Source of the DNA: Candidatus Multivoradales bacterium
GTDB lineage: Bacteria; Acidobacteriota; Thermoanaerobaculia; Multivoradales; JAHEKO01
NCBI GenBank assembly: GCA_965223855.1
Contig: CBDCXM010000009.1
Coordinates: 992,001 to 1,056,000 of the forward strand
Length of the DNA stretch: 64,000 bases
Direction: 5' to 3'
Shown here one piece after another: positions 1 to 64,000 of this stretch. The position numbers were made by a program, and so were the translations under genes. The notes below the pieces were generated by a model, which ran no database searches, was not told where the DNA came from, and saw only the letters and a program-made list of their open reading frames with translations. How positions within the stretch are numbered: the stretch's first letter is position 1; the number at the start of each line of letters is the position of its first letter.

Positions 1-1
1 G

Positions 2-3000
2 AACGGCAACGTCGTCACCCACACCTACGACGGCCTCGATCGACTCCTCGCCTCGGCGGACTCGCTGGGCCCGCTCACCGCCGCTACCTACGACGCGCGC
101 GGCAACCCGCTTGCCGAGAGCGACGCCAACGGCAACCTCACGACGAGCACCTGGGACGCGCTCGACCGGCTGGTCGAACAGGAGCTGCCGGAGGCGCGCA
201 CGCTGGCCTTCACCTGGGACGTCGCCGGCAACCGTCTCAGCGCCACCGACGCCCGTGGTGCCACCACCGGCTTCAGCTACGACACCCTCGACCGCCAGAT
301 CGAGATCACCCATCCGGAGACCGAGGGGGTCGTTTACATCGAGAGCTTCACCTGGGACGATGCCGGCAATCGCCTCACCGCCACCGACCGCCGGGGGCTG
401 ACGACGACGTTCGCCTACGACGACCTCGACCGTCTCGTCTCGGTCACCGATCCCGACCCGCTCGGCTTCGTCACCAGCTACGGCTACGACGCCGAGGGCA
501 ACCGCACCTCCGAGACCGACCGCCGCGGCATCCTCTCGCGCACCGACTACGACGCCGAGAATCGGCCCGTGCGGATCGAGCGCGACGGCCTGACGCTGCG
601 AACGATCGCCTACGACGCCGCCGGCAACCGGATCCTCGAAGTCGACGCCGAGGGGCGGCCGATCGAGTCGGCGTGGGACGAGCGCGACCTCCTCGTGGAG
701 ACTCGCTACCCGCTCGAGGACGAGGCGATGGCCTACGTGCTCGACGACCTCGGCGACCGGCTCGAGACGCGGGTCGGTGAGGGCGTGCCCGACACCACCG
801 TCTCGACCGCGACCTGGGACCTGCGCCGGCGGATGGAGAGCGAGACCAACGCCGTCGCCGAGACGACCGGCTACGAATACGACGGCAACGGCAACCGCAC
901 CGCCATGGTGCGCCCGAAGTCGACCCGCTGGGAGTACGACTTCGACGGCGCCGACCGGCTGGTGGCGGTGCGCGACCCGCTCGGCAACGAGACGACCTAC
1001 GGCTACGACGGCAACGGCAACCTCACCTCGCAGACCGACGCCGAGAACCGCACCACCACCTTCGCGTGGGATGCGCTCAACCGGCGCCTGCGGCGCACCT
1101 ATCCCGACAGCGCCTTCCGCACGGCGACCTGGGACGGCAACGGCAACCAGCTCTCGGCGACCGACGCTCTGGGCCGCACGACCACCTTCGGCTACGACGA
1201 GCTCAACCGGCTGACCACCACCGCCTACCCGTTGCCGAACCCGCCGACCGGCGACGACCTGGTGTCGATCACCACCACCTATGACGCCAACGGCAATCCG
1301 ACCGAGGTGGTCGAGAGCTACACCGGCGCCACCGGCACCCGCACCACCTCCCGCGCCTTCGACACCTTCGACCGGCTGACCGCGGTCACCGACGGCCACG
1401 GCGAGACGCTCGGCTACCAGTACACCGCGAGCGGCAACCGCGCCCGCCTCACCGATCCGGACGCGAAGGTCACCCGCTACGAGTACGACTCGAAGAACCG
1501 CACCACCCGGGTCGAGATCACCGGCTCGGGCACTACCGAGTACGCATGGCTGCCGACCGACGACCTCGCCGAGATCCGCTATCCGGAGGGCACCGTCGCC
1601 GCCTACGGCTACGACACCCCCGGCCGCGTGACCTCGATCGAGCACACCCGAGCCGCGGCGCTCGTCTCGCGCTTCGACTACGTCTACGACCCCAACGGCA
1701 ACCGCCTGACCCAGCGCGAGCAGCGTTTCGACGGCACCGACGAGCTGACCGGCTACACCTACGACGACGCCGATCGCCTCACCGAAGTCGCCTACCCCGA
1801 CCAGACCGTCACCCACACCTACGACGGCGTCTCCAACCGCCTCACCGAGACCACCGTCGATCCCGGCGGCACCACCACCGGCGACCTCAGCTACGCCTAC
1901 AACGACCGCCACCAGCTCACCGCCGTCACCGACCACCTCGATCCGACCGGCGACGTCGCCTGGACCTGGGACCCCAACGGCAACCAGACCTCGAAGACCG
2001 AGGGCGGCACTGCCACCACCACCTACACCTACGACCTCCGCGACCGCCTCATCGAGATCGCCAACGCCTCAGGCCTCCTCGGCCGCTACCGCTTCGACCA
2101 CCAGGGCCTGAGGATCTCGAAAGAAAGCGCCGCCGGAACCGAACACTTCGTCTGGGACGACCAGGCCCTCCTCCTCACCACCGACGCCACCGGCACCACC
2201 CGCGCCAAGCACAACTACGGCCCCAGAAACCTCCTCTCCGTCGAGAACGCCGGCGCCACCCGCTACTACCTCACCGACGTCCTCGGCTCCCCCTTCCAGA
2301 TCTCCAACGCCGACGGCTCCGTCGACACCTACCGCCAGTACGACGCCTGGGGCGAAGTGAGAAGCGAGGTCGTAGGAGACGCCGACCAGCGGTTTGGCTT
2401 CACGGGGTACCAGGCGGATGGGGAGAGCGGGTTGCTGTATGCGAAGGCGAGATTCTACGACGGGGCGGTGGGGCGGTTCGGGAGGGAGGATCCCTTTGAG
2501 GGTGAAGGGTTGGTGCCGCCTAGTCTTCATCGGTATTTGTATGGGTACGCGAATCCGGCCTTCTTCGTGGATCCCGACGGAAGGCAGGTCAAGTGGCAGA
2601 AGGAAGACGACATCCCCGAAGGGGTTCCCTATTTTGTAGTCGATCAGGAGATGGAGACCGGCGGATCCTTCGAGGTCTTCTTTAGTGCGGACCCTGGGGC
2701 GTGGAGCGAGGCAGATCCGATCTTGGACGGGTCCTTCTCAGCGGTTCGCGACAGGGCCAAAGAAAGACGCCACAAGGGGGTCGCTGTTGGACGAGAGACC
2801 TCGAAGAACCTGCTTGCTCAGTTGCCTGGGGTCGGACGTTTCTTCACCGAGAAAGTGGCTGAGGCCGCCGAGAGGGGGCGAAGCGCTCGGCAAAGTGCGA
2901 CTCGGCTCAACGCGACATTGGACCAGGGCCTTACTCGAAATCGCGGTGGGGACACAGAAAGCTATCTGGCAGCTTGGCAGAGATCAACGCTGGCGGACGT

Positions 3001-3628
3001 CAACCAAGGTACACAGGTTCTCAAGGAGTCGCGAGATGAAGCTGGCATAGTGGTGCGCGAGAGCGCCCGATCTCTGGGTGCGGCCATCGAGGCTGCAGAG
3101 CGCCTGAGCGTTCTCTCCCTTAGTCCTCGGGTCGCAGGCAGACTCTTCGCTGCCAGCCGGCTACGCGGCGTCAGGGGTCTTGGAAACACAGCAACGAGCC
3201 CGTGGCTAGAGGACTCGCGGGATGCCGTCGTGGCTCATCTCGAAGAGTTCAGAGAAGGTGCTTCCTACCTCGTGCCGGAGTCGACCTACGTCAATTGGAT
3301 CAAGGGAAAGAAGTCGATTGGAAGAGTAGACGGTCAGTTCGTGACCACAAGGGTAGCAATGGATCGATTGCTCTCCGATGCGAGGGGCAGAATAGGCGAA
3401 GTTAAACGCAAGCTCGGAATACCCGCCGACGCCTGGAACGAGCCCCTCTATCGAATCGATGTGGATAGCCCCCTGCTATTCAATGCTCGCTTACCCATGG
3501 GGGTCGAGTCAGGTGCCAACGACATGTTCCGATGGGGCGGGTACACTAGCGGCGGTCTCCCAGAAGCGGTGATCGACCAAGTTCCGAGCTGGGCAGTTTC
3601 TGTATCGGCGGTAGGAGTGCGACCATGA
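2..3628 (+). CDS. Rhs/YD-repeat polymorphic toxin, 5'-truncated by the window edge, with C-terminal toxin domain
   Basis: Frame open from base 2 and in frame with the 569..3628 ORF. Many YDxxGR/N repeats; Rhs core signature FGFTGYQAD..GLLYAKARFYD..GRF..EDP..RYLYGYANP..FVDPDG; variable, lower-GC C-terminus after ~2580. Confidence 0.95.
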   Translation, partial: NGNVVTHTYDGLDRLLASADSLGPLTAATYDARGNPLAESDANGNLTTSTWDALDRLVEQELPEARTLAFTWDVAGNRLSATDARGATTGFSYDTLDRQIEITHPETEGVVYIESFTWDDAGNRLTATDRRGLTTTFAYDDLDRLVSVTDPDPLGFVTSYGYDAEGNRTSETDRRGILSRTDYDAENRPVRIERDGLTLRTIAYDAAGNRILEVDAEGRPIESAWDERDLLVETRYPLEDEAMAYVLDDLGDRLETRVGEGVPDTTVSTATWDLRRRMESETNAVAETTGYEYDGNGNRTAMVRPKSTRWEYDFDGADRLVAVRDPLGNETTYGYDGNGNLTSQTDAENRTTTFAWDALNRRLRRTYPDSAFRTATWDGNGNQLSATDALGRTTTFGYDELNRLTTTAYPLPNPPTGDDLVSITTTYDANGNPTEVVESYTGATGTRTTSRAFDTFDRLTAVTDGHGETLGYQYTASGNRARLTDPDAKVTRYEYDSKNRTTRVEITGSGTTEYAWLPTDDLAEIRYPEGTVAAYGYDTPGRVTSIEHTRAAALVSRFDYVYDPNGNRLTQREQRFDGTDELTGYTYDDADRLTEVAYPDQTVTHTYDGVSNRLTETTVDPGGTTTGDLSYAYNDRHQLTAVTDHLDPTGDVAWTWDPNGNQTSKTEGGTATTTYTYDLRDRLIEIANASGLLGRYRFDHQGLRISKESAAGTEHFVWDDQALLLTTDATGTTRAKHNYGPRNLLSVENAGATRYYLTDVLGSPFQISNADGSVDTYRQYDAWGEVRSEVVGDADQRFGFTGYQADGESGLLYAKARFYDGAVGRFGREDPFEGEGLVPPSLHRYLYGYANPAFFVDPDGRQVKWQKEDDIPEGVPYFVVDQEMETGGSFEVFFSADPGAWSEADPILDGSFSAVRDRAKERRHKGVAVGRETSKNLLAQLPGVGRFFTEKVAEAAERGRSARQSATRLNATLDQGLTRNRGGDTESYLAAWQRSTLADVNQGTQVLKESRDEAGIVVRESARSLGAAIEAAERLSVLSLSPRVAGRLFAASRLRGVRGLGNTATSPWLEDSRDAVVAHLEEFREGASYLVPESTYVNWIKGKKSIGRVDGQFVTTRVAMDRLLSDARGRIGEVKRKLGIPADAWNEPLYRIDVDSPLLFNARLPMGVESGANDMFRWGGYTSGGLPEAVIDQVPSWAVSVSAVGVRP

Positions 3629-3888
3629 TTGAAGAAGTTGCGCGTGATGACGACCGGCTTTTTCGGTTGGTGAAACTCGAGGACGGGAATCTCCTGCTGA
3701 CAGTCGTGTGTGGAGGGATCGGGATGTACGAGACGCATCTCGTGCTGAGCTCGGAGGAAAGGCTGAATTGGGACGCGAACGGTGTGGCATTCCTCTCCCA
3801 GCTGGCTCGATGTATGTGCCAGAGCCAGAACATGTTCGGCAACAGACTGCTCAGACACCTACCTGAGGACGAGGCCTCGGCTGAATAG
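3625..3888 (+). CDS. putative cognate immunity protein (87 aa)
   Basis: ATGA overlap with the Rhs stop, AGGAG RBS, small size and position directly after the toxin. Confidence 0.75.
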   Translation: MIEEVARDDDRLFRLVKLEDGNLLLTVVCGGIGMYETHLVLSSEERLNWDANGVAFLSQLARCMCQSQNMFGNRLLRHLPEDEASAE

Positions 3889-3889
3889 T

Positions 3890-3932
3890 GCAGCGAGATA
3901 GAGGCAGCGAGATAGAGGCCGAGATAGAGGCC
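3890..3932. repeat. short tandem repeat (GCAGCGAGATAGAG)x2 + GCCGAGATAGAG-GCC
   Basis: Directly visible between the immunity gene stop and the left inverted repeat of the HUH element. Confidence 0.85.
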
Positions 3933-5129
3933 TCACAGGAATACTGAAGGACGCACGCTGCCGTAGCGGCTCGCGCCTCGTCCTCGCCGACCGCACCCGT
4001 TCTCCGACTCGGCAGCCTCTCGGAGCGCTTCGCAAGGGGCGTTGTCGAGCTTGTCGCCGCGACTCAGCGACCTCTCGGCAGTACTCCCGAGACACCCCTC
4101 CACGCCGCGACCGGCCGGCGCGCTTGGCGCCAACCGATCTGGCCTAGAGCGCGAACTCCTTCTAGGTCCTCAGCGGGAAGAAGCGCCCAGCCGGCAGAAA
4201 GCAGCCCGGCGGAAACTGCGCCGGCTTGCCTGCCTGCAGAGCTTCCGCAGCCCGGCGGTACTCGATCACGAACCACTGGTACGCTTCTTCCAGCGTCCTG
4301 CGAACGTTCCGGTCGATCGCATGGAACCTTGGAGCAGGTGTGCGCTGCGGGTCGCTCGAGGGGCGGTCGTGGGGGTCCTGCTTGAGGATGGCCTTCCTGC
4401 CCAGCACTTTGTGACCGTCCGTCTCCGCCTCGACCTCTCGCACGATCGAGCGAACGCGTGCCTGGCGCTGGGCCTCTGTCAGGTCACCCCAGGTCGGCAG
4501 CGGTGTGATCTCGAGTCGCTCTTCCTCGGTGAACTCGCGCTCGGGAGCTCGGTGCCCGCTCTCCCGAGCCCGGTACTGCGCAGTGCGGTCGATCCAGATA
4601 CCTTTGAGCTCTCGGCCTTCGGTCAATACCCGCAGGCTCGTGGCGCCGGGCCAGTGCCGGGGAGAAGCGACGAGCCGGTCCTTGCACCCCTGCGCGAGCA
4701 GGTAGCGCAGACGCTTCTCCGGCTGGGCCTCTTCCTCGCTCAGTTCGATGGCGGTGTAGCGGCGTTCGAAGATCCCTCCTCGCCAGTCGTGGATCCGGCC
4801 GAGTTCTTTGGCGATCTTGGACAGCGCGTAGCGCATGAAGTCGGCAAGCTGCTTTGAATCGTCGGGCCACAGGAGCAGGTGAGCGTGGTTCGAGAGGAAG
4901 ATGCAGTAGCAGACCTTCATGCCGTACTTGCGCTGGGCACGGGCCATCGCTCCGAGGATGACGGCATTCACCTTGGGCGAAGGGCGCAGCAGGAAGCGGC
5001 GCTGCACGGCGCGGGTCGTGACCTCGACGAGCCCAGGGCCGGCGAGGTGGCGAAGTCGGTAGCCCATCTCGTCTCTTCAGACGGAGGGTCCATCTGCATC
5101 CTTGCACTGGTCCTGCAGTATTCCTGTGA
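3933..5129 (-). mobile_element. putative HUH/Y1-transposase element bounded by 20-bp inverted repeats
   Basis: TCACAGGAATACTGAAGGAC (3933-3952) versus the reverse complement of 5110-5129, TCACAGGAATACTGCAGGAC (19/20); the pair encloses the transposase gene. Confidence 0.6.
4162..5067 (-). CDS. HUH (Y1) transposase, RAYT/IS200-like
   Basis: EVTTRAVQRRFLL N-terminus, CIFLSNHAHLLL HUH motif, FERRY, and YLLAQGCK..LVASP..WPG region typical of RAYT-like Y1 enzymes. Confidence 0.85.
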   Translation of the reverse strand: MGYRLRHLAGPGLVEVTTRAVQRRFLLRPSPKVNAVILGAMARAQRKYGMKVCYCIFLSNHAHLLLWPDDSKQLADFMRYALSKIAKELGRIHDWRGGIFERRYTAIELSEEEAQPEKRLRYLLAQGCKDRLVASPRHWPGATSLRVLTEGRELKGIWIDRTAQYRARESGHRAPEREFTEEERLEITPLPTWGDLTEAQRQARVRSIVREVEAETDGHKVLGRKAILKQDPHDRPSSDPQRTPAPRFHAIDRNVRRTLEEAYQWFVIEYRRAAEALQAGKPAQFPPGCFLPAGRFFPLRT

Positions 5130-5142
5130 CACCTACTTGACT

Positions 5143-5470
5143 GCGCCACCCGCTACTACCTCACCGATGTCCTCGGCTCCCCCTTCCAGATCTCCAACGC
5201 CGACGGCTCCGTCGACAGCTACCGCCAGTACGACGCCTGGGGCGAAGTGAGAAGCGAAGTCGTCGGCGACGCCGAGCAGCGGTTCGGGTTCACGGGATAC
5301 CAGGCGGATGGGGAGAGTGGGTTGCTGTATGCGAAGGCTCGGTTCTATGACGGGGCGGTGGGGCGGTTTGGTAGGGAGGATCCGTTCGAGGGTGGGGGGG
5401 TGGTGCCGCCGAGCTTGCACCGATACCTGTACGGGTACGCCAACCCTATTCGCAACGTCGATCCGAGTGG
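5143..5470 (+). repeat. diverged duplicate of the Rhs core tip (copy of ~2253-2580)
   Basis: GCGCCACCCGCTACTACCTCACCGA... begins at both 2253 and 5143 (offset 2890) and similarity continues to the DPxG motif. Confidence 0.95.
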
Positions 5471-6235
5471 AGAAGCAACGGTCAGTGTTCTTGGCTTCGA
5501 GTTCGAGGTTCCTGATGAGCTGGTCGACTTGGTCATTGCTGGCATCAACATCGCTACCGGAGCAGCGCAGGAGATCGACGACGATGTCGATCAGATCCGA
5601 GAAGTGTCTGAAGACCCAATAGCGCCTTTGCTCGATCTCGCAGGCAGAGCTCGTGAAGTGTCCGATCGCAGTCTTGAGGGTGCGCTAGATGCGACTGCTG
5701 CTCTGGTTGTAGAAGGGGCAGACGGTTTCCTTGAAGCTCGCCAAGGTCTCATTGAGAGTTCAAGTAGTCTCCTACGTTCGGAGCTGACGAGAACGGCAAG
5801 GTCGGTGCCCGTAGCCAATGCGCTTTCCCGCCTGGGGGATGCGCATGTGCTCGCGGTCGAAGGAAGCACCGGCGAAGCTCAGAGAGAGTTCGGCGCAGCT
5901 TTGGTCCAGGTGGGGCAGGACGCTATCGCGTTGTTCGGTCTTCGTGGTGCGATCCGAGGAGGGCAGACAAGCCGTGCGAGCGGACTAGGCCAGGCTAGCA
6001 GGTCTGACTCGCTGCTTGTGAACGGGCCAGGCGTCAACGTTACGGCGCGGGCGGATGCGCTGGCGTACAGGCAGATCATCGCCGGTGGTCGGCGAGGAGC
6101 GGGCACTCCCCTCACCGACCTTCGGGCTGTTGAGCGAGTGATCGGGAGAATTCCGGACGGCCCTCGCGTGACCATTACCACAGCACAAGCGGCGGCTCTT
6201 GAGGAGGCCTTGGGACTCCCAACAGGTCGGCTAGC

Positions 6236-7281
6236 TGTGGAGTCTCAAGACGTTGTTCAGTAGATGAGGTTGTCCATCCGAGCCTCTTCGTAGAGGCTTC
6301 CTGGTGTCAGACCAAGGAATCTTCAGAGGAGGAATCGGATGGACATGCATGAGAATGCCCGAAGCTGCCCTGCAAGTCGAGCGCTTCTCGTCAATCGAGT
6401 GCTGACTCAAGGTTGGTCTGTCGGCCAGGCCGCGGAGGCCATCGGAGTCTCGACACGGACCGGCTACAAGTGGCTGGCTCGCTACCGAGCCGAAGGCCGC
6501 AGTGGCCTGGCCGACCGCTCGAGTCGACCGCACCGCATCGCTCGATCCACCAGTGCTTTCCGGGTACGCCAGATCGTGAAGCTGCGTCGTCGGCGCATGT
6601 GCGGAGCCGAGATCGCCGCGCGACTCGGGATGCCTCGCTCGACCGTGGCACGGATCCTCAAGCGGGAAGGCCTGAATCGTCTCAAAGCCCTGGAGCCTCC
6701 AGAGCCGGTGGTGCGCTACGAGAAGGACCACCCTGGCGAGCTCGTGCACCTCGACATCAAGAAGCTCGGGAGGATCCGTGGGATCGGGCATCGGATCACC
6801 GGGAATCGACGCCACACGACGGCTGGAATCGGCTGGGAGTTTGTCCATGTCGCCATCGACGACGCGTCACGCCTTGCCTACGTGGAAGTCCTTCGCGACG
6901 AGCGCAAGGAGTCTGCAGTGGCCTTCCTCGAGAGAGCCGTAGCCTTCTACGAAAGCCACGGCATCCACGTCGAGCGCCTCATGACCGACAACGGGTCGTG
7001 CTACCGCTCCAAGCTCTTCGCCGACGAGCGTCGGCGGCTTGGTCTCAAGCACACCTTCACCCGGCCGTACCGGCCGAGGACCAATGGCAAGGCGGAGCGC
7101 TTCATCCAGACCTTGCTCAGAGAGTGGGCCTATCGCTTCCCCTACCGCTCTTCACGAGAGCGGACGAGACGACTCCAACGCTACCTGCACTTTTACAATC
7201 ACCATCGAATGCATCAGGCACTCCATGGACTACCGCCCATCAGCCGGCTACCCCGACTGAACAACGTCATGGGAATCCACA
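6236..7281 (+). mobile_element. IS481-family insertion sequence (1046 bp)
   Basis: Ends TGT...ACA; 25-bp terminal IRs TGTGGAGTCTCAAGACGTTGTTCAG / TGTGGATTCCCATGACGTTGTTCAG (22/25); 6-bp GCTAGC duplication at 6230-6235 and 7282-7287, matching the NCTAGN target of IS481. Confidence 0.95.
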
Positions 7282-7286
7282 GCTAG
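6339..7286 (+). CDS. IS481-family DDE transposase
   Basis: HTH N-terminus (HENAR..KWLARY..GLADRSSRP), PGELVHLDIKKLGRI, TDNG, PRTNGKAERF; the stop codon is supplied by the target TAG. Confidence 0.96.
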   Translation: MDMHENARSCPASRALLVNRVLTQGWSVGQAAEAIGVSTRTGYKWLARYRAEGRSGLADRSSRPHRIARSTSAFRVRQIVKLRRRRMCGAEIAARLGMPRSTVARILKREGLNRLKALEPPEPVVRYEKDHPGELVHLDIKKLGRIRGIGHRITGNRRHTTAGIGWEFVHVAIDDASRLAYVEVLRDERKESAVAFLERAVAFYESHGIHVERLMTDNGSCYRSKLFADERRRLGLKHTFTRPYRPRTNGKAERFIQTLLREWAYRFPYRSSRERTRRLQRYLHFYNHHRMHQALHGLPPISRLPRLNNVMGIHS

Positions 7287-7478
7287 CAGGCGGGGCGGTA
7301 CTCTCTGTCGTGGATGATGTTCAGATGCGAGCACCGCGCTCGCCCTTGGCGGGCAACGACCTGTTCCTGGGGCGAGGGAGAGGCCTGCCAGGAGGGGGAC
7401 CAGAGATCAACGTTGCCCCGATTAGCACCGCAGGCGGAGGTGGGGTACGACAGGTGATTGTGGACGTTGAGTGAAGAG

Positions 7479-7961
7479 ATGATCTTGACCGGAGAGGTTG
7501 AACCGGTAGAGAGACGAGGTTGGAGTCGTCAGTGTCCGGGTTGTCACGAGACAGTCCGGTTCACCGTACTCAATCTCAATACAGGGGTTGAGCCGTTCTT
7601 GTACTGCGATGGCGGATCCGATCTGCTCCTGCGGGAGGAGGATAGGTTGGCGCTGGCTCAGCTCGGTTCCCCCTCAGAGGCGCCCTCGCTTGAGGTCGTG
7701 CGAGCCTTCTATGAGGATCTCGAAGACAGGCTTCCCTCGTGCCCGCTCGGTGGTCGGTTTGGTGTTTGGGCCAACGCAAGGTGTCGCCATTGCGGGCGAG
7801 GCTTGCTTGGGTCTATTGCGAGAAGAGACGAGCACCTCAGGTTCTTTGAGACGAAGCTAGTTTGGCTGGAGGGAACGACAGTTTTCAGGGGGGCAAGCCT
7901 CCCTAGTAGTCGGTTGGACAAGGTCCGCGTCAGCCTCCGAGGAGAAATGCCGGGTGAGTAG
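7479..7961 (+). CDS. putative immunity protein for the orphan toxin (Cys-rich, CxxC motifs)
   Basis: Immediately follows the restored orphan-toxin stop; CPGC, CP and CRHC motifs; start could be TTG 7467 or ATG 7479. Confidence 0.65.
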   Translation: MILTGEVEPVERRGWSRQCPGCHETVRFTVLNLNTGVEPFLYCDGGSDLLLREEDRLALAQLGSPSEAPSLEVVRAFYEDLEDRLPSCPLGGRFGVWANARCRHCGRGLLGSIARRDEHLRFFETKLVWLEGTTVFRGASLPSSRLDKVRVSLRGEMPGE

Positions 7962-8051
7962 CGCCCCGGAGGAGGAGGAGAGGTGCCAACAGATCTCTGT
8001 CGACGTGGTTGGGGGCGGCATCACCCAGGTGCGCAAGTTCCGCCTATGTGA

Positions 8052-8558
8052 GTGGATCAAGAAATAGTGATCATGGGTAACTCGGAGTTGGTCATTCCAG
8101 CATTCAGGGAGTTTCTGGAGGAAGCAGAGAGGGCTTTCAAACTTCTCGCCCAACGATTCGATTTCGAGTCAGAGCGGTCAGTTCATGGTCGAGAAGCATC
8201 CTTCCTGCTCACCAAGAAGCAGCGCCTGAATCTCCGTGTTTTCTTCGAGCCGTTCACGAGTCCGTGGCTGGAAGTGGTCGGAGTCCGTCGACAAGGTCTC
8301 GTTGTTCGGACTACCTTTGAAAGGCTCCTAGGTGAGTCGCAGCGTGCGAGTACGCCACTTAGATTGACCGATCCTGACAACCCGGATCGAGCTGGCTTCA
8401 AAGTTCTCCTGACGGCTTGGGCACAAGTGTTCGCCGATAGCTTTGAAGGGCTTCTCAATGCGGAAGAGGGCGTTGGAGACATGCTAGCGGCCCTCCGCGA
8501 CCGTGGGGGGCAGTTGCCCCTTTCCCTTCCGGAGGGAGGAGAGGTGCCGGGTGAATAG
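8052..8558 (+). CDS. hypothetical protein, probable orphan immunity
   Basis: Lower-GC ORF in the immunity array. Confidence 0.55.
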   Translation: MDQEIVIMGNSELVIPAFREFLEEAERAFKLLAQRFDFESERSVHGREASFLLTKKQRLNLRVFFEPFTSPWLEVVGVRRQGLVVRTTFERLLGESQRASTPLRLTDPDNPDRAGFKVLLTAWAQVFADSFEGLLNAEEGVGDMLAALRDRGGQLPLSLPEGGEVPGE

Positions 8559-8871
8559 TGCAGTAGAAGTTGATATCGACGCTGCGCTAGCTGAAGCACT
8601 CGTCTTCTGGACGGGATGGAAGCGTACTCATAGCCCCTCCAGAGATAAGACCGAGTTTGTCAGCAAGTTTGGGCCGCGAGTTGCCGACGAACTACTACCT
8701 CGTGTGCGGCGCTTGGAAGAGGTGTTCTACAGCTCGGACGCCAGATACAAGGCCGCGAGCTTGACGGAGCTGGCTGAGCGATCGGCAGCGGATTCTCGCG
8801 AGAAGCTACCCGAGACCCCAAGGGAAGTCACAATGGCTTTGGCCTGGTGCTACGCCTTCGATTTCAAGTAG
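8551..8871 (+). CDS. hypothetical protein, probable orphan immunity
   Basis: GTG start with GGAGAGG RBS overlapping the previous stop; helical protein ending ALAWCYAFDFK. Confidence 0.6.
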   Translation: MNSAVEVDIDAALAEALVFWTGWKRTHSPSRDKTEFVSKFGPRVADELLPRVRRLEEVFYSSDARYKAASLTELAERSAADSREKLPETPREVTMALAWCYAFDFK

Positions 8872-8976
8872 GGCTTCCGCGACTCGTGCCCCCACCGAGA
8901 AGGGGTGCCGGCCGACTAGTGCAAGATTCGCTGCCTCGGTAGCACGCTCCGCCCATTGGCATGCTGAAATAGCGCC

Positions 8977-9726
8977 ATGTCACATTCCGGTGTAATCCTC
9001 GCCAGGCTCGACTTGCGTCCCGTCTTCGCTGTGCTCGCGGTTGTGCTCGTGTCGGCCGTGATCTGGTCCCTGCTCGACAACGACTCCGCGGAGGACTCGA
9101 TCGAGGAGCCAACCGGCGGCCCCGCTGCCGTCGGTGACCCTGAGGCAGAGAAGGAGCGGCTTCGCGCCAGGATCTTCGCACTCGAAGGAGAGCTTCAGGC
9201 GGTGGCGGATCGGTTGACGGCTGCGCGCATCCCTCCCTCCGAGGATGTCTTCGAGACGATCCGGGAGATCGACCGCATCGCTCGGAGTCGAAACGAGGAG
9301 AGGGACTTTCGACGCTTCGGTGGGCTCGAGGACCTCGACCGGGAGCTGTCTCGCCTGCAGGAACACGAGGGGATGCTCGAGGCTGCGCTGATGCGACTCC
9401 GCAAGCGACTGCCGAGGCCCAGGGCCGAGACCGAGGCCGAGCCGACGGCTCTGGTGCGAAGCCGCTCAGTGGTGGCGGGACGACTGAGGCTCTCGATTCG
9501 GGTCTCGAATCCGGCGCCCGTCGTCATCTACCCGACGCTGGAGATCTTCGCTCACAGATGCTCCGAGTCGCTGGAGGCGCTGGGTCCGGAGATCTCTCTG
9601 GGTACGACGACACTGCTGGTCGAGAGCGGGTCGGGCCGGTCACAGGACCTCGAGTTCGATGACCCTGCGCCGGCAGAGGACGAGGTGCCCTGTCGGTTCC
9701 GAATCGAGATCCTGAGTCAGGACTGA
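8977..9726 (+). CDS. membrane-anchored coiled-coil hypothetical protein
   Basis: N-terminal TM helix, E/R-rich coiled coil, beta-rich C-terminus. Confidence 0.6.
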   Translation: MSHSGVILARLDLRPVFAVLAVVLVSAVIWSLLDNDSAEDSIEEPTGGPAAVGDPEAEKERLRARIFALEGELQAVADRLTAARIPPSEDVFETIREIDRIARSRNEERDFRRFGGLEDLDRELSRLQEHEGMLEAALMRLRKRLPRPRAETEAEPTALVRSRSVVAGRLRLSIRVSNPAPVVIYPTLEIFAHRCSESLEALGPEISLGTTTLLVESGSGRSQDLEFDDPAPAEDEVPCRFRIEILSQD

Positions 9727-9769
9727 GGGGTGAGTAGAGCATTGTCGAAGAGGTACCGTAGGCCTCGTC

Positions 9770-9967
9770 ATGCCAGTCGATCGCGAAGACTCGCGGAACT
9801 GGACGTTCCATGCCGAAGAGGTCTCCGTGGGCGCCTACCTGGTTACGGCCAACAATCTCGATGGGCACCAAGTCGAGGTGACGGGGACCGACCTGGACGA
9901 AGTGGTCTCCAGGTGCAAGGAGGCTGCGCGAGATATGGATGAGGCATCTCGCGAGCATCGGTCGTGA
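9770..9967 (+). CDS. small hypothetical protein (65 aa)
   Basis: ATG with GAGG upstream; GTGA overlap with the next gene. Confidence 0.55.
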   Translation: MPVDREDSRNWTFHAEEVSVGAYLVTANNLDGHQVEVTGTDLDEVVSRCKEAARDMDEASREHRS

Positions 9968-10392
9968 GCAAGGATCCTCGTCCGGCGCTGTTGTTCCTCC
10001 TTGCAGTCGTCGCGGTCGGGCTCGGTTGGATAGCCCTGAGGTCGAGCGACGACCTCCAGGAGGCCGATGCCGAGACCGAGGCTCTGGAGCTTCGCAAGCA
10101 AGCCACCCGCGACGAAATCGCGGAGCTGGAGCGCGAGTTGCAGCTCCTGGCCGATGACCTCGATCTGGGGGACGGCATCAAGCCCGGCGAGATCGATCTG
10201 AGGATTCTGGAAGTCGCTCGGGCGGCGACCCGTCGGGCGAGCAGTTGGGATCCGGCCAAGCACTCGGGCGACGGTGTGATCGACGTCGAGCTGCTCGCCC
10301 TGCTCGAGCAGAGGAGGATGCTGGAAGAGGCCAGGGAGCGGTTGGGGCGAAAGGCAGAGGTCCCCGAAGGGAAGCCTGGGATGCCCGAGTAG
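9964..10392 (+). CDS. membrane-anchored coiled-coil hypothetical protein
   Basis: N-terminal TM helix followed by a coiled coil. Confidence 0.55.
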   Translation: MSKDPRPALLFLLAVVAVGLGWIALRSSDDLQEADAETEALELRKQATRDEIAELERELQLLADDLDLGDGIKPGEIDLRILEVARAATRRASSWDPAKHSGDGVIDVELLALLEQRRMLEEARERLGRKAEVPEGKPGMPE

Positions 10393-10698
10393 CACGGCCT
10401 GGAGCTTCTCCGCGGCTTCGCAGCGCTACGAATTGCCAGTTTGCGGCGGAACGCGCTCTCGACGTACCTTCCGGCGAGGCCGATTCGGCAGGGCCTGCGC
10501 TTTACGAGGGCAGGCGGCTGCAAGATCGGCGAGTCGAGTTCCGTCTGAAGTTGCGAGACGGCGTTACCATCGCCGCAAGCAACTCAGTCCGACTTCCGAT
10601 CCGCCCCGGTGCACCCGGCAGAGCCGAGTGCGCAACGAGCCCGCTGAAATATGCTGGAATAGCGCTATGTCACAGTTCGCTGTCGAGGTTCCCCGCTC

Positions 10699-13600
10699 TT
10701 GAACGGGCGTGATCGAGCACCGGCCGGCCCTGCCGTTCGTTGTCTGCTGGCGGTTGCGGTCGCGGTGCAGCTCGGGGGCGCGCCACTCGTCTACCCCGAG
10801 TCGGCCGCCCCGGAATCGGCCGACTCAGGGAAGGCCGCCTCGGAGATCAAGCCCTTCTCGGCAGCGGAACGACGCGCGGTCGAGCTGGCGGCGCTCTACC
10901 TGGAGGGCGGCGCGGAAGCACTGGCGGGAGAGTTCGCCGAAGGCAGCTCCTGGAGCGCGCTTTCGGAGGCCGGTCGCCGGCTCGAGATCGAGACGCGGCT
11001 CGGCCCCGTGGCGGCTGCACATTGGACTCTGCTGACGCCTTCGGGAGCGATCGGCGAGCACCTCGCCGGCTTCGAGGTGGCCTTTCCTTCCGGCGCCGAA
11101 GACGTCGTCGAGTTCGCCCTGCTCGAAGAACGGGGCGTCTGGAAGCTCGACCGGATCGTCTCGAGTGTCGAAGCGCGGCCGGAGCCGATCTCTTTCGAGG
11201 AGCTGTTTGCCGGCGCTGCGGCGGAGGACTCCGACGCGATGTGGCCGGCGCCGTCAGCCGATCGCGGCCCGCCCTGGTGGCTGGCCCTGCTGATCCTCGC
11301 ATGCGCTCTGTGGACTGCCGGGAACGGAAGGAGAGCCCTGCGCCCGGCGGTTGGGCTCCTCTCGGGGGCGCTGCTCGCCCTGATTGCCCCAGCCTGCAAG
11401 GAGGCGCCGGAGGAAGTCGACGCCGCTCCCGAGCTCGAGCTACTCGCCGCCGCGCGCGACGCTCGATGGACGACCGCGGGAGCCGCCGTGGCAACCATCG
11501 CCAAGCCACCACCGGCGAGTGCTGCCGAGCGCGCCGACCGGATTTGGCAGGCGGAGCGGGCGCTGGCGCGCAGCGACTTCGAGACGGTGGAGCAGTTGCT
11601 GTCTCTCTTCCCGGAGCCGAGCGTGGTGCCGAAGGTCGAGGAGCTGCGCGGCGAGCTCGCCCTCCTGGAGCGCGATGCCGACTCCGCCATCGCAGCCTTC
11701 GAGCGGCGGCGTGATCTCGGGCTCGCCTACGACAGCGTCACCTACGACCTGGCCATCGCCAAGGCGGGCCTGGGCCAGCCGGAGGCGGCCACCGCGACGA
11801 TTCAGCTCATGGCAGAGGTCGGGTCGCGGTTCGCCTGGCCGCACTACGCGGTCGCCAAGCTGGCGCTGGCCGATGAGGACGAGGAGGGGGCGCTGGCAGC
11901 CTTCGAGCGCGCCTGGCAGCTCGGGCCGATGAGCTGGCAAGAGACCTTCCAGGACCCGACCCTCACGGCCATCGTCGGGCGGCCCGAGCTCTTCGACACC
12001 CTGCGCCTCGACCGCAGCAGCGAGCCCGTCGTCCTCGCTCCGGAGGCGGGCGCGAGCGCCGTGCCGCTCCCCGAGTCGGGTGACTACCGGACGTACGGCA
12101 GCTACCTCGTGGCGCGGCTCGGCGGGGCGGCCCTTCATGTGCCGAACGGCGCGGAACTGGGGCCGGACGACGCGCTGCCCCAGCCTGCGGGATCGCTGGA
12201 GACTCAGGTTCAGGAGGAGGCGCTCGAACGGGTGACGGCCGGGCTCGAGGAGGGCCGCCCGTTCTCGGAGATGGAGCACCTGGTCGAGCTCGCCGCCAGC
12301 GGCCTCTACCGCGACGGGAAGTGGGACGAGGTCGTCGACCTGACCGGTCGGCTCGACGTCGGCCTCGAGCGTGGCTCGCCGATCCTGGTGTGGCTGCGGG
12401 CGTTCTCGATGGCGAAGATCGGTGACGACGAAGCGGCGCGGGCGATGCTGCTCGAGGTCGCACAGCGCGATGTCGGCACCGGTCACCTGAGCCCGATCCA
12501 CCTGTCACAGCTCGCGGAGCTCCTTGCCGAGCGCGACGCCTACGACCAGGCGGTCCGAGTGCTGGCGAAGGCGAATGCGATGTACCCGTCGCCGACACTC
12601 GAGACGCGGATCCGGCAGCTGCGCCTCGAAGGCCGATTGCAGAGTTCCTACCGGACGCTCCGCACGAAGCACTTCGAGCTGCGCTATCCGGAGGGCACCG
12701 ATCCGAGCCATTCGGAGGCGCTGGGGAAGGTGCTCGAGGCCGAGCGGGTGCGGATCCGTCGATGGGTGCCGGCCGAGGCGGCGGGTCGGGTCGGGGTCGA
12801 TCTCTTCCCTCTCGGCTCGTTCCTCTCGACCTTCGGCGAAGGGGGCGTGATCGGTCTCTTCGACGGCCGGGTGCGGGTGCCGCTGGCAGACCTCTACAGC
12901 CTGCACCCGAGCCTCGTCGCCATCCTGTCGCACGAGCTGGCACACGCGCTGATCGACCGGCGCTCTGCCGGCAGGGCGCCGAAGTGGTTCCACGAGGGGG
13001 TGGCGATGCACGTCCAGATGGTCGATCAACCGACCAATCCGCTGCCGGAGCTCGCGGGCAAGAACCGGATCTTCTCGCTCAAGGCGCTCGAGGCGGTGCT
13101 CGCCGGGATGAGCGACCCGAGCTTCAATCAGGCCGCCTACACCCAGGCGGCGTGGCTGGCGCACTTCATCGAGGCGCGCTTCGGCCGGCGCACGCTCGAC
13201 GAGCTGATGCTCGCCTTCTCACGCGGGCTCGACACCGAGGGCGCCATCGGTGCGGTCACCGGACTGGAGGTGGCGCAGTTCGAGCAGCAGTTCCGAGACT
13301 GGGGGGTGACTCGTGCCCCGCTGACCTGGGACACCGAGGTGCGGCGCTACGACCGCGAGCAGGAACGGGAGCGTAGGCTCGAGGCGTTCGAGCGCGACAA
13401 GCTCATCCAACCCTCGACCCGCTCACGCCGCCAACCTGAGCGGGAGCGACGCCGGGTCACCGTAGACGAGGATTTGCGGCGGCGGATGCACGCCTGGCAC
13501 GCCGGGTACGCGGAGACGGTGCGCGACGTCAAGCTGCGGCTCAAGCCGGTCCTCGAGATGCTCGACGGACGGCGCAACTCCGGGAACCTCGGTACGTCGT

Positions 13601-13830
13601 GTCGTGCGCTCGAGACCTCGCTTCGCCACGCGATGAGTCGCGACCACTTCACCTCCTCTCCGGACCCGCAGGTGAACTCGGCGCTGCGCACTTCGTTCTC
13701 GACCTTCCTCAAGGCGAGCCAGGCGTGCCAGCGCGGCGCTCTGCAGTCGACCCGTCAACGTATCGCCGAGGCAGACCGCAGCCTGGCGAAAGCGGCGGCG
13801 AGACTCGGGATCTACGGCCTCGCGCCGTAG
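10699..13830 (+). CDS. large membrane TPR protein with zincin (peptidase MA-like) domain
   Basis: Signal/TM segments, TPR-like helices, ILSHELAHA..PKWFHEGVA zinc motif. Confidence 0.8.
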   Translation: MNGRDRAPAGPAVRCLLAVAVAVQLGGAPLVYPESAAPESADSGKAASEIKPFSAAERRAVELAALYLEGGAEALAGEFAEGSSWSALSEAGRRLEIETRLGPVAAAHWTLLTPSGAIGEHLAGFEVAFPSGAEDVVEFALLEERGVWKLDRIVSSVEARPEPISFEELFAGAAAEDSDAMWPAPSADRGPPWWLALLILACALWTAGNGRRALRPAVGLLSGALLALIAPACKEAPEEVDAAPELELLAAARDARWTTAGAAVATIAKPPPASAAERADRIWQAERALARSDFETVEQLLSLFPEPSVVPKVEELRGELALLERDADSAIAAFERRRDLGLAYDSVTYDLAIAKAGLGQPEAATATIQLMAEVGSRFAWPHYAVAKLALADEDEEGALAAFERAWQLGPMSWQETFQDPTLTAIVGRPELFDTLRLDRSSEPVVLAPEAGASAVPLPESGDYRTYGSYLVARLGGAALHVPNGAELGPDDALPQPAGSLETQVQEEALERVTAGLEEGRPFSEMEHLVELAASGLYRDGKWDEVVDLTGRLDVGLERGSPILVWLRAFSMAKIGDDEAARAMLLEVAQRDVGTGHLSPIHLSQLAELLAERDAYDQAVRVLAKANAMYPSPTLETRIRQLRLEGRLQSSYRTLRTKHFELRYPEGTDPSHSEALGKVLEAERVRIRRWVPAEAAGRVGVDLFPLGSFLSTFGEGGVIGLFDGRVRVPLADLYSLHPSLVAILSHELAHALIDRRSAGRAPKWFHEGVAMHVQMVDQPTNPLPELAGKNRIFSLKALEAVLAGMSDPSFNQAAYTQAAWLAHFIEARFGRRTLDELMLAFSRGLDTEGAIGAVTGLEVAQFEQQFRDWGVTRAPLTWDTEVRRYDREQERERRLEAFERDKLIQPSTRSRRQPERERRRVTVDEDLRRRMHAWHAGYAETVRDVKLRLKPVLEMLDGRRNSGNLGTSCRALETSLRHAMSRDHFTSSPDPQVNSALRTSFSTFLKASQACQRGALQSTRQRIAEADRSLAKAAARLGIYGLAP

Positions 13831-13891
13831 AGTGGGTGATCTTGTCAGCGACGAATTGTTGACTCCCAAGCTCCTCCACCAGGCAAGAAGT

Positions 13892-16060
13892 ATGGAAACC
13901 ATGTCCTATCTCCCTCTGGCGATCCTCGGCCTCTGGCTGCTCCTCTCCGTCTACTACCTTCAGGCCTCTCGGAAGCCGGAGACCAATGGCAAGGCCGCGC
14001 TCGGCCTGGGTGGGTTCTTTGCCGCTCTGGGTGTCTTCGCTGTAGCCGATGCTCTGAGCGACCTGCCGAGTCGGGTCGCTCGGGGTCTCGGGGTGGCAGT
14101 TTCGGGCATCGGATGCGTCGGGCTGCTGGTGGCGTTGGCTCTCGCCGTCTGGGGCCTGGTGGAGATCAGGAGGGCGCCAGACCGCTGGAGTCGAGGTCGG
14201 GGAATGGCATGGTGGGCGGTGGCACTCTCGGCCGTTCTGGGCCTTGTCCTCGCCAGCGTGGCCCTGCAGAGCATCTCGTCGAGTCTGAAGCTCCGAGAAG
14301 CCGCCACCGAAGGTACTCCTGCGGGGCCGGTCGTCGTCGAGAGTCTCAATTTCTCGGTGACGGTCGATCGGCCGTGGCAGCAGCTCAGCAGGGCCGCGGA
14401 CGTGTCCGAAGATGCTGCGGTCGCCTTCCTCCGTGCCGATCCGGCGCAGTATTTCATGGTGATCGCAGAGGCGTACGAGGCCCCCCTGACCCTCTATGCG
14501 GACGTGGTTCTAGCCAACGCGGCGGCAGTTGCCGATTCAGTGGAGGAGATCTCCAGATCCAGTCTCGAGCTGAGCGGCCTGGAAGGGCTCGGACTCGAAG
14601 CGACGGTCGTCATGGAGGGTAGGAGTTTCGACTTCCTTTACGGGCTGGTCGTTCACAACGGTTTCGCCTACCAGTTGATCTCGTGGAGCGACTCGACTCC
14701 CAATCGCGAACCGCTGAGCGCGCGGGCGATGGAGGTCTTTGCCAGTTTCGAGATCCTGGATCCGGACCGTCAGGCGGAGCTTCCGGAGGTCGAGCCGTAC
14801 CGATCTCCCTACGGCTTCTCTGTCGAGGCGCTCGAGGGTTGGTCGGATTGGTCGTCGCTCGGAGACGAGATCCCAGCGGCCGATTTCGGAGCGTTGTCTT
14901 CGAGGGGGGAGGCTCTTGTCGTTTTGCCTTTGCTGCTCCCTGACAGTCGCGTTACCGACAGGGATCTGCTCAGGGCTCTCCTCGGAGAACTCAACGTGGA
15001 CCTGGAGTCGGTGAATGTCGCTTCCCAGCAGGTCAGCAGCGACAGCGTGACCAGCGGCTTCGACCTGCAGTTCCGGGACGAGGTGGACGGGACCGCCTTC
15101 CAGAATGTGGCCCGTCTTCGGCGAACTTCGCGAATGGCCTACCTGTCGGCAGCGTGGCACGAAGAAGCGTTGGACCCCGACCTTGACCGGCTCACCGGGT
15201 TGCTGGATTTCGTCCGACTCGAGGGCGAGATCTCCTACCGTGCGGCGTCGGAGATCTCTGATGAAGCGGAGAGAGCGGGCCACGCGCGCATCTACCGGGC
15301 ATTGGCCGGACTACTTGAGTCCAGAGGCCTCGATGATGAGGCCGGAACTCTCTTCCGGGAGGCTTTCGAGCTGGATCCAGAGAAGGTCGATAGCATCGTC
15401 GCCTATCTTTCCTTCCTCGACAGACAGGGAGATTCCGAGGTCGGGCTGCGATTCTTCGAGGAGGTCCTATCGGACTTCGATAGTCCCGAGCTGGTGCAGT
15501 CCTTCTACCCGTACTTCCTGGCCCGCGAAGGTCGACTCGAAGAGGCCGCCGGGAGCTACTCCGATCTCTTCGCCGACGGCTGGCGAAGCGACAGCGACTT
15601 TGAGCTCTACCTCGATCTCCTCTGGCAGATGGGCAGGACCGGCGAGGCGGTTGCGCGCGCCTCTAGTTATCACGAGGCCGGAGGCAACGCGCTCTCGAAG
15701 GTGCTTCTGGCCTCGGCGCTGAGACAGGCCGGCGACGTCGAGGAGGCACTGGAGCTCCTCGCCGGCGACTCACCTGAGGCGCTCCCGCTGAATCCTCGCC
15801 ACGCCAGGGAGCTGATCCACTGTCACTACGACGCGGGCCATCACGACCTGGTGTTGGCGCTGACGGAGCAGAGTGCCTTCAACAATGGCCCCGATGCCCC
15901 TACCCTGGTCCTCCAGGGGAAAAGCGAGGCCGCTCTCCAGCGCTTCGACGAAGCGATCCGATCGTTCGAGCAGGCGCTCGAGCTCGATCCCTTCCACGGA
16001 GGGGCAGCCGAGGAGCTCGGTGCCGTCCGCTCCATTCTCGCCGCCGGTCGGGAATTGTAG
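13892..16060 (+). CDS. membrane protein with 4 N-terminal TMs, PsbP-like central domains and C-terminal TPRs
   Basis: TM helices ending in RGRGMAWWAV (DUF4190-like); TPR motifs such as EAIRSFEQALELDP. Confidence 0.7.
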   Translation: METMSYLPLAILGLWLLLSVYYLQASRKPETNGKAALGLGGFFAALGVFAVADALSDLPSRVARGLGVAVSGIGCVGLLVALALAVWGLVEIRRAPDRWSRGRGMAWWAVALSAVLGLVLASVALQSISSSLKLREAATEGTPAGPVVVESLNFSVTVDRPWQQLSRAADVSEDAAVAFLRADPAQYFMVIAEAYEAPLTLYADVVLANAAAVADSVEEISRSSLELSGLEGLGLEATVVMEGRSFDFLYGLVVHNGFAYQLISWSDSTPNREPLSARAMEVFASFEILDPDRQAELPEVEPYRSPYGFSVEALEGWSDWSSLGDEIPAADFGALSSRGEALVVLPLLLPDSRVTDRDLLRALLGELNVDLESVNVASQQVSSDSVTSGFDLQFRDEVDGTAFQNVARLRRTSRMAYLSAAWHEEALDPDLDRLTGLLDFVRLEGEISYRAASEISDEAERAGHARIYRALAGLLESRGLDDEAGTLFREAFELDPEKVDSIVAYLSFLDRQGDSEVGLRFFEEVLSDFDSPELVQSFYPYFLAREGRLEEAAGSYSDLFADGWRSDSDFELYLDLLWQMGRTGEAVARASSYHEAGGNALSKVLLASALRQAGDVEEALELLAGDSPEALPLNPRHARELIHCHYDAGHHDLVLALTEQSAFNNGPDAPTLVLQGKSEAALQRFDEAIRSFEQALELDPFHGGAAEELGAVRSILAAGREL

Positions 16061-16161
16061 GACCCACCTCGAGCGACGGCTCTGACTCGGATCCGGCAGA
16101 ATGCAACCTTCCTGCTCGTTCGCTCGTTCGTAGGGCAGACGCACCAACCAGGAGGTCCCCG

Positions 16162-17670
16162 ATGAGAACAGTGTTCTTCCCCTTTCGCAGTGGCCATTCT
16201 TCGCAACCGCTTCTGCCGGCGGCCTGTGCCGTCCTCCTGCTGGCTCTCGCCCCGCTGACGGCGCAGGAGGCCCCCCCTCAGCCAACCTTCCCCACGCTCC
16301 CCGAAGACGCCCCGGCCGGCACCGGGATGATGCAGCCGTGCCTCGAAGGTCTCGAGGGGACCGTCCGCTGCGGCCGCTACCGGGTGTGGGAGGACCGCGA
16401 GGCGAAGGAGGGACGAACGCTCGACCTGGCGTTCGTGGTTGCCGACTCGCTCGGCGAGGAGGCCGATCACACGACGGCGGCGACCTGGTTCTTCGGCGGG
16501 CCGGGAACGTCGGTGACCCGGCCGGCCTATCCGGTGATCGAGTTCTTCGCGCCGCTGCGCCAGAGCCGCGACCTGCTGCTGATGGATTACCGGGGCGCCG
16601 GCAACTCGCAGGCGCTTCATTGCAACGTGCCGTATCCGAGCGGCGTCTCCTCGCGCTTCGGATCGATCTTCCCGATCGACCACGTCGAGGCGTGCCGCGA
16701 CGAGCTGTCGAAGCGGGCGCAGCTCGACCTCTACACCTCGCGCCACAACATCGACGACCTCGACGAGCTGCGCGAGTGGCTCAACTACGAGACGCTCGAC
16801 CTCAACGGTGGCTCGTACGGCACCTTCGAGGCGCAGATCTACGCCCGTCGGCATCCGCAGTCGGTCCGCACGATGGTCCTCAACGGCGTGGCGCCGATCA
16901 ACGTGCGTGGGTACGTGAAGCATGCGCGAGGGCTGCAGACGGCGCTCGAACGGCTGATCGCCGAGTGTCTCGGGCAGGAGAAGTGCGCCGCGGCCTACCC
17001 CGACCTGGAAGCGAAGACCGCGGCGGTGCTCGAGCGCGTGCGCACCGACCCGCCCGAGGTCACCGCCGAGGGTGAGACCGTCGCCTTCGGCCCGGGCGAG
17101 CTCGCCTATGCCCTGAGGGGGCTGCTCTACGGCCGTGCCGCCGAGGTGCCGGCCAAGATCTACGGCGCCGCCGCCGGCGACTGGCAGCCGCTGGCCGACT
17201 ACTACCTGCAGCGCAGCGGCTGGGCGAACAACGAGAACGACCAGGCCGGCATGCACTTCTCGGTGATCTGCGCCGAGGACATCACGCGGGTCGACCCGGA
17301 GATCATCGCCCGCGAGACGGAGGGCACCTTCCTCGGCGACTACCTCATCGGCGGCTACTACGAGGTCTGCAAGGTGTGGCCGCACGCCGAGCTCGAAGCG
17401 TCGTTCTGGGAGCCGATCGAGAGCGACATCCCCACGCTGCTGCTCTCGGGCGACCGTGACCCGGTGACACCGCCGTCCGGCGGCGAGGCCGTGGCCGCCG
17501 GGCTCCCGAACAGTCTTCACATCGTCGTCCCCGGCGCCGGTCACGGAGTCGGCGGACCGTGCATTGCCGGGATCGAACGCCAGTTCGTCGAGTCGGGCTC
17601 GGTCGAGGGGCTCGACACCTCGTGCATCGAGGCGCGGCCGGAGACGGAGTTCGTGATCGCCGAGGACTAG
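16162..17670 (+). CDS. secreted alpha/beta hydrolase (TAP-like peptidase)
   Basis: Signal peptide, GGPG, DYRGAG, GGSYG nucleophile elbow, PTLLLSGDRDPVTP, GAGHG. Confidence 0.88.
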   Translation: MRTVFFPFRSGHSSQPLLPAACAVLLLALAPLTAQEAPPQPTFPTLPEDAPAGTGMMQPCLEGLEGTVRCGRYRVWEDREAKEGRTLDLAFVVADSLGEEADHTTAATWFFGGPGTSVTRPAYPVIEFFAPLRQSRDLLLMDYRGAGNSQALHCNVPYPSGVSSRFGSIFPIDHVEACRDELSKRAQLDLYTSRHNIDDLDELREWLNYETLDLNGGSYGTFEAQIYARRHPQSVRTMVLNGVAPINVRGYVKHARGLQTALERLIAECLGQEKCAAAYPDLEAKTAAVLERVRTDPPEVTAEGETVAFGPGELAYALRGLLYGRAAEVPAKIYGAAAGDWQPLADYYLQRSGWANNENDQAGMHFSVICAEDITRVDPEIIARETEGTFLGDYLIGGYYEVCKVWPHAELEASFWEPIESDIPTLLLSGDRDPVTPPSGGEAVAAGLPNSLHIVVPGAGHGVGGPCIAGIERQFVESGSVEGLDTSCIEARPETEFVIAED

Positions 17671-17688
17671 TTACCGCGCCACCAGGGT

Positions 17689-17719
17689 GCCCTGAGCCCG
17701 TATCCCTCGGGCTCAGGGC
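17689..17719. terminator. 12-bp perfect stem-loop between convergent genes
   Basis: GCCCTGAGCCCG-TATCCCT-CGGGCTCAGGGC; no U-tract. Confidence 0.5.
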
Positions 17720-17795
17720 TCGGGCTCAGGGCTCAGCGCTCAGAGCCCAGGGCTCAGGGGATCAGGGCTCGGAGCACAGCGCATCGGGGTCAGGG
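17709..17795. repeat. degenerate heptamer tandem repeat (GGGCTCA)n, about 12 units
   Basis: gggctca gggctc gggctca gggctca gcgctca gagccca gggctca ggggatca gggctcg ... Confidence 0.75.
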
Positions 17796-19457
17796 CGACG
17801 TCCGAGGCTCGTCGGCCTCCTCTTCCCAGGCCAGCGTGCGGGCGTTGAGGAAGCCCCAGACGAAGTCGACCTGGAGCACCTCGAGGTTCGGCGGCTGGTT
17901 GCTGCCGTGGAACCAGTCTTCGTTCGGGATGCCGTGGCTCGACAGACCGTAGCCGTAGTCGCTGAGCTGGTTCTCGAAGACGCTCAAGGGGAAGACTCCG
18001 CGCCCTGGGATCCCAGGCGCCAGCACCCCGTGCGCGTCGGCACCCGCGCGGGCATGGCAGGTAATGCAGCTCGAACCGTTCATGAAACCGGCCTCGGTGA
18101 CGGAGTTGCCCAGCAGCGTCGTGCGGCCCATCGAGTCGACGAACTCGACCTGCGAGCCCTTGAGGCGGTAGGAGTGCCATGCCCGATCGGCGGCAGTCGG
18201 CTCGTGCTCCGCCTGGGCGGCCGAGACTCCGATACCGGCCGCGTCGAAGATCGCCGCGAGCTCCGGTCGGATCTTCCCCGGCGCGTAGACCTGATCGCGA
18301 TCGAAGACCCATGACGAGTCCACGAGGTCGTCGCAGCGCACCTTGGGGCGGATGAAGTTGTCGGCCGCGCCGGCCGGCACCCTGTCGGGGCTCCGGTGGC
18401 CGTAGGAGTCGTTGCAGCCGGTGAAGTCGCAGCGGCCGGGGAGGGCGACGTGCTCGAAGGTGGTCCACACCCAGTTGGGGATGTCCTTCGAGGAGACGTG
18501 GAAGGCGACCAGCCAGTGGATCTCCTCATCGCTGCCGTCGGCGTCGGCCATCCGCTTCTTGATGAACGGGAACTCGGGATCGTCCTCGATCCCCAGCGCC
18601 TTGCCGAGACTCTCCGCCAGCCAGTTCGACTTGATCATCACGGCGTGGCTCGGCAGGTCGATACGACTGAGGTCCGCCGACCGGTCGCCGCTCGCCGACA
18701 GGCTGGTCCGGTGGTAGGGGGCGTTGGCCGGAATGTTTCCGGCGTTGGCGGTAAAGACGTCGATCACGCCCTCGGCGTTGTAGAGGTTGTTGACGAACAG
18801 GTACTCGTGGAACGGGGCGTTGCGCACGGTCAGCTCCGAGTTGTCCTGCCGGATGATGCGGCCGATGCTCTCCTGCCCCTCCTTGTCGAGTTCGGCGGCC
18901 GGGATCAGCCGTTGGAGCCGCGAGCCGAGTCCGTGGACCGCGGGATTGACACCGGAGCGCAGACGACGGGGCACGGCTTCCATCTCCGCGGCGTCGAGAC
19001 GCTCCGCCACGAGGTCGCCGCCCGGGAAGAAGGGGCAATGCTCGCGGCTGTTGGCGGCATCTCCCGGCCGGCAACAGGAGTCCGATCCGGGTGACTGCCC
19101 CGTTTCGCACAGCGGCCACGGCTTCGGCGGCCAGTTCTGAGGCTCGTCGGCCCAACGCGTCCACCAGCCGTCGAGCACGGCATCGACGAACAGCTTCCAG
19201 GAGAACATGTCGGGGCAGGTCATCGCCGGGTTCGAGACCCGGTCGTCGATGACGAGGCGCCCCTGGTCGTAGCGCATCGAGCATTCCTCGCCGTCGCGAA
19301 CGTCGGCGTTGAAGTACATCGCGAAGTCGATCTGGTTCTTGCCCGGTGAGCACGACTCGGCGTCCGCCGGAGCGGCGAGGCCGCCGGCGAGCAACAGGAC
19401 GATCGTGGCCGCCGGCGCCCGAGAGCGCAGGTCGGCGGACAGGGGTGAGAAGAGCAT
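17790..19457 (-). CDS. secreted protein with a single c-type heme motif (CxxCH)
   Basis: AGGAGG RBS and ATG at 19457, signal peptide, SSCITCHARAG near the C-terminus, KDIPNWVWTTFEH. Confidence 0.75.
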   Translation of the reverse strand: MLFSPLSADLRSRAPAATIVLLLAGGLAAPADAESCSPGKNQIDFAMYFNADVRDGEECSMRYDQGRLVIDDRVSNPAMTCPDMFSWKLFVDAVLDGWWTRWADEPQNWPPKPWPLCETGQSPGSDSCCRPGDAANSREHCPFFPGGDLVAERLDAAEMEAVPRRLRSGVNPAVHGLGSRLQRLIPAAELDKEGQESIGRIIRQDNSELTVRNAPFHEYLFVNNLYNAEGVIDVFTANAGNIPANAPYHRTSLSASGDRSADLSRIDLPSHAVMIKSNWLAESLGKALGIEDDPEFPFIKKRMADADGSDEEIHWLVAFHVSSKDIPNWVWTTFEHVALPGRCDFTGCNDSYGHRSPDRVPAGAADNFIRPKVRCDDLVDSSWVFDRDQVYAPGKIRPELAAIFDAAGIGVSAAQAEHEPTAADRAWHSYRLKGSQVEFVDSMGRTTLLGNSVTEAGFMNGSSCITCHARAGADAHGVLAPGIPGRGVFPLSVFENQLSDYGYGLSSHGIPNEDWFHGSNQPPNLEVLQVDFVWGFLNARTLAWEEEADEPRTSP

Positions 19458-19711
19458 GACGCCTCCTTCCGCTGGAGATTGCTGGAATGTGCAAACCAGT
19501 ATGGCCCTGGTGCGCCTGCCGGCGCAAGCGGCTCGACCGGCGAGACCCCCTCCTGTGCCCGGGCCCTCGCGGCCGGATCGCCGCAACAAGGCACCCCCGC
19601 GGAATTGAACCTCCAGGAAGGAACCGCGCACTCATGACCTGACCCTCTGGTCAGATCCGGGTGGCTCTCACAGGCCCGGTGTCATCGGTTACCGTCCATG
19701 GGAGGACTCTC

Positions 19712-20539
19712 GTGAAGAGACTTGCGATCGCCGCATTCCTGGTTTTCTCCTTCGGAGCAACCTCAGGCTTAGACGCTGGATCGGTGGTGCCCTTCCTCTT
19801 CGGTGCGGATGGGGGCCAGGAGGTGCCTCCGGTCGCGAGTTCGGCGACCGGAGGTTGTTACGCCGTGCTCGACGAGCCGGCGTCCCTGCTCAACGTCACC
19901 TGCGCCCACGACCTCGGCGACGCTACGGCGGCGCACATCCACGCCGGCTCGCCCGGGATGTCCGGGCCGGTGGTCTTCAATCTCGGCGACCCCTCGACGA
20001 GCCCGTTTTCCGCCTCGTGGAGCGGCATGTCGGCGGCTGAGATCGCCGAGCTGCTTGCCGGGAACTACTACGTCAATATCCACACCACGACGCATCCGTC
20101 GGGCGAGCTTCGCGGGCAACTCGTCGCCAACGAGTCGTTCGACTTCGTCGCCCGACCCGACGAGTCGCAGTCGGTGCCACCTACCGGCTCGGAGGCGATC
20201 GGGGATTGCACGATCGACTACGACACCAACTTCGCCATGCTGAGCGTCGACTGCACCCATGACGTGGTTGCTCCCACTGCGGCCCACATCCACATCGGCG
20301 CGGTGGGCATGAGTGGGCCGATCGTCTTCAATCTCGGCGACCCAGTGAGCCCCATCACCTTCGACACGATTCCCAGCCCCGCGGAGCTGGCGGAGCTCGC
20401 GGCGAGCCTCTACTACGTCAACATCCATTCCGGCGCCTTCCCAGCCGGCGAGATCCGCGGCCAGGTGATCACGACCCGGCTGTTCGCAGACGGTTTCGAG
20501 TCCGGCGACACGTCGGCATGGTCTTCGGTCCTGCCCTGA
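19712..20539 (+). CDS. secreted protein with two CHRD domains and a C-terminal FADGFESGD tag
   Basis: QEVPP..ATG, TAAHIH, YYVNIHT..PSGELRGQ repeated twice; GGAGG RBS before GTG 19712. Confidence 0.9.
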   Translation: MKRLAIAAFLVFSFGATSGLDAGSVVPFLFGADGGQEVPPVASSATGGCYAVLDEPASLLNVTCAHDLGDATAAHIHAGSPGMSGPVVFNLGDPSTSPFSASWSGMSAAEIAELLAGNYYVNIHTTTHPSGELRGQLVANESFDFVARPDESQSVPPTGSEAIGDCTIDYDTNFAMLSVDCTHDVVAPTAAHIHIGAVGMSGPIVFNLGDPVSPITFDTIPSPAELAELAASLYYVNIHSGAFPAGEIRGQVITTRLFADGFESGDTSAWSSVLP

Positions 20540-20779
20540 GCCACCCGAAGGCGTAGTCGCCGAAGAACACCTCCGCAGTAGACCGATCTCCCGGCATCCG
20601 CCGCTGCCGGGAGGTCGAGTTTGCCAGGGTGCAGCGGCGCGAGAAGTTCAGGCTAAACTGCATGAGCGAATTCGTGCAGTCGAAGAGCGACTCGACCCGG
20701 AGGTGGGGTCGCGACAACCCTCGCAGCGGACCCTCGCGCGTCGGCTCGGCCGCGCGCCGTGGGGAGAGAGGAGAGCCCC

Positions 20780-22738
20780 ATGCCGGACGGCCAGAGTAGA
20801 GCGAAGTTCTTCCGCGAGAACCCGCGGGCGAGCGCCTGGGCGGCGCTCGACGAGGCGACCAATCAGCAGCAGAAGACCGCCCCGGGTGCGATCAAGCTCG
20901 GGAAAGGGCGCTACGACGGGAAGCGGGCCGTCATCCTCGGTGCCGGCGTCGCCGGGCTGACCACCGCCTACGAGCTCCTCGCCCAGAAGAGCGGCATGGA
21001 GGTCACCGTGCTGGAGGCGCAAAACCGCACGGGAGGGCGCTGCCTGAGCCTGCGCACCGGCGACACGCTGACCGAGGACGCCGACTCGAAGCTCACCGGC
21101 TCGGAGCCGGGCGAGACCCAGGTGGTGCGTTTCGAACAGCCGGTCGGCGATGCGGCGCCCTACCTCAACGCCGGGCCCGGGCGCATCCCTTCGGCGCACA
21201 AGCGGCTGCTCTCCTACCTCAAGCAGTTCGGCGTCGCCGTCGAGGTCTACGTCATGAACTCGATGTCGAACCTCGTGCAGATGAAGGACGGCCCGCTCGG
21301 CAACGACGAGCCGGTGGTCTACCGCCGCCTCGACCACAACACCCGCGGCTGGCTGGCGCAGATGGTCTACGAGCGGGCCGAGGATCTGCTCCGCTGTTCG
21401 GGGATCGAAATCGCGGAGGAGGACATCCCGGAGCGCACCCGGCAGCTGCGGAGCCTGATGATCAGCTTCGGCGAGCTGATCGCCGAGGACGACGAGCATC
21501 CCGAGAACGTCGGCAAGTACGTGCCGACGGAGGGTGAGGAGGGGTTCGAGAACGCCCGTTCGCGCGCCGGTTTCGACGTCCTGCCGGGCGTCCACGCCGG
21601 CAGGATCGCCGAGGCGCTCGATCTCGCCGCCCTGCTCGAGTCGAAGTTCTGGAAGAAGACCCGCTTCTACCAGCCGGTGGACTTCCTCTGGCAGCAGACG
21701 CTCTTCCAGCCGGTCGGCGGCATGGACCAGGTGCAGCACGCCTTCGCCCGCCAGGTCGCCTCGCTCGGCGGCACGATCCACCTCAACAGCCCGGTGCGGC
21801 ACATCGGCTGGGACTCCGAGACGCGCGAGTTCGTCATCCAGGTCGGTCAGATGGGGACCGAGGAGACGATCGAGTATCGAGCCGATTACTGCTTCTCGAA
21901 TCTCGCCATGCCGTTCCTGCGCGACATCGTCTCGAACGATCTCCAGGGCGAGGGTGAAGGGGGCTTCAACGCGGAGTTCAAGGCCGGCCTCCACGCCGTC
22001 TACAAGGCGCAGTTCGATCCGACGCCGCCGAAGGACTGGAAGCCGTGCGACCTGAAGGACGACGACTGCTACATCCCGCGCTTCCTCGCCAACACCACCA
22101 AGGTCGGCTGGCAGGCCGATCGCGAGCTGTGGCAGGGGCGGCCGATGGAGAGGAGCCACGACGACGAGCACGGTGCCGAGACGATCGACCCTCCGAAGTC
22201 GGAGGTCGGCGTGGTGCCGATCTTCGGCGGCATCTCCTGGACCCAGCACGAGATCGTCCAGATCTGGTACCCGTCGAACGACTACCACGACGAGAAGGGC
22301 ATCCTCACCGGTGCCTACAACTTCGCCGACACCGCCTTCCGCTGGGGAAGGATGGACGTTCAGGACCGGCTCGACTGTGCGCGGCAGGGAGCGGCGCGCT
22401 TCGACGAGACGTTCGCCGCCGGGCTCGACGACGGCGTCGCCATCGCCTGGCAGAACATGCCCTACATCAAAGGCGGCTGGGCGCAGTGGCAGACGGTCGA
22501 CGACGCCGTCGCGCACTTCAACGTCCTCGACCAGGGCACCGGCATCGTCGGCGCCGACGGCACCGAGTCCGACCCGGTCTTCTTCGTCATCGGCGACCAG
22601 ATCTCTTCCCTGCCGGGCTGGCAGGAGGGGGCGATCGCCTCGGCGCTGATCGCGCTCAGCCGTATGGAGCGCCCGGACCTGGCGACGCCGCATCTCAGGA
22701 CGCTGCCCGATCCGCGGCTCATGGTGGAGGGCGTCTAG
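20780..22738 (+). CDS. flavin monoamine oxidase / L-amino-acid oxidase family protein
   Basis: ILGAGVAGL..VTVLEAQNRTGGR FAD fold, NAGPGRIP, QPVGGMD, IGDQIS.LPGWQEGA. Confidence 0.9.
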   Translation: MPDGQSRAKFFRENPRASAWAALDEATNQQQKTAPGAIKLGKGRYDGKRAVILGAGVAGLTTAYELLAQKSGMEVTVLEAQNRTGGRCLSLRTGDTLTEDADSKLTGSEPGETQVVRFEQPVGDAAPYLNAGPGRIPSAHKRLLSYLKQFGVAVEVYVMNSMSNLVQMKDGPLGNDEPVVYRRLDHNTRGWLAQMVYERAEDLLRCSGIEIAEEDIPERTRQLRSLMISFGELIAEDDEHPENVGKYVPTEGEEGFENARSRAGFDVLPGVHAGRIAEALDLAALLESKFWKKTRFYQPVDFLWQQTLFQPVGGMDQVQHAFARQVASLGGTIHLNSPVRHIGWDSETREFVIQVGQMGTEETIEYRADYCFSNLAMPFLRDIVSNDLQGEGEGGFNAEFKAGLHAVYKAQFDPTPPKDWKPCDLKDDDCYIPRFLANTTKVGWQADRELWQGRPMERSHDDEHGAETIDPPKSEVGVVPIFGGISWTQHEIVQIWYPSNDYHDEKGILTGAYNFADTAFRWGRMDVQDRLDCARQGAARFDETFAAGLDDGVAIAWQNMPYIKGGWAQWQTVDDAVAHFNVLDQGTGIVGADGTESDPVFFVIGDQISSLPGWQEGAIASALIALSRMERPDLATPHLRTLPDPRLMVEGV

Positions 22739-22867
22739 CCGCTGGCCGTGAGCGGGACGGGCCGGCTCTCGCATCGCATCGCTTCGACAGGCCAACGGAC
22801 GAGTTTCCACGGTCCCATCGGGTCGGGTAACTTGAGCGGACACCGCCCATCCGACAGGAGTCCCGCG

Positions 22868-24628
22868 ATGATCGCTTCTCGAGTTCGTTCTCTCACGCTT
22901 CTGCTGCTGGCTTCGAGCCTGCTGGCAGGTTCGGTGGCTTCGGCCGGGCCTGCCGAAACCACCCCGAGTGTGGCCCTCGAGGCGCTCCTCGCCGATCATT
23001 GGGAGCGAGCGAACGAGGAGCAGGTCTTCTTCCGCAGCGACCCCGATGCCTGGCGGATGAACGGGCCGCTCTCCGAGCACACGGCCGAAGCGCGGGAGCG
23101 CCGGCGGGCGTTCAACGAGCAGGTGCTCGAGCGGCTGGCGGCGATCGACGAGCAACAGCTCCAGGGCGAGGACCGCATCACCTACCGGCTGTTTCGCTAC
23201 GAGCGCGAGATCGAGCGTGAGAGCTACGAGCTCTACGACCACCGCTTCCCCTTCACCAGCCTCTTCGGCTACCACACCTACTTCGCCGAGGCGCCGGCCA
23301 ACATGTCGTTTCTCACGGCCGACGACTACGACCGGTATCTCGTGAGCCTGGCCGACTTCACGCGCTACAACCGAGAGCGGATCGCCGAGCTGGCGGAGGG
23401 GGTCGAGACCGGCTACACCCACTACTGCGAGGCGATCGCCGACTACGGGCGGACGATCGAGACCCACATCGTCGACGAGCCGACCGAGAGCGCTCTCTAC
23501 GTGCCGTTCCGGGAGTTCCCGGCCGCGATCGACGAGCCCGCCCGGGAGCGATACCGCTCGAGAGGCGCCGAGCTGATCCGCGAGGTCATCGTCCCCGGCT
23601 ACCGCGAGCTCGACGCCTTCTTCCGCGACGCGTACCTGCCCGCGTGCCGAAAGGAGGTCGGTATCACGGCGCTCGAGGGGGGCGACGCCTACTACCGATA
23701 CCTGATCCGCTACTTCACCACCACCGACATGACGCCTCGCGAGATCCACGACCTGGGGCTCGCCGAGGTCGAGCGGATCGGCGCCGAGATGGAGGCGATT
23801 CTCGCCACCGTCGGCTTCGAGGGCGACGTCCCGGCGTTCCTCGAGTACCTGCGCGACGAGCCGCGCTTCTACGCCACGAGCGTCGACGAGATTCTCGGCC
23901 GCGCGGCGCTGATCGCCAAGACCGCCGAAGGGGAGCTGCCGCGCTTCTTCGGCTTGCTGCCGCGAGGCACCTACAAGCTGGCTGCCAACACGGGCCGCGG
24001 CAGCTTCTACATGCCGTCCTCAGGCGACGGGACGACGTCCGGCACCTACTTCGTCGGCGTCGAGGATCTCTCCTCGCAGCCGCTCTACACCCTCGAGGCG
24101 CTCACTCTCCACGAGGGGGTGCCGGGCCACCACCTCCAGACCGCTTTGGCGATGGAGCTCGGCCTGCCGGAGTTCCGGCGCACTCTCTACCACTCCGCCT
24201 TCGGCGAGGGGTGGGGGCTCTACTCCGAGTGGCTCGGCAAGGAGATGGGCTTCTACACCGACCCCTACAGCGAGTTCGGTCGGCTGAGCTACGAGATGTG
24301 GCGTGCCGTGAGGCTGGTGGTCGACACCGGCCTCCACGCCTTCGGCTGGTCGCGCCAGGAGGCGATCGACTACATGCTCGCCAACACCGCCGCCAGCGAG
24401 CTCGAGACCCGCCGCGAGATCGACCGCTACATCACCTGGCCGGCCCAGGCACTCTCCTACAAGATCGGCGAGTTGCGAATCCGGGCGATGCGGGCGCGCG
24501 CCGAGGAGGAGCTGGGCGCCGCGTTCGACCTGCGCCGCTTCCACGACACCCTCATCGGCCACGGCTCCCTGCCGATCGCGGTGCTCGAGTCGGTGGTGGC
24601 GGAGTGGATCGCCGGCCGGAGCGAGTGA
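22868..24628 (+). CDS. DUF885-family secreted protein
   Basis: HEGVPGHHLQ, EGWGLYSE, RAVRLVVDTGLH, PAQALSYKIG. Confidence 0.92.
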   Translation: MIASRVRSLTLLLLASSLLAGSVASAGPAETTPSVALEALLADHWERANEEQVFFRSDPDAWRMNGPLSEHTAEARERRRAFNEQVLERLAAIDEQQLQGEDRITYRLFRYEREIERESYELYDHRFPFTSLFGYHTYFAEAPANMSFLTADDYDRYLVSLADFTRYNRERIAELAEGVETGYTHYCEAIADYGRTIETHIVDEPTESALYVPFREFPAAIDEPARERYRSRGAELIREVIVPGYRELDAFFRDAYLPACRKEVGITALEGGDAYYRYLIRYFTTTDMTPREIHDLGLAEVERIGAEMEAILATVGFEGDVPAFLEYLRDEPRFYATSVDEILGRAALIAKTAEGELPRFFGLLPRGTYKLAANTGRGSFYMPSSGDGTTSGTYFVGVEDLSSQPLYTLEALTLHEGVPGHHLQTALAMELGLPEFRRTLYHSAFGEGWGLYSEWLGKEMGFYTDPYSEFGRLSYEMWRAVRLVVDTGLHAFGWSRQEAIDYMLANTAASELETRREIDRYITWPAQALSYKIGELRIRAMRARAEEELGAAFDLRRFHDTLIGHGSLPIAVLESVVAEWIAGRSE

Positions 24629-24683
24629 GCGACGGCGACCACTCTGAGGCTCCACGGCTCCAGCCGACTTCCGAGTTCTCGGC

Positions 24684-25109
24684 TCAGCGAGGCACGACGA
24701 AGACGTCGATGATGTAGTCGAGCCCGTCGCGATGACAGATCGCGGGCAGGTCTTCGTCCGAAGCGGCCTGAATCCGGGTCAGTGTCCGCCGGATCTCGAG
24801 CGCCAGCTCGTCCAGAACCACGCCCGAGCCGCCGGACGCATGTCGCAGAGCCAGCCGGGCCTCTCTCACAGCGCCCTGGCGATCGCCCTGCGCGCCGCGC
24901 GCGAACGCGATCAGGTAGTGACCGGCTGCCGGCCAGACCTCCAGCAAAGGTCCGTTCGGCTCGTTGCGGATCCAGGTGCGCGCTGCCGCTTCCACGGCCG
25001 CGTAGTCTCCGTCGCGCCACTTCACGTCGAGGCCGGGCAGGGTCAGGGCCGGCAGGTGGGCCGCGAACAGCGCGACCAGCAGGGTGAGGGCTGTAGCGAT
25101 TCGTTTCAT
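24684..25109 (-). CDS. secreted helical hypothetical protein
   Basis: GAGGA RBS, signal peptide, TPR-like helix pair. Confidence 0.65.
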   Translation of the reverse strand: MKRIATALTLLVALFAAHLPALTLPGLDVKWRDGDYAAVEAAARTWIRNEPNGPLLEVWPAAGHYLIAFARGAQGDRQGAVREARLALRHASGGSGVVLDELALEIRRTLTRIQAASDEDLPAICHRDGLDYIIDVFVVPR

Positions 25110-25240
25110 GGCAGTTCCTCCTGTCTCTCATGGCGCCATCAGGGTGAGAAGAAGGACACTGCGTCCTCGCGACGTGCGCGCAGCTCGTCGCTCCTGCCGA
25201 GCTGACGTAGGCTCGGCATGGTCGGCCACCCGTCCCGCTG

Positions 25241-26119
25241 ATGAAGATCCGACGTCGCCCCAGCCCGATGTTCCGAAGCCTTTTCGTCACGCTCGTCCTC
25301 GTCGAGGTCGGCCTGCCGCTCCTCCTCTTCGTGCTGCGCGACCGGTTCGTTTTCCTGCCTTCGCAGGTCCCGACCGCCGAGCAGGGAATGGCCGCGCTTC
25401 GCGGTCGCGCGAAGGTCGAGCTCGTCGGCGTCCGGCGCGACGACGACCGCCGGCTCGCCGCCTACGACGCGACCCCACCCGACGGCGCCGATCCGACCGA
25501 CCCGGTCGTGCTCTTCCTTCACGGCAACGCCGGCAACCTCGGTCTGCGGGCTCCCCAGCTCGAAGCGTTCGTCGCCGGCACCGGTCTGCGCACCCTGATG
25601 CTCGACTACTCAGGCTACGGCGGCAATCCCGGCCGTCCGTCGGAGAAGACCGCCTACGAAGACGCCGTCGCCGCCTTCGACCACCTCGTCGCGAGCGGCG
25701 TCGAAGCAGACCGCATCGTGCTCTACGGCGAGAGCCTCGGCGCTGCCGTCGCGTTCGGACTGGCCGAGCACCGCTCGCCCGCCGGCATCGTTGCCCAGTC
25801 TGCTTTCTCTTCCCTGTCCTCGATGGCGTGGGAGGTCTACCCGTGGCTGCCGCTCGGCAGCCTGCTGGCGCGCGGTGCCTTCCCGTCGGCAAGCCGGGCG
25901 GCAGAGCTCGACGTGCCGCTCCTCGTCGTCCACGGCACCGAAGACCGGATCGTCCCCTTCAGCGAAGGCCGGAGGCTCCACCGCGCGGCGGGCGCCGGCG
26001 CCGAGCTGCTGGCGATCGAAGGGGCCGGGCACAACGACCTCTTCGCCGTGGCCGGTAGCGGGTACCTCGAGCGGCTCGGCGAGCGGCTAAGGTCGTGGTG
26101 CGGCTCGAATTCGCTCTGA
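25241..26119 (+). CDS. alpha/beta hydrolase (BEM46/ABHD13-like)
   Basis: FLHGNAGN, DYSGYG, GESLG, HGTEDRIVP, GAGHND. Confidence 0.9.
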   Translation: MKIRRRPSPMFRSLFVTLVLVEVGLPLLLFVLRDRFVFLPSQVPTAEQGMAALRGRAKVELVGVRRDDDRRLAAYDATPPDGADPTDPVVLFLHGNAGNLGLRAPQLEAFVAGTGLRTLMLDYSGYGGNPGRPSEKTAYEDAVAAFDHLVASGVEADRIVLYGESLGAAVAFGLAEHRSPAGIVAQSAFSSLSSMAWEVYPWLPLGSLLARGAFPSASRAAELDVPLLVVHGTEDRIVPFSEGRRLHRAAGAGAELLAIEGAGHNDLFAVAGSGYLERLGERLRSWCGSNSL

Positions 26120-26601
26120 TGGGAGAGATCACGCTCCGAACCACGGTGATGGCGCCGATCGCCACGGTCTTCGATCTGGCCCGCGACGTCACCGCACACT
26201 GCCGCACCTGCGACTTCACCGACGAGGCCGTGGTAGCTCCCGGGCGAACCGAGGGACTCCTGGAACTCGGAGACCTCGTCACGTTCGAAGCGAGGCACCT
26301 CGGCCTTCGCCAGCGACTCACCGCAGAGATCGTCGAACTGGAGCGTCCGCATCGGTTCGTCGACGAGATGAGGCGGGGAGTCTTCCGAGCGCTCACTCAC
26401 GAGCACACCTTCACGGAATCACCGGCCGGGGTGCTCATGACGGACCGGCTCCGATGGACCTCTCCCCTCGGTTTGCTGGGGCGAGTAGCCGACGCGCTGA
26501 TCGTCGAGCGGCACTTGGAGTGGTTCCTCCGGCGGAAACAGACCAATCTGAAACTCCTTGCCGAGGGGGACTCGCCCGAGCAGATCGGCACATCCCAGTA
26601 G
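26119..26601 (+). CDS. SRPBCC-family protein
   Basis: TGATG overlap; VTFEARHLG, FVDEM..GVF..HEHTF, SPLGLLG. Confidence 0.85.
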   Translation: MGEITLRTTVMAPIATVFDLARDVTAHCRTCDFTDEAVVAPGRTEGLLELGDLVTFEARHLGLRQRLTAEIVELERPHRFVDEMRRGVFRALTHEHTFTESPAGVLMTDRLRWTSPLGLLGRVADALIVERHLEWFLRRKQTNLKLLAEGDSPEQIGTSQ

Positions 26602-26748
26602 TTCAGTGTCGCTGGGTGCCTCAATCGGCTCGCGCCTGCGCCCAGTCGAGCCCGACGCCAGGTAGTTGCGAAGCCGCTGGGCGGTAGAGGTCGCGACCGG
26701 CAACACCCCGACCTGAGACCTTCCTGAGACAGAGAAACGAGTAACGAC

Positions 26749-28146
26749 ATGCGGGCAAGAGAACTCAGAGAGATCGGCTTCCCGGCCGGGGAGTCCACCA
26801 GGGCGGCGCTCGAGACCGCAGGGGCTCTGCGCAAGCAGGGCCGCAGCGTGCGCCAGATCCGCGACGCCTTTGCCGAGCTGGTGGCGGCGCCGGAGAGCTT
26901 CGTCGACGACGAGGCTCTGGGTGCCCTGGCGGCCATGGTGGTCGAGAAGCGCGCTGCCGAGGCGAGCTTCGTGCCGCGCGACGAACCGGCGCCGTATCGC
27001 CGCTGGGGTGACGACCTGGAGGAGCAGTCGATCCGCCAGATGGAGAACGCCTGCGCCCTGCCGGTGGCGGTGCGCGGTGCCCTGATGCCGGACGCTCACC
27101 TCGGCTACGGCCTGCCGATCGGCGGCGTACTGGCGGCCCGCAACGCGGTGATCCCGTACGCCGTCGGCGTCGACATCGCCTGCCGGGTGAAGATGACCGT
27201 GCTCGACCTGCCGACCACGGCGATCGAGGACGAGGCCGACCGCCTCAAGAGCGCGCTGGCTCGCGAGACGCAGTTCGGCATCGGGGCGAGCTTCAAGCGC
27301 CGCCGTGAGCACGCGGTGATGGACGCCGACTGGGGCGTCACGCCGGTGACGCGCGGTCTCAAGGATCGCGCCTGGGCGCAGCTCGGCACCAGCGGCTCGG
27401 GCAACCACTTCGTCGAGTTCGGGGTGCTGACGATCGACAACGACGAGCTGCCACTCGAGCATGGCGAGTACCTGGCACTGCTGAGCCACAGCGGCTCGCG
27501 CGGTGCGGGTGCCGCGGTCGCGAGCCACTACAGCAAGCTGGCGGCGCGCCTCCACCCGGAGCTGCCGCGCGAGCTCGGCCACCTGTCGTGGCTCGACCTC
27601 GACACCGAGGAGGGCGACGACTACTGGCAGGCGATGAGCCTGATGGGCGAGTACGCCTCGGCGAACCACGCCTGCATCCATCGCCATGTCGCGGCCAGCC
27701 TCGGTGCCGAGGTGCGGCTCGACCTAGAGAACCATCACAACTTCGCCTGGAAGGAGGTCCACGACGGCGAGGAGGTGATCGTCCATCGCAAGGGGGCGAC
27801 GCCGGCGGGCGAGGGTGTGCTCGGCATCATCCCCGGCTCGATGGCGACCGAGACGTACGTGGTGCGTGGACGCGGCAGCGACGAGTCGCTGCATTCCGCG
27901 GCACACGGTGCCGGTCGGGTCATGAGCCGTACGCAGGCGAAGAAGACGCTCAACTGGGAGGAGGCGCGAGCCTTCCTCACGGAACGGAAGGTCACCCTGC
28001 TCTCGGCCGGGCTCGACGAAGTCCCCGCGGTCTATAAGGACATCCACTCGGTGATGGCCGCTCAGGCCGATCTGGTGGATCCGCTGGCGACCTTCCAGCC
28101 TCGGATCGTCAAGATGGCGCGCGCCGGAGAGCGGCCGGAGGACTGA
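26749..28146 (+). CDS. rtcB: RtcB RNA ligase
   Basis: LMPDAHLGYGLPIGG, VGVDIAC, LGTSGSGNHF, HSGSRG, HHNFAW, HRKGAT, IPGSM, HGAGR, DEVP..YK. Confidence 0.95.
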   Translation: MRARELREIGFPAGESTRAALETAGALRKQGRSVRQIRDAFAELVAAPESFVDDEALGALAAMVVEKRAAEASFVPRDEPAPYRRWGDDLEEQSIRQMENACALPVAVRGALMPDAHLGYGLPIGGVLAARNAVIPYAVGVDIACRVKMTVLDLPTTAIEDEADRLKSALARETQFGIGASFKRRREHAVMDADWGVTPVTRGLKDRAWAQLGTSGSGNHFVEFGVLTIDNDELPLEHGEYLALLSHSGSRGAGAAVASHYSKLAARLHPELPRELGHLSWLDLDTEEGDDYWQAMSLMGEYASANHACIHRHVAASLGAEVRLDLENHHNFAWKEVHDGEEVIVHRKGATPAGEGVLGIIPGSMATETYVVRGRGSDESLHSAAHGAGRVMSRTQAKKTLNWEEARAFLTERKVTLLSAGLDEVPAVYKDIHSVMAAQADLVDPLATFQPRIVKMARAGERPED

Positions 28147-28173
28147 CCCTGGCCGTCCTCTCCGGACCGGCGT

Positions 28174-28461
28174 TCAGTAGTGGTAGCGGGCCTGCAGGAA
28201 CCGCACCGTGGTGTCAGTCACGGCGTAGACCACGCGATGCTCCTGCGTCAGGCGGCGCGACCACAGGCCCCTCAGTTGGCCCCGGAGCGGCTCCGGCTTG
28301 CCGATGCCGTTGAACGGGTCGCGTAGGGTCTCACGGACGATTCGCACGAGCCGAAGCGCGGTCCTGCGGTCGGTGCGGATCCAGTGATCGAGATCCTCGA
28401 GAAACCCGCCGGCGAAGACGGCGCTTCGGTCAGGACTGCGATCAGCGCTGAGACCGCCCAT
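28174..28461 (-). CDS. yoeB: Txe/YoeB-family mRNA interferase toxin
   Basis: PFNGIGKPEPL..WSRRLTQEHRVVY..ARYHY. Confidence 0.93.
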   Translation of the reverse strand: MGGLSADRSPDRSAVFAGGFLEDLDHWIRTDRRTALRLVRIVRETLRDPFNGIGKPEPLRGQLRGLWSRRLTQEHRVVYAVTDTTVRFLQARYHY

Positions 28462-28735
28462 CGCGATCGAAGCGCCGCTCCAGATCCTCTACTGTGAGTT
28501 CGACCCCCCCGCCGCCACCCACCTCCTCGAGAGCGGCGGCGAGTCTCTCGGCGTTGCGAGGCGAACGCAGCAGGTGCGCCGTCTCCTCCAGCCCGACCAG
28601 CTCGTCGACGCTCACCAGAGCCACGTCGGTACCGGACTTGCGGCGGACGAGGATCGGCTCGCCGTTTTCGGCCACCTCGTCGCAGTAGGACTTCAGGTGA
28701 GCACGCAGGTCGCTGTAGGTCGTGACCCTGAGCAT
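28442..28735 (-). CDS. yefM: Phd/YefM-family antitoxin
   Basis: MLRVTTYSDLRAHLK..LEETAHLLRSPRNAERL; overlaps yoeB. Confidence 0.93.
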   Translation of the reverse strand: MLRVTTYSDLRAHLKSYCDEVAENGEPILVRRKSGTDVALVSVDELVGLEETAHLLRSPRNAERLAAALEEVGGGGGVELTVEDLERRFDRDGRSQR

Positions 28736-28741
28736 GCTGGG

Positions 28742-28761
28742 ATTGTACAACAAACCGTACA
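28742..28761 (-). promoter_or_regulatory. yefM-yoeB -10 element and operator
   Basis: TACAAT -10 (28747-28742) 6 nt from the ATG; TGTACA (28744-28749) and CGTACA (28756-28761) cores 12 bp apart, as in the E. coli yefM operator. Confidence 0.75.
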
Positions 28762-28811
28762 GCTCGGTCGCTGCCGACGCCGATCGGCAGGCATCGCTGC
28801 GCGTGCTCCCT

Positions 28812-30545
28812 TCAGGACGAGCCGTTTCGCACCGGCATCGCCAGTGCGGCCATCTCTTCTGCATTCCGCACGTAGAGGCGGTCACCCACCAGCGCCGGGT
28901 GGTTCCAGGTCTTGCCTTCGATCGCTTGGAGGCGCGCCAGCTCTTCGAGCTTGTCGGGGTTGGTGCGCAGCAGCACGACCTCGCCCTTCTCCGAGAGCAC
29001 CAGCAACTGGCCGGCATCGGGCAGCAGCAGGACTTGGCCGTTGCCGTAGCGCCCCCCCTTCCAGCGCCGCTCGCCAGTCTCGAGATCGACGGCGGCGAGG
29101 ATGTTGGGGTCGAAGCCGTAAAGCACGCCGTCGTGGGCGACGTAGTCGTTGAAGCCCGACTTCATCGATCTCGACGTCCAGAGCGGCTCGGTCGTGAGGC
29201 TAGCGCCGCTGTCGCTGAAATCGACACGCCGGGTCCCCTCGAAGTCGCTCGTCATGAGGAGTGACGAGCGGCCCACCGAGAGCGGCTGCAGCACCCGGTA
29301 GTTGTTGTGCGGCCAGTCGTGTTTGCCGACCACCTTGCCGCTTGCCGGATCGATCAGGGTGAGCGCGGCGTCGCACACCTGGGCGACCACCTTGCGGTCG
29401 GCGACTTCCAGCAACTGCGGCGAGCTGTAGCTGTGGCCGCCGGCCGGGACTCCCCACCGGATCCGGCCGTCCTCCACGTCGTAGGCGATCGTCCCGCGAT
29501 CGCCCTCGCCGCCCGCGTGGACGACGACGACTCCCGCGACCACGAGGGGTGACGACGAGAAGCCCCAGGTCGGCGGCTCGCGGTCGGCGTCCTCGCGCAG
29601 ATCGGCCTGCCAAACGACCTTCCCGGTCGCCGGGTCGAGCCGGTGCAACAGCCCCTCGGCGCCCAGCGCGAACAGCATGCCGTCGGCGAGCGTCGGCGTT
29701 GCCCGAGGACCGGCACCGCCCAGCGACTCGAAGAAGCGCGAGCGGTACTCGCGCGCCCATATCTCGCCGCCGGTTTCGGTGTCGTAGGCGACGACGGCCT
29801 CGAACTCGCCGCGCTGCTCCTGGGTGAAGAGCCGCCGCCCGGCGACGGCGAACGATGACCAGCCGGGACCGATCGGTCTGCTCCACAGCATGCGCGGTGC
29901 CTCGGACTCCCAGTCCTCCGCCAGAGCGACCCCGCGAACCACACTGTCGCGATCCGATCCCCTGAACCCGGCCCAGTCGGCGGGAGGCACGGTGGTCGGC
30001 AGACCGGTCGCGGTGGCCGCTGCGTCGCGCCCGGCCAGATAGCGGTCCTCGGTCGTCGGCTCCCAGCGCCAGGCGCGCTGCGATTGGAAGTCACCCCAGA
30101 CTCCGTCCATCCGCATCAGGCACCAGAAGGCGCACGACAGCGCGACCGCAGCGAGCGCCACCGTGGTGCGCGAAAGCCGCGGCAGCCACTTCGAGCCCAC
30201 GAGACCCGCGACGAACGCCGTCCCCGCCCATGGCAGCACCATCGAGAGGACCGGGTAGTCGCGCATCGTCGGGTGGAGGAAGAACGCGGTCGCCACCAGC
30301 AGCACCACCACCCCGCCGAATCCCACCAGCTTCTCGCGTCGGGTTGCCCTGCTGCCCGCCACCCACCAGACGAAGATCAGGATCACACACAGCACCGGGC
30401 CGAGGAAGGCCGCCATGAAGACCGCCATCGGCGGCTCGGCGAAGAGCTTGGGCAGGAAGGCCAGGCCCCACTGCAGCGCCAGCAGCGTGAGGGCCGGCCA
30501 GAGACGAAGAGATGGAAGAGTTCGTGCGACGGGCTCTGAGGGCAT
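28812..30545 (-). CDS. membrane protein with PQQ-like (BamB-type) beta-propeller
   Basis: Five N-terminal TMs; WAGFRG..RD, GWSSFAV, GPRATP, GFSSSP, SYSSP, GKTWNHP. Confidence 0.85.
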   Translation of the reverse strand: MPSEPVARTLPSLRLWPALTLLALQWGLAFLPKLFAEPPMAVFMAAFLGPVLCVILIFVWWVAGSRATRREKLVGFGGVVVLLVATAFFLHPTMRDYPVLSMVLPWAGTAFVAGLVGSKWLPRLSRTTVALAAVALSCAFWCLMRMDGVWGDFQSQRAWRWEPTTEDRYLAGRDAAATATGLPTTVPPADWAGFRGSDRDSVVRGVALAEDWESEAPRMLWSRPIGPGWSSFAVAGRRLFTQEQRGEFEAVVAYDTETGGEIWAREYRSRFFESLGGAGPRATPTLADGMLFALGAEGLLHRLDPATGKVVWQADLREDADREPPTWGFSSSPLVVAGVVVVHAGGEGDRGTIAYDVEDGRIRWGVPAGGHSYSSPQLLEVADRKVVAQVCDAALTLIDPASGKVVGKHDWPHNNYRVLQPLSVGRSSLLMTSDFEGTRRVDFSDSGASLTTEPLWTSRSMKSGFNDYVAHDGVLYGFDPNILAAVDLETGERRWKGGRYGNGQVLLLPDAGQLLVLSEKGEVVLLRTNPDKLEELARLQAIEGKTWNHPALVGDRLYVRNAEEMAALAMPVRNGSS

Positions 30546-30739
30546 GCTGTCCTCCGATGGGTAGCGGTGTTCGCAAGGATGGTAGCCGAGTGAGAGGAGC
30601 ATCAGGTGTCTTTCCCGTCTCGAACGCGCTTCTCGCCCGAGCGTCCTGCCCTCAGGCTCTCCGTCGATTCGGCCGGAAACCTGACATATGATTCGCTTTC
30701 GCCTTACCTTTGATTTCACGAAAACCAAGGGAGCGCCTC

Positions 30740-31432
30740 ATGTCTCGAAGAGTTATCGCCTGGCTCTGTTGTGCCGTCCTGTCCACCTGTCTCGCCTCGG
30801 CCCAGAGCTTCTCCGTCGATCCGAACGGCAGCCCCGGCGAGTCGCAGATCCCGCTGTCGCCCGGCCCGACGACGATCACCCAGAGCACCGACACGACGAC
30901 GATCACCGCGCTCAACTCCGTGGCGTGCCCGATCGATGACGACAACTTCGCCCGTCGATTCGATCTCGATGGTGATCACTCCATCGTCGGCCAGTTCGAT
31001 GTTTCCTCCGTCGACTTCGCTGTCGAGAGCGGGACGATCGGCGCCAGCCTCACCGTCAATCTCTATTCGATCGCGGCCAGCGACCCTCTCCTGGTAGCCA
31101 ACCTCACCCTGATCGGGACGGCGACCATCTCGGCGACGACCGCGGGCCCGGGCTTCGAGACGGTGGCCGTGGCCGGATCGATCGCCGACCCCACGACGAC
31201 CGACCTCTATGTGGAAATCTTCGTTCCCGACTCCACCCAGGCGTTCGTGTTCTTCCCGGGTTCGAACGCCAATGGCCAGATCGCCCCGAACTACCTGAGG
31301 TCTGCGGGCTGCGGAGCGGACGAACCCACCGCGACCGGGGATCTCGGCTTCCCGGACATGCATCTCGTGATGCTGGTCGACGGCACCGAGAATCAGATTC
31401 CGGTGACGCTCCAGAGCGTCGAGATCGAGTAG
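30740..31432 (+). CDS. secreted beta-rich protein ending in PVTLQSVEIE
   Basis: AAGGGAG RBS, signal peptide, Thr/Ser-rich body. Confidence 0.75.
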   Translation: MSRRVIAWLCCAVLSTCLASAQSFSVDPNGSPGESQIPLSPGPTTITQSTDTTTITALNSVACPIDDDNFARRFDLDGDHSIVGQFDVSSVDFAVESGTIGASLTVNLYSIAASDPLLVANLTLIGTATISATTAGPGFETVAVAGSIADPTTTDLYVEIFVPDSTQAFVFFPGSNANGQIAPNYLRSAGCGADEPTATGDLGFPDMHLVMLVDGTENQIPVTLQSVEIE

Positions 31433-31452
31433 TTCGCAAGAGTCGGGAGCCT

Positions 31453-31474
31453 CGCGGCAGCTCGAGCTGCCGCG
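31453..31474. terminator. perfect 22-bp palindrome downstream of gene
   Basis: CGCGGCAGCTCGAGCTGCCGCG. Confidence 0.45.
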
Positions 31475-31625
31475 CATCAGGCGTCACGGGGTGAAGGCCC
31501 TGGCGGGGCTCTGACCGGCAGAACGGGTTCTCCGAGGTTGAGCCCGGGTAACGGCTCCGCTCGAGCCGCTACCCGGGCGGCCCGGTGCTATCGTCGGGTC
31601 ACAACCCAACCCAAGGAGGGCTTCC

Positions 31626-32021
31626 ATGTCCCAACGAACCGTGCTGGCTGCGGTTGCCGGAGCGATCGCTCTGTTCGTGCTCGGCTACCTCGTCTACGCT
31701 CTCGCTCTCGCCGACTTCTTCGCCGCGCAGGGCGCCGATACCCTCGAGAGTCCCAACCTCGTCTACATCTTCATCGGCGAACTCGCCTTCGCCGTGCTGC
31801 TGACGTTCCTCTTTTCGTACTGGGCGTCGATCTCGACCTTCGCCGGCGGGTTCAAAGGCGGCGCGATCGTCGGCGCGCTGGTCTCGCTGTCGATGGGCAT
31901 GATCATGATGGGTGCGATGGGGATGGGGACGCCGATCGGCGTCGTCGCCGACGTGGTGGCCTCGATCGTGCGGGTCGGCATCGCCGGCGGCGTGATCGGG
32001 GCGATGCTCGGTCGCAGCTAG
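31626..32021 (+). CDS. 4-TM membrane protein (DUF1761-like)
   Basis: AAGGAGG RBS, four hydrophobic helices. Confidence 0.75.
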   Translation: MSQRTVLAAVAGAIALFVLGYLVYALALADFFAAQGADTLESPNLVYIFIGELAFAVLLTFLFSYWASISTFAGGFKGGAIVGALVSLSMGMIMMGAMGMGTPIGVVADVVASIVRVGIAGGVIGAMLGRS

Positions 32022-32974
32022 CGCAGCGCAGCTTCGATCGCCCGCAAGAGCGGCGCCGGCTTCTCGTCGGCGTTCCACGTGTTCCAGGCGGGGAGATCTG
32101 CGGCGGCGAACTCTTCGTCGCTGATCTCCCCTCGGTCGCGTCTCGCGTCGACCCACTCGATCGAAGCCTGGAGCGCAGCGCGGTAGCGACGCACGTCTTC
32201 GACCGTCGAGACGGCGCCGAGGTCGCCGTGGCCGCCGACGATGAGTGCGTCGTCGGGAGCCAGTTCGAGCAGGCGATCGAGTGTTGCGAGAAGGCCCGGG
32301 AACGTGCCGCCGGAGATCGGCGCCGCGACCGCTCTGCGACCGCCGCCGAGGAAGACGTCGCCGGCGTGGATCACCCGCGCTTCCTCGAAGACCACCAACG
32401 CGTCACCCGCCGTGTGAGCGGGGCCGAAGTGCCGGAGCACGACACGCTCGCCGTTGAGCTCGATCTCGTCACGTTCGCGGAACGTGCGTCCCGGCACTGC
32501 GGCCGGCGGCAGCGGATCGGTCGCCGGCAGGAGCGGAAACGGCTCGAGTGAGCTCGCCATCTCCTGCGCCGCCCGTTCGTGAGCGATCCGCACCGCGCCG
32601 TCGGTGAAGACGACGTTGCCGCGCGTGTGGTCCGGGTGGGCGTGGGTGTTGACGACGAAGCGCACCGGTGTGCCGTGCTCCTCGAGCAGGGTGGAGATCT
32701 TCCCGGCGAGAGCGGCGCTCACCATCGGATCGACGATCAGGGCACCGTCGGGGCCGAGGCTCGCCAGCGACGCCACGTAGTCGAACGGCCGCTCGCCGTC
32801 GAGCGTCGCCTCGATCAGATGAACGGTGCCGCGCAGGGGCGTCATTCGGACCTCGGCGCGGGCGTCACGCGACTCCTGCAGGTAGCCGAGGATCGACCAG
32901 GCGTTCCACCAGGCGAGTGCCAGCAGAGCGAGACCCGCCAGTGCGATCGCGGCCAGAATCTTGAGGATCTTCAA
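32018..32974 (-). CDS. MBL-fold metallo-hydrolase (cyclase-like)
   Basis: NTHAHPDHTRGN, AHTAGD, HAGD, GGHG. Confidence 0.9.
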   Translation of the reverse strand: MKILKILAAIALAGLALLALAWWNAWSILGYLQESRDARAEVRMTPLRGTVHLIEATLDGERPFDYVASLASLGPDGALIVDPMVSAALAGKISTLLEEHGTPVRFVVNTHAHPDHTRGNVVFTDGAVRIAHERAAQEMASSLEPFPLLPATDPLPPAAVPGRTFRERDEIELNGERVVLRHFGPAHTAGDALVVFEEARVIHAGDVFLGGGRRAVAAPISGGTFPGLLATLDRLLELAPDDALIVGGHGDLGAVSTVEDVRRYRAALQASIEWVDARRDRGEISDEEFAAADLPAWNTWNADEKPAPLLRAIEAALR

Positions 32975-33136
32975 CGTCGACCTCCCTTGTCGAGTGGGCG
33001 CTTCGTTGCGCCCGCGGCTCGAAGCTAGGGCCGGCGGCTCCTCGACTCCAACAGCTTTGTTGCGAGCCGGATCCGGCCTGTTGTGGGCCGGACGCAGGCT
33101 GCAAGCGCGGCTCTGCAGATCGCGAGCTGTCGACGA

Positions 33137-33931
33137 TCAGGGTGCCGGCAGGGCGCGCTCGAACTCCGCTCGGAAGGTGCGACTCACCCGCACCCGGGTG
33201 CCGTCCTCGAGCACCACGCTGCCGTCACCGTGGCCGGTCGACTCCACCGCCCGGACGCGGGCGACATTGACCATTGCGGAGCGGTGGACCCGCGCGAAAC
33301 CGCTCGGCTCCAGCTCGTCGCTCAGCCGAGTAAGCGAGCGACGCACCAGCTCGCTGCTATCACCGAGGTGAAGACGTGCGTAGGAGCCCTCGGCCTCGAT
33401 CCAGTCGATCTCCCGCGCCGGCACGACCGTCGTCCGGCCGTGGCGGCGGATGGCGATCCCGCGTACCGGCGTCGCCGCGGGTCGAGCGGCGCGCGGCCGC
33501 CCGCGAGTCGCGAACCCGGCCGTCGCGATCAGCCCGTAGGCGAGCAACGCACCGACCAGATGCTCTCCGAAGACGTCGCGCAGGCTCTGCGGCCAGCCGT
33601 CCACCGTCATCGGTAGCGGCAGCGAGCGGAAGAGAGCGAGGTAGCCGAGATAGAGAAGTGTCGTTGTCGCCGCCAGCGCCAGGTGCAACCCGACCAACCT
33701 CGACCACGCAGCCTCGCGCCGGCTCAGACGGACGATCGGGATCGAGAAGACGAGCCACGGCAACCAGGCCAGCAGCGCCCCCGTCATCAGGTGATCCCAG
33801 CTCCGATCGGGGTCCCGAAGACTCGACTGCAGCGCCGACAGCGCGGCGAGCCCGAGCCACGCGACCAGGGCTACCAGCGGCCAGGAGGGTTCCCGCCGCA
33901 AGGGTCGGTCGAGGGTGGCCGAACGGGACAT
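33137..33931 (-). CDS. membrane-bound LytTR-family transcriptional regulator
   Basis: Four TMs then IDWIEAEGSYARLH..LEPSGFARVHRSAMVN..VSRTF. Confidence 0.85.
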   Translation of the reverse strand: MSRSATLDRPLRREPSWPLVALVAWLGLAALSALQSSLRDPDRSWDHLMTGALLAWLPWLVFSIPIVRLSRREAAWSRLVGLHLALAATTTLLYLGYLALFRSLPLPMTVDGWPQSLRDVFGEHLVGALLAYGLIATAGFATRGRPRAARPAATPVRGIAIRRHGRTTVVPAREIDWIEAEGSYARLHLGDSSELVRRSLTRLSDELEPSGFARVHRSAMVNVARVRAVESTGHGDGSVVLEDGTRVRVSRTFRAEFERALPAP

Positions 33932-34050
33932 CTCGCCCAGCCTATCCCCCGACGTTGCGGTTATGCCGCCTGGCCCGCCGACAGGTCACGGGGCCGTGAG
34001 CCGGGCGCCTCCAGGCCTGACTCAGAGCCGTCGCAGCAATGCCCGACCGG

Positions 34051-35130
34051 TCAGGGCAGCGTCGACGACCAGGCGGAGGTGTCTCCGCTTTCGAAGCCGT
34101 CGGCGAAGATGTCGCTCTCGATGACCGCCAGCTCGATGAAACGTGCACTGACGCCACTGATCTTCGTTTCCACAAGAGATCCGGAGGTCGTGATCTCGTA
34201 GACGCCGTCGCCGTTGGTGATCAGCAGATTGCCGTTGGGGAGCGGGTAGACGCCGCGGAAACCACCGAGGCCTGCCGGGACGATCGTGTCGAGCAGCGTC
34301 CCGGCTGCGTCGTAGACCAGAATCCCTTCCTGCGCTCCGATGAAGTTCGCGACGTAGACCGAAGCAACTCCCGGTGTGGTGACCCCCTCCACGACGTGGA
34401 TCTGCTCCGGGAAAGTATCGACCGTGGCGAAGAGGGCTCCTGAGGAGGCGCAGCCGGTGTAGGAGCGGATCTCGTCGGAATCGATGTTCCCGACCAGGCC
34501 GGCCGAGAGATCCACTCGGATGTTGACGTCGAACGCGCTGTCGATTCCGGTTGCGGCCGTCCAGCAGTCGAAGTCGAAGGCTCCGGTACTCGTGAACGAG
34601 GGTATGGTGTCCGTGCCGCCCGACGTGGCGAGATAGTTGTCCCCGAAAGGGTTGAGCTCGAAGCCGCGAGCGTTGTCGTACACCGACGTATCGACTCCGC
34701 CGGCCGGCGCGAAAAGGCCCAGCGGTGCGCCACCGAGGTCGAAGGCAAAGATGGCATCCTCGCTCTGGTCCGAGACAAGAATGCGACTGCCCTCGACGCT
34801 CAAGATGGCGTTGATGGGTAGGGAGAGGTCTCCACTCGCGGGGACGAAGTCGGGATCGATCAGGTCCCCTGTCATCGCATCAAACGCCATGACCCGGTTA
34901 TTGCTCGACTCAGGGATCAGCAGAATGCCGCCGGAACCGAGGGCTTCGAGCGCCTGCTGACGCCGCGCCGGATCGGGCCGCGTCTCGCGCGGTTCGGGTG
35001 CGCCCGGTAACTCGAGCCCTGACGCTTCGCGCACTTCGGCTTCGGTTGTCCGAGCCGTCTTGTCGGGCGTATAGGCGACCAGTACGGGAGCCAGGAGCAG
35101 GCCGAGCAAAGCTGCAGCGGTGCGAGTCAT
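34051..35130 (-). CDS. secreted beta-propeller protein with C-terminal IFADGFESGD tag
   Basis: Signal peptide, NHL/SMP30-like blades, terminal SDIFADGFESGDTSAWSSTLP. Confidence 0.8.
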   Translation of the reverse strand: MTRTAAALLGLLLAPVLVAYTPDKTARTTEAEVREASGLELPGAPEPRETRPDPARRQQALEALGSGGILLIPESSNNRVMAFDAMTGDLIDPDFVPASGDLSLPINAILSVEGSRILVSDQSEDAIFAFDLGGAPLGLFAPAGGVDTSVYDNARGFELNPFGDNYLATSGGTDTIPSFTSTGAFDFDCWTAATGIDSAFDVNIRVDLSAGLVGNIDSDEIRSYTGCASSGALFATVDTFPEQIHVVEGVTTPGVASVYVANFIGAQEGILVYDAAGTLLDTIVPAGLGGFRGVYPLPNGNLLITNGDGVYEITTSGSLVETKISGVSARFIELAVIESDIFADGFESGDTSAWSSTLP

Positions 35131-35316
35131 CGTTCCCCCTGTCGTTCAGATTGTCGGTGGACAGGAGTGTAGCGCACGGCCGTCGAGGCGGCGGCAGGAG
35201 CGTCGCTGGAGGATCGGAGCGAAGTCATCTGCTTGCCGGCAGAGGTAACGAAACCCACCGCCCCGCCGCCCATCTCACCGGCCCAGCTTCATGGCACACG
35301 TGCCGGGAGGTTTCCG

Positions 35317-38136
35317 ATGTTCCCCACCTCTCCCCTGCTGACGGTCTCGCCGCGCCGCCTCTTCACGGTCGGCGCCGCAGTCCTTCTCACCATCCTCGCA
35401 GCCGGTTGCGACCCCGGGCCGCCGCCTCACTCGGACGTCGAGGACTTCGTCGCCCCCGAGATCCTGCCACCCGAGCTGATCGATCGCCCCGCGGTGCGGG
35501 TGAACCCGCAGGCGCTTCCCGATGGAGCGACGGCGACCTACCCGGCCTCCGACGGCGACCCGTTCTTCGTCTCGCTGCCGGCTCGTGAGGTCGCGACGCT
35601 CGACGCCGCCGAAGTGGCCGACACGGTCGTCGCGCCGGTGCTCGAGGCGATCGGCTTCGAACCCGGCCTCGCCGCACTCGAGAGTTCGACCGAATCTGGG
35701 GTCTCCTTCCCCAGGGGCAGCTTCCAGCCGCTGGCGGACGAGATGATCGCCGAGGCATCGACCAACCGCGAGGCGCAGAGCCCGCGCACCCAGGAGATGC
35801 TCGAGGTGTTCGCCGGGGCGCCGTCGACGCCCGACGTCGACAAGGCGCTCGAGACCGGCGAGGGGGTGACCTTTGCCCAGTTCGTCGCCGGCATCGAGCG
35901 CGAGGAGATCGCCTACCCGTTTCTGCAGGTTCACGGCGGGGTGCCGATCGAGCACACCTCGGTCGTCGCGACCCGCTGGGAAGGCCAATCGATCACCTCG
36001 GTCTACGGCAGTGTGGTCTCGAACTTCAGCGTCGCCAACGCGGTGGCACTGTCGGAGTCGGACGCCGAGCGCGACGCCCCGCAGGCACTCACCTCCCTCG
36101 ACGGCGTCGACTGCCTCGACGACGTGGAGCGCCGGCGCTTCCACGCGCGCCGTGCCGCAGTCGACGACGACTCCTCGAGGCCGCTGCCCGAGTGCGGTGT
36201 CGTCGAGGACGGCCCCGCGCTGGTCCTGCTGGCCACCGGCCGGGACTCCGCCGGCGATGTCGAGCTTCGGCACGCCTACCGGATGATCGTCCGCATGGGG
36301 TACCAGGCGCCGATCGGCGTCCTCATGCCGGCACCGTTTCAGCTCTGGCTCGACGCTGAGACGGGCTCGCTGCTGAAGGTCCTGCCGCTGGTCCACAACG
36401 TGAACGGCCGCGGTGAGGTCTACACCCGCGACCCGGGCGTCGGCACCGCGGTGCGTGGCTTCGAGGTCGACGCGGCGGCGAGCGGTCTCTACGACCTCGA
36501 GCTGGCGAGCACGATCGACCGGATCGACTTCCAGGCCGACGGCTACAACGCCTCCGACGTCTCGATCTCCGACAGCTCGGGCGGCAGCAGCTCGACGCTG
36601 GCCAACTTCGACCAGGCGCCCCACAACAACGAGGCGCAGGCGCTGTGCGGCTCCGGCACCAACAAGGCGTTCCAGCAGATCAACGTCTTCGGCAAGCTCC
36701 ACCACTACACGGAGAGGGGCCGCGCGCTCGGCGTCTTCACCCCCTTCCCGCGCACCGGTGACTTCATCGTCGACGTCGAGGACGGCTCGTTCTGCAACGC
36801 CTTCAACTCCGGCGACTTCGTCAGCTTCGGTGCCTGCCAGGGATACTTCTCGGCGTCGTGCCCGAACCTGACCGGCACCGCGCTCACCGACCGCCGCATG
36901 AACCCGGCGCACGACAACACCGTGGCCGCTCACGAGCATGCCCACAGCCTGACGCCGCGCTTCACCAACGCCCGGCCGACCGACTGGTGCGGCATGCCGA
37001 CCTGCAACGTGCCCACCGGCTGGTCGGCGTTCCACGACCTCGCTGACATCTGGGCCGATCACTTCGAGTCGACCAACTGCACCGCCGGCTGGTACGCCAA
37101 GAACCAGGGCGGCGTCGACAACAGCCTCAACTGCGCCAACAGCAGCGAGGGCGGTGCCTTCCCTCGCCAGCACGTGGTCGAGACGCCGTTCGACTCCACC
37201 GATCCCCACGACCACTTCCCCGAGCACCGTACGCTCGCGACCGGTCCCTACGCAGAGATGCAGATGCCGACCGCCGCGGTGTGGCAGGTGCGCGCCGGCA
37301 TGCGCAGCAAATGCCGCTGGTCGGGGGTGCCGCAGTTCGGGGTTCGCTTCGCCCGCGCGTTGCGGCGTACGGGCTTCTTCGGCATCTCCGCACCGGGCAC
37401 CAACGACCAGGGGCTCTACCGCTACCTCTACGACCTCGAGCAGATGATGATGGACGAGTGGGCCACCGCCGGCTCCCCCGGCGGACCGCCCGCATTCCGG
37501 CACAACGGCGCCCACACCGCCAACAAGGTGGCGGCCGGCTTCGCTCGTACCGGGCTCTTCCTCATCCCCAATCAGTGCCTCGACTCCTCCGCCGCGACGA
37601 CCGATGCGACGGCCTGTTCCGGCGGCACCAATGGGGGCGACGCCGTGATCGACATCGACGACAACGACACCGCCGACGACTACCAGATCCACGGTGTGCC
37701 GTCCGCCGAGGTCGACTTCCTCGAACTCGGAGGCGCGTCGCCGACCTTCCACGTCTGGACCGGGCCGAGGTACCAGTTCAACGCCTCGGGCGCCGCGACC
37801 TTCCCCAACCCGTCGCTGTGCAACGCCGAGTTCCGGGTCGAGGTGTCGACCGACGTCGGCTTCGCTCCGGCCTCGACGGTCACGTCCGCCTGGACCGCTG
37901 TCGATCGTGATCCGACGACCGCGGCCAGCACCGAGTGTTACGGCACCTGGCAGCCGAGCGCCTCGGAATGGACGACCCTCCAGGCCGGAGGCGACGGCTC
38001 GCGGCTCTACTACCGGGCGAGCACTCGCGACAGTGTCGGCGGGAACGTCCGCACCTCGACGTCGCCGGGCGCCGGCATCTGGACGGTGCCGCCTCCCTAC
38101 GCCGTCATCACTTCGGACGGACGCTCGGACTACTGA
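35317..38136 (+). CDS. large lipoprotein, thermolysin/M36-like metallopeptidase architecture
   Basis: LAAGC lipobox; propeptide-like FLQVHGGVPIE and WLDAETGSLL; CNAF, VAAHEHAH, DLADIWA. Confidence 0.7.
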   Translation: MFPTSPLLTVSPRRLFTVGAAVLLTILAAGCDPGPPPHSDVEDFVAPEILPPELIDRPAVRVNPQALPDGATATYPASDGDPFFVSLPAREVATLDAAEVADTVVAPVLEAIGFEPGLAALESSTESGVSFPRGSFQPLADEMIAEASTNREAQSPRTQEMLEVFAGAPSTPDVDKALETGEGVTFAQFVAGIEREEIAYPFLQVHGGVPIEHTSVVATRWEGQSITSVYGSVVSNFSVANAVALSESDAERDAPQALTSLDGVDCLDDVERRRFHARRAAVDDDSSRPLPECGVVEDGPALVLLATGRDSAGDVELRHAYRMIVRMGYQAPIGVLMPAPFQLWLDAETGSLLKVLPLVHNVNGRGEVYTRDPGVGTAVRGFEVDAAASGLYDLELASTIDRIDFQADGYNASDVSISDSSGGSSSTLANFDQAPHNNEAQALCGSGTNKAFQQINVFGKLHHYTERGRALGVFTPFPRTGDFIVDVEDGSFCNAFNSGDFVSFGACQGYFSASCPNLTGTALTDRRMNPAHDNTVAAHEHAHSLTPRFTNARPTDWCGMPTCNVPTGWSAFHDLADIWADHFESTNCTAGWYAKNQGGVDNSLNCANSSEGGAFPRQHVVETPFDSTDPHDHFPEHRTLATGPYAEMQMPTAAVWQVRAGMRSKCRWSGVPQFGVRFARALRRTGFFGISAPGTNDQGLYRYLYDLEQMMMDEWATAGSPGGPPAFRHNGAHTANKVAAGFARTGLFLIPNQCLDSSAATTDATACSGGTNGGDAVIDIDDNDTADDYQIHGVPSAEVDFLELGGASPTFHVWTGPRYQFNASGAATFPNPSLCNAEFRVEVSTDVGFAPASTVTSAWTAVDRDPTTAASTECYGTWQPSASEWTTLQAGGDGSRLYYRASTRDSVGGNVRTSTSPGAGIWTVPPPYAVITSDGRSDY

Positions 38137-38236
38137 TCGGCCTCGACCGGGTCGGCGTCCGGGAGTCGACAGCCTGGGCGTCGGCCCGGCCCGTGGGGAA
38201 GGCCGGGTTCGAGCAAGCTTGCGATCGAACGTCGGA

Positions 38237-39496
38237 TCAGTTGACGACGTTCGACCAGGCCTGCGTGTCGCCGGTCTCGAAACCGTCCTGGAAGATCACC
38301 CCGAGGTCGAGGATGCCGAGCACCTGGCTCCCCGGGCCGACGGCGAAGCCCTGTGCGAAGCCGGGCGGGAAGACGATGTTGGCCGGTCCGCCGAGGTCGA
38401 GGAACGGATAGCCGGTGATCTCGGTCACGATCAGCGTGTCCGGGTCGACCTGATAGGAGTTGTCGGCGACGACGTAGACCATGCCGTCGGCGCCGGTCTC
38501 GACGTCGACCCCCTGGAAGCCGAAGAGGCTGCCCGGAGTGATCGGCCCGAGTGGGATGGTGACGTCGCCGGGACCGCCGTAGACGATCCGCTCCAGCTCG
38601 AGCATCCCGTCGCGCTGAACCACCGCCCAGACGGGCTCCGAGCCGCCCACCAGGCTGCGACGCAACGGCAGGTCGGCTTCCATCTCGCCGGAGCCGTTCG
38701 CGAAGTTACTCGGCAGGTAGGAGCCGTCGAGCTCCAGGGTGTTCGCGGTTCCGATCAGCAGGTAGCGGTTCAGGTCGATGTTCTCGACGGCAAGACCGAG
38801 AGCGGCTTCGGCTTCGAAGCTGCCGATGACGAACATGCTCATTCGGGTTTCGCCGAACGCGGTGGCGCCGCCGTCGAAGGGAGAGACGGGAGTTCCGCCA
38901 AGCTCGAAGGAGTCGATCGCCACCAGGAAGTCGAAGATTCCGGGGCCGCTTTCCTGCGTCGTCGCTCCCCCCGGCAGGTCGCGCTGGAAGAAGTCGTAGC
39001 GCGCCGCCGAGTCGTTGAGCGCCAGCACGAAAATGCCGTCCTGGCTGATGAAGCAGTCGCTGCTGTGAAAGTCGCCCGCCGCGGTGGCGTCGATGCGCCC
39101 GGTCGTCCACGAGCCGTTCTCGAGCTCGGCGACGAAGACGTCGAAGTTGCCGGCGTTGAACTTCACGTACGGCACGACCGCACGGTTCTCGCCGATGACG
39201 CAGATGTCGCCGACCCCGAAGAGTGGGCCGACGTCGATGTCGGGGGTGAACGTGACGCCGCTGCCGTCGTAGGGCGCCGGCACCCGGAACGCCCCGAGGT
39301 GGTTCATGTTGACGCCGGTGCTCCACAACGTGAACACGAGCAGGTCCGGATCGTCGGCGCCGTGTCCCAGAGCAGCCACACGGTTCTCGAGCGGCGTGAT
39401 CGTGGTGCTGAGCGTCACCTCCGACCACTCCGCGGCGCTCGTGACCTGGGTCGCCGCCAGCAGAGCCGCGAGGGAGACCACTGCGCGAGTTCTCAT
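38237..39496 (-). CDS. secreted beta-rich protein with C-terminal IFQDGFETGD tag
   Basis: Signal peptide, terminal VIFQDGFETGDTQAWSNVVN. Confidence 0.8.
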   Translation of the reverse strand: MRTRAVVSLAALLAATQVTSAAEWSEVTLSTTITPLENRVAALGHGADDPDLLVFTLWSTGVNMNHLGAFRVPAPYDGSGVTFTPDIDVGPLFGVGDICVIGENRAVVPYVKFNAGNFDVFVAELENGSWTTGRIDATAAGDFHSSDCFISQDGIFVLALNDSAARYDFFQRDLPGGATTQESGPGIFDFLVAIDSFELGGTPVSPFDGGATAFGETRMSMFVIGSFEAEAALGLAVENIDLNRYLLIGTANTLELDGSYLPSNFANGSGEMEADLPLRRSLVGGSEPVWAVVQRDGMLELERIVYGGPGDVTIPLGPITPGSLFGFQGVDVETGADGMVYVVADNSYQVDPDTLIVTEITGYPFLDLGGPANIVFPPGFAQGFAVGPGSQVLGILDLGVIFQDGFETGDTQAWSNVVN

Positions 39497-39705
39497 GGGG
39501 AGAGTCGATGCTAGCGCCGCGGAGCCGTCTGCTCAACCTTCACGACACCCGCCGTGGGTCGGGGCCGACTTCCTGCCCTGCGGGCGTCGGGTCCCCGAGC
39601 CCATCTAGAATGTGCCGACTTGACACTGATGAAGTTCATCTTCCGCCGGCTCGCGATCCCTCCTCAGGTGGATCCACGAGGGCCGGTTGCCATGAAGGGA
39701 ATGCC

Positions 39706-40320
39706 ATGTCACGACAGCGCTCTCGCTTCGACTTCCTGTGCCTGCTGCTGATCGCGGCGGCTTTTCCGCCTGCGGCGGCGACCGCTGGTGAGGAAGCAGC
39801 AGCCGAGCCTCCCCCGGAGGCGATGCCGGCGATCGTCCTCGACGGCGGGGAAGGCGAGTCGATCCCCTTCCCGCTCCATCCGACGCTGCGCCTCGCCGGC
39901 CCTGAGTCTCACCTCGCCGGCATGAGCTTTTTCGAGCTCCACGTCGCTGCCGGTGCCGCCGGTGCGCCACCCCACTCCCACGCCAACGAAGACGAGTTCT
40001 TCTACGTCCGCGAGGGCAGCGTGACCTTCATGGCAGGCGACGAAACCCGGACCGTCGGCCCCGGCGGCTTCGCCCTGCTGCCGCGTGACGGCTGGCACGC
40101 CTTCTGGAACGCCGGCGAGAGCGACGCCTACCTCCTGGTGGGCACGTCGGCGGGCACCTTCGGCGACTTCTTCGACGCCGTCGCGATCGCCGCCCGCGAA
40201 GCCGGCGCGACCACGCCTCAGGAACTCGGCGCGATCCTCGGCCGGGTGAGCGGCGAGCGCGGCATCGAGATCGACATGAGCAGGGTGCCGGACGACGTCA
40301 AGTCGCTCTACGGGATGTAG
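39706..40320 (+). CDS. cupin-domain protein (exported)
   Basis: PPHSHANEDEFFYVREG..PRDGWHAFWN; signal peptide. Confidence 0.88.
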   Translation: MSRQRSRFDFLCLLLIAAAFPPAAATAGEEAAAEPPPEAMPAIVLDGGEGESIPFPLHPTLRLAGPESHLAGMSFFELHVAAGAAGAPPHSHANEDEFFYVREGSVTFMAGDETRTVGPGGFALLPRDGWHAFWNAGESDAYLLVGTSAGTFGDFFDAVAIAAREAGATTPQELGAILGRVSGERGIEIDMSRVPDDVKSLYGM

Positions 40321-40323
40321 GCG

Positions 40324-42243
40324 GTGCCGGTGACCGTGTGCGATCCTCTCCCTTGCGCCGATAGGTTCGACTCGAGCGAGCCTCGGGTACGTCCGCCGAG
40401 GCATGGACTCCGGCCGGTCCTCCTCGGGGTAGTGGCGCTCGCCGTCTCAGCGACCGCCTGGACGCAGGAAGCAGAGAACGAGACGCGCGGCTCCCGGAGG
40501 ATCGAGGTCCGGACCGCCGGCGGCGACAGCGTCGCCAACTACCTCGCGAGCCATTCGCTCCTGATCGGCGCCAGTGACTACGAGCGGGGGTGGGACGACC
40601 TCGACAGCGTCCCCGACGAGCTCGAACGGGTGCGGCGCAAGCTCGTCGAACACGACTTCGAGGTCCGTGTGGTGCTCGACCCCGATTCACGCGAGCTCGA
40701 GGACGCGTTCGAAGAGTTCCTCGACGACTACGGTTTCGACGAAGGTAACCGGCTGCTGATCTATTTCGCCGGCCACGGCTATACCCGGAAGACCGATCAG
40801 GGCTTGCGCGGCTACCTCGTTCCGGTGGACGCACCCGATCCCGACAGAGACAAGCGAGGATTCCTGCGCTCCGCGTTCTCGATGAGCAGGGTCGAGCTCT
40901 GGGCTCGCAGGGCGGAGGTTCGCCACCTGCTGGTGCTCTTCGACAGCTGCTTCTCAGGGACGATCCTGAGGACGCGGTCACGCCGGCCGCAACCGCCGCC
41001 GCACATCACCGCCAAGACCGGCAAAAAGGCGCGCCAGTTCATCACCGCCGGGAGCGCCGACGAGCCGGTCCCGGCGGAGAGCTACTTCGCTCCCGCCTTC
41101 ATCCGCGCTCTCGACGGCGCCGGCGATCTCAACGACGACGGCTACGTCACCGGCCTCGAGCTGGCCTCCTACCTTCACGACCATTTGGTGGACGCCAACG
41201 TCGGGCAGACCCCGCAGTTCGGGATCGTCTCGTTCCCCCGTCTGGACGATGGCGACTTCGTGTTCGAGCTTCCCGCGAGGGAGCCCTCGGAACTCGCCAT
41301 CGCAGAACCTCCCGAGGTACCGCGGACCTCTTTCTCCGATCTCCAGGAACTCGCCTCCCGACGCCGTCGCTGGGGTGCGTTTCAGGAGGGCATGAGCGAG
41401 GCCTACTCGAGCGTAGAGAACCTCGACGCGATGAAGGAGTTGACGCCTGCCGAGAAGGTCGAGGCCTGGACCCGGTTTCTGTCGGACTTCGAAGCGGACA
41501 ACCCGCTTTCCGAAGAGGACGATCAGCAGCGCTTCGAGGCTCGCCAGCGGATCGTCTTCTGGGATGCCACCCAGGCCGCCGAACAGAACCGCGAGCGGCT
41601 GGGCGAGTTGGTCGACATGAAGGGACGGCTGGACTACCTGAGAGCCTCACGCGCGGAGAAGCTGGACCTTACAGCAGCCTTCAGTTCGCAGGATGCCACT
41701 CGAAGGTTGCTGGATGCAGAGATCGAGGTCCTCGAGCAGCAGATCCTGGAGGCGAGCGACAGGTTCCTCACGGAGGTCGTCGACTTCCTCAACCAGGACC
41801 CTCCCGTCGTAGGAGAGCCGTTGACCGAAACCCAGCGGGTGGCCGTGAGGCTCAAGAGTTCCGAAGACATGATCCTCGCCCGCGAGTGGATCGAGCTGGG
41901 TGGCGACTATCAGCGGGCGATCGCCATCTACGAGAACGCGCTGGCGCTCGATCCCGACAACGAGGAGCTCCAGGCCGCGCTCGCCGAGGCCCAGCGCCTG
42001 CGCTACATGTCCGCCGAGCGCTTCGAGGCGGTCAGAAAGGGGATGACCACCGCGGAGGTGCGAGCGGTGCTGGGTACTCCGCTGATCCACAACGTCAAGA
42101 CCTACGAAGACCGGGGAGTCACCGCCTGGTTCTACCTGACGGCTGAGAGTGGCAGTGCCGCCGCGGTCTGGTTCCGGGGCTTGAGCGAGGATCAGATGGA
42201 GGTCTATCTTGCGACCTACGACGCGGTCCCGGCTCGCGAGTAG
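40324..42243 (+). CDS. caspase-family (peptidase C14) protein with TPR and SmpA/BamE-like C-terminus
   Basis: YFAGHG and FDSCFSG catalytic dyad, DLNDDGYVT, TPR (ENALALDPDN), KGMTTAEVRAVLGTP; N-terminal signal-like segment; exact start uncertain. Confidence 0.85.
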   Translation: MPVTVCDPLPCADRFDSSEPRVRPPRHGLRPVLLGVVALAVSATAWTQEAENETRGSRRIEVRTAGGDSVANYLASHSLLIGASDYERGWDDLDSVPDELERVRRKLVEHDFEVRVVLDPDSRELEDAFEEFLDDYGFDEGNRLLIYFAGHGYTRKTDQGLRGYLVPVDAPDPDRDKRGFLRSAFSMSRVELWARRAEVRHLLVLFDSCFSGTILRTRSRRPQPPPHITAKTGKKARQFITAGSADEPVPAESYFAPAFIRALDGAGDLNDDGYVTGLELASYLHDHLVDANVGQTPQFGIVSFPRLDDGDFVFELPAREPSELAIAEPPEVPRTSFSDLQELASRRRRWGAFQEGMSEAYSSVENLDAMKELTPAEKVEAWTRFLSDFEADNPLSEEDDQQRFEARQRIVFWDATQAAEQNRERLGELVDMKGRLDYLRASRAEKLDLTAAFSSQDATRRLLDAEIEVLEQQILEASDRFLTEVVDFLNQDPPVVGEPLTETQRVAVRLKSSEDMILAREWIELGGDYQRAIAIYENALALDPDNEELQAALAEAQRLRYMSAERFEAVRKGMTTAEVRAVLGTPLIHNVKTYEDRGVTAWFYLTAESGSAAAVWFRGLSEDQMEVYLATYDAVPARE

Positions 42244-42267
42244 GTGAGCAAGTGCCTTGCTGGCCCG

Positions 42268-44415
42268 TCAGGGGTCGAGGACCAGACAGCTCAGCAGGTT
42301 CTCCGCGTCGTACCGCCACGAGCCCTGACCGAAGGTCGAGACGTAAAGGAAGCGGCTCTCGAGCGGGTCGATCTCGATATCGGGAATGGCGGTGAAACGC
42401 AGCGGTAGCGCACCGGTGAGGGAGCGGAAGCTCGCGCCGCTGTCCTCACTGATCTCGACCCCCCCGCCGTGCATGCCGCGGTGGCCGGCGTAGCCGTGAG
42501 CGACATAGATCCGCCATGGGCAACTCGGGTCGGCTTCGACGTCGCTGACGGTGCGGCCCGGCGCGCCGTGGACCCGCACGAAGTCGCCGCGACCGACCTT
42601 GCGGTAGAGGCCGTCGGTGGTGGCCGCGAACACGGTCAGAGGCGACTGGCCGCTCGCCGGCACGACTTCGATCTTGAAGACGACCGCCGGCGGTGCCTGC
42701 TGAAGCCCGAACGGCCGGAAGTTCGCCCCGCCGTCGCTCGAATAGAAGATGCCACCGCCGGCGGTGCCGACCAGCAGCTCCCTGGTGAAGACGAGCTGGC
42801 CGGGAGGGAGGAAGGCCACCGACACCGCACCCGCTCCCAGCGAAGGACTCGAGCTCCAGATGCGGCCGCCGTCGCTACTCACGGAGACCGTGTCGCCGGT
42901 GGCGAAGGCCACCAGGTCGGGGTCTGTCGGATAGATGGCGATCGACGCCGGGGTCCAAACTGCAGGGGCCTCGAGACGGCTGGCGCGGTGAATCGCCGGC
43001 TGGATCCGAGGCCGCACCGTCGACCAGACGACGTCTTCGCACACGGCCGCCGATCGTGCGTTGAACGTCCGCCCGAGTACTTCTCCGTCACAACTGCGGA
43101 CGTAACCGTGGTCCGGATCGCTGGGTGCGATCGCCAGCGCGAAATTGTCGCCGCAACCGGTGCCGTCCTGAATCGCCTCCCAGTTGAGGCCGAGATTGTC
43201 GGAACACAGCAGGCCGTTGTCCTGTGAGCCACTGAAGAGGCGCCGTTTGTAGCCCGGCTGGGAGATGCCGGCGAGCGTCGTGACGTACGGCTGCCAGGTC
43301 GAGAGGCCGGGAGTGACGAAGACGAACGGGTTGGTCGGCGCCTGCCCGGGGATGAAGTCGAAGGTGCCGAAGACCCCGGCGGTGCCGATCGTGTGACCGT
43401 CGGTGGCGAACCACAGCTTGCGACGCGGCTCGTCCCAGTAGATGCCCCGCACATCCGGGTGCAGCTCGTCGGCCCAGACGCTCGACCAGGTCTCGCCGCC
43501 GTCGGTCGTCTGGTAGCCGATCACCGCTCCGAGAATCAACTGATGCTCGCTCGGCGCGATCAGGGTGCGCGGCGCCCACGAAGCCGTCGGCAGCGCTCCG
43601 TCCGTGGCGCACCACGGCTCCCCGCCGTCGCTCGTCACGACCCGCGTCGGCGACTCGAGAACCGCGGCGAGCCGATGCGCGGTGCCACGCCAGGTGAGCT
43701 CGACGACGCGACCGTGCTCCGGCAACCCGTCCGACATCGGCTCCCAGCTCGTGCACGGATCGGTGTCCCACCAGGAGCAGCGGGTGCGGTAGATCCGGTT
43801 GCCGTAGGTCGCCTCGGCGAGCGCGATGTAGACGCGCCCCGACACGTCGTCGGCGGCGATGGCGGAGACACAGTTGTCCGGATTCGACGTGCCGCCGGTG
43901 AAAGGAAAGTGCTGCACGAACTTCGCCCCGTCGAGCGAGTAGAAGAGCCCCGAGCACGGCTTGGCCCACAGCACCACCTGACCCTCCGCCCCGGCCAGAT
44001 GGGCGAACCCCTTGTACTCGCCGCCCGAGGTCAGCGGCGCCGGCGAGCGCGTGCCCGTGAGATTCGACCAGGTGCCGCCGAAATCGATCGAAGCATAGAG
44101 GTCGCTTCGCGTGGAGGCGTAGATCCGCTCGCCGTGGGTGCGGTCCCATGCGAGGTGTCGGACGTGGAAGTCCTCGAGCCCGAGGTTGCGGGCGAGAGCC
44201 CAGCCGGAGGTCGTGGAGGTCGAGACCCAGACACCGCCGCCTGAAGCCCCCGCCATCCTGTAGAGGGGATTCGTCGGGTGCACCAGAACTGCGTTGATGC
44301 GCCCCGGAAGTTCGGGGCCGAGCGGGATCCAGCCGGCAAGCAGCGAGGTCGAGCAGGCCGCGATCGCCAGACAGACGAGAAGCAGGGTCGTCGAAGCGCG
44401 ATTCGAGTCGGTCAT
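42268..44415 (-). CDS. secreted BNR/Asp-box (VPS10/xyloglucanase-like) beta-propeller protein
   Basis: GRINAV..HP, GGVW, repeated S/TxDGGxTW boxes. Confidence 0.8.
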   Translation of the reverse strand: MTDSNRASTTLLLVCLAIAACSTSLLAGWIPLGPELPGRINAVLVHPTNPLYRMAGASGGGVWVSTSTTSGWALARNLGLEDFHVRHLAWDRTHGERIYASTRSDLYASIDFGGTWSNLTGTRSPAPLTSGGEYKGFAHLAGAEGQVVLWAKPCSGLFYSLDGAKFVQHFPFTGGTSNPDNCVSAIAADDVSGRVYIALAEATYGNRIYRTRCSWWDTDPCTSWEPMSDGLPEHGRVVELTWRGTAHRLAAVLESPTRVVTSDGGEPWCATDGALPTASWAPRTLIAPSEHQLILGAVIGYQTTDGGETWSSVWADELHPDVRGIYWDEPRRKLWFATDGHTIGTAGVFGTFDFIPGQAPTNPFVFVTPGLSTWQPYVTTLAGISQPGYKRRLFSGSQDNGLLCSDNLGLNWEAIQDGTGCGDNFALAIAPSDPDHGYVRSCDGEVLGRTFNARSAAVCEDVVWSTVRPRIQPAIHRASRLEAPAVWTPASIAIYPTDPDLVAFATGDTVSVSSDGGRIWSSSPSLGAGAVSVAFLPPGQLVFTRELLVGTAGGGIFYSSDGGANFRPFGLQQAPPAVVFKIEVVPASGQSPLTVFAATTDGLYRKVGRGDFVRVHGAPGRTVSDVEADPSCPWRIYVAHGYAGHRGMHGGGVEISEDSGASFRSLTGALPLRFTAIPDIEIDPLESRFLYVSTFGQGSWRYDAENLLSCLVLDP

Positions 44416-44615
44416 GGGTGTCTCCCTGGAGCGGTAGGCGTCAGCGGGTGGCCGACGAAGCTGTCGGGCTCAGGTGCGTTAGCCGGATGAGCCTACGAGT
44501 ATGGGCGTTGCCCTTCTCTCTTGATTACGCCGTGAGTGCGGGGAAACCGCCACGCCTCCTCATCACTGCGAGGCAGGCGGGCGAAGCTCCGCTGCAGCTG
44601 CAAGCGCGGGCGAAC

Positions 44616-45068
44616 TCAGGTGCCGGCTTCCGGCAGGACGTAGGTTCCCTGGCCGGTCGCACAGGGCTCGCCCTCGTTGTCGTCCGTCCACACCGTGACC
44701 GTACCGATCACCGTCCGCCGCGTCGCTCGATTGAGCTCCGCCCTGGCGTAGACCGCGTCGCCCACCGCCGGCCGGAGGAAGCGGATCGACAGGTCCGAAG
44801 TCAGCGCCAGCGGCTCGATACGACCGCCGGCGCCGAAGGCGAGGTACCACAGCGCGGCATCGGCGGCGGCAAAGAGCGTCGGTCCGGAGATGTAGCCCCC
44901 TGGCCGTATCGCATCGGCACCGGGGCGCAGCTGTGCAGTAGCCCTCGTCGGGCCGATGTCGATGCAGGTGCATCGGGCGTTGGGCCACGCGTGATCGATG
45001 GCGGCGTTGACTTCGGCGGGGTTCGGCACCTGGTGACTCACGGGTTGATCATTGCCGATCTCGGTCAC
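44616..45068 (-). CDS. PaaI-family thioesterase (hotdog fold)
   Basis: RPGGYISGPTLFAAADAA..ALTSDLSIRFLRP. Confidence 0.88.
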   Translation of the reverse strand: MTEIGNDQPVSHQVPNPAEVNAAIDHAWPNARCTCIDIGPTRATAQLRPGADAIRPGGYISGPTLFAAADAALWYLAFGAGGRIEPLALTSDLSIRFLRPAVGDAVYARAELNRATRRTVIGTVTVWTDDNEGEPCATGQGTYVLPEAGT

Positions 45069-45124
45069 TCGGAGTACATGTGGATGCTACGGCATTTGAA
45101 TGAGTTCTCTCCTGAAGGAGAGCG

Positions 45125-45280
45125 GTGCCGTCGCCAGTCGCTCGCCTGCTCGAACTCGAGGACATCGACCGCGACGCCGTCCGGGCGGCGTTCGAGCGCC
45201 ACGGAATGCTACGGTACTGGCGTGAACTCGAAGGCCTCGCCGGCTCTGGAGACTCTGGAAGCGGACCTGCCGACGACTGA
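45125..45280 (+). pseudogene. 51-codon ORF resembling the C-terminal remnant of a nucleotidyltransferase
   Basis: AAGGAG RBS and GTG; VARLLELEDIDRDAVRAAFERHGMLRYWREL; not in the ORF track (<60 aa). Confidence 0.35.
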
Positions 45281-45428
45281 AGCCGACAGCCGCCGGCTTG
45301 CCGAGCTGCGCCGTCGCCGTCCGGCCAACCCGTTCGACGAACTCGAAGCCCTTCTGCGAGCCCTCCCTCCCGAGGCGCGGCGGCAATCGCACGCGACCTC
45401 GGAGGGGTGGCCCGAGTTCGAGCTATAG
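45222..45428 (+). CDS. small hypothetical protein (antitoxin-like)
   Basis: GTG start, 68 aa, LPTTEAD..LAELR..TSEGWPEFEL. Confidence 0.5.
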   Translation: MNSKASPALETLEADLPTTEADSRRLAELRRRRPANPFDELEALLRALPPEARRQSHATSEGWPEFEL

Positions 45429-45540
45429 GGTCAGGAGGGGCTGCGCCGGCTCGCCGGCCGGCTGAAAGGGCCTGAAGGGATCGATCTCCGAACGCGAGCA
45501 GCAGCGCGCCGGAGCATCTGCTCTCTTCGGCAGGCAACCC

Positions 45541-46011
45541 CTACCGCTTCGGCTGTGCCTGCGAGATGAGGTGACTCACGATCACCCACCGCCCATCGCG
45601 CCGCTCGAGAACCCGGAGGTGGTTCACGTGCCGGTCCGGCATCGGGTCGCCGCTCCTGAGCAACTGACCCTTCCGGACGAGCTTGCTGCGAATCAGCGCC
45701 GTGTCGTCGTCGAGGAAGGTGACGTCCTCGAACTCGTTGGTGCCTGAAGTTCCCGCCATGACGAAGTCGAGCGAGAAGATGTGCCCGAGGCCCTGGCGGA
45801 GGGCCTCGATGCCCTGGAACCGATCGCCGAACGCGTTGGTCCAGTCGACGTCACTGGCGTAGTCCTGCACCGCCAGCTCGACGTTCTTCTCGGCCCACCC
45901 CTGCTCCCACGAAGCGAGAACTGCGAGGACCTCGGAAGGGTCGGGTTCCGGCTGCGCAACGGAAGCCAGAGGGACGAGTAGCACGATCAGCCAGACCGAA
46001 CGGACCAACAT
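45541..46011 (-). CDS. NTF2-like (SgcJ/DUF4440) secreted protein
   Basis: GGAGG RBS, signal peptide, YASDVDWTNAFG..G, VLERRDGRWVIVSH. Confidence 0.85.
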   Translation of the reverse strand: MLVRSVWLIVLLVPLASVAQPEPDPSEVLAVLASWEQGWAEKNVELAVQDYASDVDWTNAFGDRFQGIEALRQGLGHIFSLDFVMAGTSGTNEFEDVTFLDDDTALIRSKLVRKGQLLRSGDPMPDRHVNHLRVLERRDGRWVIVSHLISQAQPKR

Positions 46012-46157
46012 GGAGCACCTCCGGTTGTCGAAGAGTGAACCTCTGCCGCAGGATACCTGGTCCACCTCGGATGCCCGGTTCGAGAGCCAGGGCGATCGGA
46101 CCTCGGCTCCACGCCCTGGGCCTGCCTGCGCAGGTCGAGCAAAGGCCGGCGCTCTCC

Positions 46158-47075
46158 TCAGGGCCCCTCCTTCCACAGCGGGCAGGGATTGTTGAACTCC
46201 GAGAGCATCATCCACTTGATCGTCGTGATCGTCGGCTTCTGGCTGTTGTAGTTCTTGACGTACGTCTTCCGCGAACCGCTGACGATCTCCAGCGTGTAGA
46301 AATCGTTGGTCTCGTCCTCGAAGCACAGCACCAGGTTGTAGATCCCCAACGGACCGCTGCCCTGGGCGTCGACATAGAGCGTGTAGCGGTAGATCCAGGG
46401 ATGGGTGTTCTCCACCAGCCGGATGCTGAACACCTTCGGCGCGGGACCGCCCAGCGGTGGCTCCTTGGAGTGGATGCACTGGCTCAGATCGCGGCTGCCG
46501 CCGATCGTGACCTGCGAGTTGACCGCGAGCTTGCCCCGCATGGCGACGCAGTAGGCCCCCTCCGGAATGCCGCACTTGCCGACGAACGGCGAGCCCGGAT
46601 ACGACGGCTCGAGCGTCGCCGGCGCCCAGAAGGCGATCCCGCGCTGGACGAAGCCCGGCGGCGGATCCTCGTAGCTCGTGTAAAAGAAGAGCTGCGAGCG
46701 GTTCGGATCGTCGGCGAAGCTTATGTACTCGTAGACCGCGACCGCGCCTTCGGCTTGCTCCGGATAGGCGTAGAAGGCGAGGTCTCCCCCGCTGAAGCCG
46801 GGCGGCGGGGTTGCGCTGCGGGTGAACCGGTAGACCGGCGTGCCGGTCGAATCCGACATCGGCTTCGAATGGACGAAGATCGGCGCGGTACCGGGGCCCT
46901 CGCCCGGCTTGAAGACCCCGAAGCCGAGCTGCTTGCCGCGCTGGAAGTAAGGCGGCACATCGGACCCGGTCGAGTAGTAGTAGACCGTCGACTGCTGCGG
47001 ATCGTGGGCGTGCATCGTGTACTCGTAAAGCGGCTCCGGCTGGAACAGCGCCTCGGCCATGGACTTGTCGCACAT
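46158..47075 (-). CDS. hypothetical protein (Tyr/Pro-rich, beta)
   Basis: GGAGAG RBS, strong coding-type codon bias. Confidence 0.7.
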   Translation of the reverse strand: MCDKSMAEALFQPEPLYEYTMHAHDPQQSTVYYYSTGSDVPPYFQRGKQLGFGVFKPGEGPGTAPIFVHSKPMSDSTGTPVYRFTRSATPPPGFSGGDLAFYAYPEQAEGAVAVYEYISFADDPNRSQLFFYTSYEDPPPGFVQRGIAFWAPATLEPSYPGSPFVGKCGIPEGAYCVAMRGKLAVNSQVTIGGSRDLSQCIHSKEPPLGGPAPKVFSIRLVENTHPWIYRYTLYVDAQGSGPLGIYNLVLCFEDETNDFYTLEIVSGSRKTYVKNYNSQKPTITTIKWMMLSEFNNPCPLWKEGP

Positions 47076-47271
47076 CAGGCTCTCCCCGGGTTGCTGCGGC
47101 AGATGCCGGCGGGATCTCCCCGCTTGCCCCGGCTCGCTGCCGCTTCGAGTTGTAGAAGGCTTCCGGCAGGGACGCTAGCACGCAGGAAGCGGCAGTGAGG
47201 CAAGGGTCCCGGGCAACCGCAGGTTCGTCGATACAGTCGCCTGTCTGAGAAGCGGGAGGTGGGTCGTTGGT

Positions 47272-47649
47272 CTAGGTTCTCTGGACCACCGCGCGGATCC
47301 AGGTGTCCAGCCGCGCCATGTCGAGTGTGCCGGCTTCCAGCTCGCCGACGAGGAACGCATGCGCCTCCGGCCCGTCGACCTCGAAGCGCCAGCCGTTGAG
47401 TCGCAGGAAGACGTCGGTGGCGAAGAAGGCGACCCGCTTGTTGCCGTCGACGAACGGGTGGTTCATCAGCTGCGATTCGAAGAGCGCCGCCGCCATCTGC
47501 ACCAGGTCGGCGTAGTAGCCGGTCTGGGGCCGATAGAGCGCGCTCTCCAGGAGGCCGTAGTCGCGTACCCCGGCCGCGCCGCCGAACGCCTCCAGCAGCC
47601 GCTCGTGGATCGCCAGCGCCTCGTCGACCGAGAGGAACGCGACCGTCAC
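47272..47649 (-). CDS. doc: Doc (death-on-curing) Fic-family toxin
   Basis: GVRDYGLLESALYRP, NHPFVDGNKRVAF; GTGA overlap with the antitoxin. Confidence 0.9.
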   Translation of the reverse strand: MTVAFLSVDEALAIHERLLEAFGGAAGVRDYGLLESALYRPQTGYYADLVQMAAALFESQLMNHPFVDGNKRVAFFATDVFLRLNGWRFEVDGPEAHAFLVGELEAGTLDMARLDTWIRAVVQRT

Positions 47650-47855
47650 TGGGCCAGCAGCCGCCCGAGCTCCTCGTTCGCCTCGATCGACGCCTCGAGG
47701 TGCTCGAGAACCTTGGGCCGGACGCGCCGCCGCCGCACGTAGTCGCGAATCGCCTCCGTCAACAGGCCGGAGATGCTCTGGTGCGACTCGGCGGCCAGCG
47801 CCTTGAGGTCGCGCCACGCCTGCTCGTCGACTTTCGAGCTGACCTTGATCGCCAT
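47646..47855 (-). CDS. ribbon-helix-helix antitoxin
   Basis: IKVSSKVD..LKALA..ISGLLTEAIRDY; C-terminal ELGRLLA. Confidence 0.8.
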   Translation of the reverse strand: MAIKVSSKVDEQAWRDLKALAAESHQSISGLLTEAIRDYVRRRRVRPKVLEHLEASIEANEELGRLLAQ

Positions 47856-47861
47856 GTCAGG

Positions 47862-47891
47862 ATTCTAGGTTGACATGTCAAGAATCGTCAA
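47862..47891 (-). promoter_or_regulatory. sigma70 promoter with operator palindrome for the RHH-Doc operon
   Basis: TTGACG (47891-47886), 18-bp spacer, TAGAAT (47867-47862); perfect TTGACATGTCAA palindrome at 47870-47881; ATG 6 nt after the -10. Confidence 0.75.
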
Positions 47892-48049
47892 GCACTCGAC
47901 CTGCGAGCTCGGCGGTGTCCGCCAGCGTCGGATGAAGGGGCCACTCGAACGCAGTCCAGCTCGCTTCTATGTCGCCACCGCCGCCGCTTCTGCTCCGGGC
48001 CGTTCAGGGCGTCCGAAACGCGGCCTGCGACGCCGCTACTCGACCCCGG

Positions 48050-49297
48050 CTACCGCAGGCACGACCAGGCGCCGCGCTGGGCGAGAAAGTCCACCGCCAC
48101 CTCGACCTCGAGAATCTCGTCGGTGGCCACTCCCGGGACGGTGTAAGGCCCCTTGGTCTTGAGCGTGCCGCGCAGCCAACCGCGTATCAGGTTCTCTCCG
48201 AGGAGTGCCCCCCTGATCTCGAGACCGCCGCCCTCGGGCATCTCGAACCGGATGCTGCCACTCTCGGTCGCAAGCGGAAGGGTCGCCGTGACCGTGCCCG
48301 GCGTGACGTCGAGGTAGTTGCCGTACTGCCCGCCGTCTGCGGTCGGTATCTCGATGTTGCCCGACACCGTAAGGGTGAACGCATCGCCGAGCATCGCCTG
48401 TGCGTTCGCCAGCGTCGCTTTCGGGCCGGAACCTCCCTTGAGATCGGTGAGGCTCAGGCCGAAGTTGTCGCCGCTCGAGCCTTCGTCCGGTGAGAGTTCC
48501 TTCTCGAAGAACGCTTCGAGCTCCTTCTGCCCGGCGGTCGGCTCGCCCTCGGGGCGTTGTTCCTCCTCGCGCAGCTCTTCGAGCTGCTCCTCGTCGAGGC
48601 CGGTATCGAACCCCATCTCGTCGAGCTGGAGGAGCGCCTCGTTGATCCCGCCGACGAAGTCGCCCAGCATCTCCTGGCTGGTCGGATCGGCGATCGTGCC
48701 GACGGCAAACCCCTCCTTGACCCCCTCGTCGAAGGCGTTGAAGTAGGCGACGTCGCCATGAAAGTTGCCGTTGACGTGCCCGCGCACCGTGGCGGTCATC
48801 AGGCAGCGGTTGTCGAGCCGCTGGAGCACCACAACGAGCTCGGAGCTGGTGATCGCTTCGATCACGGCGTACCCCTCGTCCCCCGACACGTCCTCGTAGT
48901 CGAAGTCGATCCGCACGTTGCGATCGACCCGGCCTTCGTACGGCAGGATCTCCCGGTACATCCGCTCGATCGGGATCTCGTCGACCCACATCTCGATGAG
49001 CCCCGGGTAGCGCTCCATGCCCGAGTGTGCCGGCACGATCGACGCCTGGACCACCCCGGAGTCCCCCTCCCCCGCACGGGCGGCGAGCCGCAGGCAGCGA
49101 CTCCGCTCGGACTCCCACTCGCCCGAGAAGATGTGCGAGGCGGCATTGGCGGCGAGCGGAATCCGCTCGATCACCTGGTCCTCCCCGGCCGGCAGCGTGA
49201 TCTCGAGGCAACCGCCGTAGTCCACCGCCTCGACGGCGAGGGGCAGGCAGGTCAGCGTGGCGACGAGCATCAAAGTGGATCGTCGAAGTCGTGTCAT
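48050..49297 (-). CDS. secreted acidic hypothetical protein
   Basis: Signal peptide, coding-type codon bias. Confidence 0.7.
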   Translation of the reverse strand: MTRLRRSTLMLVATLTCLPLAVEAVDYGGCLEITLPAGEDQVIERIPLAANAASHIFSGEWESERSRCLRLAARAGEGDSGVVQASIVPAHSGMERYPGLIEMWVDEIPIERMYREILPYEGRVDRNVRIDFDYEDVSGDEGYAVIEAITSSELVVVLQRLDNRCLMTATVRGHVNGNFHGDVAYFNAFDEGVKEGFAVGTIADPTSQEMLGDFVGGINEALLQLDEMGFDTGLDEEQLEELREEEQRPEGEPTAGQKELEAFFEKELSPDEGSSGDNFGLSLTDLKGGSGPKATLANAQAMLGDAFTLTVSGNIEIPTADGGQYGNYLDVTPGTVTATLPLATESGSIRFEMPEGGGLEIRGALLGENLIRGWLRGTLKTKGPYTVPGVATDEILEVEVAVDFLAQRGAWSCLR

Positions 49298-49445
49298 TTC
49301 GTTCCTGTCTCCGGTTCCCGGGTTTCTGCCGACAGCAGGGGCATCCTAGCTTCCGGGTAGCTCGAGACCACAGGCCTCCGACGGCGGCCGCCTCGGAGCC
49401 CACCTCGACCGGTGTCCTTGTGAGGCCCCCCAGTCAGGCCTGGAG

Positions 49446-50786
49446 TCACGGACCGAGCGGCCGGAGAAAGCGGCTCGTCACGTGCTCTCCGATCCGGCTG
49501 CCGAGCACGTTGCCCGCCTCCGAGTCGTAGCGGAAGTGGATCCCCAGGTAGATCCGGGAGAGGGCGCACTCCATCGCCGCGGACGAGAAGTCGTCGAACG
49601 ACCGCGTCGGCGGCTCCATCGCCACCTTTCCCGAGAACGGCCCGGCAATGTCGATTTCGTTCGTCGTCATCGTGAACGCGTAGCCGGTCCCGAAGGTGTC
49701 CTCCATCGCCGCCATGGCGGCCGCGCACGCCGTGCCGTGAGCCGACGGGTAGGACGGGAAGGCGTAGGTGTGGCGATGGAGGTTGTCCCAACCTTCGTCG
49801 GGCTCGGTGCTCGGGTTGCCGTCGTTGGCGGCCCAGCGGATCGCCGTGTAGGGGCGCCAGTGGTTGTAGAGGAACTTGTTCTCGAAGACGTTGATGTAGG
49901 CGTCGTAGAGGCTCATGTTGAGCAGGGCGAAGAGCCGCGCCGCATCCCACAGGTCGAGCGACTCGGCGACGACCAGCTGCCGAGCGAGACGATTGTGGGA
50001 GTTCTCGGCGAAGTCCTTCCACCACATCGCCAGATGAGCCTGGTCCTCGGTTCGCGTCTCGCTCTCGTGGCGCCCGACGCTCTTCACCTCCTCGAAGGCC
50101 GCCGTGTATTCGGCGCTCGCGATGTCCGGCGGCGGCGGCGCGCGAAACTGTCCCGGGTTGTCGAGGGTGAACGGGCGGGCGGCGGCCCACCCGGCGCCGA
50201 AGATGAACCCCTCGGGCGTGCCGCTGTGCTCGGCGAAATCGGCATAGACACCGGGACCCATCGGGTGCCACTGATACTGCGCCTCGGCGTCCCAGCCGTC
50301 GCCGGCACGCTCGGCCAGCACACGCTGTGCGCTCGCCCTCCCGAGCGCGCGGCCGCGCTCTCGAGCCTCCCCGCTCGGGGTTGCCTGCAGCCAAGCGGCT
50401 CCCTCGGTCTCGAACCGTTCGGCGTTGTCAGGGTACTCGTGAACGGCGATGGCCGTGGCTGCGGCGACCACGGCTGCCAACGGATCGGCATCGGCGGCCG
50501 ACTCCGCGGGAAGGTCCGGCTCTCCGGAGATGTAGCTCTCGTAGCGGGGCTCGATGGCGTTGAGGGCGTCATGAACCGCCAGGTGCATCATAGTGGCGGT
50601 GCGCAGACCCTTGAGGGTGAGGAAGCCGTCTTCTGCTTCCGCGACAGCCAGCACCAGCTGGTTCCAGCCGACCAGGGGTCGGGCGTCGGGAGGAGGCGGC
50701 GCCGGTTCCTCGGGCTTCGAGCAGGCGAGCGTCGCGGCGCAGCACAGTGTCAGGAGAATGGCGATCGGTGGTTGGGCTCGGCGCAT
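49446..50786 (-). CDS. vanadium-dependent haloperoxidase / PAP2 superfamily lipoprotein
   Basis: LAC lipobox, KFLYNHWRP, FPSYPSAH, SRIYLGIHF. Confidence 0.88.
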   Translation of the reverse strand: MRRAQPPIAILLTLCCAATLACSKPEEPAPPPPDARPLVGWNQLVLAVAEAEDGFLTLKGLRTATMMHLAVHDALNAIEPRYESYISGEPDLPAESAADADPLAAVVAAATAIAVHEYPDNAERFETEGAAWLQATPSGEARERGRALGRASAQRVLAERAGDGWDAEAQYQWHPMGPGVYADFAEHSGTPEGFIFGAGWAAARPFTLDNPGQFRAPPPPDIASAEYTAAFEEVKSVGRHESETRTEDQAHLAMWWKDFAENSHNRLARQLVVAESLDLWDAARLFALLNMSLYDAYINVFENKFLYNHWRPYTAIRWAANDGNPSTEPDEGWDNLHRHTYAFPSYPSAHGTACAAAMAAMEDTFGTGYAFTMTTNEIDIAGPFSGKVAMEPPTRSFDDFSSAAMECALSRIYLGIHFRYDSEAGNVLGSRIGEHVTSRFLRPLGP

Positions 50787-50843
50787 CTCGACCTCCGGCG
50801 GAGTGAATGTGGCGACACCGTATCCGGGCGTCGCTGTCGGCGG

Positions 50844-50862
50844 AAGTACAGAAAGTGTAGTT
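50844..50862. promoter_or_regulatory. imperfect palindrome, candidate HxlR operator
   Basis: AAGTACA-GAAAG-TGTAGTT between the divergent haloperoxidase and HxlR genes. Confidence 0.45.
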
Positions 50863-50899
50863 GCCGCTCCCGTGTGCACGCTGTCAGGATGCTGAGGCG

Positions 50900-51613
50900 A
50901 TGCCCAGAGGCTACGGTCAATACTGCCCCCTGGCGCTGGCAGCGGAGCTGCTGTGCCAGCGTTGGACGCTCCTCGTCGTCAGCCGGCTCATCGACGGCTG
51001 TACCCGCTTCAACGAGATCCACCGGGGGGTGCCGCAGATGTCGCCCTCGCTGCTGTCGAAGCGCCTTTCGGAGCTGGAGAGCGCCGGTCTTCTCGAGGCG
51101 CGAAGAGTCGGTGCCGGGCACCAGTACCTGCCCACGGCAGCGAGCCTGGAGCTCGCGCCGCTGATCGACGACCTGGCGATCTGGGGCCAGAGGTGGGCGC
51201 GCGACATGGAGGAACACGATCTTGACCCCGCGTTCCTCGTCTGGAGCATGCACCTGCGCATGGACGTCGAAGCGATGCCCGCCGGGCGCACCGTCATCGA
51301 GTTCAAGTTCAGCGGTGCGCCGAAGGACCTCGAGCGCTTCTGGCTGGTCCACCGCGACGGCACGATGGAGATGTGCCTCAAAGATCCCGACCTCGACGTC
51401 GATCTTCTCGTCTCCGCCGACCTGCGCCTCTTCGTCGAGGCCTGGCGCGGCTTCAGGGATCTCGGCAAAGAGATCGGGCGGGGCCGCATCCGGCTCGACG
51501 GGCCGGAGAGGCTATGCAGGGACTTCCCGCGATGGCTGCAGCTCAGCGCTCTGGCGAGCTACCCGCGCATGCGAAGCGGGCGGGAGAGGAGGCTCTCGCG
51601 CTCGGCGCAGTGA
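50900..51613 (+). CDS. HxlR-family winged-helix regulator with C-terminal SCP2-like domain
   Basis: YGQYCPLA.AAELL..RWTLLV..RFNEI.RGVP.MS.SLLSKRL. Confidence 0.9.
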   Translation: MPRGYGQYCPLALAAELLCQRWTLLVVSRLIDGCTRFNEIHRGVPQMSPSLLSKRLSELESAGLLEARRVGAGHQYLPTAASLELAPLIDDLAIWGQRWARDMEEHDLDPAFLVWSMHLRMDVEAMPAGRTVIEFKFSGAPKDLERFWLVHRDGTMEMCLKDPDLDVDLLVSADLRLFVEAWRGFRDLGKEIGRGRIRLDGPERLCRDFPRWLQLSALASYPRMRSGRERRLSRSAQ

Positions 51614-51622
51614 AGCGCCCAG

Positions 51623-51643
51623 GTAGGTGTCACAGGAATACTG
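51623..51643 (+). repeat. 21-bp exact copy of the HUH-element end (reverse complement of 5116-5136)
   Basis: GTAGGTGTCACAGGAATACTG at both loci. Confidence 0.9.
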
Positions 51644-51840
51644 GAGTACTGCACTCGTTGAGGAGCGAAATCGGCTGACGGTCAGGCCCCATCTGGAGCT
51701 CGCTTGGGAGTAGGTGCCATCGGGGGGAACGGGTGTCCGCAACCACCGAACCCATGAAGTAGGAAGAGGCCTGGGGCCGCCGCGGCCGCTCAGAACTTCG
51801 GGGGTCTGGCGCCGTCGGATCTGCTGCGAGGTCCTGTCTG

Positions 51841-52374
51841 TCAGCTCTCGCCGCCGAAGAAGAACGAGCTGAGAGTAAGGTCCGCATCCGCCCACTCACC
51901 ATGCTCGAGGCGAAGCTCGATCGCTGTCACCCGTCGCAGCGGAGCCTGGCTTTCGAGACCCGAGATCCAACTCTTGACTTCCTCCATGTTGGGGCTCTCG
52001 AGGGTGAAGCGAGCTTCCAGCGTCGAATAAAAGTCCAGAACCGTCGGAGGGCCCATGTCCAGCACAGGTCTCGACCAGCCCAGCTGCTCAGCGAGGCGCT
52101 CGATTCGCTGGGCTTCGAACTCAGCGTCCAGCGACGGTGGAAGCCGGCTCTCGAGCTCCCGAAGATCGCGCTCGAGCCCGGCGATCGCCTGTGTCCACGA
52201 GTCTCCAGCAGCGGATGCGGCGCGCGACTCGGACAGGAGTTGCCGCATGTCGTCACGCTGCTTTCGCAACGCGCGCTCCTCGAGAGAGCGGTCATGCCCG
52301 CGCAGAGCGTCGTGTGCCACGAACACCACGATCGCCGCCAGAAGCGCGGGAACCCATCCCGAAGTCCGTTTCAT
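51841..52374 (-). CDS. PilO-like protein
   Basis: TM helix, coiled coil, LESRLPP, DFYSTL, LESQAPLRRV. Confidence 0.65.
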   Translation of the reverse strand: MKRTSGWVPALLAAIVVFVAHDALRGHDRSLEERALRKQRDDMRQLLSESRAASAAGDSWTQAIAGLERDLRELESRLPPSLDAEFEAQRIERLAEQLGWSRPVLDMGPPTVLDFYSTLEARFTLESPNMEEVKSWISGLESQAPLRRVTAIELRLEHGEWADADLTLSSFFFGGES

Positions 52375-52871
52375 CGCGACACCGGTTGCCTCGCAACAGT
52401 CACGACGAATCCGACGACATCGTCATGAAGGGAGGCGACCTCTACATCGGCCCGGTGGAGCCTTGCGAGGGACTCGAGAGCTCCGGCGATCTCTACGGCC
52501 TCGGCCGGCCCATGCGCGAAGAGGCCGATCTCCACACCTTTGTTCGAGAGCTTCACGTTTCGCAGGTCGATGTCCCGACCGGTGGCAACCGCGGCTGCGA
52601 GGACTTCCTCCATCGGCACGCTGGCGTCTGCCAGAGTCGCGGTGACGACAGCCAGATTCTCGAGGCGAGCTTTCCTCCGTTTGAAGTCCTCGACCTGTTC
52701 GGCGGCCGCGATCAGGCCCTCTTTCTCGAGGGCGGCCTTCAACTCGTAGATCTCCAGCTCAGCCGTTCGGCTGCCACGGTAGGCCTTGATCTCGAGTGCA
52801 AGCGAGACCAGAAGGCCGATCGAGCCTCCTACGATGATCGCCAGCACCCGGCGTCTAGCGAGAGGCGACAA
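52371..52871 (-). CDS. PilN-like protein
   Basis: TM helix, EQVEDFKRRKARLE coil, VEIGLFA..ALES. Confidence 0.6.
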   Translation of the reverse strand: MSPLARRRVLAIIVGGSIGLLVSLALEIKAYRGSRTAELEIYELKAALEKEGLIAAAEQVEDFKRRKARLENLAVVTATLADASVPMEEVLAAAVATGRDIDLRNVKLSNKGVEIGLFAHGPAEAVEIAGALESLARLHRADVEVASLHDDVVGFVVTVARQPVSR

Positions 52872-53646
52872 CTTGCGCCTCCCCTGGCGTGCGCTCGATC
52901 GCCGCGGCCCTTTTCAGCTGGTCGATCTCATGATTCAGAAACAGAATGGCCGCTTCGTCGAATCCGATTCCGATCGCCAGCATGATCGGACTGAAGCCGT
53001 TCTCGTTGGTGCTGCGATGCTGCGCGCCGTGCTTCGACAGGAGTTCGATCATGGGGAAGTTTCGCCGGTCGACAGCCTCCAGGAGCGGCGAAGTCCGATC
53101 GAACTCCCACTCGGGATCGACTCCGACGGTGAGGAGAAACGAGGCGCGCTTCAGATCGCCGGCTTCGACGGCGCCAAGCAACGCAGCTCTGCCGATCGGC
53201 GGCGAGTAGACGAGGAAGAGGCCGATGGCCGCGGCGAGAAACGCCCACATGACGAGCCTGCGCCGAACCGGAGAAGAGCGCAGGCCCTGCACCACGGCGA
53301 CCGCGCTTGCCAGAAGCAGCGGCAGAGTGGCGGGCGTCAGGTGCTCCGGACTGAAGTTGAGAGCGATTGCCAGGACCGGTGCGGCCGGAAGGAGCCAGTC
53401 CGCGCCTCCCCGGCGCTCAGCGACAGCCCTCCGACCAAGCCAGAAGAGAAGTGGCGCCGAGAGGCCGGCCAGCAGGCCGCTGGCCAGGAGCTTTGCAGCA
53501 CCGGAAACTCCCTCCTGCAGCCTCGGCCAGGCGACTTCCGCGGCAAGGTAGAAGCCCAGGACGCTCAGCGGGAGAGCGCTTGCACCCAGCACCCAGTGGA
53601 CCTGTCTCCAGACCGGGGAGTCTCTGAGTCTTGTCGAGAAACGCAC
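52855..53646 (-). CDS. multi-TM membrane protein with C-terminal ankyrin repeats
   Basis: About 5 TMs then ALLGAVEAGD..GVDP, SPLLEAV..LLSKHGA, GFSPIMLA; likely GTG start at 53646. Confidence 0.7.
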   Translation of the reverse strand: MRFSTRLRDSPVWRQVHWVLGASALPLSVLGFYLAAEVAWPRLQEGVSGAAKLLASGLLAGLSAPLLFWLGRRAVAERRGGADWLLPAAPVLAIALNFSPEHLTPATLPLLLASAVAVVQGLRSSPVRRRLVMWAFLAAAIGLFLVYSPPIGRAALLGAVEAGDLKRASFLLTVGVDPEWEFDRTSPLLEAVDRRNFPMIELLSKHGAQHRSTNENGFSPIMLAIGIGFDEAAILFLNHEIDQLKRAAAIERTPGEAQVVASR

Positions 53647-53856
53647 GGTGACCTCAGCTGCCCAGGGGCTCCGGTGCTCGTCCACTGCAGCTGGCGACTC
53701 GGTCCAGACCAGGAGTGTCTGCTGCCGCAGGCATAGATGGGAGAGATCGATGGTAGCAAGGGGAGTTCGAGAGACCGGGCCCTCGAGGGACCAGCCGTAG
53801 CCGGTTGCTGCCGCTACGCTTGCATCGGGCCAACGCCGGAGCGAGGATGGCCTGGG

Positions 53857-54285
53857 ATGACCGACTTCCACCTCGACCGCTTCCACCAGATGCCGCTCGC
53901 CGGGGCGGCGATGACCCCCTTCCCCCACTTCGTCAGTCCCGACGACCCGGTGGATCTGGTGGAGGAGCTCATGAGCCGCTACGACATCCGGCACATCCCG
54001 GTCCACGACGGCGGCGAGCCCGTCGGCGTGATCTCCGAGCGCGAGCTGGCCGGTTGCGGTGCGGGCGCGACCGCCGAAGACGTCATGGCGACCCATCCCT
54101 GCGTCGTCGGCATCGGAGCGCCGCTCAACGAAGTCCTGCGCGAGATGGCCGACCGCCGCAGCGGCGCCGCCCTCGTCGTCCGCAAGGGCAAGCTTGCCGG
54201 CATCCTGTCGGTCACTGACGCCTGCAGGATCCTCGCGGAGGTGCTCGAGGACCGGTATCCGGGTGACGGCGACGATGCGGCCTAG
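53857..54285 (+). CDS. CBS-domain protein
   Basis: AMTPFP..IRHIPV..VGVISEREL; GKLAGILSVTD. Confidence 0.88.
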   Translation: MTDFHLDRFHQMPLAGAAMTPFPHFVSPDDPVDLVEELMSRYDIRHIPVHDGGEPVGVISERELAGCGAGATAEDVMATHPCVVGIGAPLNEVLREMADRRSGAALVVRKGKLAGILSVTDACRILAEVLEDRYPGDGDDAA

Positions 54286-54319
54286 CAAGATGGGCGGGGT
54301 GAGGACTGCTGCCCGGCCG

Positions 54320-55441
54320 CTACGGTACCGACGTGGACCAGGCCGAGGTGTCGCCCGACTCGAAGCCGTCGGCGAAGATCGAGAGCAGCACCTCGAAGGC
54401 GTTGTCACTGATCACACCTGTCACGTAGACGTTCCCTGAGCTTCCGGGGACGATCCCTGCCGGGCCGTCGAGCGGGTGAACGCCATCGCCGGAGCTGTCG
54501 ATCAACAACTGGACCTCGCCCGAGGCCCTGATCCGGAAGGCGTTGTCGCTCGCGGTACCGGTGACGTAGACGTTGCCAGAGTGATCCGCCTCGACTGCCT
54601 GAGGCCAGGTCAGCATGTTGCCGGTCCCGTCCCCCGAACTATCGATGATCTGAGTGGCAACGCCGGCCGGCGACACCTTGAAGACGTTGGCGCTGAAGAA
54701 CCCGGTGACGTAGGCGTTGTCGGCGGCATCGACGGCGATGCCGAACGGCGTGTCGAGCGGATGGCTACCGTCTCCCGTCGCGTCGATGATCTCGCTCACG
54801 ATGCCGGCTGGTGTGACTCTGAAGGCGTTGGAGCTGCTGAAGCCCGCGACGTAGACGTTGCCGGTAGGGCCGACGGCGATGCCGTAGGCGTCGTCGAGCT
54901 CGTTGCCGGCGCCATCGCCCGAAGCGTCGATTATCTGGATGATGGCTCCGCCCGGCTCGATCCTGAAGGCGTTGTCGCTGCCGAACCCGCTGACGTAGAC
55001 GTTCCCCGCGGCGTCGACGTCGACGTCCTGAGGATTGGTGAGGGGGTGAGTGCCGTCCCCGGTCGGATCGATCACGACGCTGATCGCTCCCCCCGGCGCG
55101 ATTCTGAAGACGTTGTGACTCGACAGGCCCGCAACATAGACGTTGCCGGCCAGGTCCACCGCGACAGCCGTCGCCTGGTCTAGCGGCTGGCCTGCGCCGT
55201 CGCCGGTCGAGTCGATGATCTGAGAGACCACTCCGGCGGGCGTGATCCTGAACGCGTTGTCGCTTTCTCCCCCGGTGACGAACACGTTGCCTGAGCCGTC
55301 CACGGCAACTCCGAAGGGCGAGTCGAGGGCCGCCGAGCCGTCGCCGGAGGCGTCGATGATCTGGCTAGAAGGCGGTTGGGCGACCGCCGAGATCGCCGGC
55401 AGGAGTGTGACGAGAAGTACGGAACTCATTCGCAGACGCAC
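54320..55441 (-). CDS. secreted SBBP/NHL repeat beta-propeller with C-terminal IFADGFESGD tag
   Basis: Seven ~47-aa repeats QIIDxxGDG..LD.P.G.AVD..GNVYV.G..S.N.FRI; terminal SIFADGFESGDTSAWSTSVP. Confidence 0.88.
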   Translation of the reverse strand: MRLRMSSVLLVTLLPAISAVAQPPSSQIIDASGDGSAALDSPFGVAVDGSGNVFVTGGESDNAFRITPAGVVSQIIDSTGDGAGQPLDQATAVAVDLAGNVYVAGLSSHNVFRIAPGGAISVVIDPTGDGTHPLTNPQDVDVDAAGNVYVSGFGSDNAFRIEPGGAIIQIIDASGDGAGNELDDAYGIAVGPTGNVYVAGFSSSNAFRVTPAGIVSEIIDATGDGSHPLDTPFGIAVDAADNAYVTGFFSANVFKVSPAGVATQIIDSSGDGTGNMLTWPQAVEADHSGNVYVTGTASDNAFRIRASGEVQLLIDSSGDGVHPLDGPAGIVPGSSGNVYVTGVISDNAFEVLLSIFADGFESGDTSAWSTSVP

Positions 55442-55489
55442 GGTGCCTCCAATCAGGAAGTGAACGTCGAGAGGGCAGCCGGGCCGGTG

Positions 55490-56242
55490 TCAGTCGTCCA
55501 GGGACAACTCGTTCTTGCCTCCGCGGTCGCCGGCTCCGGTGAGCGCGCCGTTGACGAAGCGAATCGTGAGCGCTTCGCCAGGCTGCTGCACCTTCGCCCT
55601 CCAGAAGCCCACCTTCACACCGGAATCGGTGCGCAGCGTCCAGACCTCGACCTGGTCGCCGTTCTCCTCGAACTTCTCGAATCTCTCGGGGCTCCCGACG
55701 ACGTAGAAGGCCTGGCGCTTGTTCATGCCGTCGACCAGCTCTCTGCGCGCAATCGCGCTGCGGATGCTCTCAGGCCAGTCCGGGTGCTCGTCCTGAAGCG
55801 GGCGGGTCGCGAAGGTCTTGTCGAACGCCGCGCGGAAGTCGTCGAACGAGCCGATCTCGATGAACTTGACGACGGTATGTCCGCCTCTCGAGCTGTCGAG
55901 CTCGATCTCGCACTCGGCGTCCTCGCAGTCCATCTCGTCGAGCGTGACCTCGTCGTTGACCCGCACGCTCAACTGAGTCGACCCCATGTGGTAGAAGCCC
56001 GCGTTGAAGCCCATCTCACCTTCCTCCGATCCTCTCGGTGAGACCTCGACGACGGGTGAGTAATAGACCCCGAAAGGATGGCGCCCCGTCTCGCAGGGCG
56101 CGTCGATTCGCATGTAGAGCGGCCCGTTCTTCAGAAGCTGCTTGGCCCGTTTTCGATCGCTCTTGGAGAGCGCCTCTGCGACGGAGGGAATCAGAAGGGC
56201 GAGAGCGACGAGGGCTACGGTGGACTTTTCAATGTGGCGCAT
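55490..56242 (-). CDS. secreted hypothetical protein with SmpA/BamE-like C-terminal module
   Basis: Signal peptide; GMNKRQAFYVVGSPE..VEVW. Confidence 0.7.
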   Translation of the reverse strand: MRHIEKSTVALVALALLIPSVAEALSKSDRKRAKQLLKNGPLYMRIDAPCETGRHPFGVYYSPVVEVSPRGSEEGEMGFNAGFYHMGSTQLSVRVNDEVTLDEMDCEDAECEIELDSSRGGHTVVKFIEIGSFDDFRAAFDKTFATRPLQDEHPDWPESIRSAIARRELVDGMNKRQAFYVVGSPERFEKFEENGDQVEVWTLRTDSGVKVGFWRAKVQQPGEALTIRFVNGALTGAGDRGGKNELSLDD

Positions 56243-56284
56243 TGGAGAGTTCCCCTATCTGGTTTCTTGGCGTTGAGGGGCGTC

Positions 56285-56800
56285 TCAGTCCCCGCCCAGG
56301 GAGAGGGCGGCACAGACGGAGATGTGGCTCAGGCCGGTTGCGTAGCGCGCCTCGGCCTTGAGAGCCGGGCCGAAGCTGAAGCCGGCCACGCCGATGACCC
56401 CCGAAGAGGAGATCCCCAGGCTGGCAGAAGCGTCCGACAGACTGACGTCGTAGATGTAGGGACCTCCACCGAAATACCATCCCGAAGTGGACCCTTCGTT
56501 GAGCCAGTAGCGAACCTCGGCGCCGAGCGCGAGCACATCGATCTCGATCGGCAGGAACAGAAGGGGGTCGATCTCGGTCGAGTAGTAGAAGACGCTCGGG
56601 TAGAGCCTGAGTCCGTCATGGAGCTCACCCAGATCGACGGCGGCGCCGAAGCCGTAGGTCGAGTCGCCCAGATCCGGTTCGACCATGCCGGCGCGAAGCT
56701 CGAATCCTCGGAAGCCGAGGTCAGCAGCCTCGGAAGGCCAGCAGGTCAGCAGCCCCATGAGCAGGACTGCCGCTCGAACTGCAGGTGTGGGTCGTTTCAT
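56285..56800 (-). CDS. outer-membrane beta-barrel protein
   Basis: Signal peptide, alternating amphipathic strands, AEVRYW, AEARY. Confidence 0.7.
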   Translation of the reverse strand: MKRPTPAVRAAVLLMGLLTCWPSEAADLGFRGFELRAGMVEPDLGDSTYGFGAAVDLGELHDGLRLYPSVFYYSTEIDPLLFLPIEIDVLALGAEVRYWLNEGSTSGWYFGGGPYIYDVSLSDASASLGISSSGVIGVAGFSFGPALKAEARYATGLSHISVCAALSLGGD

Positions 56801-56934
56801 TTCGGTCTCCCTCGTTCCTGGTACTCGATGAGTGGATCGGTTGCCCGTTTCACCCCTCTAAGCGACAACGCGGGCGATAGGGTCCGACCGGGTCCACTCA
56901 GTCCGACTGCGGCCCGCGACGCCCGTCTACCGAC

Positions 56935-57456
56935 TCAGTTCGAGCGGAAGGTCGCGATCCGGAACCTCCCGCCGTTCGAAACCGGCTCCGCCCCTTCCAA
57001 CTCGATCAGCTGCACCTGGGTGCCGTCGATCCGGGAGACCCGCAGCGTCCCGACCCAGCCGTAGCCCAGGATGTTGCCGTCGCTCACGCCTCCCTGGTGT
57101 TCCACGGCGACGATCTCGAGGGCGTGCTCCCCGCTTCTGAGCGCGGAGTGGACCGTGGTCAGGATGCAGGTTCGACAGCCGCCGGTGGCCCGGCGATCGG
57201 AGGTGAGGATCCGCTCGCCGTCGAGTTCGAGCCCGAGGACGAGGGCTCTCGCATTGTCGAAGCCGCCGATCACGGACACGCGGAGTGAGACAGAAAGAAC
57301 ACCCGCGGGAGGTTCGGCCGGGTTGCTGTCCGAGCAGGCGGCCAGCAGGAGCAGCGCGCTCGAAAGGAGCAACACAGGTGTGAAGAGCCGGGACGAAGAT
57401 GCGTGCCGGTTCCGAGCGACGAGAAGGGGTGACGGCGGATGCGTGTGTCGATTCAT
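56935..57456 (-). CDS. hypothetical lipoprotein
   Basis: LLLLAAC lipobox; divergent from the ECF sigma gene. Confidence 0.6.
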   Translation of the reverse strand: MNRHTHPPSPLLVARNRHASSSRLFTPVLLLSSALLLLAACSDSNPAEPPAGVLSVSLRVSVIGGFDNARALVLGLELDGERILTSDRRATGGCRTCILTTVHSALRSGEHALEIVAVEHQGGVSDGNILGYGWVGTLRVSRIDGTQVQLIELEGAEPVSNGGRFRIATFRSN

Positions 57457-57564
57457 GTCTACAATGGCGCAGGATGAGACCGATCGGTCCGAAGAGCATC
57501 GGCGGCGCCGGGCTCCGCCGTGGCCTTGCGTCGGCAGGCTCTGCGACGGCATCAGGGGGGCGAA

Positions 57565-58149
57565 GTGCCGACGGGTCCCGGTGACGTCACGAGACTCCTG
57601 CAAGCCTGGGGAGACGGTGACCCGGAGGCTCGCGATGAGCTGATTCCCCTGATCTTCGACGATCTGCGAAGGATCGCTCAGCAGTACTACTCGCGCGAGC
57701 GGCAGGGCCACACCCTCCACCCCACGGCGCTCGTCAACGAGCTCTATCTGAAGCTCGAGGGGCGCAAGGGGCCGCCATGGCGCAATCGCGAGCAGTTCTT
57801 CGCTGTGGCGTCCAAGATGATCCGCCACATCCTGGTCGACTATGCCCGCCGGCGCAGCGCGCAGAAGCGCGGCGGCGACGCGATACGAGTCGTCTTCGAC
57901 GAGGCGATGTCGTTCTCCGAGGGCAGGAGCGACGAACTCCTCGCTCTCCACGAAGCGCTCGCTCGCCTGGCCGAGGAGGATGCGCGGAGCGCGAGGGTCG
58001 TCGAACTCCATGCCTTCGGCGGGTTGACCTTCGATGAGATCGCGAGGGTCCTGGACCTGGCCCGTAGCACCGTCATGCGGGACTGGAAGTTCGCGCGCCT
58101 GTGGCTGCGGAGGTACCTGTCCGGCACTCCGCCGGGCGAGTCGTCATGA
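57565..58149 (+). CDS. ECF sigma factor (TIGR02999-like, kinase-associated)
   Basis: VTRLLQAW..GD..ARDELIPL, HTLHPTALVNELYL, RHILVDYARR..AQKRGG, RDWKFARLWL. Confidence 0.93.
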   Translation: MPTGPGDVTRLLQAWGDGDPEARDELIPLIFDDLRRIAQQYYSRERQGHTLHPTALVNELYLKLEGRKGPPWRNREQFFAVASKMIRHILVDYARRRSAQKRGGDAIRVVFDEAMSFSEGRSDELLALHEALARLAEEDARSARVVELHAFGGLTFDEIARVLDLARSTVMRDWKFARLWLRRYLSGTPPGESS

Positions 58150-60476
58150 AGCCACCGGGAGACGAGACTCTCAAGCGCTGCCTGGAGCGGATCCTTGCGC
58201 TCGAGTCGAAGGATCGCAACGCCGCGCTGGAGGAGCTGCGCTCCAGGCAGCCCGACCTTGCTCGAGAGGTGATGTCGCTCCTCGAGTTCGATGAAGTCGA
58301 GGCTCTGTGGTCGGAGAGCCCCCTCTTCTCCTTGAGCCGGCCGGACCCGGGGCACCGGCTTGCGGTGGGCCGGCGAATCGGTCCTTATCGCATCGTCCAG
58401 AAGCTCGGCGAGGGAGGCATGGGATCCGTGGCGCGGGCGGTCCGCGAAGGCGACTTCGAACTCGAGGTGGCGATCAAGACTCTCGGTGCCGGCGTCACTG
58501 CCGGCAGCGCGACGAGGCGGTTCCGGCGCGAGCGCCGGCTACTGGCCCTCCTCGACCACCCCAATATCGCGAGGATCCTGGATGGAGGCGAGACGGAAGA
58601 GGGAACGCCGTTCTTCGTACTCGAGTTCGTCGATGGTAGCCCCATCGACATGCACGTCGCCCGCTCGCAGCTGTCGCTGAGAGCTCGCATCGAGCTGTTT
58701 CTCAAGGTCTGCTCTGCCGTGAGTTCAGCCCACGAGCATCTGGTGATCCACCGGGACTTGAAACCGGCGAACGTCCTGGTCGATCGGGACGGTGAGCCGA
58801 AGGTGCTGGACTTCGGGATCGCCAAGCTCATCGATAGCGGAGTCGTGGGCGACGATCTGACGTCGGATCATCAGCTACCCATGACCCTGCGCTACGCGAG
58901 CCCCGAGCAGCTCCGCGGCAACGAGCTCACGACCCGCTCCGACATCTATTCCCTGGGGGTTGTGCTGTTCGAAGTGTTGACCGAGAGGCACCCGTTCGCC
59001 GAATCCGGTGACGACGCCCTGGCGCTGGTCGAGGCGATCGGTGGGCCGCGGCCGCTACCCAGCAAGGTGGCCGGGAGCAGCGATCTGGCGGGGGATCTGG
59101 ACAGCATCGTGCTCAAGGCGATGGCTCCTCTTGCCGGAGATCGCTATCGGACGGTCGATGAGCTGGCGAGCGACCTCGAGCGCCATCTCGAGGGCCTCCC
59201 GGTTCGAGCCCGGGAGGCGACCGTCGCCTACCGGTTGTCGAGATTCGCGGCCAGGCATCGGGCAGCGCTCCTGGCGCTGGGCGCGTTCCTGGTGCTTCTC
59301 ATGAGCACCACGGCCGCAACGACGATCCTCTGGCGGCGGGCCGTCGAGCAGCGATCGCTGGCCGATGCGGCGCGAGCGCGTTCGGACACGGCTCTCGAGT
59401 TCACCAAGGACCTCTTCTGGAACTCGCTCGAGGCACCCGGGGTCGAAGGTCAGCCTCAGGCCATGGATCTGCTCCGCAGGGCCGAGGAGGCGCTCAACGA
59501 CGAAGGGGGCGATCCGCTGGTGAGGGCCGATCTGCTCGGCTCCGTCGGCCAGGCACTGGTTCGCCTCGGTCGGCTGGAAGAGGCCCGGCGGCCCATCGAC
59601 AAGGCCGAGCAGTTGCTTCGCGCCGAGTACCCGGAGGACCATCCCGAGCTGACCGAGGTGCTCAGCAACCGCGCCAGCCTCTACTTCCGGCTCGGGCGAT
59701 ATCGCGAGGCCGAGCCTCTCTACCGCGACGTACTCGCTCGACGCCAGGCACTCGGCGCTTCGAACCCGTGCGATCCGCGGCTCGTCAAGGCATGGGGGAA
59801 TATGGCGCTGATTCTCGCCACACAGGGAGAGGTGCGCGAGCCCGAGCGGCTCTACCTCCGGGCACTGGCCTGCAGAAGGTCGAGCGAGTCGCCCGACTCG
59901 CCGGTGCTGGCGCGCAGCCTCCTGGGCCTGGGGTCGCTCTACCGTCAGTCCGGCGAGCTGGAGGAGTCGGAGCGCCTGCTGCGCGAGGCGCTGAGAATCC
60001 GACGGGCGAACTTCGCCGCCGACGATCCGAGGGTCGCGAGCGCTCTGTCCGCCCTCGGTCGGTTGCTGCTCCAGAAGGGAGACTCCCGGGAGGCCTCGGA
60101 GGTGCTCGAAGAGTCCCTGCGAGTTCGGCGGGCCGAGCTCGGAGCAGACCATACGAGTACCGCCCTGGGCGAACTCGATCTGGCGGAGCTCTACCTCGAG
60201 ACGGACCGCGAAGAGGCCGGAGAAGAACTGGTGACACATGCGCTGGCGAGCCTCGAGAGCCGACACGCGCCGGACTCGTGGGAGATCGCTCGGGCACGGT
60301 CGCTGTTGGCCCGCTGCCTGGCCGCGAAGGGCGAGACCGCCGAGGCGACACGGCTGCTTCGCGTGGCTCACGCCACCCTGAGCAGGGTGCGAGGCGCGAA
60401 GGCGCCTTACACGGTGGAAGCGGAGAACGCTCTCCTGGCGCTGGGCGAGTTTCCGGCAGCCGGTTCTGCCAGATAG
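58146..60476 (+). CDS. membrane Ser/Thr protein kinase with periplasmic TPRs
   Basis: ATGA overlap; LGEGGMG, VAIK, HRDLKPAN, DFG, YASPEQ; TM helix; kinesin-light-chain-type TPRs. Confidence 0.93.
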   Translation: MKPPGDETLKRCLERILALESKDRNAALEELRSRQPDLAREVMSLLEFDEVEALWSESPLFSLSRPDPGHRLAVGRRIGPYRIVQKLGEGGMGSVARAVREGDFELEVAIKTLGAGVTAGSATRRFRRERRLLALLDHPNIARILDGGETEEGTPFFVLEFVDGSPIDMHVARSQLSLRARIELFLKVCSAVSSAHEHLVIHRDLKPANVLVDRDGEPKVLDFGIAKLIDSGVVGDDLTSDHQLPMTLRYASPEQLRGNELTTRSDIYSLGVVLFEVLTERHPFAESGDDALALVEAIGGPRPLPSKVAGSSDLAGDLDSIVLKAMAPLAGDRYRTVDELASDLERHLEGLPVRAREATVAYRLSRFAARHRAALLALGAFLVLLMSTTAATTILWRRAVEQRSLADAARARSDTALEFTKDLFWNSLEAPGVEGQPQAMDLLRRAEEALNDEGGDPLVRADLLGSVGQALVRLGRLEEARRPIDKAEQLLRAEYPEDHPELTEVLSNRASLYFRLGRYREAEPLYRDVLARRQALGASNPCDPRLVKAWGNMALILATQGEVREPERLYLRALACRRSSESPDSPVLARSLLGLGSLYRQSGELEESERLLREALRIRRANFAADDPRVASALSALGRLLLQKGDSREASEVLEESLRVRRAELGADHTSTALGELDLAELYLETDREEAGEELVTHALASLESRHAPDSWEIARARSLLARCLAAKGETAEATRLLRVAHATLSRVRGAKAPYTVEAENALLALGEFPAAGSAR

Positions 60477-60528
60477 CTGCGAAATGCCGGAGGGCCGGCC
60501 GCTGCCGACCCTCCGGACACCTCGACAC

Positions 60529-60744
60529 CTAGGCGCCGAGCGTGCGCGCGACGAGGCTGGGCGGATCGGGCTCGTCCTCCTCACGGTCGTCGTCTTCGCA
60601 GCAGGACGCGAGGACGACTATCGGCGCCGGCTGGTCCGCCGACGATGGCGCTTCCCCGGCGCCGGTGCTCGCCGGAAGCCCCGACAGTGAGGCAATGGCT
60701 GCCACGGCCAGTAGTGCTGCGAGATGAATCCTGAACTGCTTCAT
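60529..60744 (-). CDS. small secreted protein (71 aa) with CC and acidic tail
   Basis: GGAAGGAG RBS, signal peptide MKQFRIHLAALLAVAAIA, SCCEDDDREEDE. Confidence 0.65.
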   Translation of the reverse strand: MKQFRIHLAALLAVAAIASLSGLPASTGAGEAPSSADQPAPIVVLASCCEDDDREEDEPDPPSLVARTLGA

Positions 60745-60819
60745 GGAGTGCTCCTTCCCTGAACGGGTGGGTGTTTCCGTGGCCCAACTGCTGATGGCCA
60801 CGGGGTTCAGGAGCACTCC
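60745..60819 (-). promoter_or_regulatory. long stem-loop in the 5' leader sequestering the RBS of the small gene
   Basis: GGAGTGCTC/GAGCACTCC, CTGAAC/GTTCAG and CCGTGGCC/GGCCACGG nested pairings. Confidence 0.6.
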
Positions 60820-60824
60820 TGCGT

Positions 60825-61436
60825 TTGGTGGAAAAACCGGTCACAGAGCGGGTAGGGTCTTCCCAGGTGAAGATCCAGGAAGACGTGATCCGTGCGTTGC
60901 GCGAGGCCTTCGCGCTGAGGGGATCCGTGGTCTCGGAGGACGAAGTCGTCCAGGTCGCGATGGAGTCGCTTCGCAGGACCGGCCGGTCGTGCCTGCGCTA
61001 TCTGCGGGGCAAGACGGCCACGTACCAAACGGACGACCTGATGATCGAGGCGGCCCTCGTTCTCTTCGGCAAGGAACCCAGGTTCTTCGAGAGCGAGAAG
61101 CACTTCGAGAACTGGGCCTGGCAGGTCGCCCGGCGGCTGCACATGGCACACTGGCAGCGGAAGTTGCGGCTGAAACGGGGAGGAGACTTCACCCACATCC
61201 CGATCGCCGACGTGGACCCCGCTGACGCCTCGACCGTGATGGACGTCGATGTCCTGGCGCTCTACGAGGCGCTGGTGGAACTCGATCGCACGGAGCCCGA
61301 GCTCGTGAGCGTGGTGACAGTGCGGTTCCTTCTCGGCAACTCCGTGCTCGAGACGGCCGAGCTGCTGGGCATGAGCGAGAAGACGGTGCGTCGCAAGTCC
61401 GACGCCGCCAAGGCGTGGCTGCGGAGCGTGCTCTGA
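60825..61436 (+). CDS. divergent ECF sigma factor (TIGR02999-like)
   Basis: TYQTDDLMIEAAL, RLKRGG, ALYEALVEL..VVTVRFLLG.SVLETAELLGMSEKTVRR..AKAWL. Confidence 0.8.
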   Translation: MVEKPVTERVGSSQVKIQEDVIRALREAFALRGSVVSEDEVVQVAMESLRRTGRSCLRYLRGKTATYQTDDLMIEAALVLFGKEPRFFESEKHFENWAWQVARRLHMAHWQRKLRLKRGGDFTHIPIADVDPADASTVMDVDVLALYEALVELDRTEPELVSVVTVRFLLGNSVLETAELLGMSEKTVRRKSDAAKAWLRSVL

Positions 61437-63466
61437 GAGGAAGCGAGGGGGCGGTGCGCCTCGGGGCCGACCTCGGCCAGCGTGTGATACCTCTGCTCGA
61501 GGAGTACTACGACTCGGTCGAGTCGGATCCGGAAGCCTGGGCGAGGGCTAGGATTCGCGATCGCGAGATCCTGGATGGGTTCGTCGAAGCTGCGCGGGCG
61601 AACGCAGCGGAGCCGATCACCTGGCAGGAGGGGGGGCTGCCCGAGATTGCGGGCTTCACCGACCTGCAGCCGATCGGCTCGGGCGGCCACTCGCTGGTGT
61701 TCCGGGCGCGGGAGACGGAGCTTCATGATCGCGCCGTGGCGATCAAGATTCCCAGGTCAGGGGCGCTGAGCGAGACGGCTCGCTCCCGCTTCGAGCGGGA
61801 GGTTCGAGCCCTTGTGCTGTTGCGCCACACCAACGTCGCCCAGGTCTACGGAACCGCGATGGCCGTCGATGGGCGGCCGTGCATCGTGATGGAGCTTGTC
61901 GAGGGGGTTTCGATCACCCGGCACTGCGACGCCTACGGGCTGGACACGAGGGCCCGCCTGGAGCTGTTCGCCCAGGCGGCAGCCGGTGTCGCCGCCGCTC
62001 AGGCGCGCGGGATCCTCCACCGCGATCTCAAGCCGAACAACCTGCTGGTGGTCCAGCAGATCGAGGGAGCGGTCGCCAAGGTGATCGACTTCGGAGTGTC
62101 CCGCCTCCCACCCGGACCGGCCGCCGCGACGACGGGAGGGTTGAAGGGCACGCTTCCGTACATGAGCCCGGAGCAGCTCGACGCCTCGTACGGTCCCATC
62201 GGGCCGGCGACGGACGTCTACTCCCTGGGCTTGGTTCTTTACAGCCTGGTGTACGGGCAACAACCCTTCGCGCGAGCGGAGCTCCAGGCCTACGAGGAGC
62301 AGAGGCTGGCGCGACAGGAGGTGCCGCCCATCCCTCCGGACGAGGCCGTGCGCCGGCCCGAAGACTCCAACGGCTCCCTCGAGAGCCTGCTCGCCGCGGC
62401 GCTCGCACCCCATGTACATGAGCGGGAGGCGACGGCCGCATCGCTTCTCGAACGCACGAGGAGCGCGATCGAAGAAGAGAAGGCCATGGGTCCTCGCGGC
62501 GGCGCCCGGCGCCGCGGTGCGCTGCTTGTGCTGGCCGGCGTTGTCGTCCTCCTGGCTGCAGTCGCAGTTTGGTTCCAGGGCCGGACGGAGCCTGCGGTCG
62601 ATACGGTGGCATCGCCCCCGTCGACCTCCGGCCTTCACGAAACTGCGGAGATGGATCAGGCGACACCAGCGGTGCGATCCGAGCCTGACGGCGCCGAGGC
62701 TGCGCCGGAGGACACCGAGCCGGCCGGAGATGCCGGTGCCGGATCTCGAGGAGAGGGCCCGGGGGAGGCTCCGACAGCTCGCCCGAGACGGACTTCCTGG
62801 CCCGCCGGAAGCAGGGCCGGCGAGACGAAGCTCAACCCGAGGGATGGGCTCGCGTACGTGTGGGTGCCTCCGGGCAGTTTCCTCTTCGGGTGCTCGCCAG
62901 GAGATGACGAGTGTGAGCCCGATGAGCAGCCGGCAGAGCGGAAGCAGGTGGCCCGCGGCTTCTGGCTCGGCGAATCCGAGGTCACGGTGTCCGCCTACGT
63001 CCGGGTGATGTCGCGTTCGCGGTTGCCCCCCTCCCCTTCCTTCAACGCCGAGTGGGGAGACGGGGATCAGCCGGTGGTCAACGTCGAGTATTCGGAAGCC
63101 ACGAGGTTCTGCACCCTCGCGGCCACTCGCCTGCCGACCGAGGTCGAGTGGGAGTACGCCGCTCGAGCAGGCGAAGCTCGAGAGCTGCCCCAACGCTTGG
63201 AGGATGCGGCCTGGTACTCCGCCAACTCCGCGCAGAGGGCTCGAGGGGTGAAACGAAGAGCGCCGAATCGGTTCGGCCTCTTCGACATGCTGGGCAACGC
63301 CGCAGAGTGGGTCGCGTCCGACCCACGCGGCGCCACGGCCGTGCTTCGAGGAGGGTCGTGGCGCCACGACGAAAGTTTCCTCCGCTTCTCCTTCCGCCTG
63401 ATCGACTCGCACGGGAGCCGAACTCCGATGTACGGCTTCCGATGCGGCGTCTTCGCGTCCGGCTGA
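61415..63466 (+). CDS. membrane Ser/Thr kinase fused to an FGE-sulfatase domain
   Basis: IGSGG, VAIK, HRDLKPNN, DFG, YMSPEQ; TM helix; RLPTEVEWEYAAR, NRFGLFDMLGNAAEW, RGGSW, GFRC; start uncertain (possibly GTG 61454). Confidence 0.9.
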   Translation: MAAERALRGSEGAVRLGADLGQRVIPLLEEYYDSVESDPEAWARARIRDREILDGFVEAARANAAEPITWQEGGLPEIAGFTDLQPIGSGGHSLVFRARETELHDRAVAIKIPRSGALSETARSRFEREVRALVLLRHTNVAQVYGTAMAVDGRPCIVMELVEGVSITRHCDAYGLDTRARLELFAQAAAGVAAAQARGILHRDLKPNNLLVVQQIEGAVAKVIDFGVSRLPPGPAAATTGGLKGTLPYMSPEQLDASYGPIGPATDVYSLGLVLYSLVYGQQPFARAELQAYEEQRLARQEVPPIPPDEAVRRPEDSNGSLESLLAAALAPHVHEREATAASLLERTRSAIEEEKAMGPRGGARRRGALLVLAGVVVLLAAVAVWFQGRTEPAVDTVASPPSTSGLHETAEMDQATPAVRSEPDGAEAAPEDTEPAGDAGAGSRGEGPGEAPTARPRRTSWPAGSRAGETKLNPRDGLAYVWVPPGSFLFGCSPGDDECEPDEQPAERKQVARGFWLGESEVTVSAYVRVMSRSRLPPSPSFNAEWGDGDQPVVNVEYSEATRFCTLAATRLPTEVEWEYAARAGEARELPQRLEDAAWYSANSAQRARGVKRRAPNRFGLFDMLGNAAEWVASDPRGATAVLRGGSWRHDESFLRFSFRLIDSHGSRTPMYGFRCGVFASG

Positions 63467-63503
63467 ACGAGCCGAACGCCCCGGAGTGTGGCACCCGAGC
63501 CGG

Positions 63504-63998
63504 TCAGTCCAGGCTCTGGTCGCGCAGGAAGTCGAAGACCTCGGTCGACGTCAGGACCCGGTCCTGGTTGAGATCCGCCGCCCCCAGGGTGCCCTCGGTC
63601 AGCCTGTCGAGAAACGTCATGGCAAGCCCTTCGTCCGCGTACCCCGGGTCCGGAGCGAGCACGACGATGTTCTCACTGCCCGCACCGAGATCGGCCAGCC
63701 GACCGATCAGCTGCCGGCGGCCGGCGGCTCCCCCGATGGCGTTGAGGGGCTCGAAAACGTCGAGCACGAGGATCACGCGTGCTTCAGGGTGCAACCCCTC
63801 GTCGAGCATGTAGGCGAGGTCCTCGAGATCGACCGCCGTCGCGCGAAGCTGCCCCGGCCGGGTGTCGCTCGTGGCCAGATAGGTACGGTCGAGAGGGAAT
63901 CCCGGCTCGCGAATTCCGTAGCCTGCGAAATAGACGATCAGGACCTCGGACGGCCCGAGGGCTCGCACCAGCCTGCCGAAGGAGGACTTCACGGCGGT
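63504..63998 (-). CDS. caspase-like domain protein with degenerate catalytic dyad, 5'-truncated by the window edge
   Basis: VYFAGYG (normally GHG), ILVLDVF (normally DAC), ADLNQDRVLT. Confidence 0.75.
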   Translation of the reverse strand, partial: TAVKSSFGRLVRALGPSEVLIVYFAGYGIREPGFPLDRTYLATSDTRPGQLRATAVDLEDLAYMLDEGLHPEARVILVLDVFEPLNAIGGAAGRRQLIGRLADLGAGSENIVVLAPDPGYADEGLAMTFLDRLTEGTLGAADLNQDRVLTSTEVFDFLRDQSLD

Positions 63999-64000
63999 GG

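Follow-up and report, generated by a model that had tools for sequence, protein, structure and literature searches.

A short DNA motif closing four immunity modules beside an Rhs toxin gene looks like a diverged transposon end repeat and hints at how such arrays are assembled

The 64-kb stretch of DNA analysed here (the window) comes from the genome of an uncultured, Acidobacteriota-like organism and carries a polymorphic-toxin locus of the Rhs type, in which four modules follow one another: rhs-CT1/imm1, an orphan CT2/imm2, imm3 and imm4 (Table 1). The conserved core of the main rhs gene ends near 2552, the variable toxin at its C terminus, CT1, occupies about 2576-3628, and past 2500 the GC content drops to 0.53-0.62. 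The core remnant of the orphan fragment (5143-5442; Rhs_assc_core, E 1e-18) is 90% identical over 300 nt to 2253-2552, and an IS481-family element with its transposase at 6339-7286 (transpos_IS481, E 4e-98) splits CT2 at about 6230-7287. This is the layout of Rhs C-terminal displacement, that is, a main rhs gene, a downstream repeat of the core end, and then a new toxin tip with its immunity gene. The modules have a GC content of 0.53-0.62 against 0.67-0.73 in the flanks and a GC3 of 0.57-0.69 against about 0.8-0.9; they look horizontally acquired, as in the orphan immunity arrays described in parts of two earlier papers, and the same main toxin, orphan fragment with core remnant and orphan immunity genes are found in the polyimmunity loci and Rhs displacement described there (PMC5361080; PMC3482391).

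Apart from weak zinc-ribbon matches, imm1 to imm4 match no described immunity family in Pfam or NCBIfam at E <= 0.1. For imm1, which has no Pfam or NCBIfam family, a search of a set of 5.8 billion proteins returned only imm1 itself, and imm2 has 54 representative homologues. Both are putative immunity proteins from their position right after toxin tips; imm3 and imm4 may be immunity proteins too, judged by array position only.

Table 1. Genes and repeats discussed in the text, with their positions in the window.
Feature	Position	Strand	Remarks
Main Rhs/YD-repeat toxin gene, 3' part (5' end outside the window)	2..3628	+	RHS_repeat, E 1e-91; Rhs_assc_core, E 1e-16
imm1, 87 aa	3625..3888	+	Overlaps the rhs stop (ATGA); last 5 codons and stop inside c1
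Three tandem 12-14-nt units (CGAGATAGAGGC)	3890..3932	+	Join c1 to IR-L; TRF 3.1 copies, 92-93% matches
IR-L, left terminal inverted repeat	3928..3952	+	25 nt, 88% complementary to 5110-5134
Internal inverted repeat-like copy	4076..4098	-	15-17/23 to the three terminal-repeat copies
Y1-HUH tyrosine transposase, 301 aa, TIRYT/RAYT-like	4162..5067	-	REP_Tyr_transpos and Y1_Tnp matches
IR-R, right terminal inverted repeat	5110..5134	-	Orphan rhs homology begins 8 nt further on
Orphan rhs fragment	5143..7474	+	Core remnant, then toxin CT2
imm2, 160 aa, four-Cys protein	7479..7961	+	Last 9 residues are the M tail
Half copy c2' (left half)	7966..7990	+	In tandem with c2; exact 14-mer 7974-7987 is the left half of c3
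imm3, 161 aa	8073..8558	+	No homologue found
imm4, 106 aa	8551..8871	+	Form starting at 8551 is the entry in the protein collection
Possible right-half copy	9726..9742	+	Directly 3' of the stop of gene 8977-9726; exact 10-mer GGGTGAGTAG in common with c2
Solo terminal-repeat copy	51625..51649	+	Lies 11 nt beyond an unrelated regulator gene's stop

All four modules close with a copy of a motif of about 23 bp, M, which nowhere separates a toxin from its immunity gene. The original prediction had placed four copies at the 3' boundary of immunity-like genes, namely c1 (3871-3893), c2 (7944-7966), c3 (8541-8563) and c4 (8902-8924), and its sequences and coordinates proved exact, with c1, c2 and c4 identical to c3 at 19, 17 and 18 of 23 positions. 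A repeat search of the window returned the four as one 27-nt family; both edges are sharp in every copy, the conserved stretch around c1 spans about 3857-3897, the copies share sequence blocks in a mosaic pattern, and GC climbs after c4. It had also been proposed that a position weight matrix (PWM) be built from the copies and run over the genome and related genomes. Over both strands of the window, a PWM of the four copies scores them at 27.5-36.1 bits and the next best position at 11.5, and an identity scan with c3 gives the other copies at 19, 18 and 17, after which come three further positions with 16 matches and seven with 15, so that neither scan finds M elsewhere in the 64 kb. The weaker copy suggested at 9720-9742 did not hold up: as a 23-mer (15/23) it ties with six other window positions, its nhmmer profile match (E=120) is not above chance, and only the right half has the 10-mer in common with c2.

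Could four gene ends in a GC-rich genome resemble each other by chance? TAG is an ordinary stop here, ending 28 of the 54 called genes, and a loose criterion (a 23-mer with at least three partners at >=17/23 within 5.5 kb) is satisfied by 17-32 positions per dinucleotide shuffle and is not rare, so the significance of M rests on its higher identities and on the shared gene-end position. When 52 gene ends are compared by anchoring on their stops (1326 pairs), the top three pairs (19, 18, 17) are all M pairs and the best non-M pair reaches 16; together with the gap in profile score and the occurrence of all copies on the + strand alone, within 5 kb, this makes chance, already disfavoured, extremely improbable. 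M is confirmed as a real DNA motif that closes four unrelated immunity genes beside an Rhs toxin gene.

The TAG of M is the stop of the ORFs 3625-3888, 7458-7961 and 8052-8558, as had been claimed, and the tails encoded by M (EASAE, EMPGE and EVPGE) are similar in proteins that, with imm4, are mutually unrelated elsewhere by blastp. The view that conservation is at the level of DNA and not of protein was also borne out, as the codon differences against c3 comprise seven non-synonymous and two synonymous ones, and the M tail is in none of 20 aligned imm2 homologues. The last block of the AF2 model of imm2 (pLDDT 91 as a whole) is coil with a pLDDT of 65. c4 itself lies 33 nt past the imm4 stop and its TAG continues the imm4 frame; between that stop and this TAG lie 15 codons with a GC3 of 0.87 in the imm4 frame against 0.73 and 0.53 in the other frames.

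M might be kept because it works as a junction for translational coupling, in which it would end two reading frames and offer the next gene a Shine-Dalgarno-like run and a GTG start; alternatively, the peptide of the tail may itself have a role. c3 contains both the imm3 stop and the GTG (8551) at which imm4 begins in the protein collection, GGAGG-like purine-rich runs stand upstream of every copy, and the copies with a GTG are c2 and c3, each followed by a further immunity gene, while c1 and c4, with none following, lack it. However, the GTG of c2 opens a frame of just 37 codons, conservation reaches beyond the start and stop codons into TGCAG, a stretch not required for coupling, and the tail, mostly non-synonymous in its differences, is missing in the imm2 relatives and unstructured in the model. 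We consider a functional junction very unlikely.

In the same locus as M lies a complete small transposon (3928-5134). The gene it carries matches NCBIfam REP_Tyr_transpos (E 9.8e-10, below the cut-off) and Pfam Y1_Tnp (E 0.008), residues N60, H61, H63, L64 and Y122, comprising the HUH motif and the tyrosine, are invariant in an alignment of five proteins, and the neighbours of the protein in the Atlas are Y1_Tnp clusters, commonest in Acidobacteriota. The terminal repeat has three matches in the window where none is expected, and its profile gives the copy at 4076 13.7-14.3 bits, the best minus-strand match after IR-R. We read the tandem units between c1 and IR-L as truncated end copies.

This organisation recalls the TIRtrons, repeat families derived from inverted repeats flanking tyrosine-transposase genes, with a distinct Acidobacteria group among them, the repeats of such TIR-flanked transposases occurring as singles, dimers or clusters (Di Nocera et al. 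2013, PMC3733652, in part). Here too a Y1 transposase gene with HUH motif and tyrosine lies between inverted repeats of 25 nt, with extra copies at 51625-51649 and 4076-4098; further copies are single or clustered, mostly downstream of coding regions, and c4 matches the TIRtron TIR motif GGGGWSAS at 7/8 positions (PMC3733652). Unlike in TIRtrons, M would be a diverged sub-family; it overlaps stop codons and closes successive Rhs immunity modules, and a link to toxin-immunity arrays is not reported in the covered sections of that paper (PMC3733652). In REP/REPIN-RAYT systems, likewise, short repeats are scattered near the ends of genes and a Y1 transposase of IS200-like type has been domesticated (PMC5581495; PMC3337134). 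REPs, as described in part of that literature, form hairpins from a palindrome and bear a GTAG tag, and most RAYTs exist as one copy (PMC5581495), whereas no hairpin was found here and the HUH-bearing relatives have two to three gene copies per locus. IR-R and the solo copy are, however, each preceded by GTAG.

Compared with this terminal repeat, M looks like a diverged copy, on the evidence of the sequences. Among the 127,776 positions outside the motif, the M profile puts IR-R in 4th place, IR-L in 15th and the solo copy in 22nd, and the 9.8 bits of the 4076 copy equal the second-best value in this listing. Conversely, a profile built from IR-R and the solo copy only places c3 2nd, c1 6th and c4 67th of about 127,700 positions, and among 5000 column-permuted repeat profiles one reaches the best score observed at the four M sites and none the second best. 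The resemblance holds in one fixed register, with identities to the terminal repeats of 13-17/23 for c1, c3 and c4; c1 matches the adjacent IR-L at 17/23 and is a mosaic, its first 8 bases being those of IR-L and its last 12 those of c3. Three observations bound the likeness: c2 has none (8-10/23; rank 2548-3665), an M profile built without c1 drops to ranks 15 (IR-R), 81 (solo copy) and 445 (IR-L), and in the identity scan with c3 IR-R (16/23) ties with two unrelated positions. M also has a conserved 5' extension, CC.GAGGA, missing from the terminal repeats, and these have a conserved 3' part missing from M; c2, c3 and c4 have no inverted partner and no HUH gene alongside. Even so bounded, the likeness hints at how such gene arrays are assembled.

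Scanning relatives for the motif had been put forward as a check, and we used 64 related loci selected solely by Rhs similarity. There is no trace of M in any of them, nor of the window's terminal repeat, and therefore they give no comparative evidence on the motif itself. In 4/64 loci, HUH elements with tandem end copies lie directly downstream of Rhs-immunity genes, in the order stop, end copies, HUH gene. The first (L011) has two HUH copies, 43% identical, and its end units begin at the immunity-gene stop; as the closest HUH relative, its end repeats show no convincing match to those of the window. In the second (L017), which has a Y1_Tnp gene (E 1e-8), end copies begin about 10 nt past the stop and a 900-nt segment lies between two 37-nt right-end copies that are 100% identical. 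The others have three HUH copies with a fragment (L018) and three HUH copies with four tandem solo ends (L045). Since the region downstream of rhs genes collects insertion sequences in any case, the co-location with HUH genes may be passive.

In integrons the cassettes are co-oriented, and each has a short attC site at its 3' end that in some cases overlaps the stop. The locus had been described as an integron-like array, and M does lie at the 3' end of co-oriented modules, imm1 to imm4 being closely spaced, all on the + strand and each ending in M or followed by it. In the strict sense the comparison fails, with no IntI, imperfect-palindrome folding or GTTRRRY core found. The small hairpins noted before several copies are visible in the folds, with energies no better than those of shuffles (85-nt ssDNA around six copies, z -0.38 to +1.29), and the three terminal-repeat copies show no significant folding (z -1.07, +0.64, +0.85). 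GTTRRRY is in none of the four M copies, whose 23-mers all lack GTT, and no integrase or tyrosine recombinase was found among the 49 window ORFs scanned (11 + 38), the DNA upstream of rhs lying outside the window.

A more active scheme, in which the HUH transposase cuts and joins ssDNA at M and the terminal repeats and moves immunity cassettes as in an integron, would be in line with the similarity of M to the terminal repeat, its place at every module end, the mosaic sharing of blocks among its copies, the segment bracketed by identical end copies in L017 and the several HUH copies in the Rhs 3' regions of the four related loci. Hairpins are the recognition targets of Y1 enzymes in IS200/IS605 and REP systems. 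However, neither M nor the terminal repeats have a Y1-type hairpin (z -1.07 to +1.29), there is a single HUH gene here, and M differs from the end repeats of that gene's own element at 6-15/23 positions, which leaves this scheme decidedly unlikely. What stood of the proposed link to the neighbouring enzyme is the likeness to its terminal repeat (1/5000 permuted profiles); cassette addition by the enzyme, or at a defined site, found no support, M being in none of the 64 loci.

M could also be a scar independent of any transposon, an ancestral immunity-gene end or junction carried with the modules, or providing 3' homology for them, in Rhs displacement, its likeness to the terminal repeat being coincidental. 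The 90% identity of the orphan core to the main one, the low GC and GC3 of the modules and the 45 nt before c4, which look like an in-frame remnant of a native gene end (GC3 0.87), would fit, as would the published sequential-displacement model of an upstream homologous anchor with an illegitimate 3' joint (Kirchberger et al. 2017, PMC5361080). That model, as far as this source describes it, predicts no common 3' sequence, however, and its authors found no specific sites; displacement and polyimmunity models account for the arrays by illegitimate joining at the 3' side or by a XerC/D recombinase nearby, with no common 3' motif reported in the parts concerned (PMC5361080; Zhang et al. 2012, PMC3482391). 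Since the edges of M are also sharp in 4/4 copies and the likeness withstands column permutation (1/5000), we regard a scar as unlikely.

The reading we prefer, with a roughly even chance of being right, is that M is a solo, diverged end repeat of a TIR-flanked Y1-HUH element of the TIRtron kind, bounding the modules of the array as a candidate recombination site. The repeat family, its position at module ends, its likeness to the end repeat and the recurrence of this architecture in relatives are established. We favour this reading because M is local, resembles the repeat in one register, includes the mosaic c1 and has a layout that recurs in 4/64 loci, where one segment (L017) is bracketed by end copies; because c2 and c2' stand in tandem like the end arrays of relatives; and because the tail does not belong to the imm2 family, lies outside its folded part and has mostly non-synonymous differences, with a precedent in part of the TIRtron literature (PMC3733652). 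Elements of this kind have additional copies of one end, in tandem or scattered. At this locus such copies, perhaps deposited by the HUH enzyme and all in one orientation, would mark where each module, whether toxin-immunity or immunity-only, ends on its 3' side. Three immunity genes would then extend into the repeat, which supplies their final codons and the TAG, and, the copies being direct repeats, each module would be bracketed by them. Modules might be inserted between end copies, or lost between them, by recombination at the repeat, whether through the HUH enzyme or host homologous recombination, and the array may have been built in this way.

IS91/ISCR rolling-circle HUH elements capture adjacent genes by one-ended transposition. 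They share with this locus an HUH enzyme and captured-gene arrays at element ends, and differ in HUH class and in their ends, so that the comparison serves as a lead only. The rAID-1 (recombinase-associated acquired interbacterial defence) arrays of Bacteroidales are orphan-immunity arrays with repetitive intergenic sequences that their authors find reminiscent of integrons (Ross et al., 10.1101/471110, in part), and they too have co-oriented orphan immunity genes of atypical GC with repeats between them. They differ in phylum and in having a conserved XerD-family tyrosine recombinase at the array head (10.1101/471110), whereas none was found in the window, where the neighbour is an HUH transposase and the array is attached to an Rhs toxin gene. 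The original remark that no description of the motif was known has to be qualified, as TIRtron repeat families and rAID-1 intergenic repeats had already been described.

Four co-oriented copies of a motif of about 23 nt (M; copies c1 to c4) lie behind an Rhs toxin gene as direct repeats that bracket each module of an array of putative immunity genes, imm1 to imm4. Reading the sequence directly, we found the four 23-mers where the original prediction had placed them, and its identities of the other copies to c3 (19, 17 and 18 of 23 positions) are correct. A repeat search of the window grouped c1-c4 as a single repeat family, and with a profile built from them the copies themselves score 27.5-36.1 bits, the best other position in the window reaching 11.5 bits. 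M was absent from 64 related loci fetched by Rhs similarity, where the ungapped profile reached a maximum of 15.8 bits, nhmmer returned nothing below E 3.6 and blastn-short only chance 12-mers. When 52 gene ends were aligned on their stop codons (1326 pairs), the top three pairs were M pairs and the best unrelated pair matched at 16/23. A looser search, for any 23-mer with three partners at ≥17/23 within 5.5 kb, picks out 17-32 positions per shuffled window, and far more in real coding sequence than in shuffles; it was rejected as uninformative, and what supports M is therefore that its copies match more closely than this and occupy a shared position. The use of TAG as a rare stop was also set aside as an argument, 28 of 54 genes using it.

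Features of the array and its surroundings, in window coordinates
Feature	Coordinates	Strand	Remarks
Rhs/YD-repeat toxin gene	2-3628		window begins inside gene; RHS_repeat E 1e-91, Rhs-associated core E 1e-16
imm1	3625-3888	+	small gene, overlaps rhs stop
c1	3871-3893	+	copy of M
HUH element, 1.2 kb	4162-5067 (Y1-HUH transposase gene)	-	25-nt inverted repeats 3928-3952 (IR-L) and 5110-5134 (IR-R)
Degenerate inverted copy of the terminal repeat	4076-4098		inside HUH element
Orphan rhs fragment			begins 8 nt after HUH element; first 300 nt 90% identical to end of main core
IS481-family element	6230-7287		in orphan toxin tip CT2; transposase 6339-7286, E 4e-98
IS481-family inverted repeats	6230-6261, 7256-7287		32 nt, 91% complementary
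imm2	7479-7961	+
c2	7944-7966	+	copy of M
37-codon frame	7954-8067		opened by a GTG within c2
imm3	8073-8558	+
c3	8541-8563	+	copy of M
imm4	8551-8871	+
c4	8902-8924	+	copy of M
33-nt direct repeat	8961-8993, 10651-10683		85% identical
Solitary copy of the terminal repeat	51625-51649		47 kb off; 11 nt past stop of MarR-like regulator gene (50861-51613)

As predicted, the TAG of M ends three immunity genes, whose tails are EASAE, EMPGE and EVPGE, and c4 is intergenic, 33 nt beyond the imm4 stop. This copy keeps the imm4 reading frame, in which the 15 intervening codons have a GC3 of 0.87 vs 0.73 and 0.53 in the other frames and look like a remnant of the native gene end. A fifth copy suggested at 9720 does not exceed chance over its 23 nt, although a 10-mer in the right half matches c2 exactly. 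Directly 3' of c2 lies a half copy in tandem, which has an exact 14-mer in common with c3. The 37-codon frame ends 5 nt upstream of the imm3 ATG and could be a translational-coupling relay or a lost-gene remnant. For imm4 the protein collection records 106 aa, that is, a GTG start inside c3.

The modules also stand out in composition, with a GC of 0.53-0.62 over the toxin tips and immunity genes that increases past 8925, and a GC3 of 0.57-0.69 for imm1-imm4 vs about 0.8-0.9 for most other genes. The closest Rhs relatives among 185,579 species genomes come from Thermoanaerobaculia and other Acidobacteriota MAGs at an identity of ≤54%, and hence the species of the window is absent from that set. 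CTAG is the target preference of IS481 elements, and the IS481-family element that interrupts CT2, the toxin tip of the orphan rhs fragment, has GCTAGC at both ends, which fits this expected target.

That M is conserved at the DNA level is borne out by blastp, in which the imm1-imm4 proteins have only the tail in common. Conservation of the tail as protein is ruled out by its absence from imm2 relatives, by its coil structure and by an excess of non-synonymous differences. Specifically, imm2 has 54 representative relatives (1.84 billion proteins searched), and across 20 that were aligned homology stops at KVRV, the nine-residue tail occurring in 0/20; in the confident predicted imm2 model (pLDDT 91, pTM 0.85) the tail is a coil and the least confident part of the protein; and codon differences among the tails comprise 7 non-synonymous and 2 synonymous changes. 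The relatives of imm2 form an unnamed family of four-Cys proteins of about 150 aa (54 representative clusters). The imm2 model has no match in the PDB at E ≤ 0.001, and the longer relatives gave no informative Pfam family. A word-indexed search returned no relatives of imm1, imm3 or imm4 beyond the window's own proteins; imm3 and imm4 are putative immunity genes from their position in the array alone.

In the strict sense, the proposed likeness to an integron failed. No copy of M folds (z -0.38 to +1.29 vs shuffles), and a hairpin or attC-like structure at M was discarded on this ground; the small hairpins described beside the copies are present, but fold no better than shuffles. None of c1-c4 contains GTT, no integrase was found among the 49 ORFs scanned in the window, a search of 3000-11500 against Rfam gave no known RNA family at E ≤ 1, and M coincides with no site resembling a promoter or a terminator. 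In the related loci, an M-like copy at the end of the L014 immunity gene (E=82) and look-alikes in L021 and L023 were within noise and were dropped, and a stop-anchored comparison of all stop-to-stop frames was too noisy to use, most of its signal coming from Rhs repeats and large duplications. In a Pseudomonadales MAG (L001), two ORFs downstream of an Rhs gene, the first an orphan Rhs fragment, share at their ends a 100%-identical 112-nt repeat (13973-14084 and 15897-16008) that starts at both TGA stops.

By sequence comparison, M is likely, but not proven, to be related to the terminal inverted repeat (TIR) of the HUH element. Besides IR-L and IR-R, the TIR has a solitary third copy, far from toxin loci and 23/25 identical to IR-R. 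In an M-profile scan of 127,776 positions IR-R ranks 4th, IR-L 15th and the solitary copy 22nd among non-motif sites, and the copy inside the element scores 9.8 bits, the second-best value. A reverse profile was built from IR-R and the solitary copy only, IR-L being left out because it adjoins c1; it places c3 2nd, c1 6th and c4 67th, all at zero shift, and of 5000 column-permuted versions of this profile one equalled the best observed score and none the second-best. M and the TIR resemble each other chiefly over the right half (GAATA.TG.AG, 9-10/12) and over AGGTG.C on the left. On the other side of the balance, c2 shows no likeness to the TIR (8-10/23), an M profile without c1 gives the weaker ranks 15, 81 and 445 for IR-R, the solitary copy and IR-L, IR-R ties with two unrelated sites by plain identity, and the conserved edges of the two families differ. 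The related loci hold no match to the window's TIR above 17/25, and the HUH protein found nothing meaningful among PDB sequences.

At the junction with the element, c1 is a mosaic whose first 8 bases are those of IR-L and whose last 12 are those of c3, and three truncated tandem units of 12-14 nt connect it to IR-L. We read the immunity-gene stop, the run of end copies and the HUH gene as one structure, and our preferred reading of M is that of a diverged end repeat, now solitary, that stems from such a TIR-flanked HUH element or from a sister element at another place in the genome.

This link is supported by the architecture of four related loci, L011, L017, L018 and L045, which were fetched for their Rhs core only. 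The arrangement seen in the window recurs in them: HUH genes, with inverted repeats and tandem solo end copies, lie directly downstream of the Rhs-immunity genes in these 4 of 64 loci, with weak matches in L012 and L013. In L011 (12135-15146) there are two HUH genes, 43% identical to that of the window, and tandem 114-nt end units begin at the immunity-gene stop. A Y1_Tnp gene (E 1e-8) lies between inverted repeats in L017 (11894-13957), where end copies begin about 10 nt past the immunity-gene stop and two identical 37-nt right-end copies bracket a 900-nt segment. Three HUH copies and a fragment are found in L018 (12017-18378), and L045 (12220-19836) has three 97%-identical HUH copies with inverted repeats of 33-53 nt and four tandem solo ends. 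The HUH motif and the tyrosine are invariant in five aligned proteins. The clustering of HUH genes downstream of rhs may reflect no more than the insertion tolerance of such regions; they number 1-3 copies per locus here, and RAYT-type genes are described as mostly single-copy in PMC5581495.

A published class of tyrosine-transposase genes has flanking inverted repeats that bear no relation to REPs; according to PMC3733652, these repeats form families whose members occur singly, as dimers or in clusters, and the class includes a distinct Acidobacteria group. The window's non-hairpin repeats fit this class as it is presented there: neither the TIR copies nor M fold as hairpins, and REPIN-like folding of 3920-4105 gave z 0.00.

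How orphan immunity genes are assembled behind polymorphic toxin genes is an unsettled question. In the accepted model, as outlined in PMC5361080, a new module is anchored by homology on its upstream side and joined illegitimately at its 3' end, and in that outline no common 3' sequence is predicted. Neighbouring Xer-type recombinases have also been proposed for immunity arrays (PMC3482391; 10.1101/471110), and XerC/D genes are reported to adjoin polyimmunity loci by Zhang et al. (PMC3482391). The closest published case of orphan immunity genes separated by repeats, rAID-1, is described with a XerD-type recombinase and in another phylum (10.1101/471110). In the literature outside subscription journals we found no paper that ties such tyrosine transposases to Rhs/immunity arrays, and a single preprint with both topics handles them apart.

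The half copy that follows c2 in tandem, together with the mosaic make-up of c1 and c3, points to exchange among copies of M. The HUH enzyme may have placed modules between end copies, ordinary recombination between the 30-odd-nt repeats may have done so, or the modules may have arrived with the repeat already attached. We think it rather improbable that a Y1-HUH transposase of the TIR-flanked (TIRYT) kind recombines DNA at copies of its own end repeat, capturing and shuffling immunity cassettes behind Acidobacteriota Rhs genes; were it so, cassettes would be handled much as in an integron, with a single-strand DNA transposase in place of an integrase. If the repeats are passive litter, that is, ordinary transposon-end debris in a recombination-prone locus, the sole curiosity would be debris providing the stop codons of three genes. 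A repeat at every module end, kin to the ends of a transposon that other genomes carry at the equivalent position, would if true offer a concrete, testable molecular handle on array assembly and a possible function for TIR-flanked tyrosine transposases.

Further along, the 33-nt direct repeat flanks a gene block (8977-9726, 9770-9967 and 9964-10392). Gene 8977 has its start codon within the first copy of this repeat; the second copy opens an 11-codon frame only. Gene 9964 is a paralogue of gene 8977 (29% over 140 aa, E 1e-9), and both products have a hydrophobic stretch at the N-terminus. Kinship of this repeat with the TIR through TGTCACA was not significant (5 found vs 3.0 expected). The window also encodes an EACC1-associated caspase-like protein (40324-42243, E 4e-16) and a Doc-family toxin (47272-47817, E 4e-13), neither related to the M finding. 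Finally, positions 10488-15211 of a Thermoanaerobaculia MAG (L023) are syntenic with 2576-13830 of the window, and contain a distant relative of CT1, the toxin tip of the main rhs gene, as well as a gene homologous to the large gene 10699-13830 (36% identity over 772 aa). These two lie about 1.2 kb apart in L023, vs about 7 kb of modules between their counterparts in the window. The L023 toxin tip is split across several frames and looks degraded.
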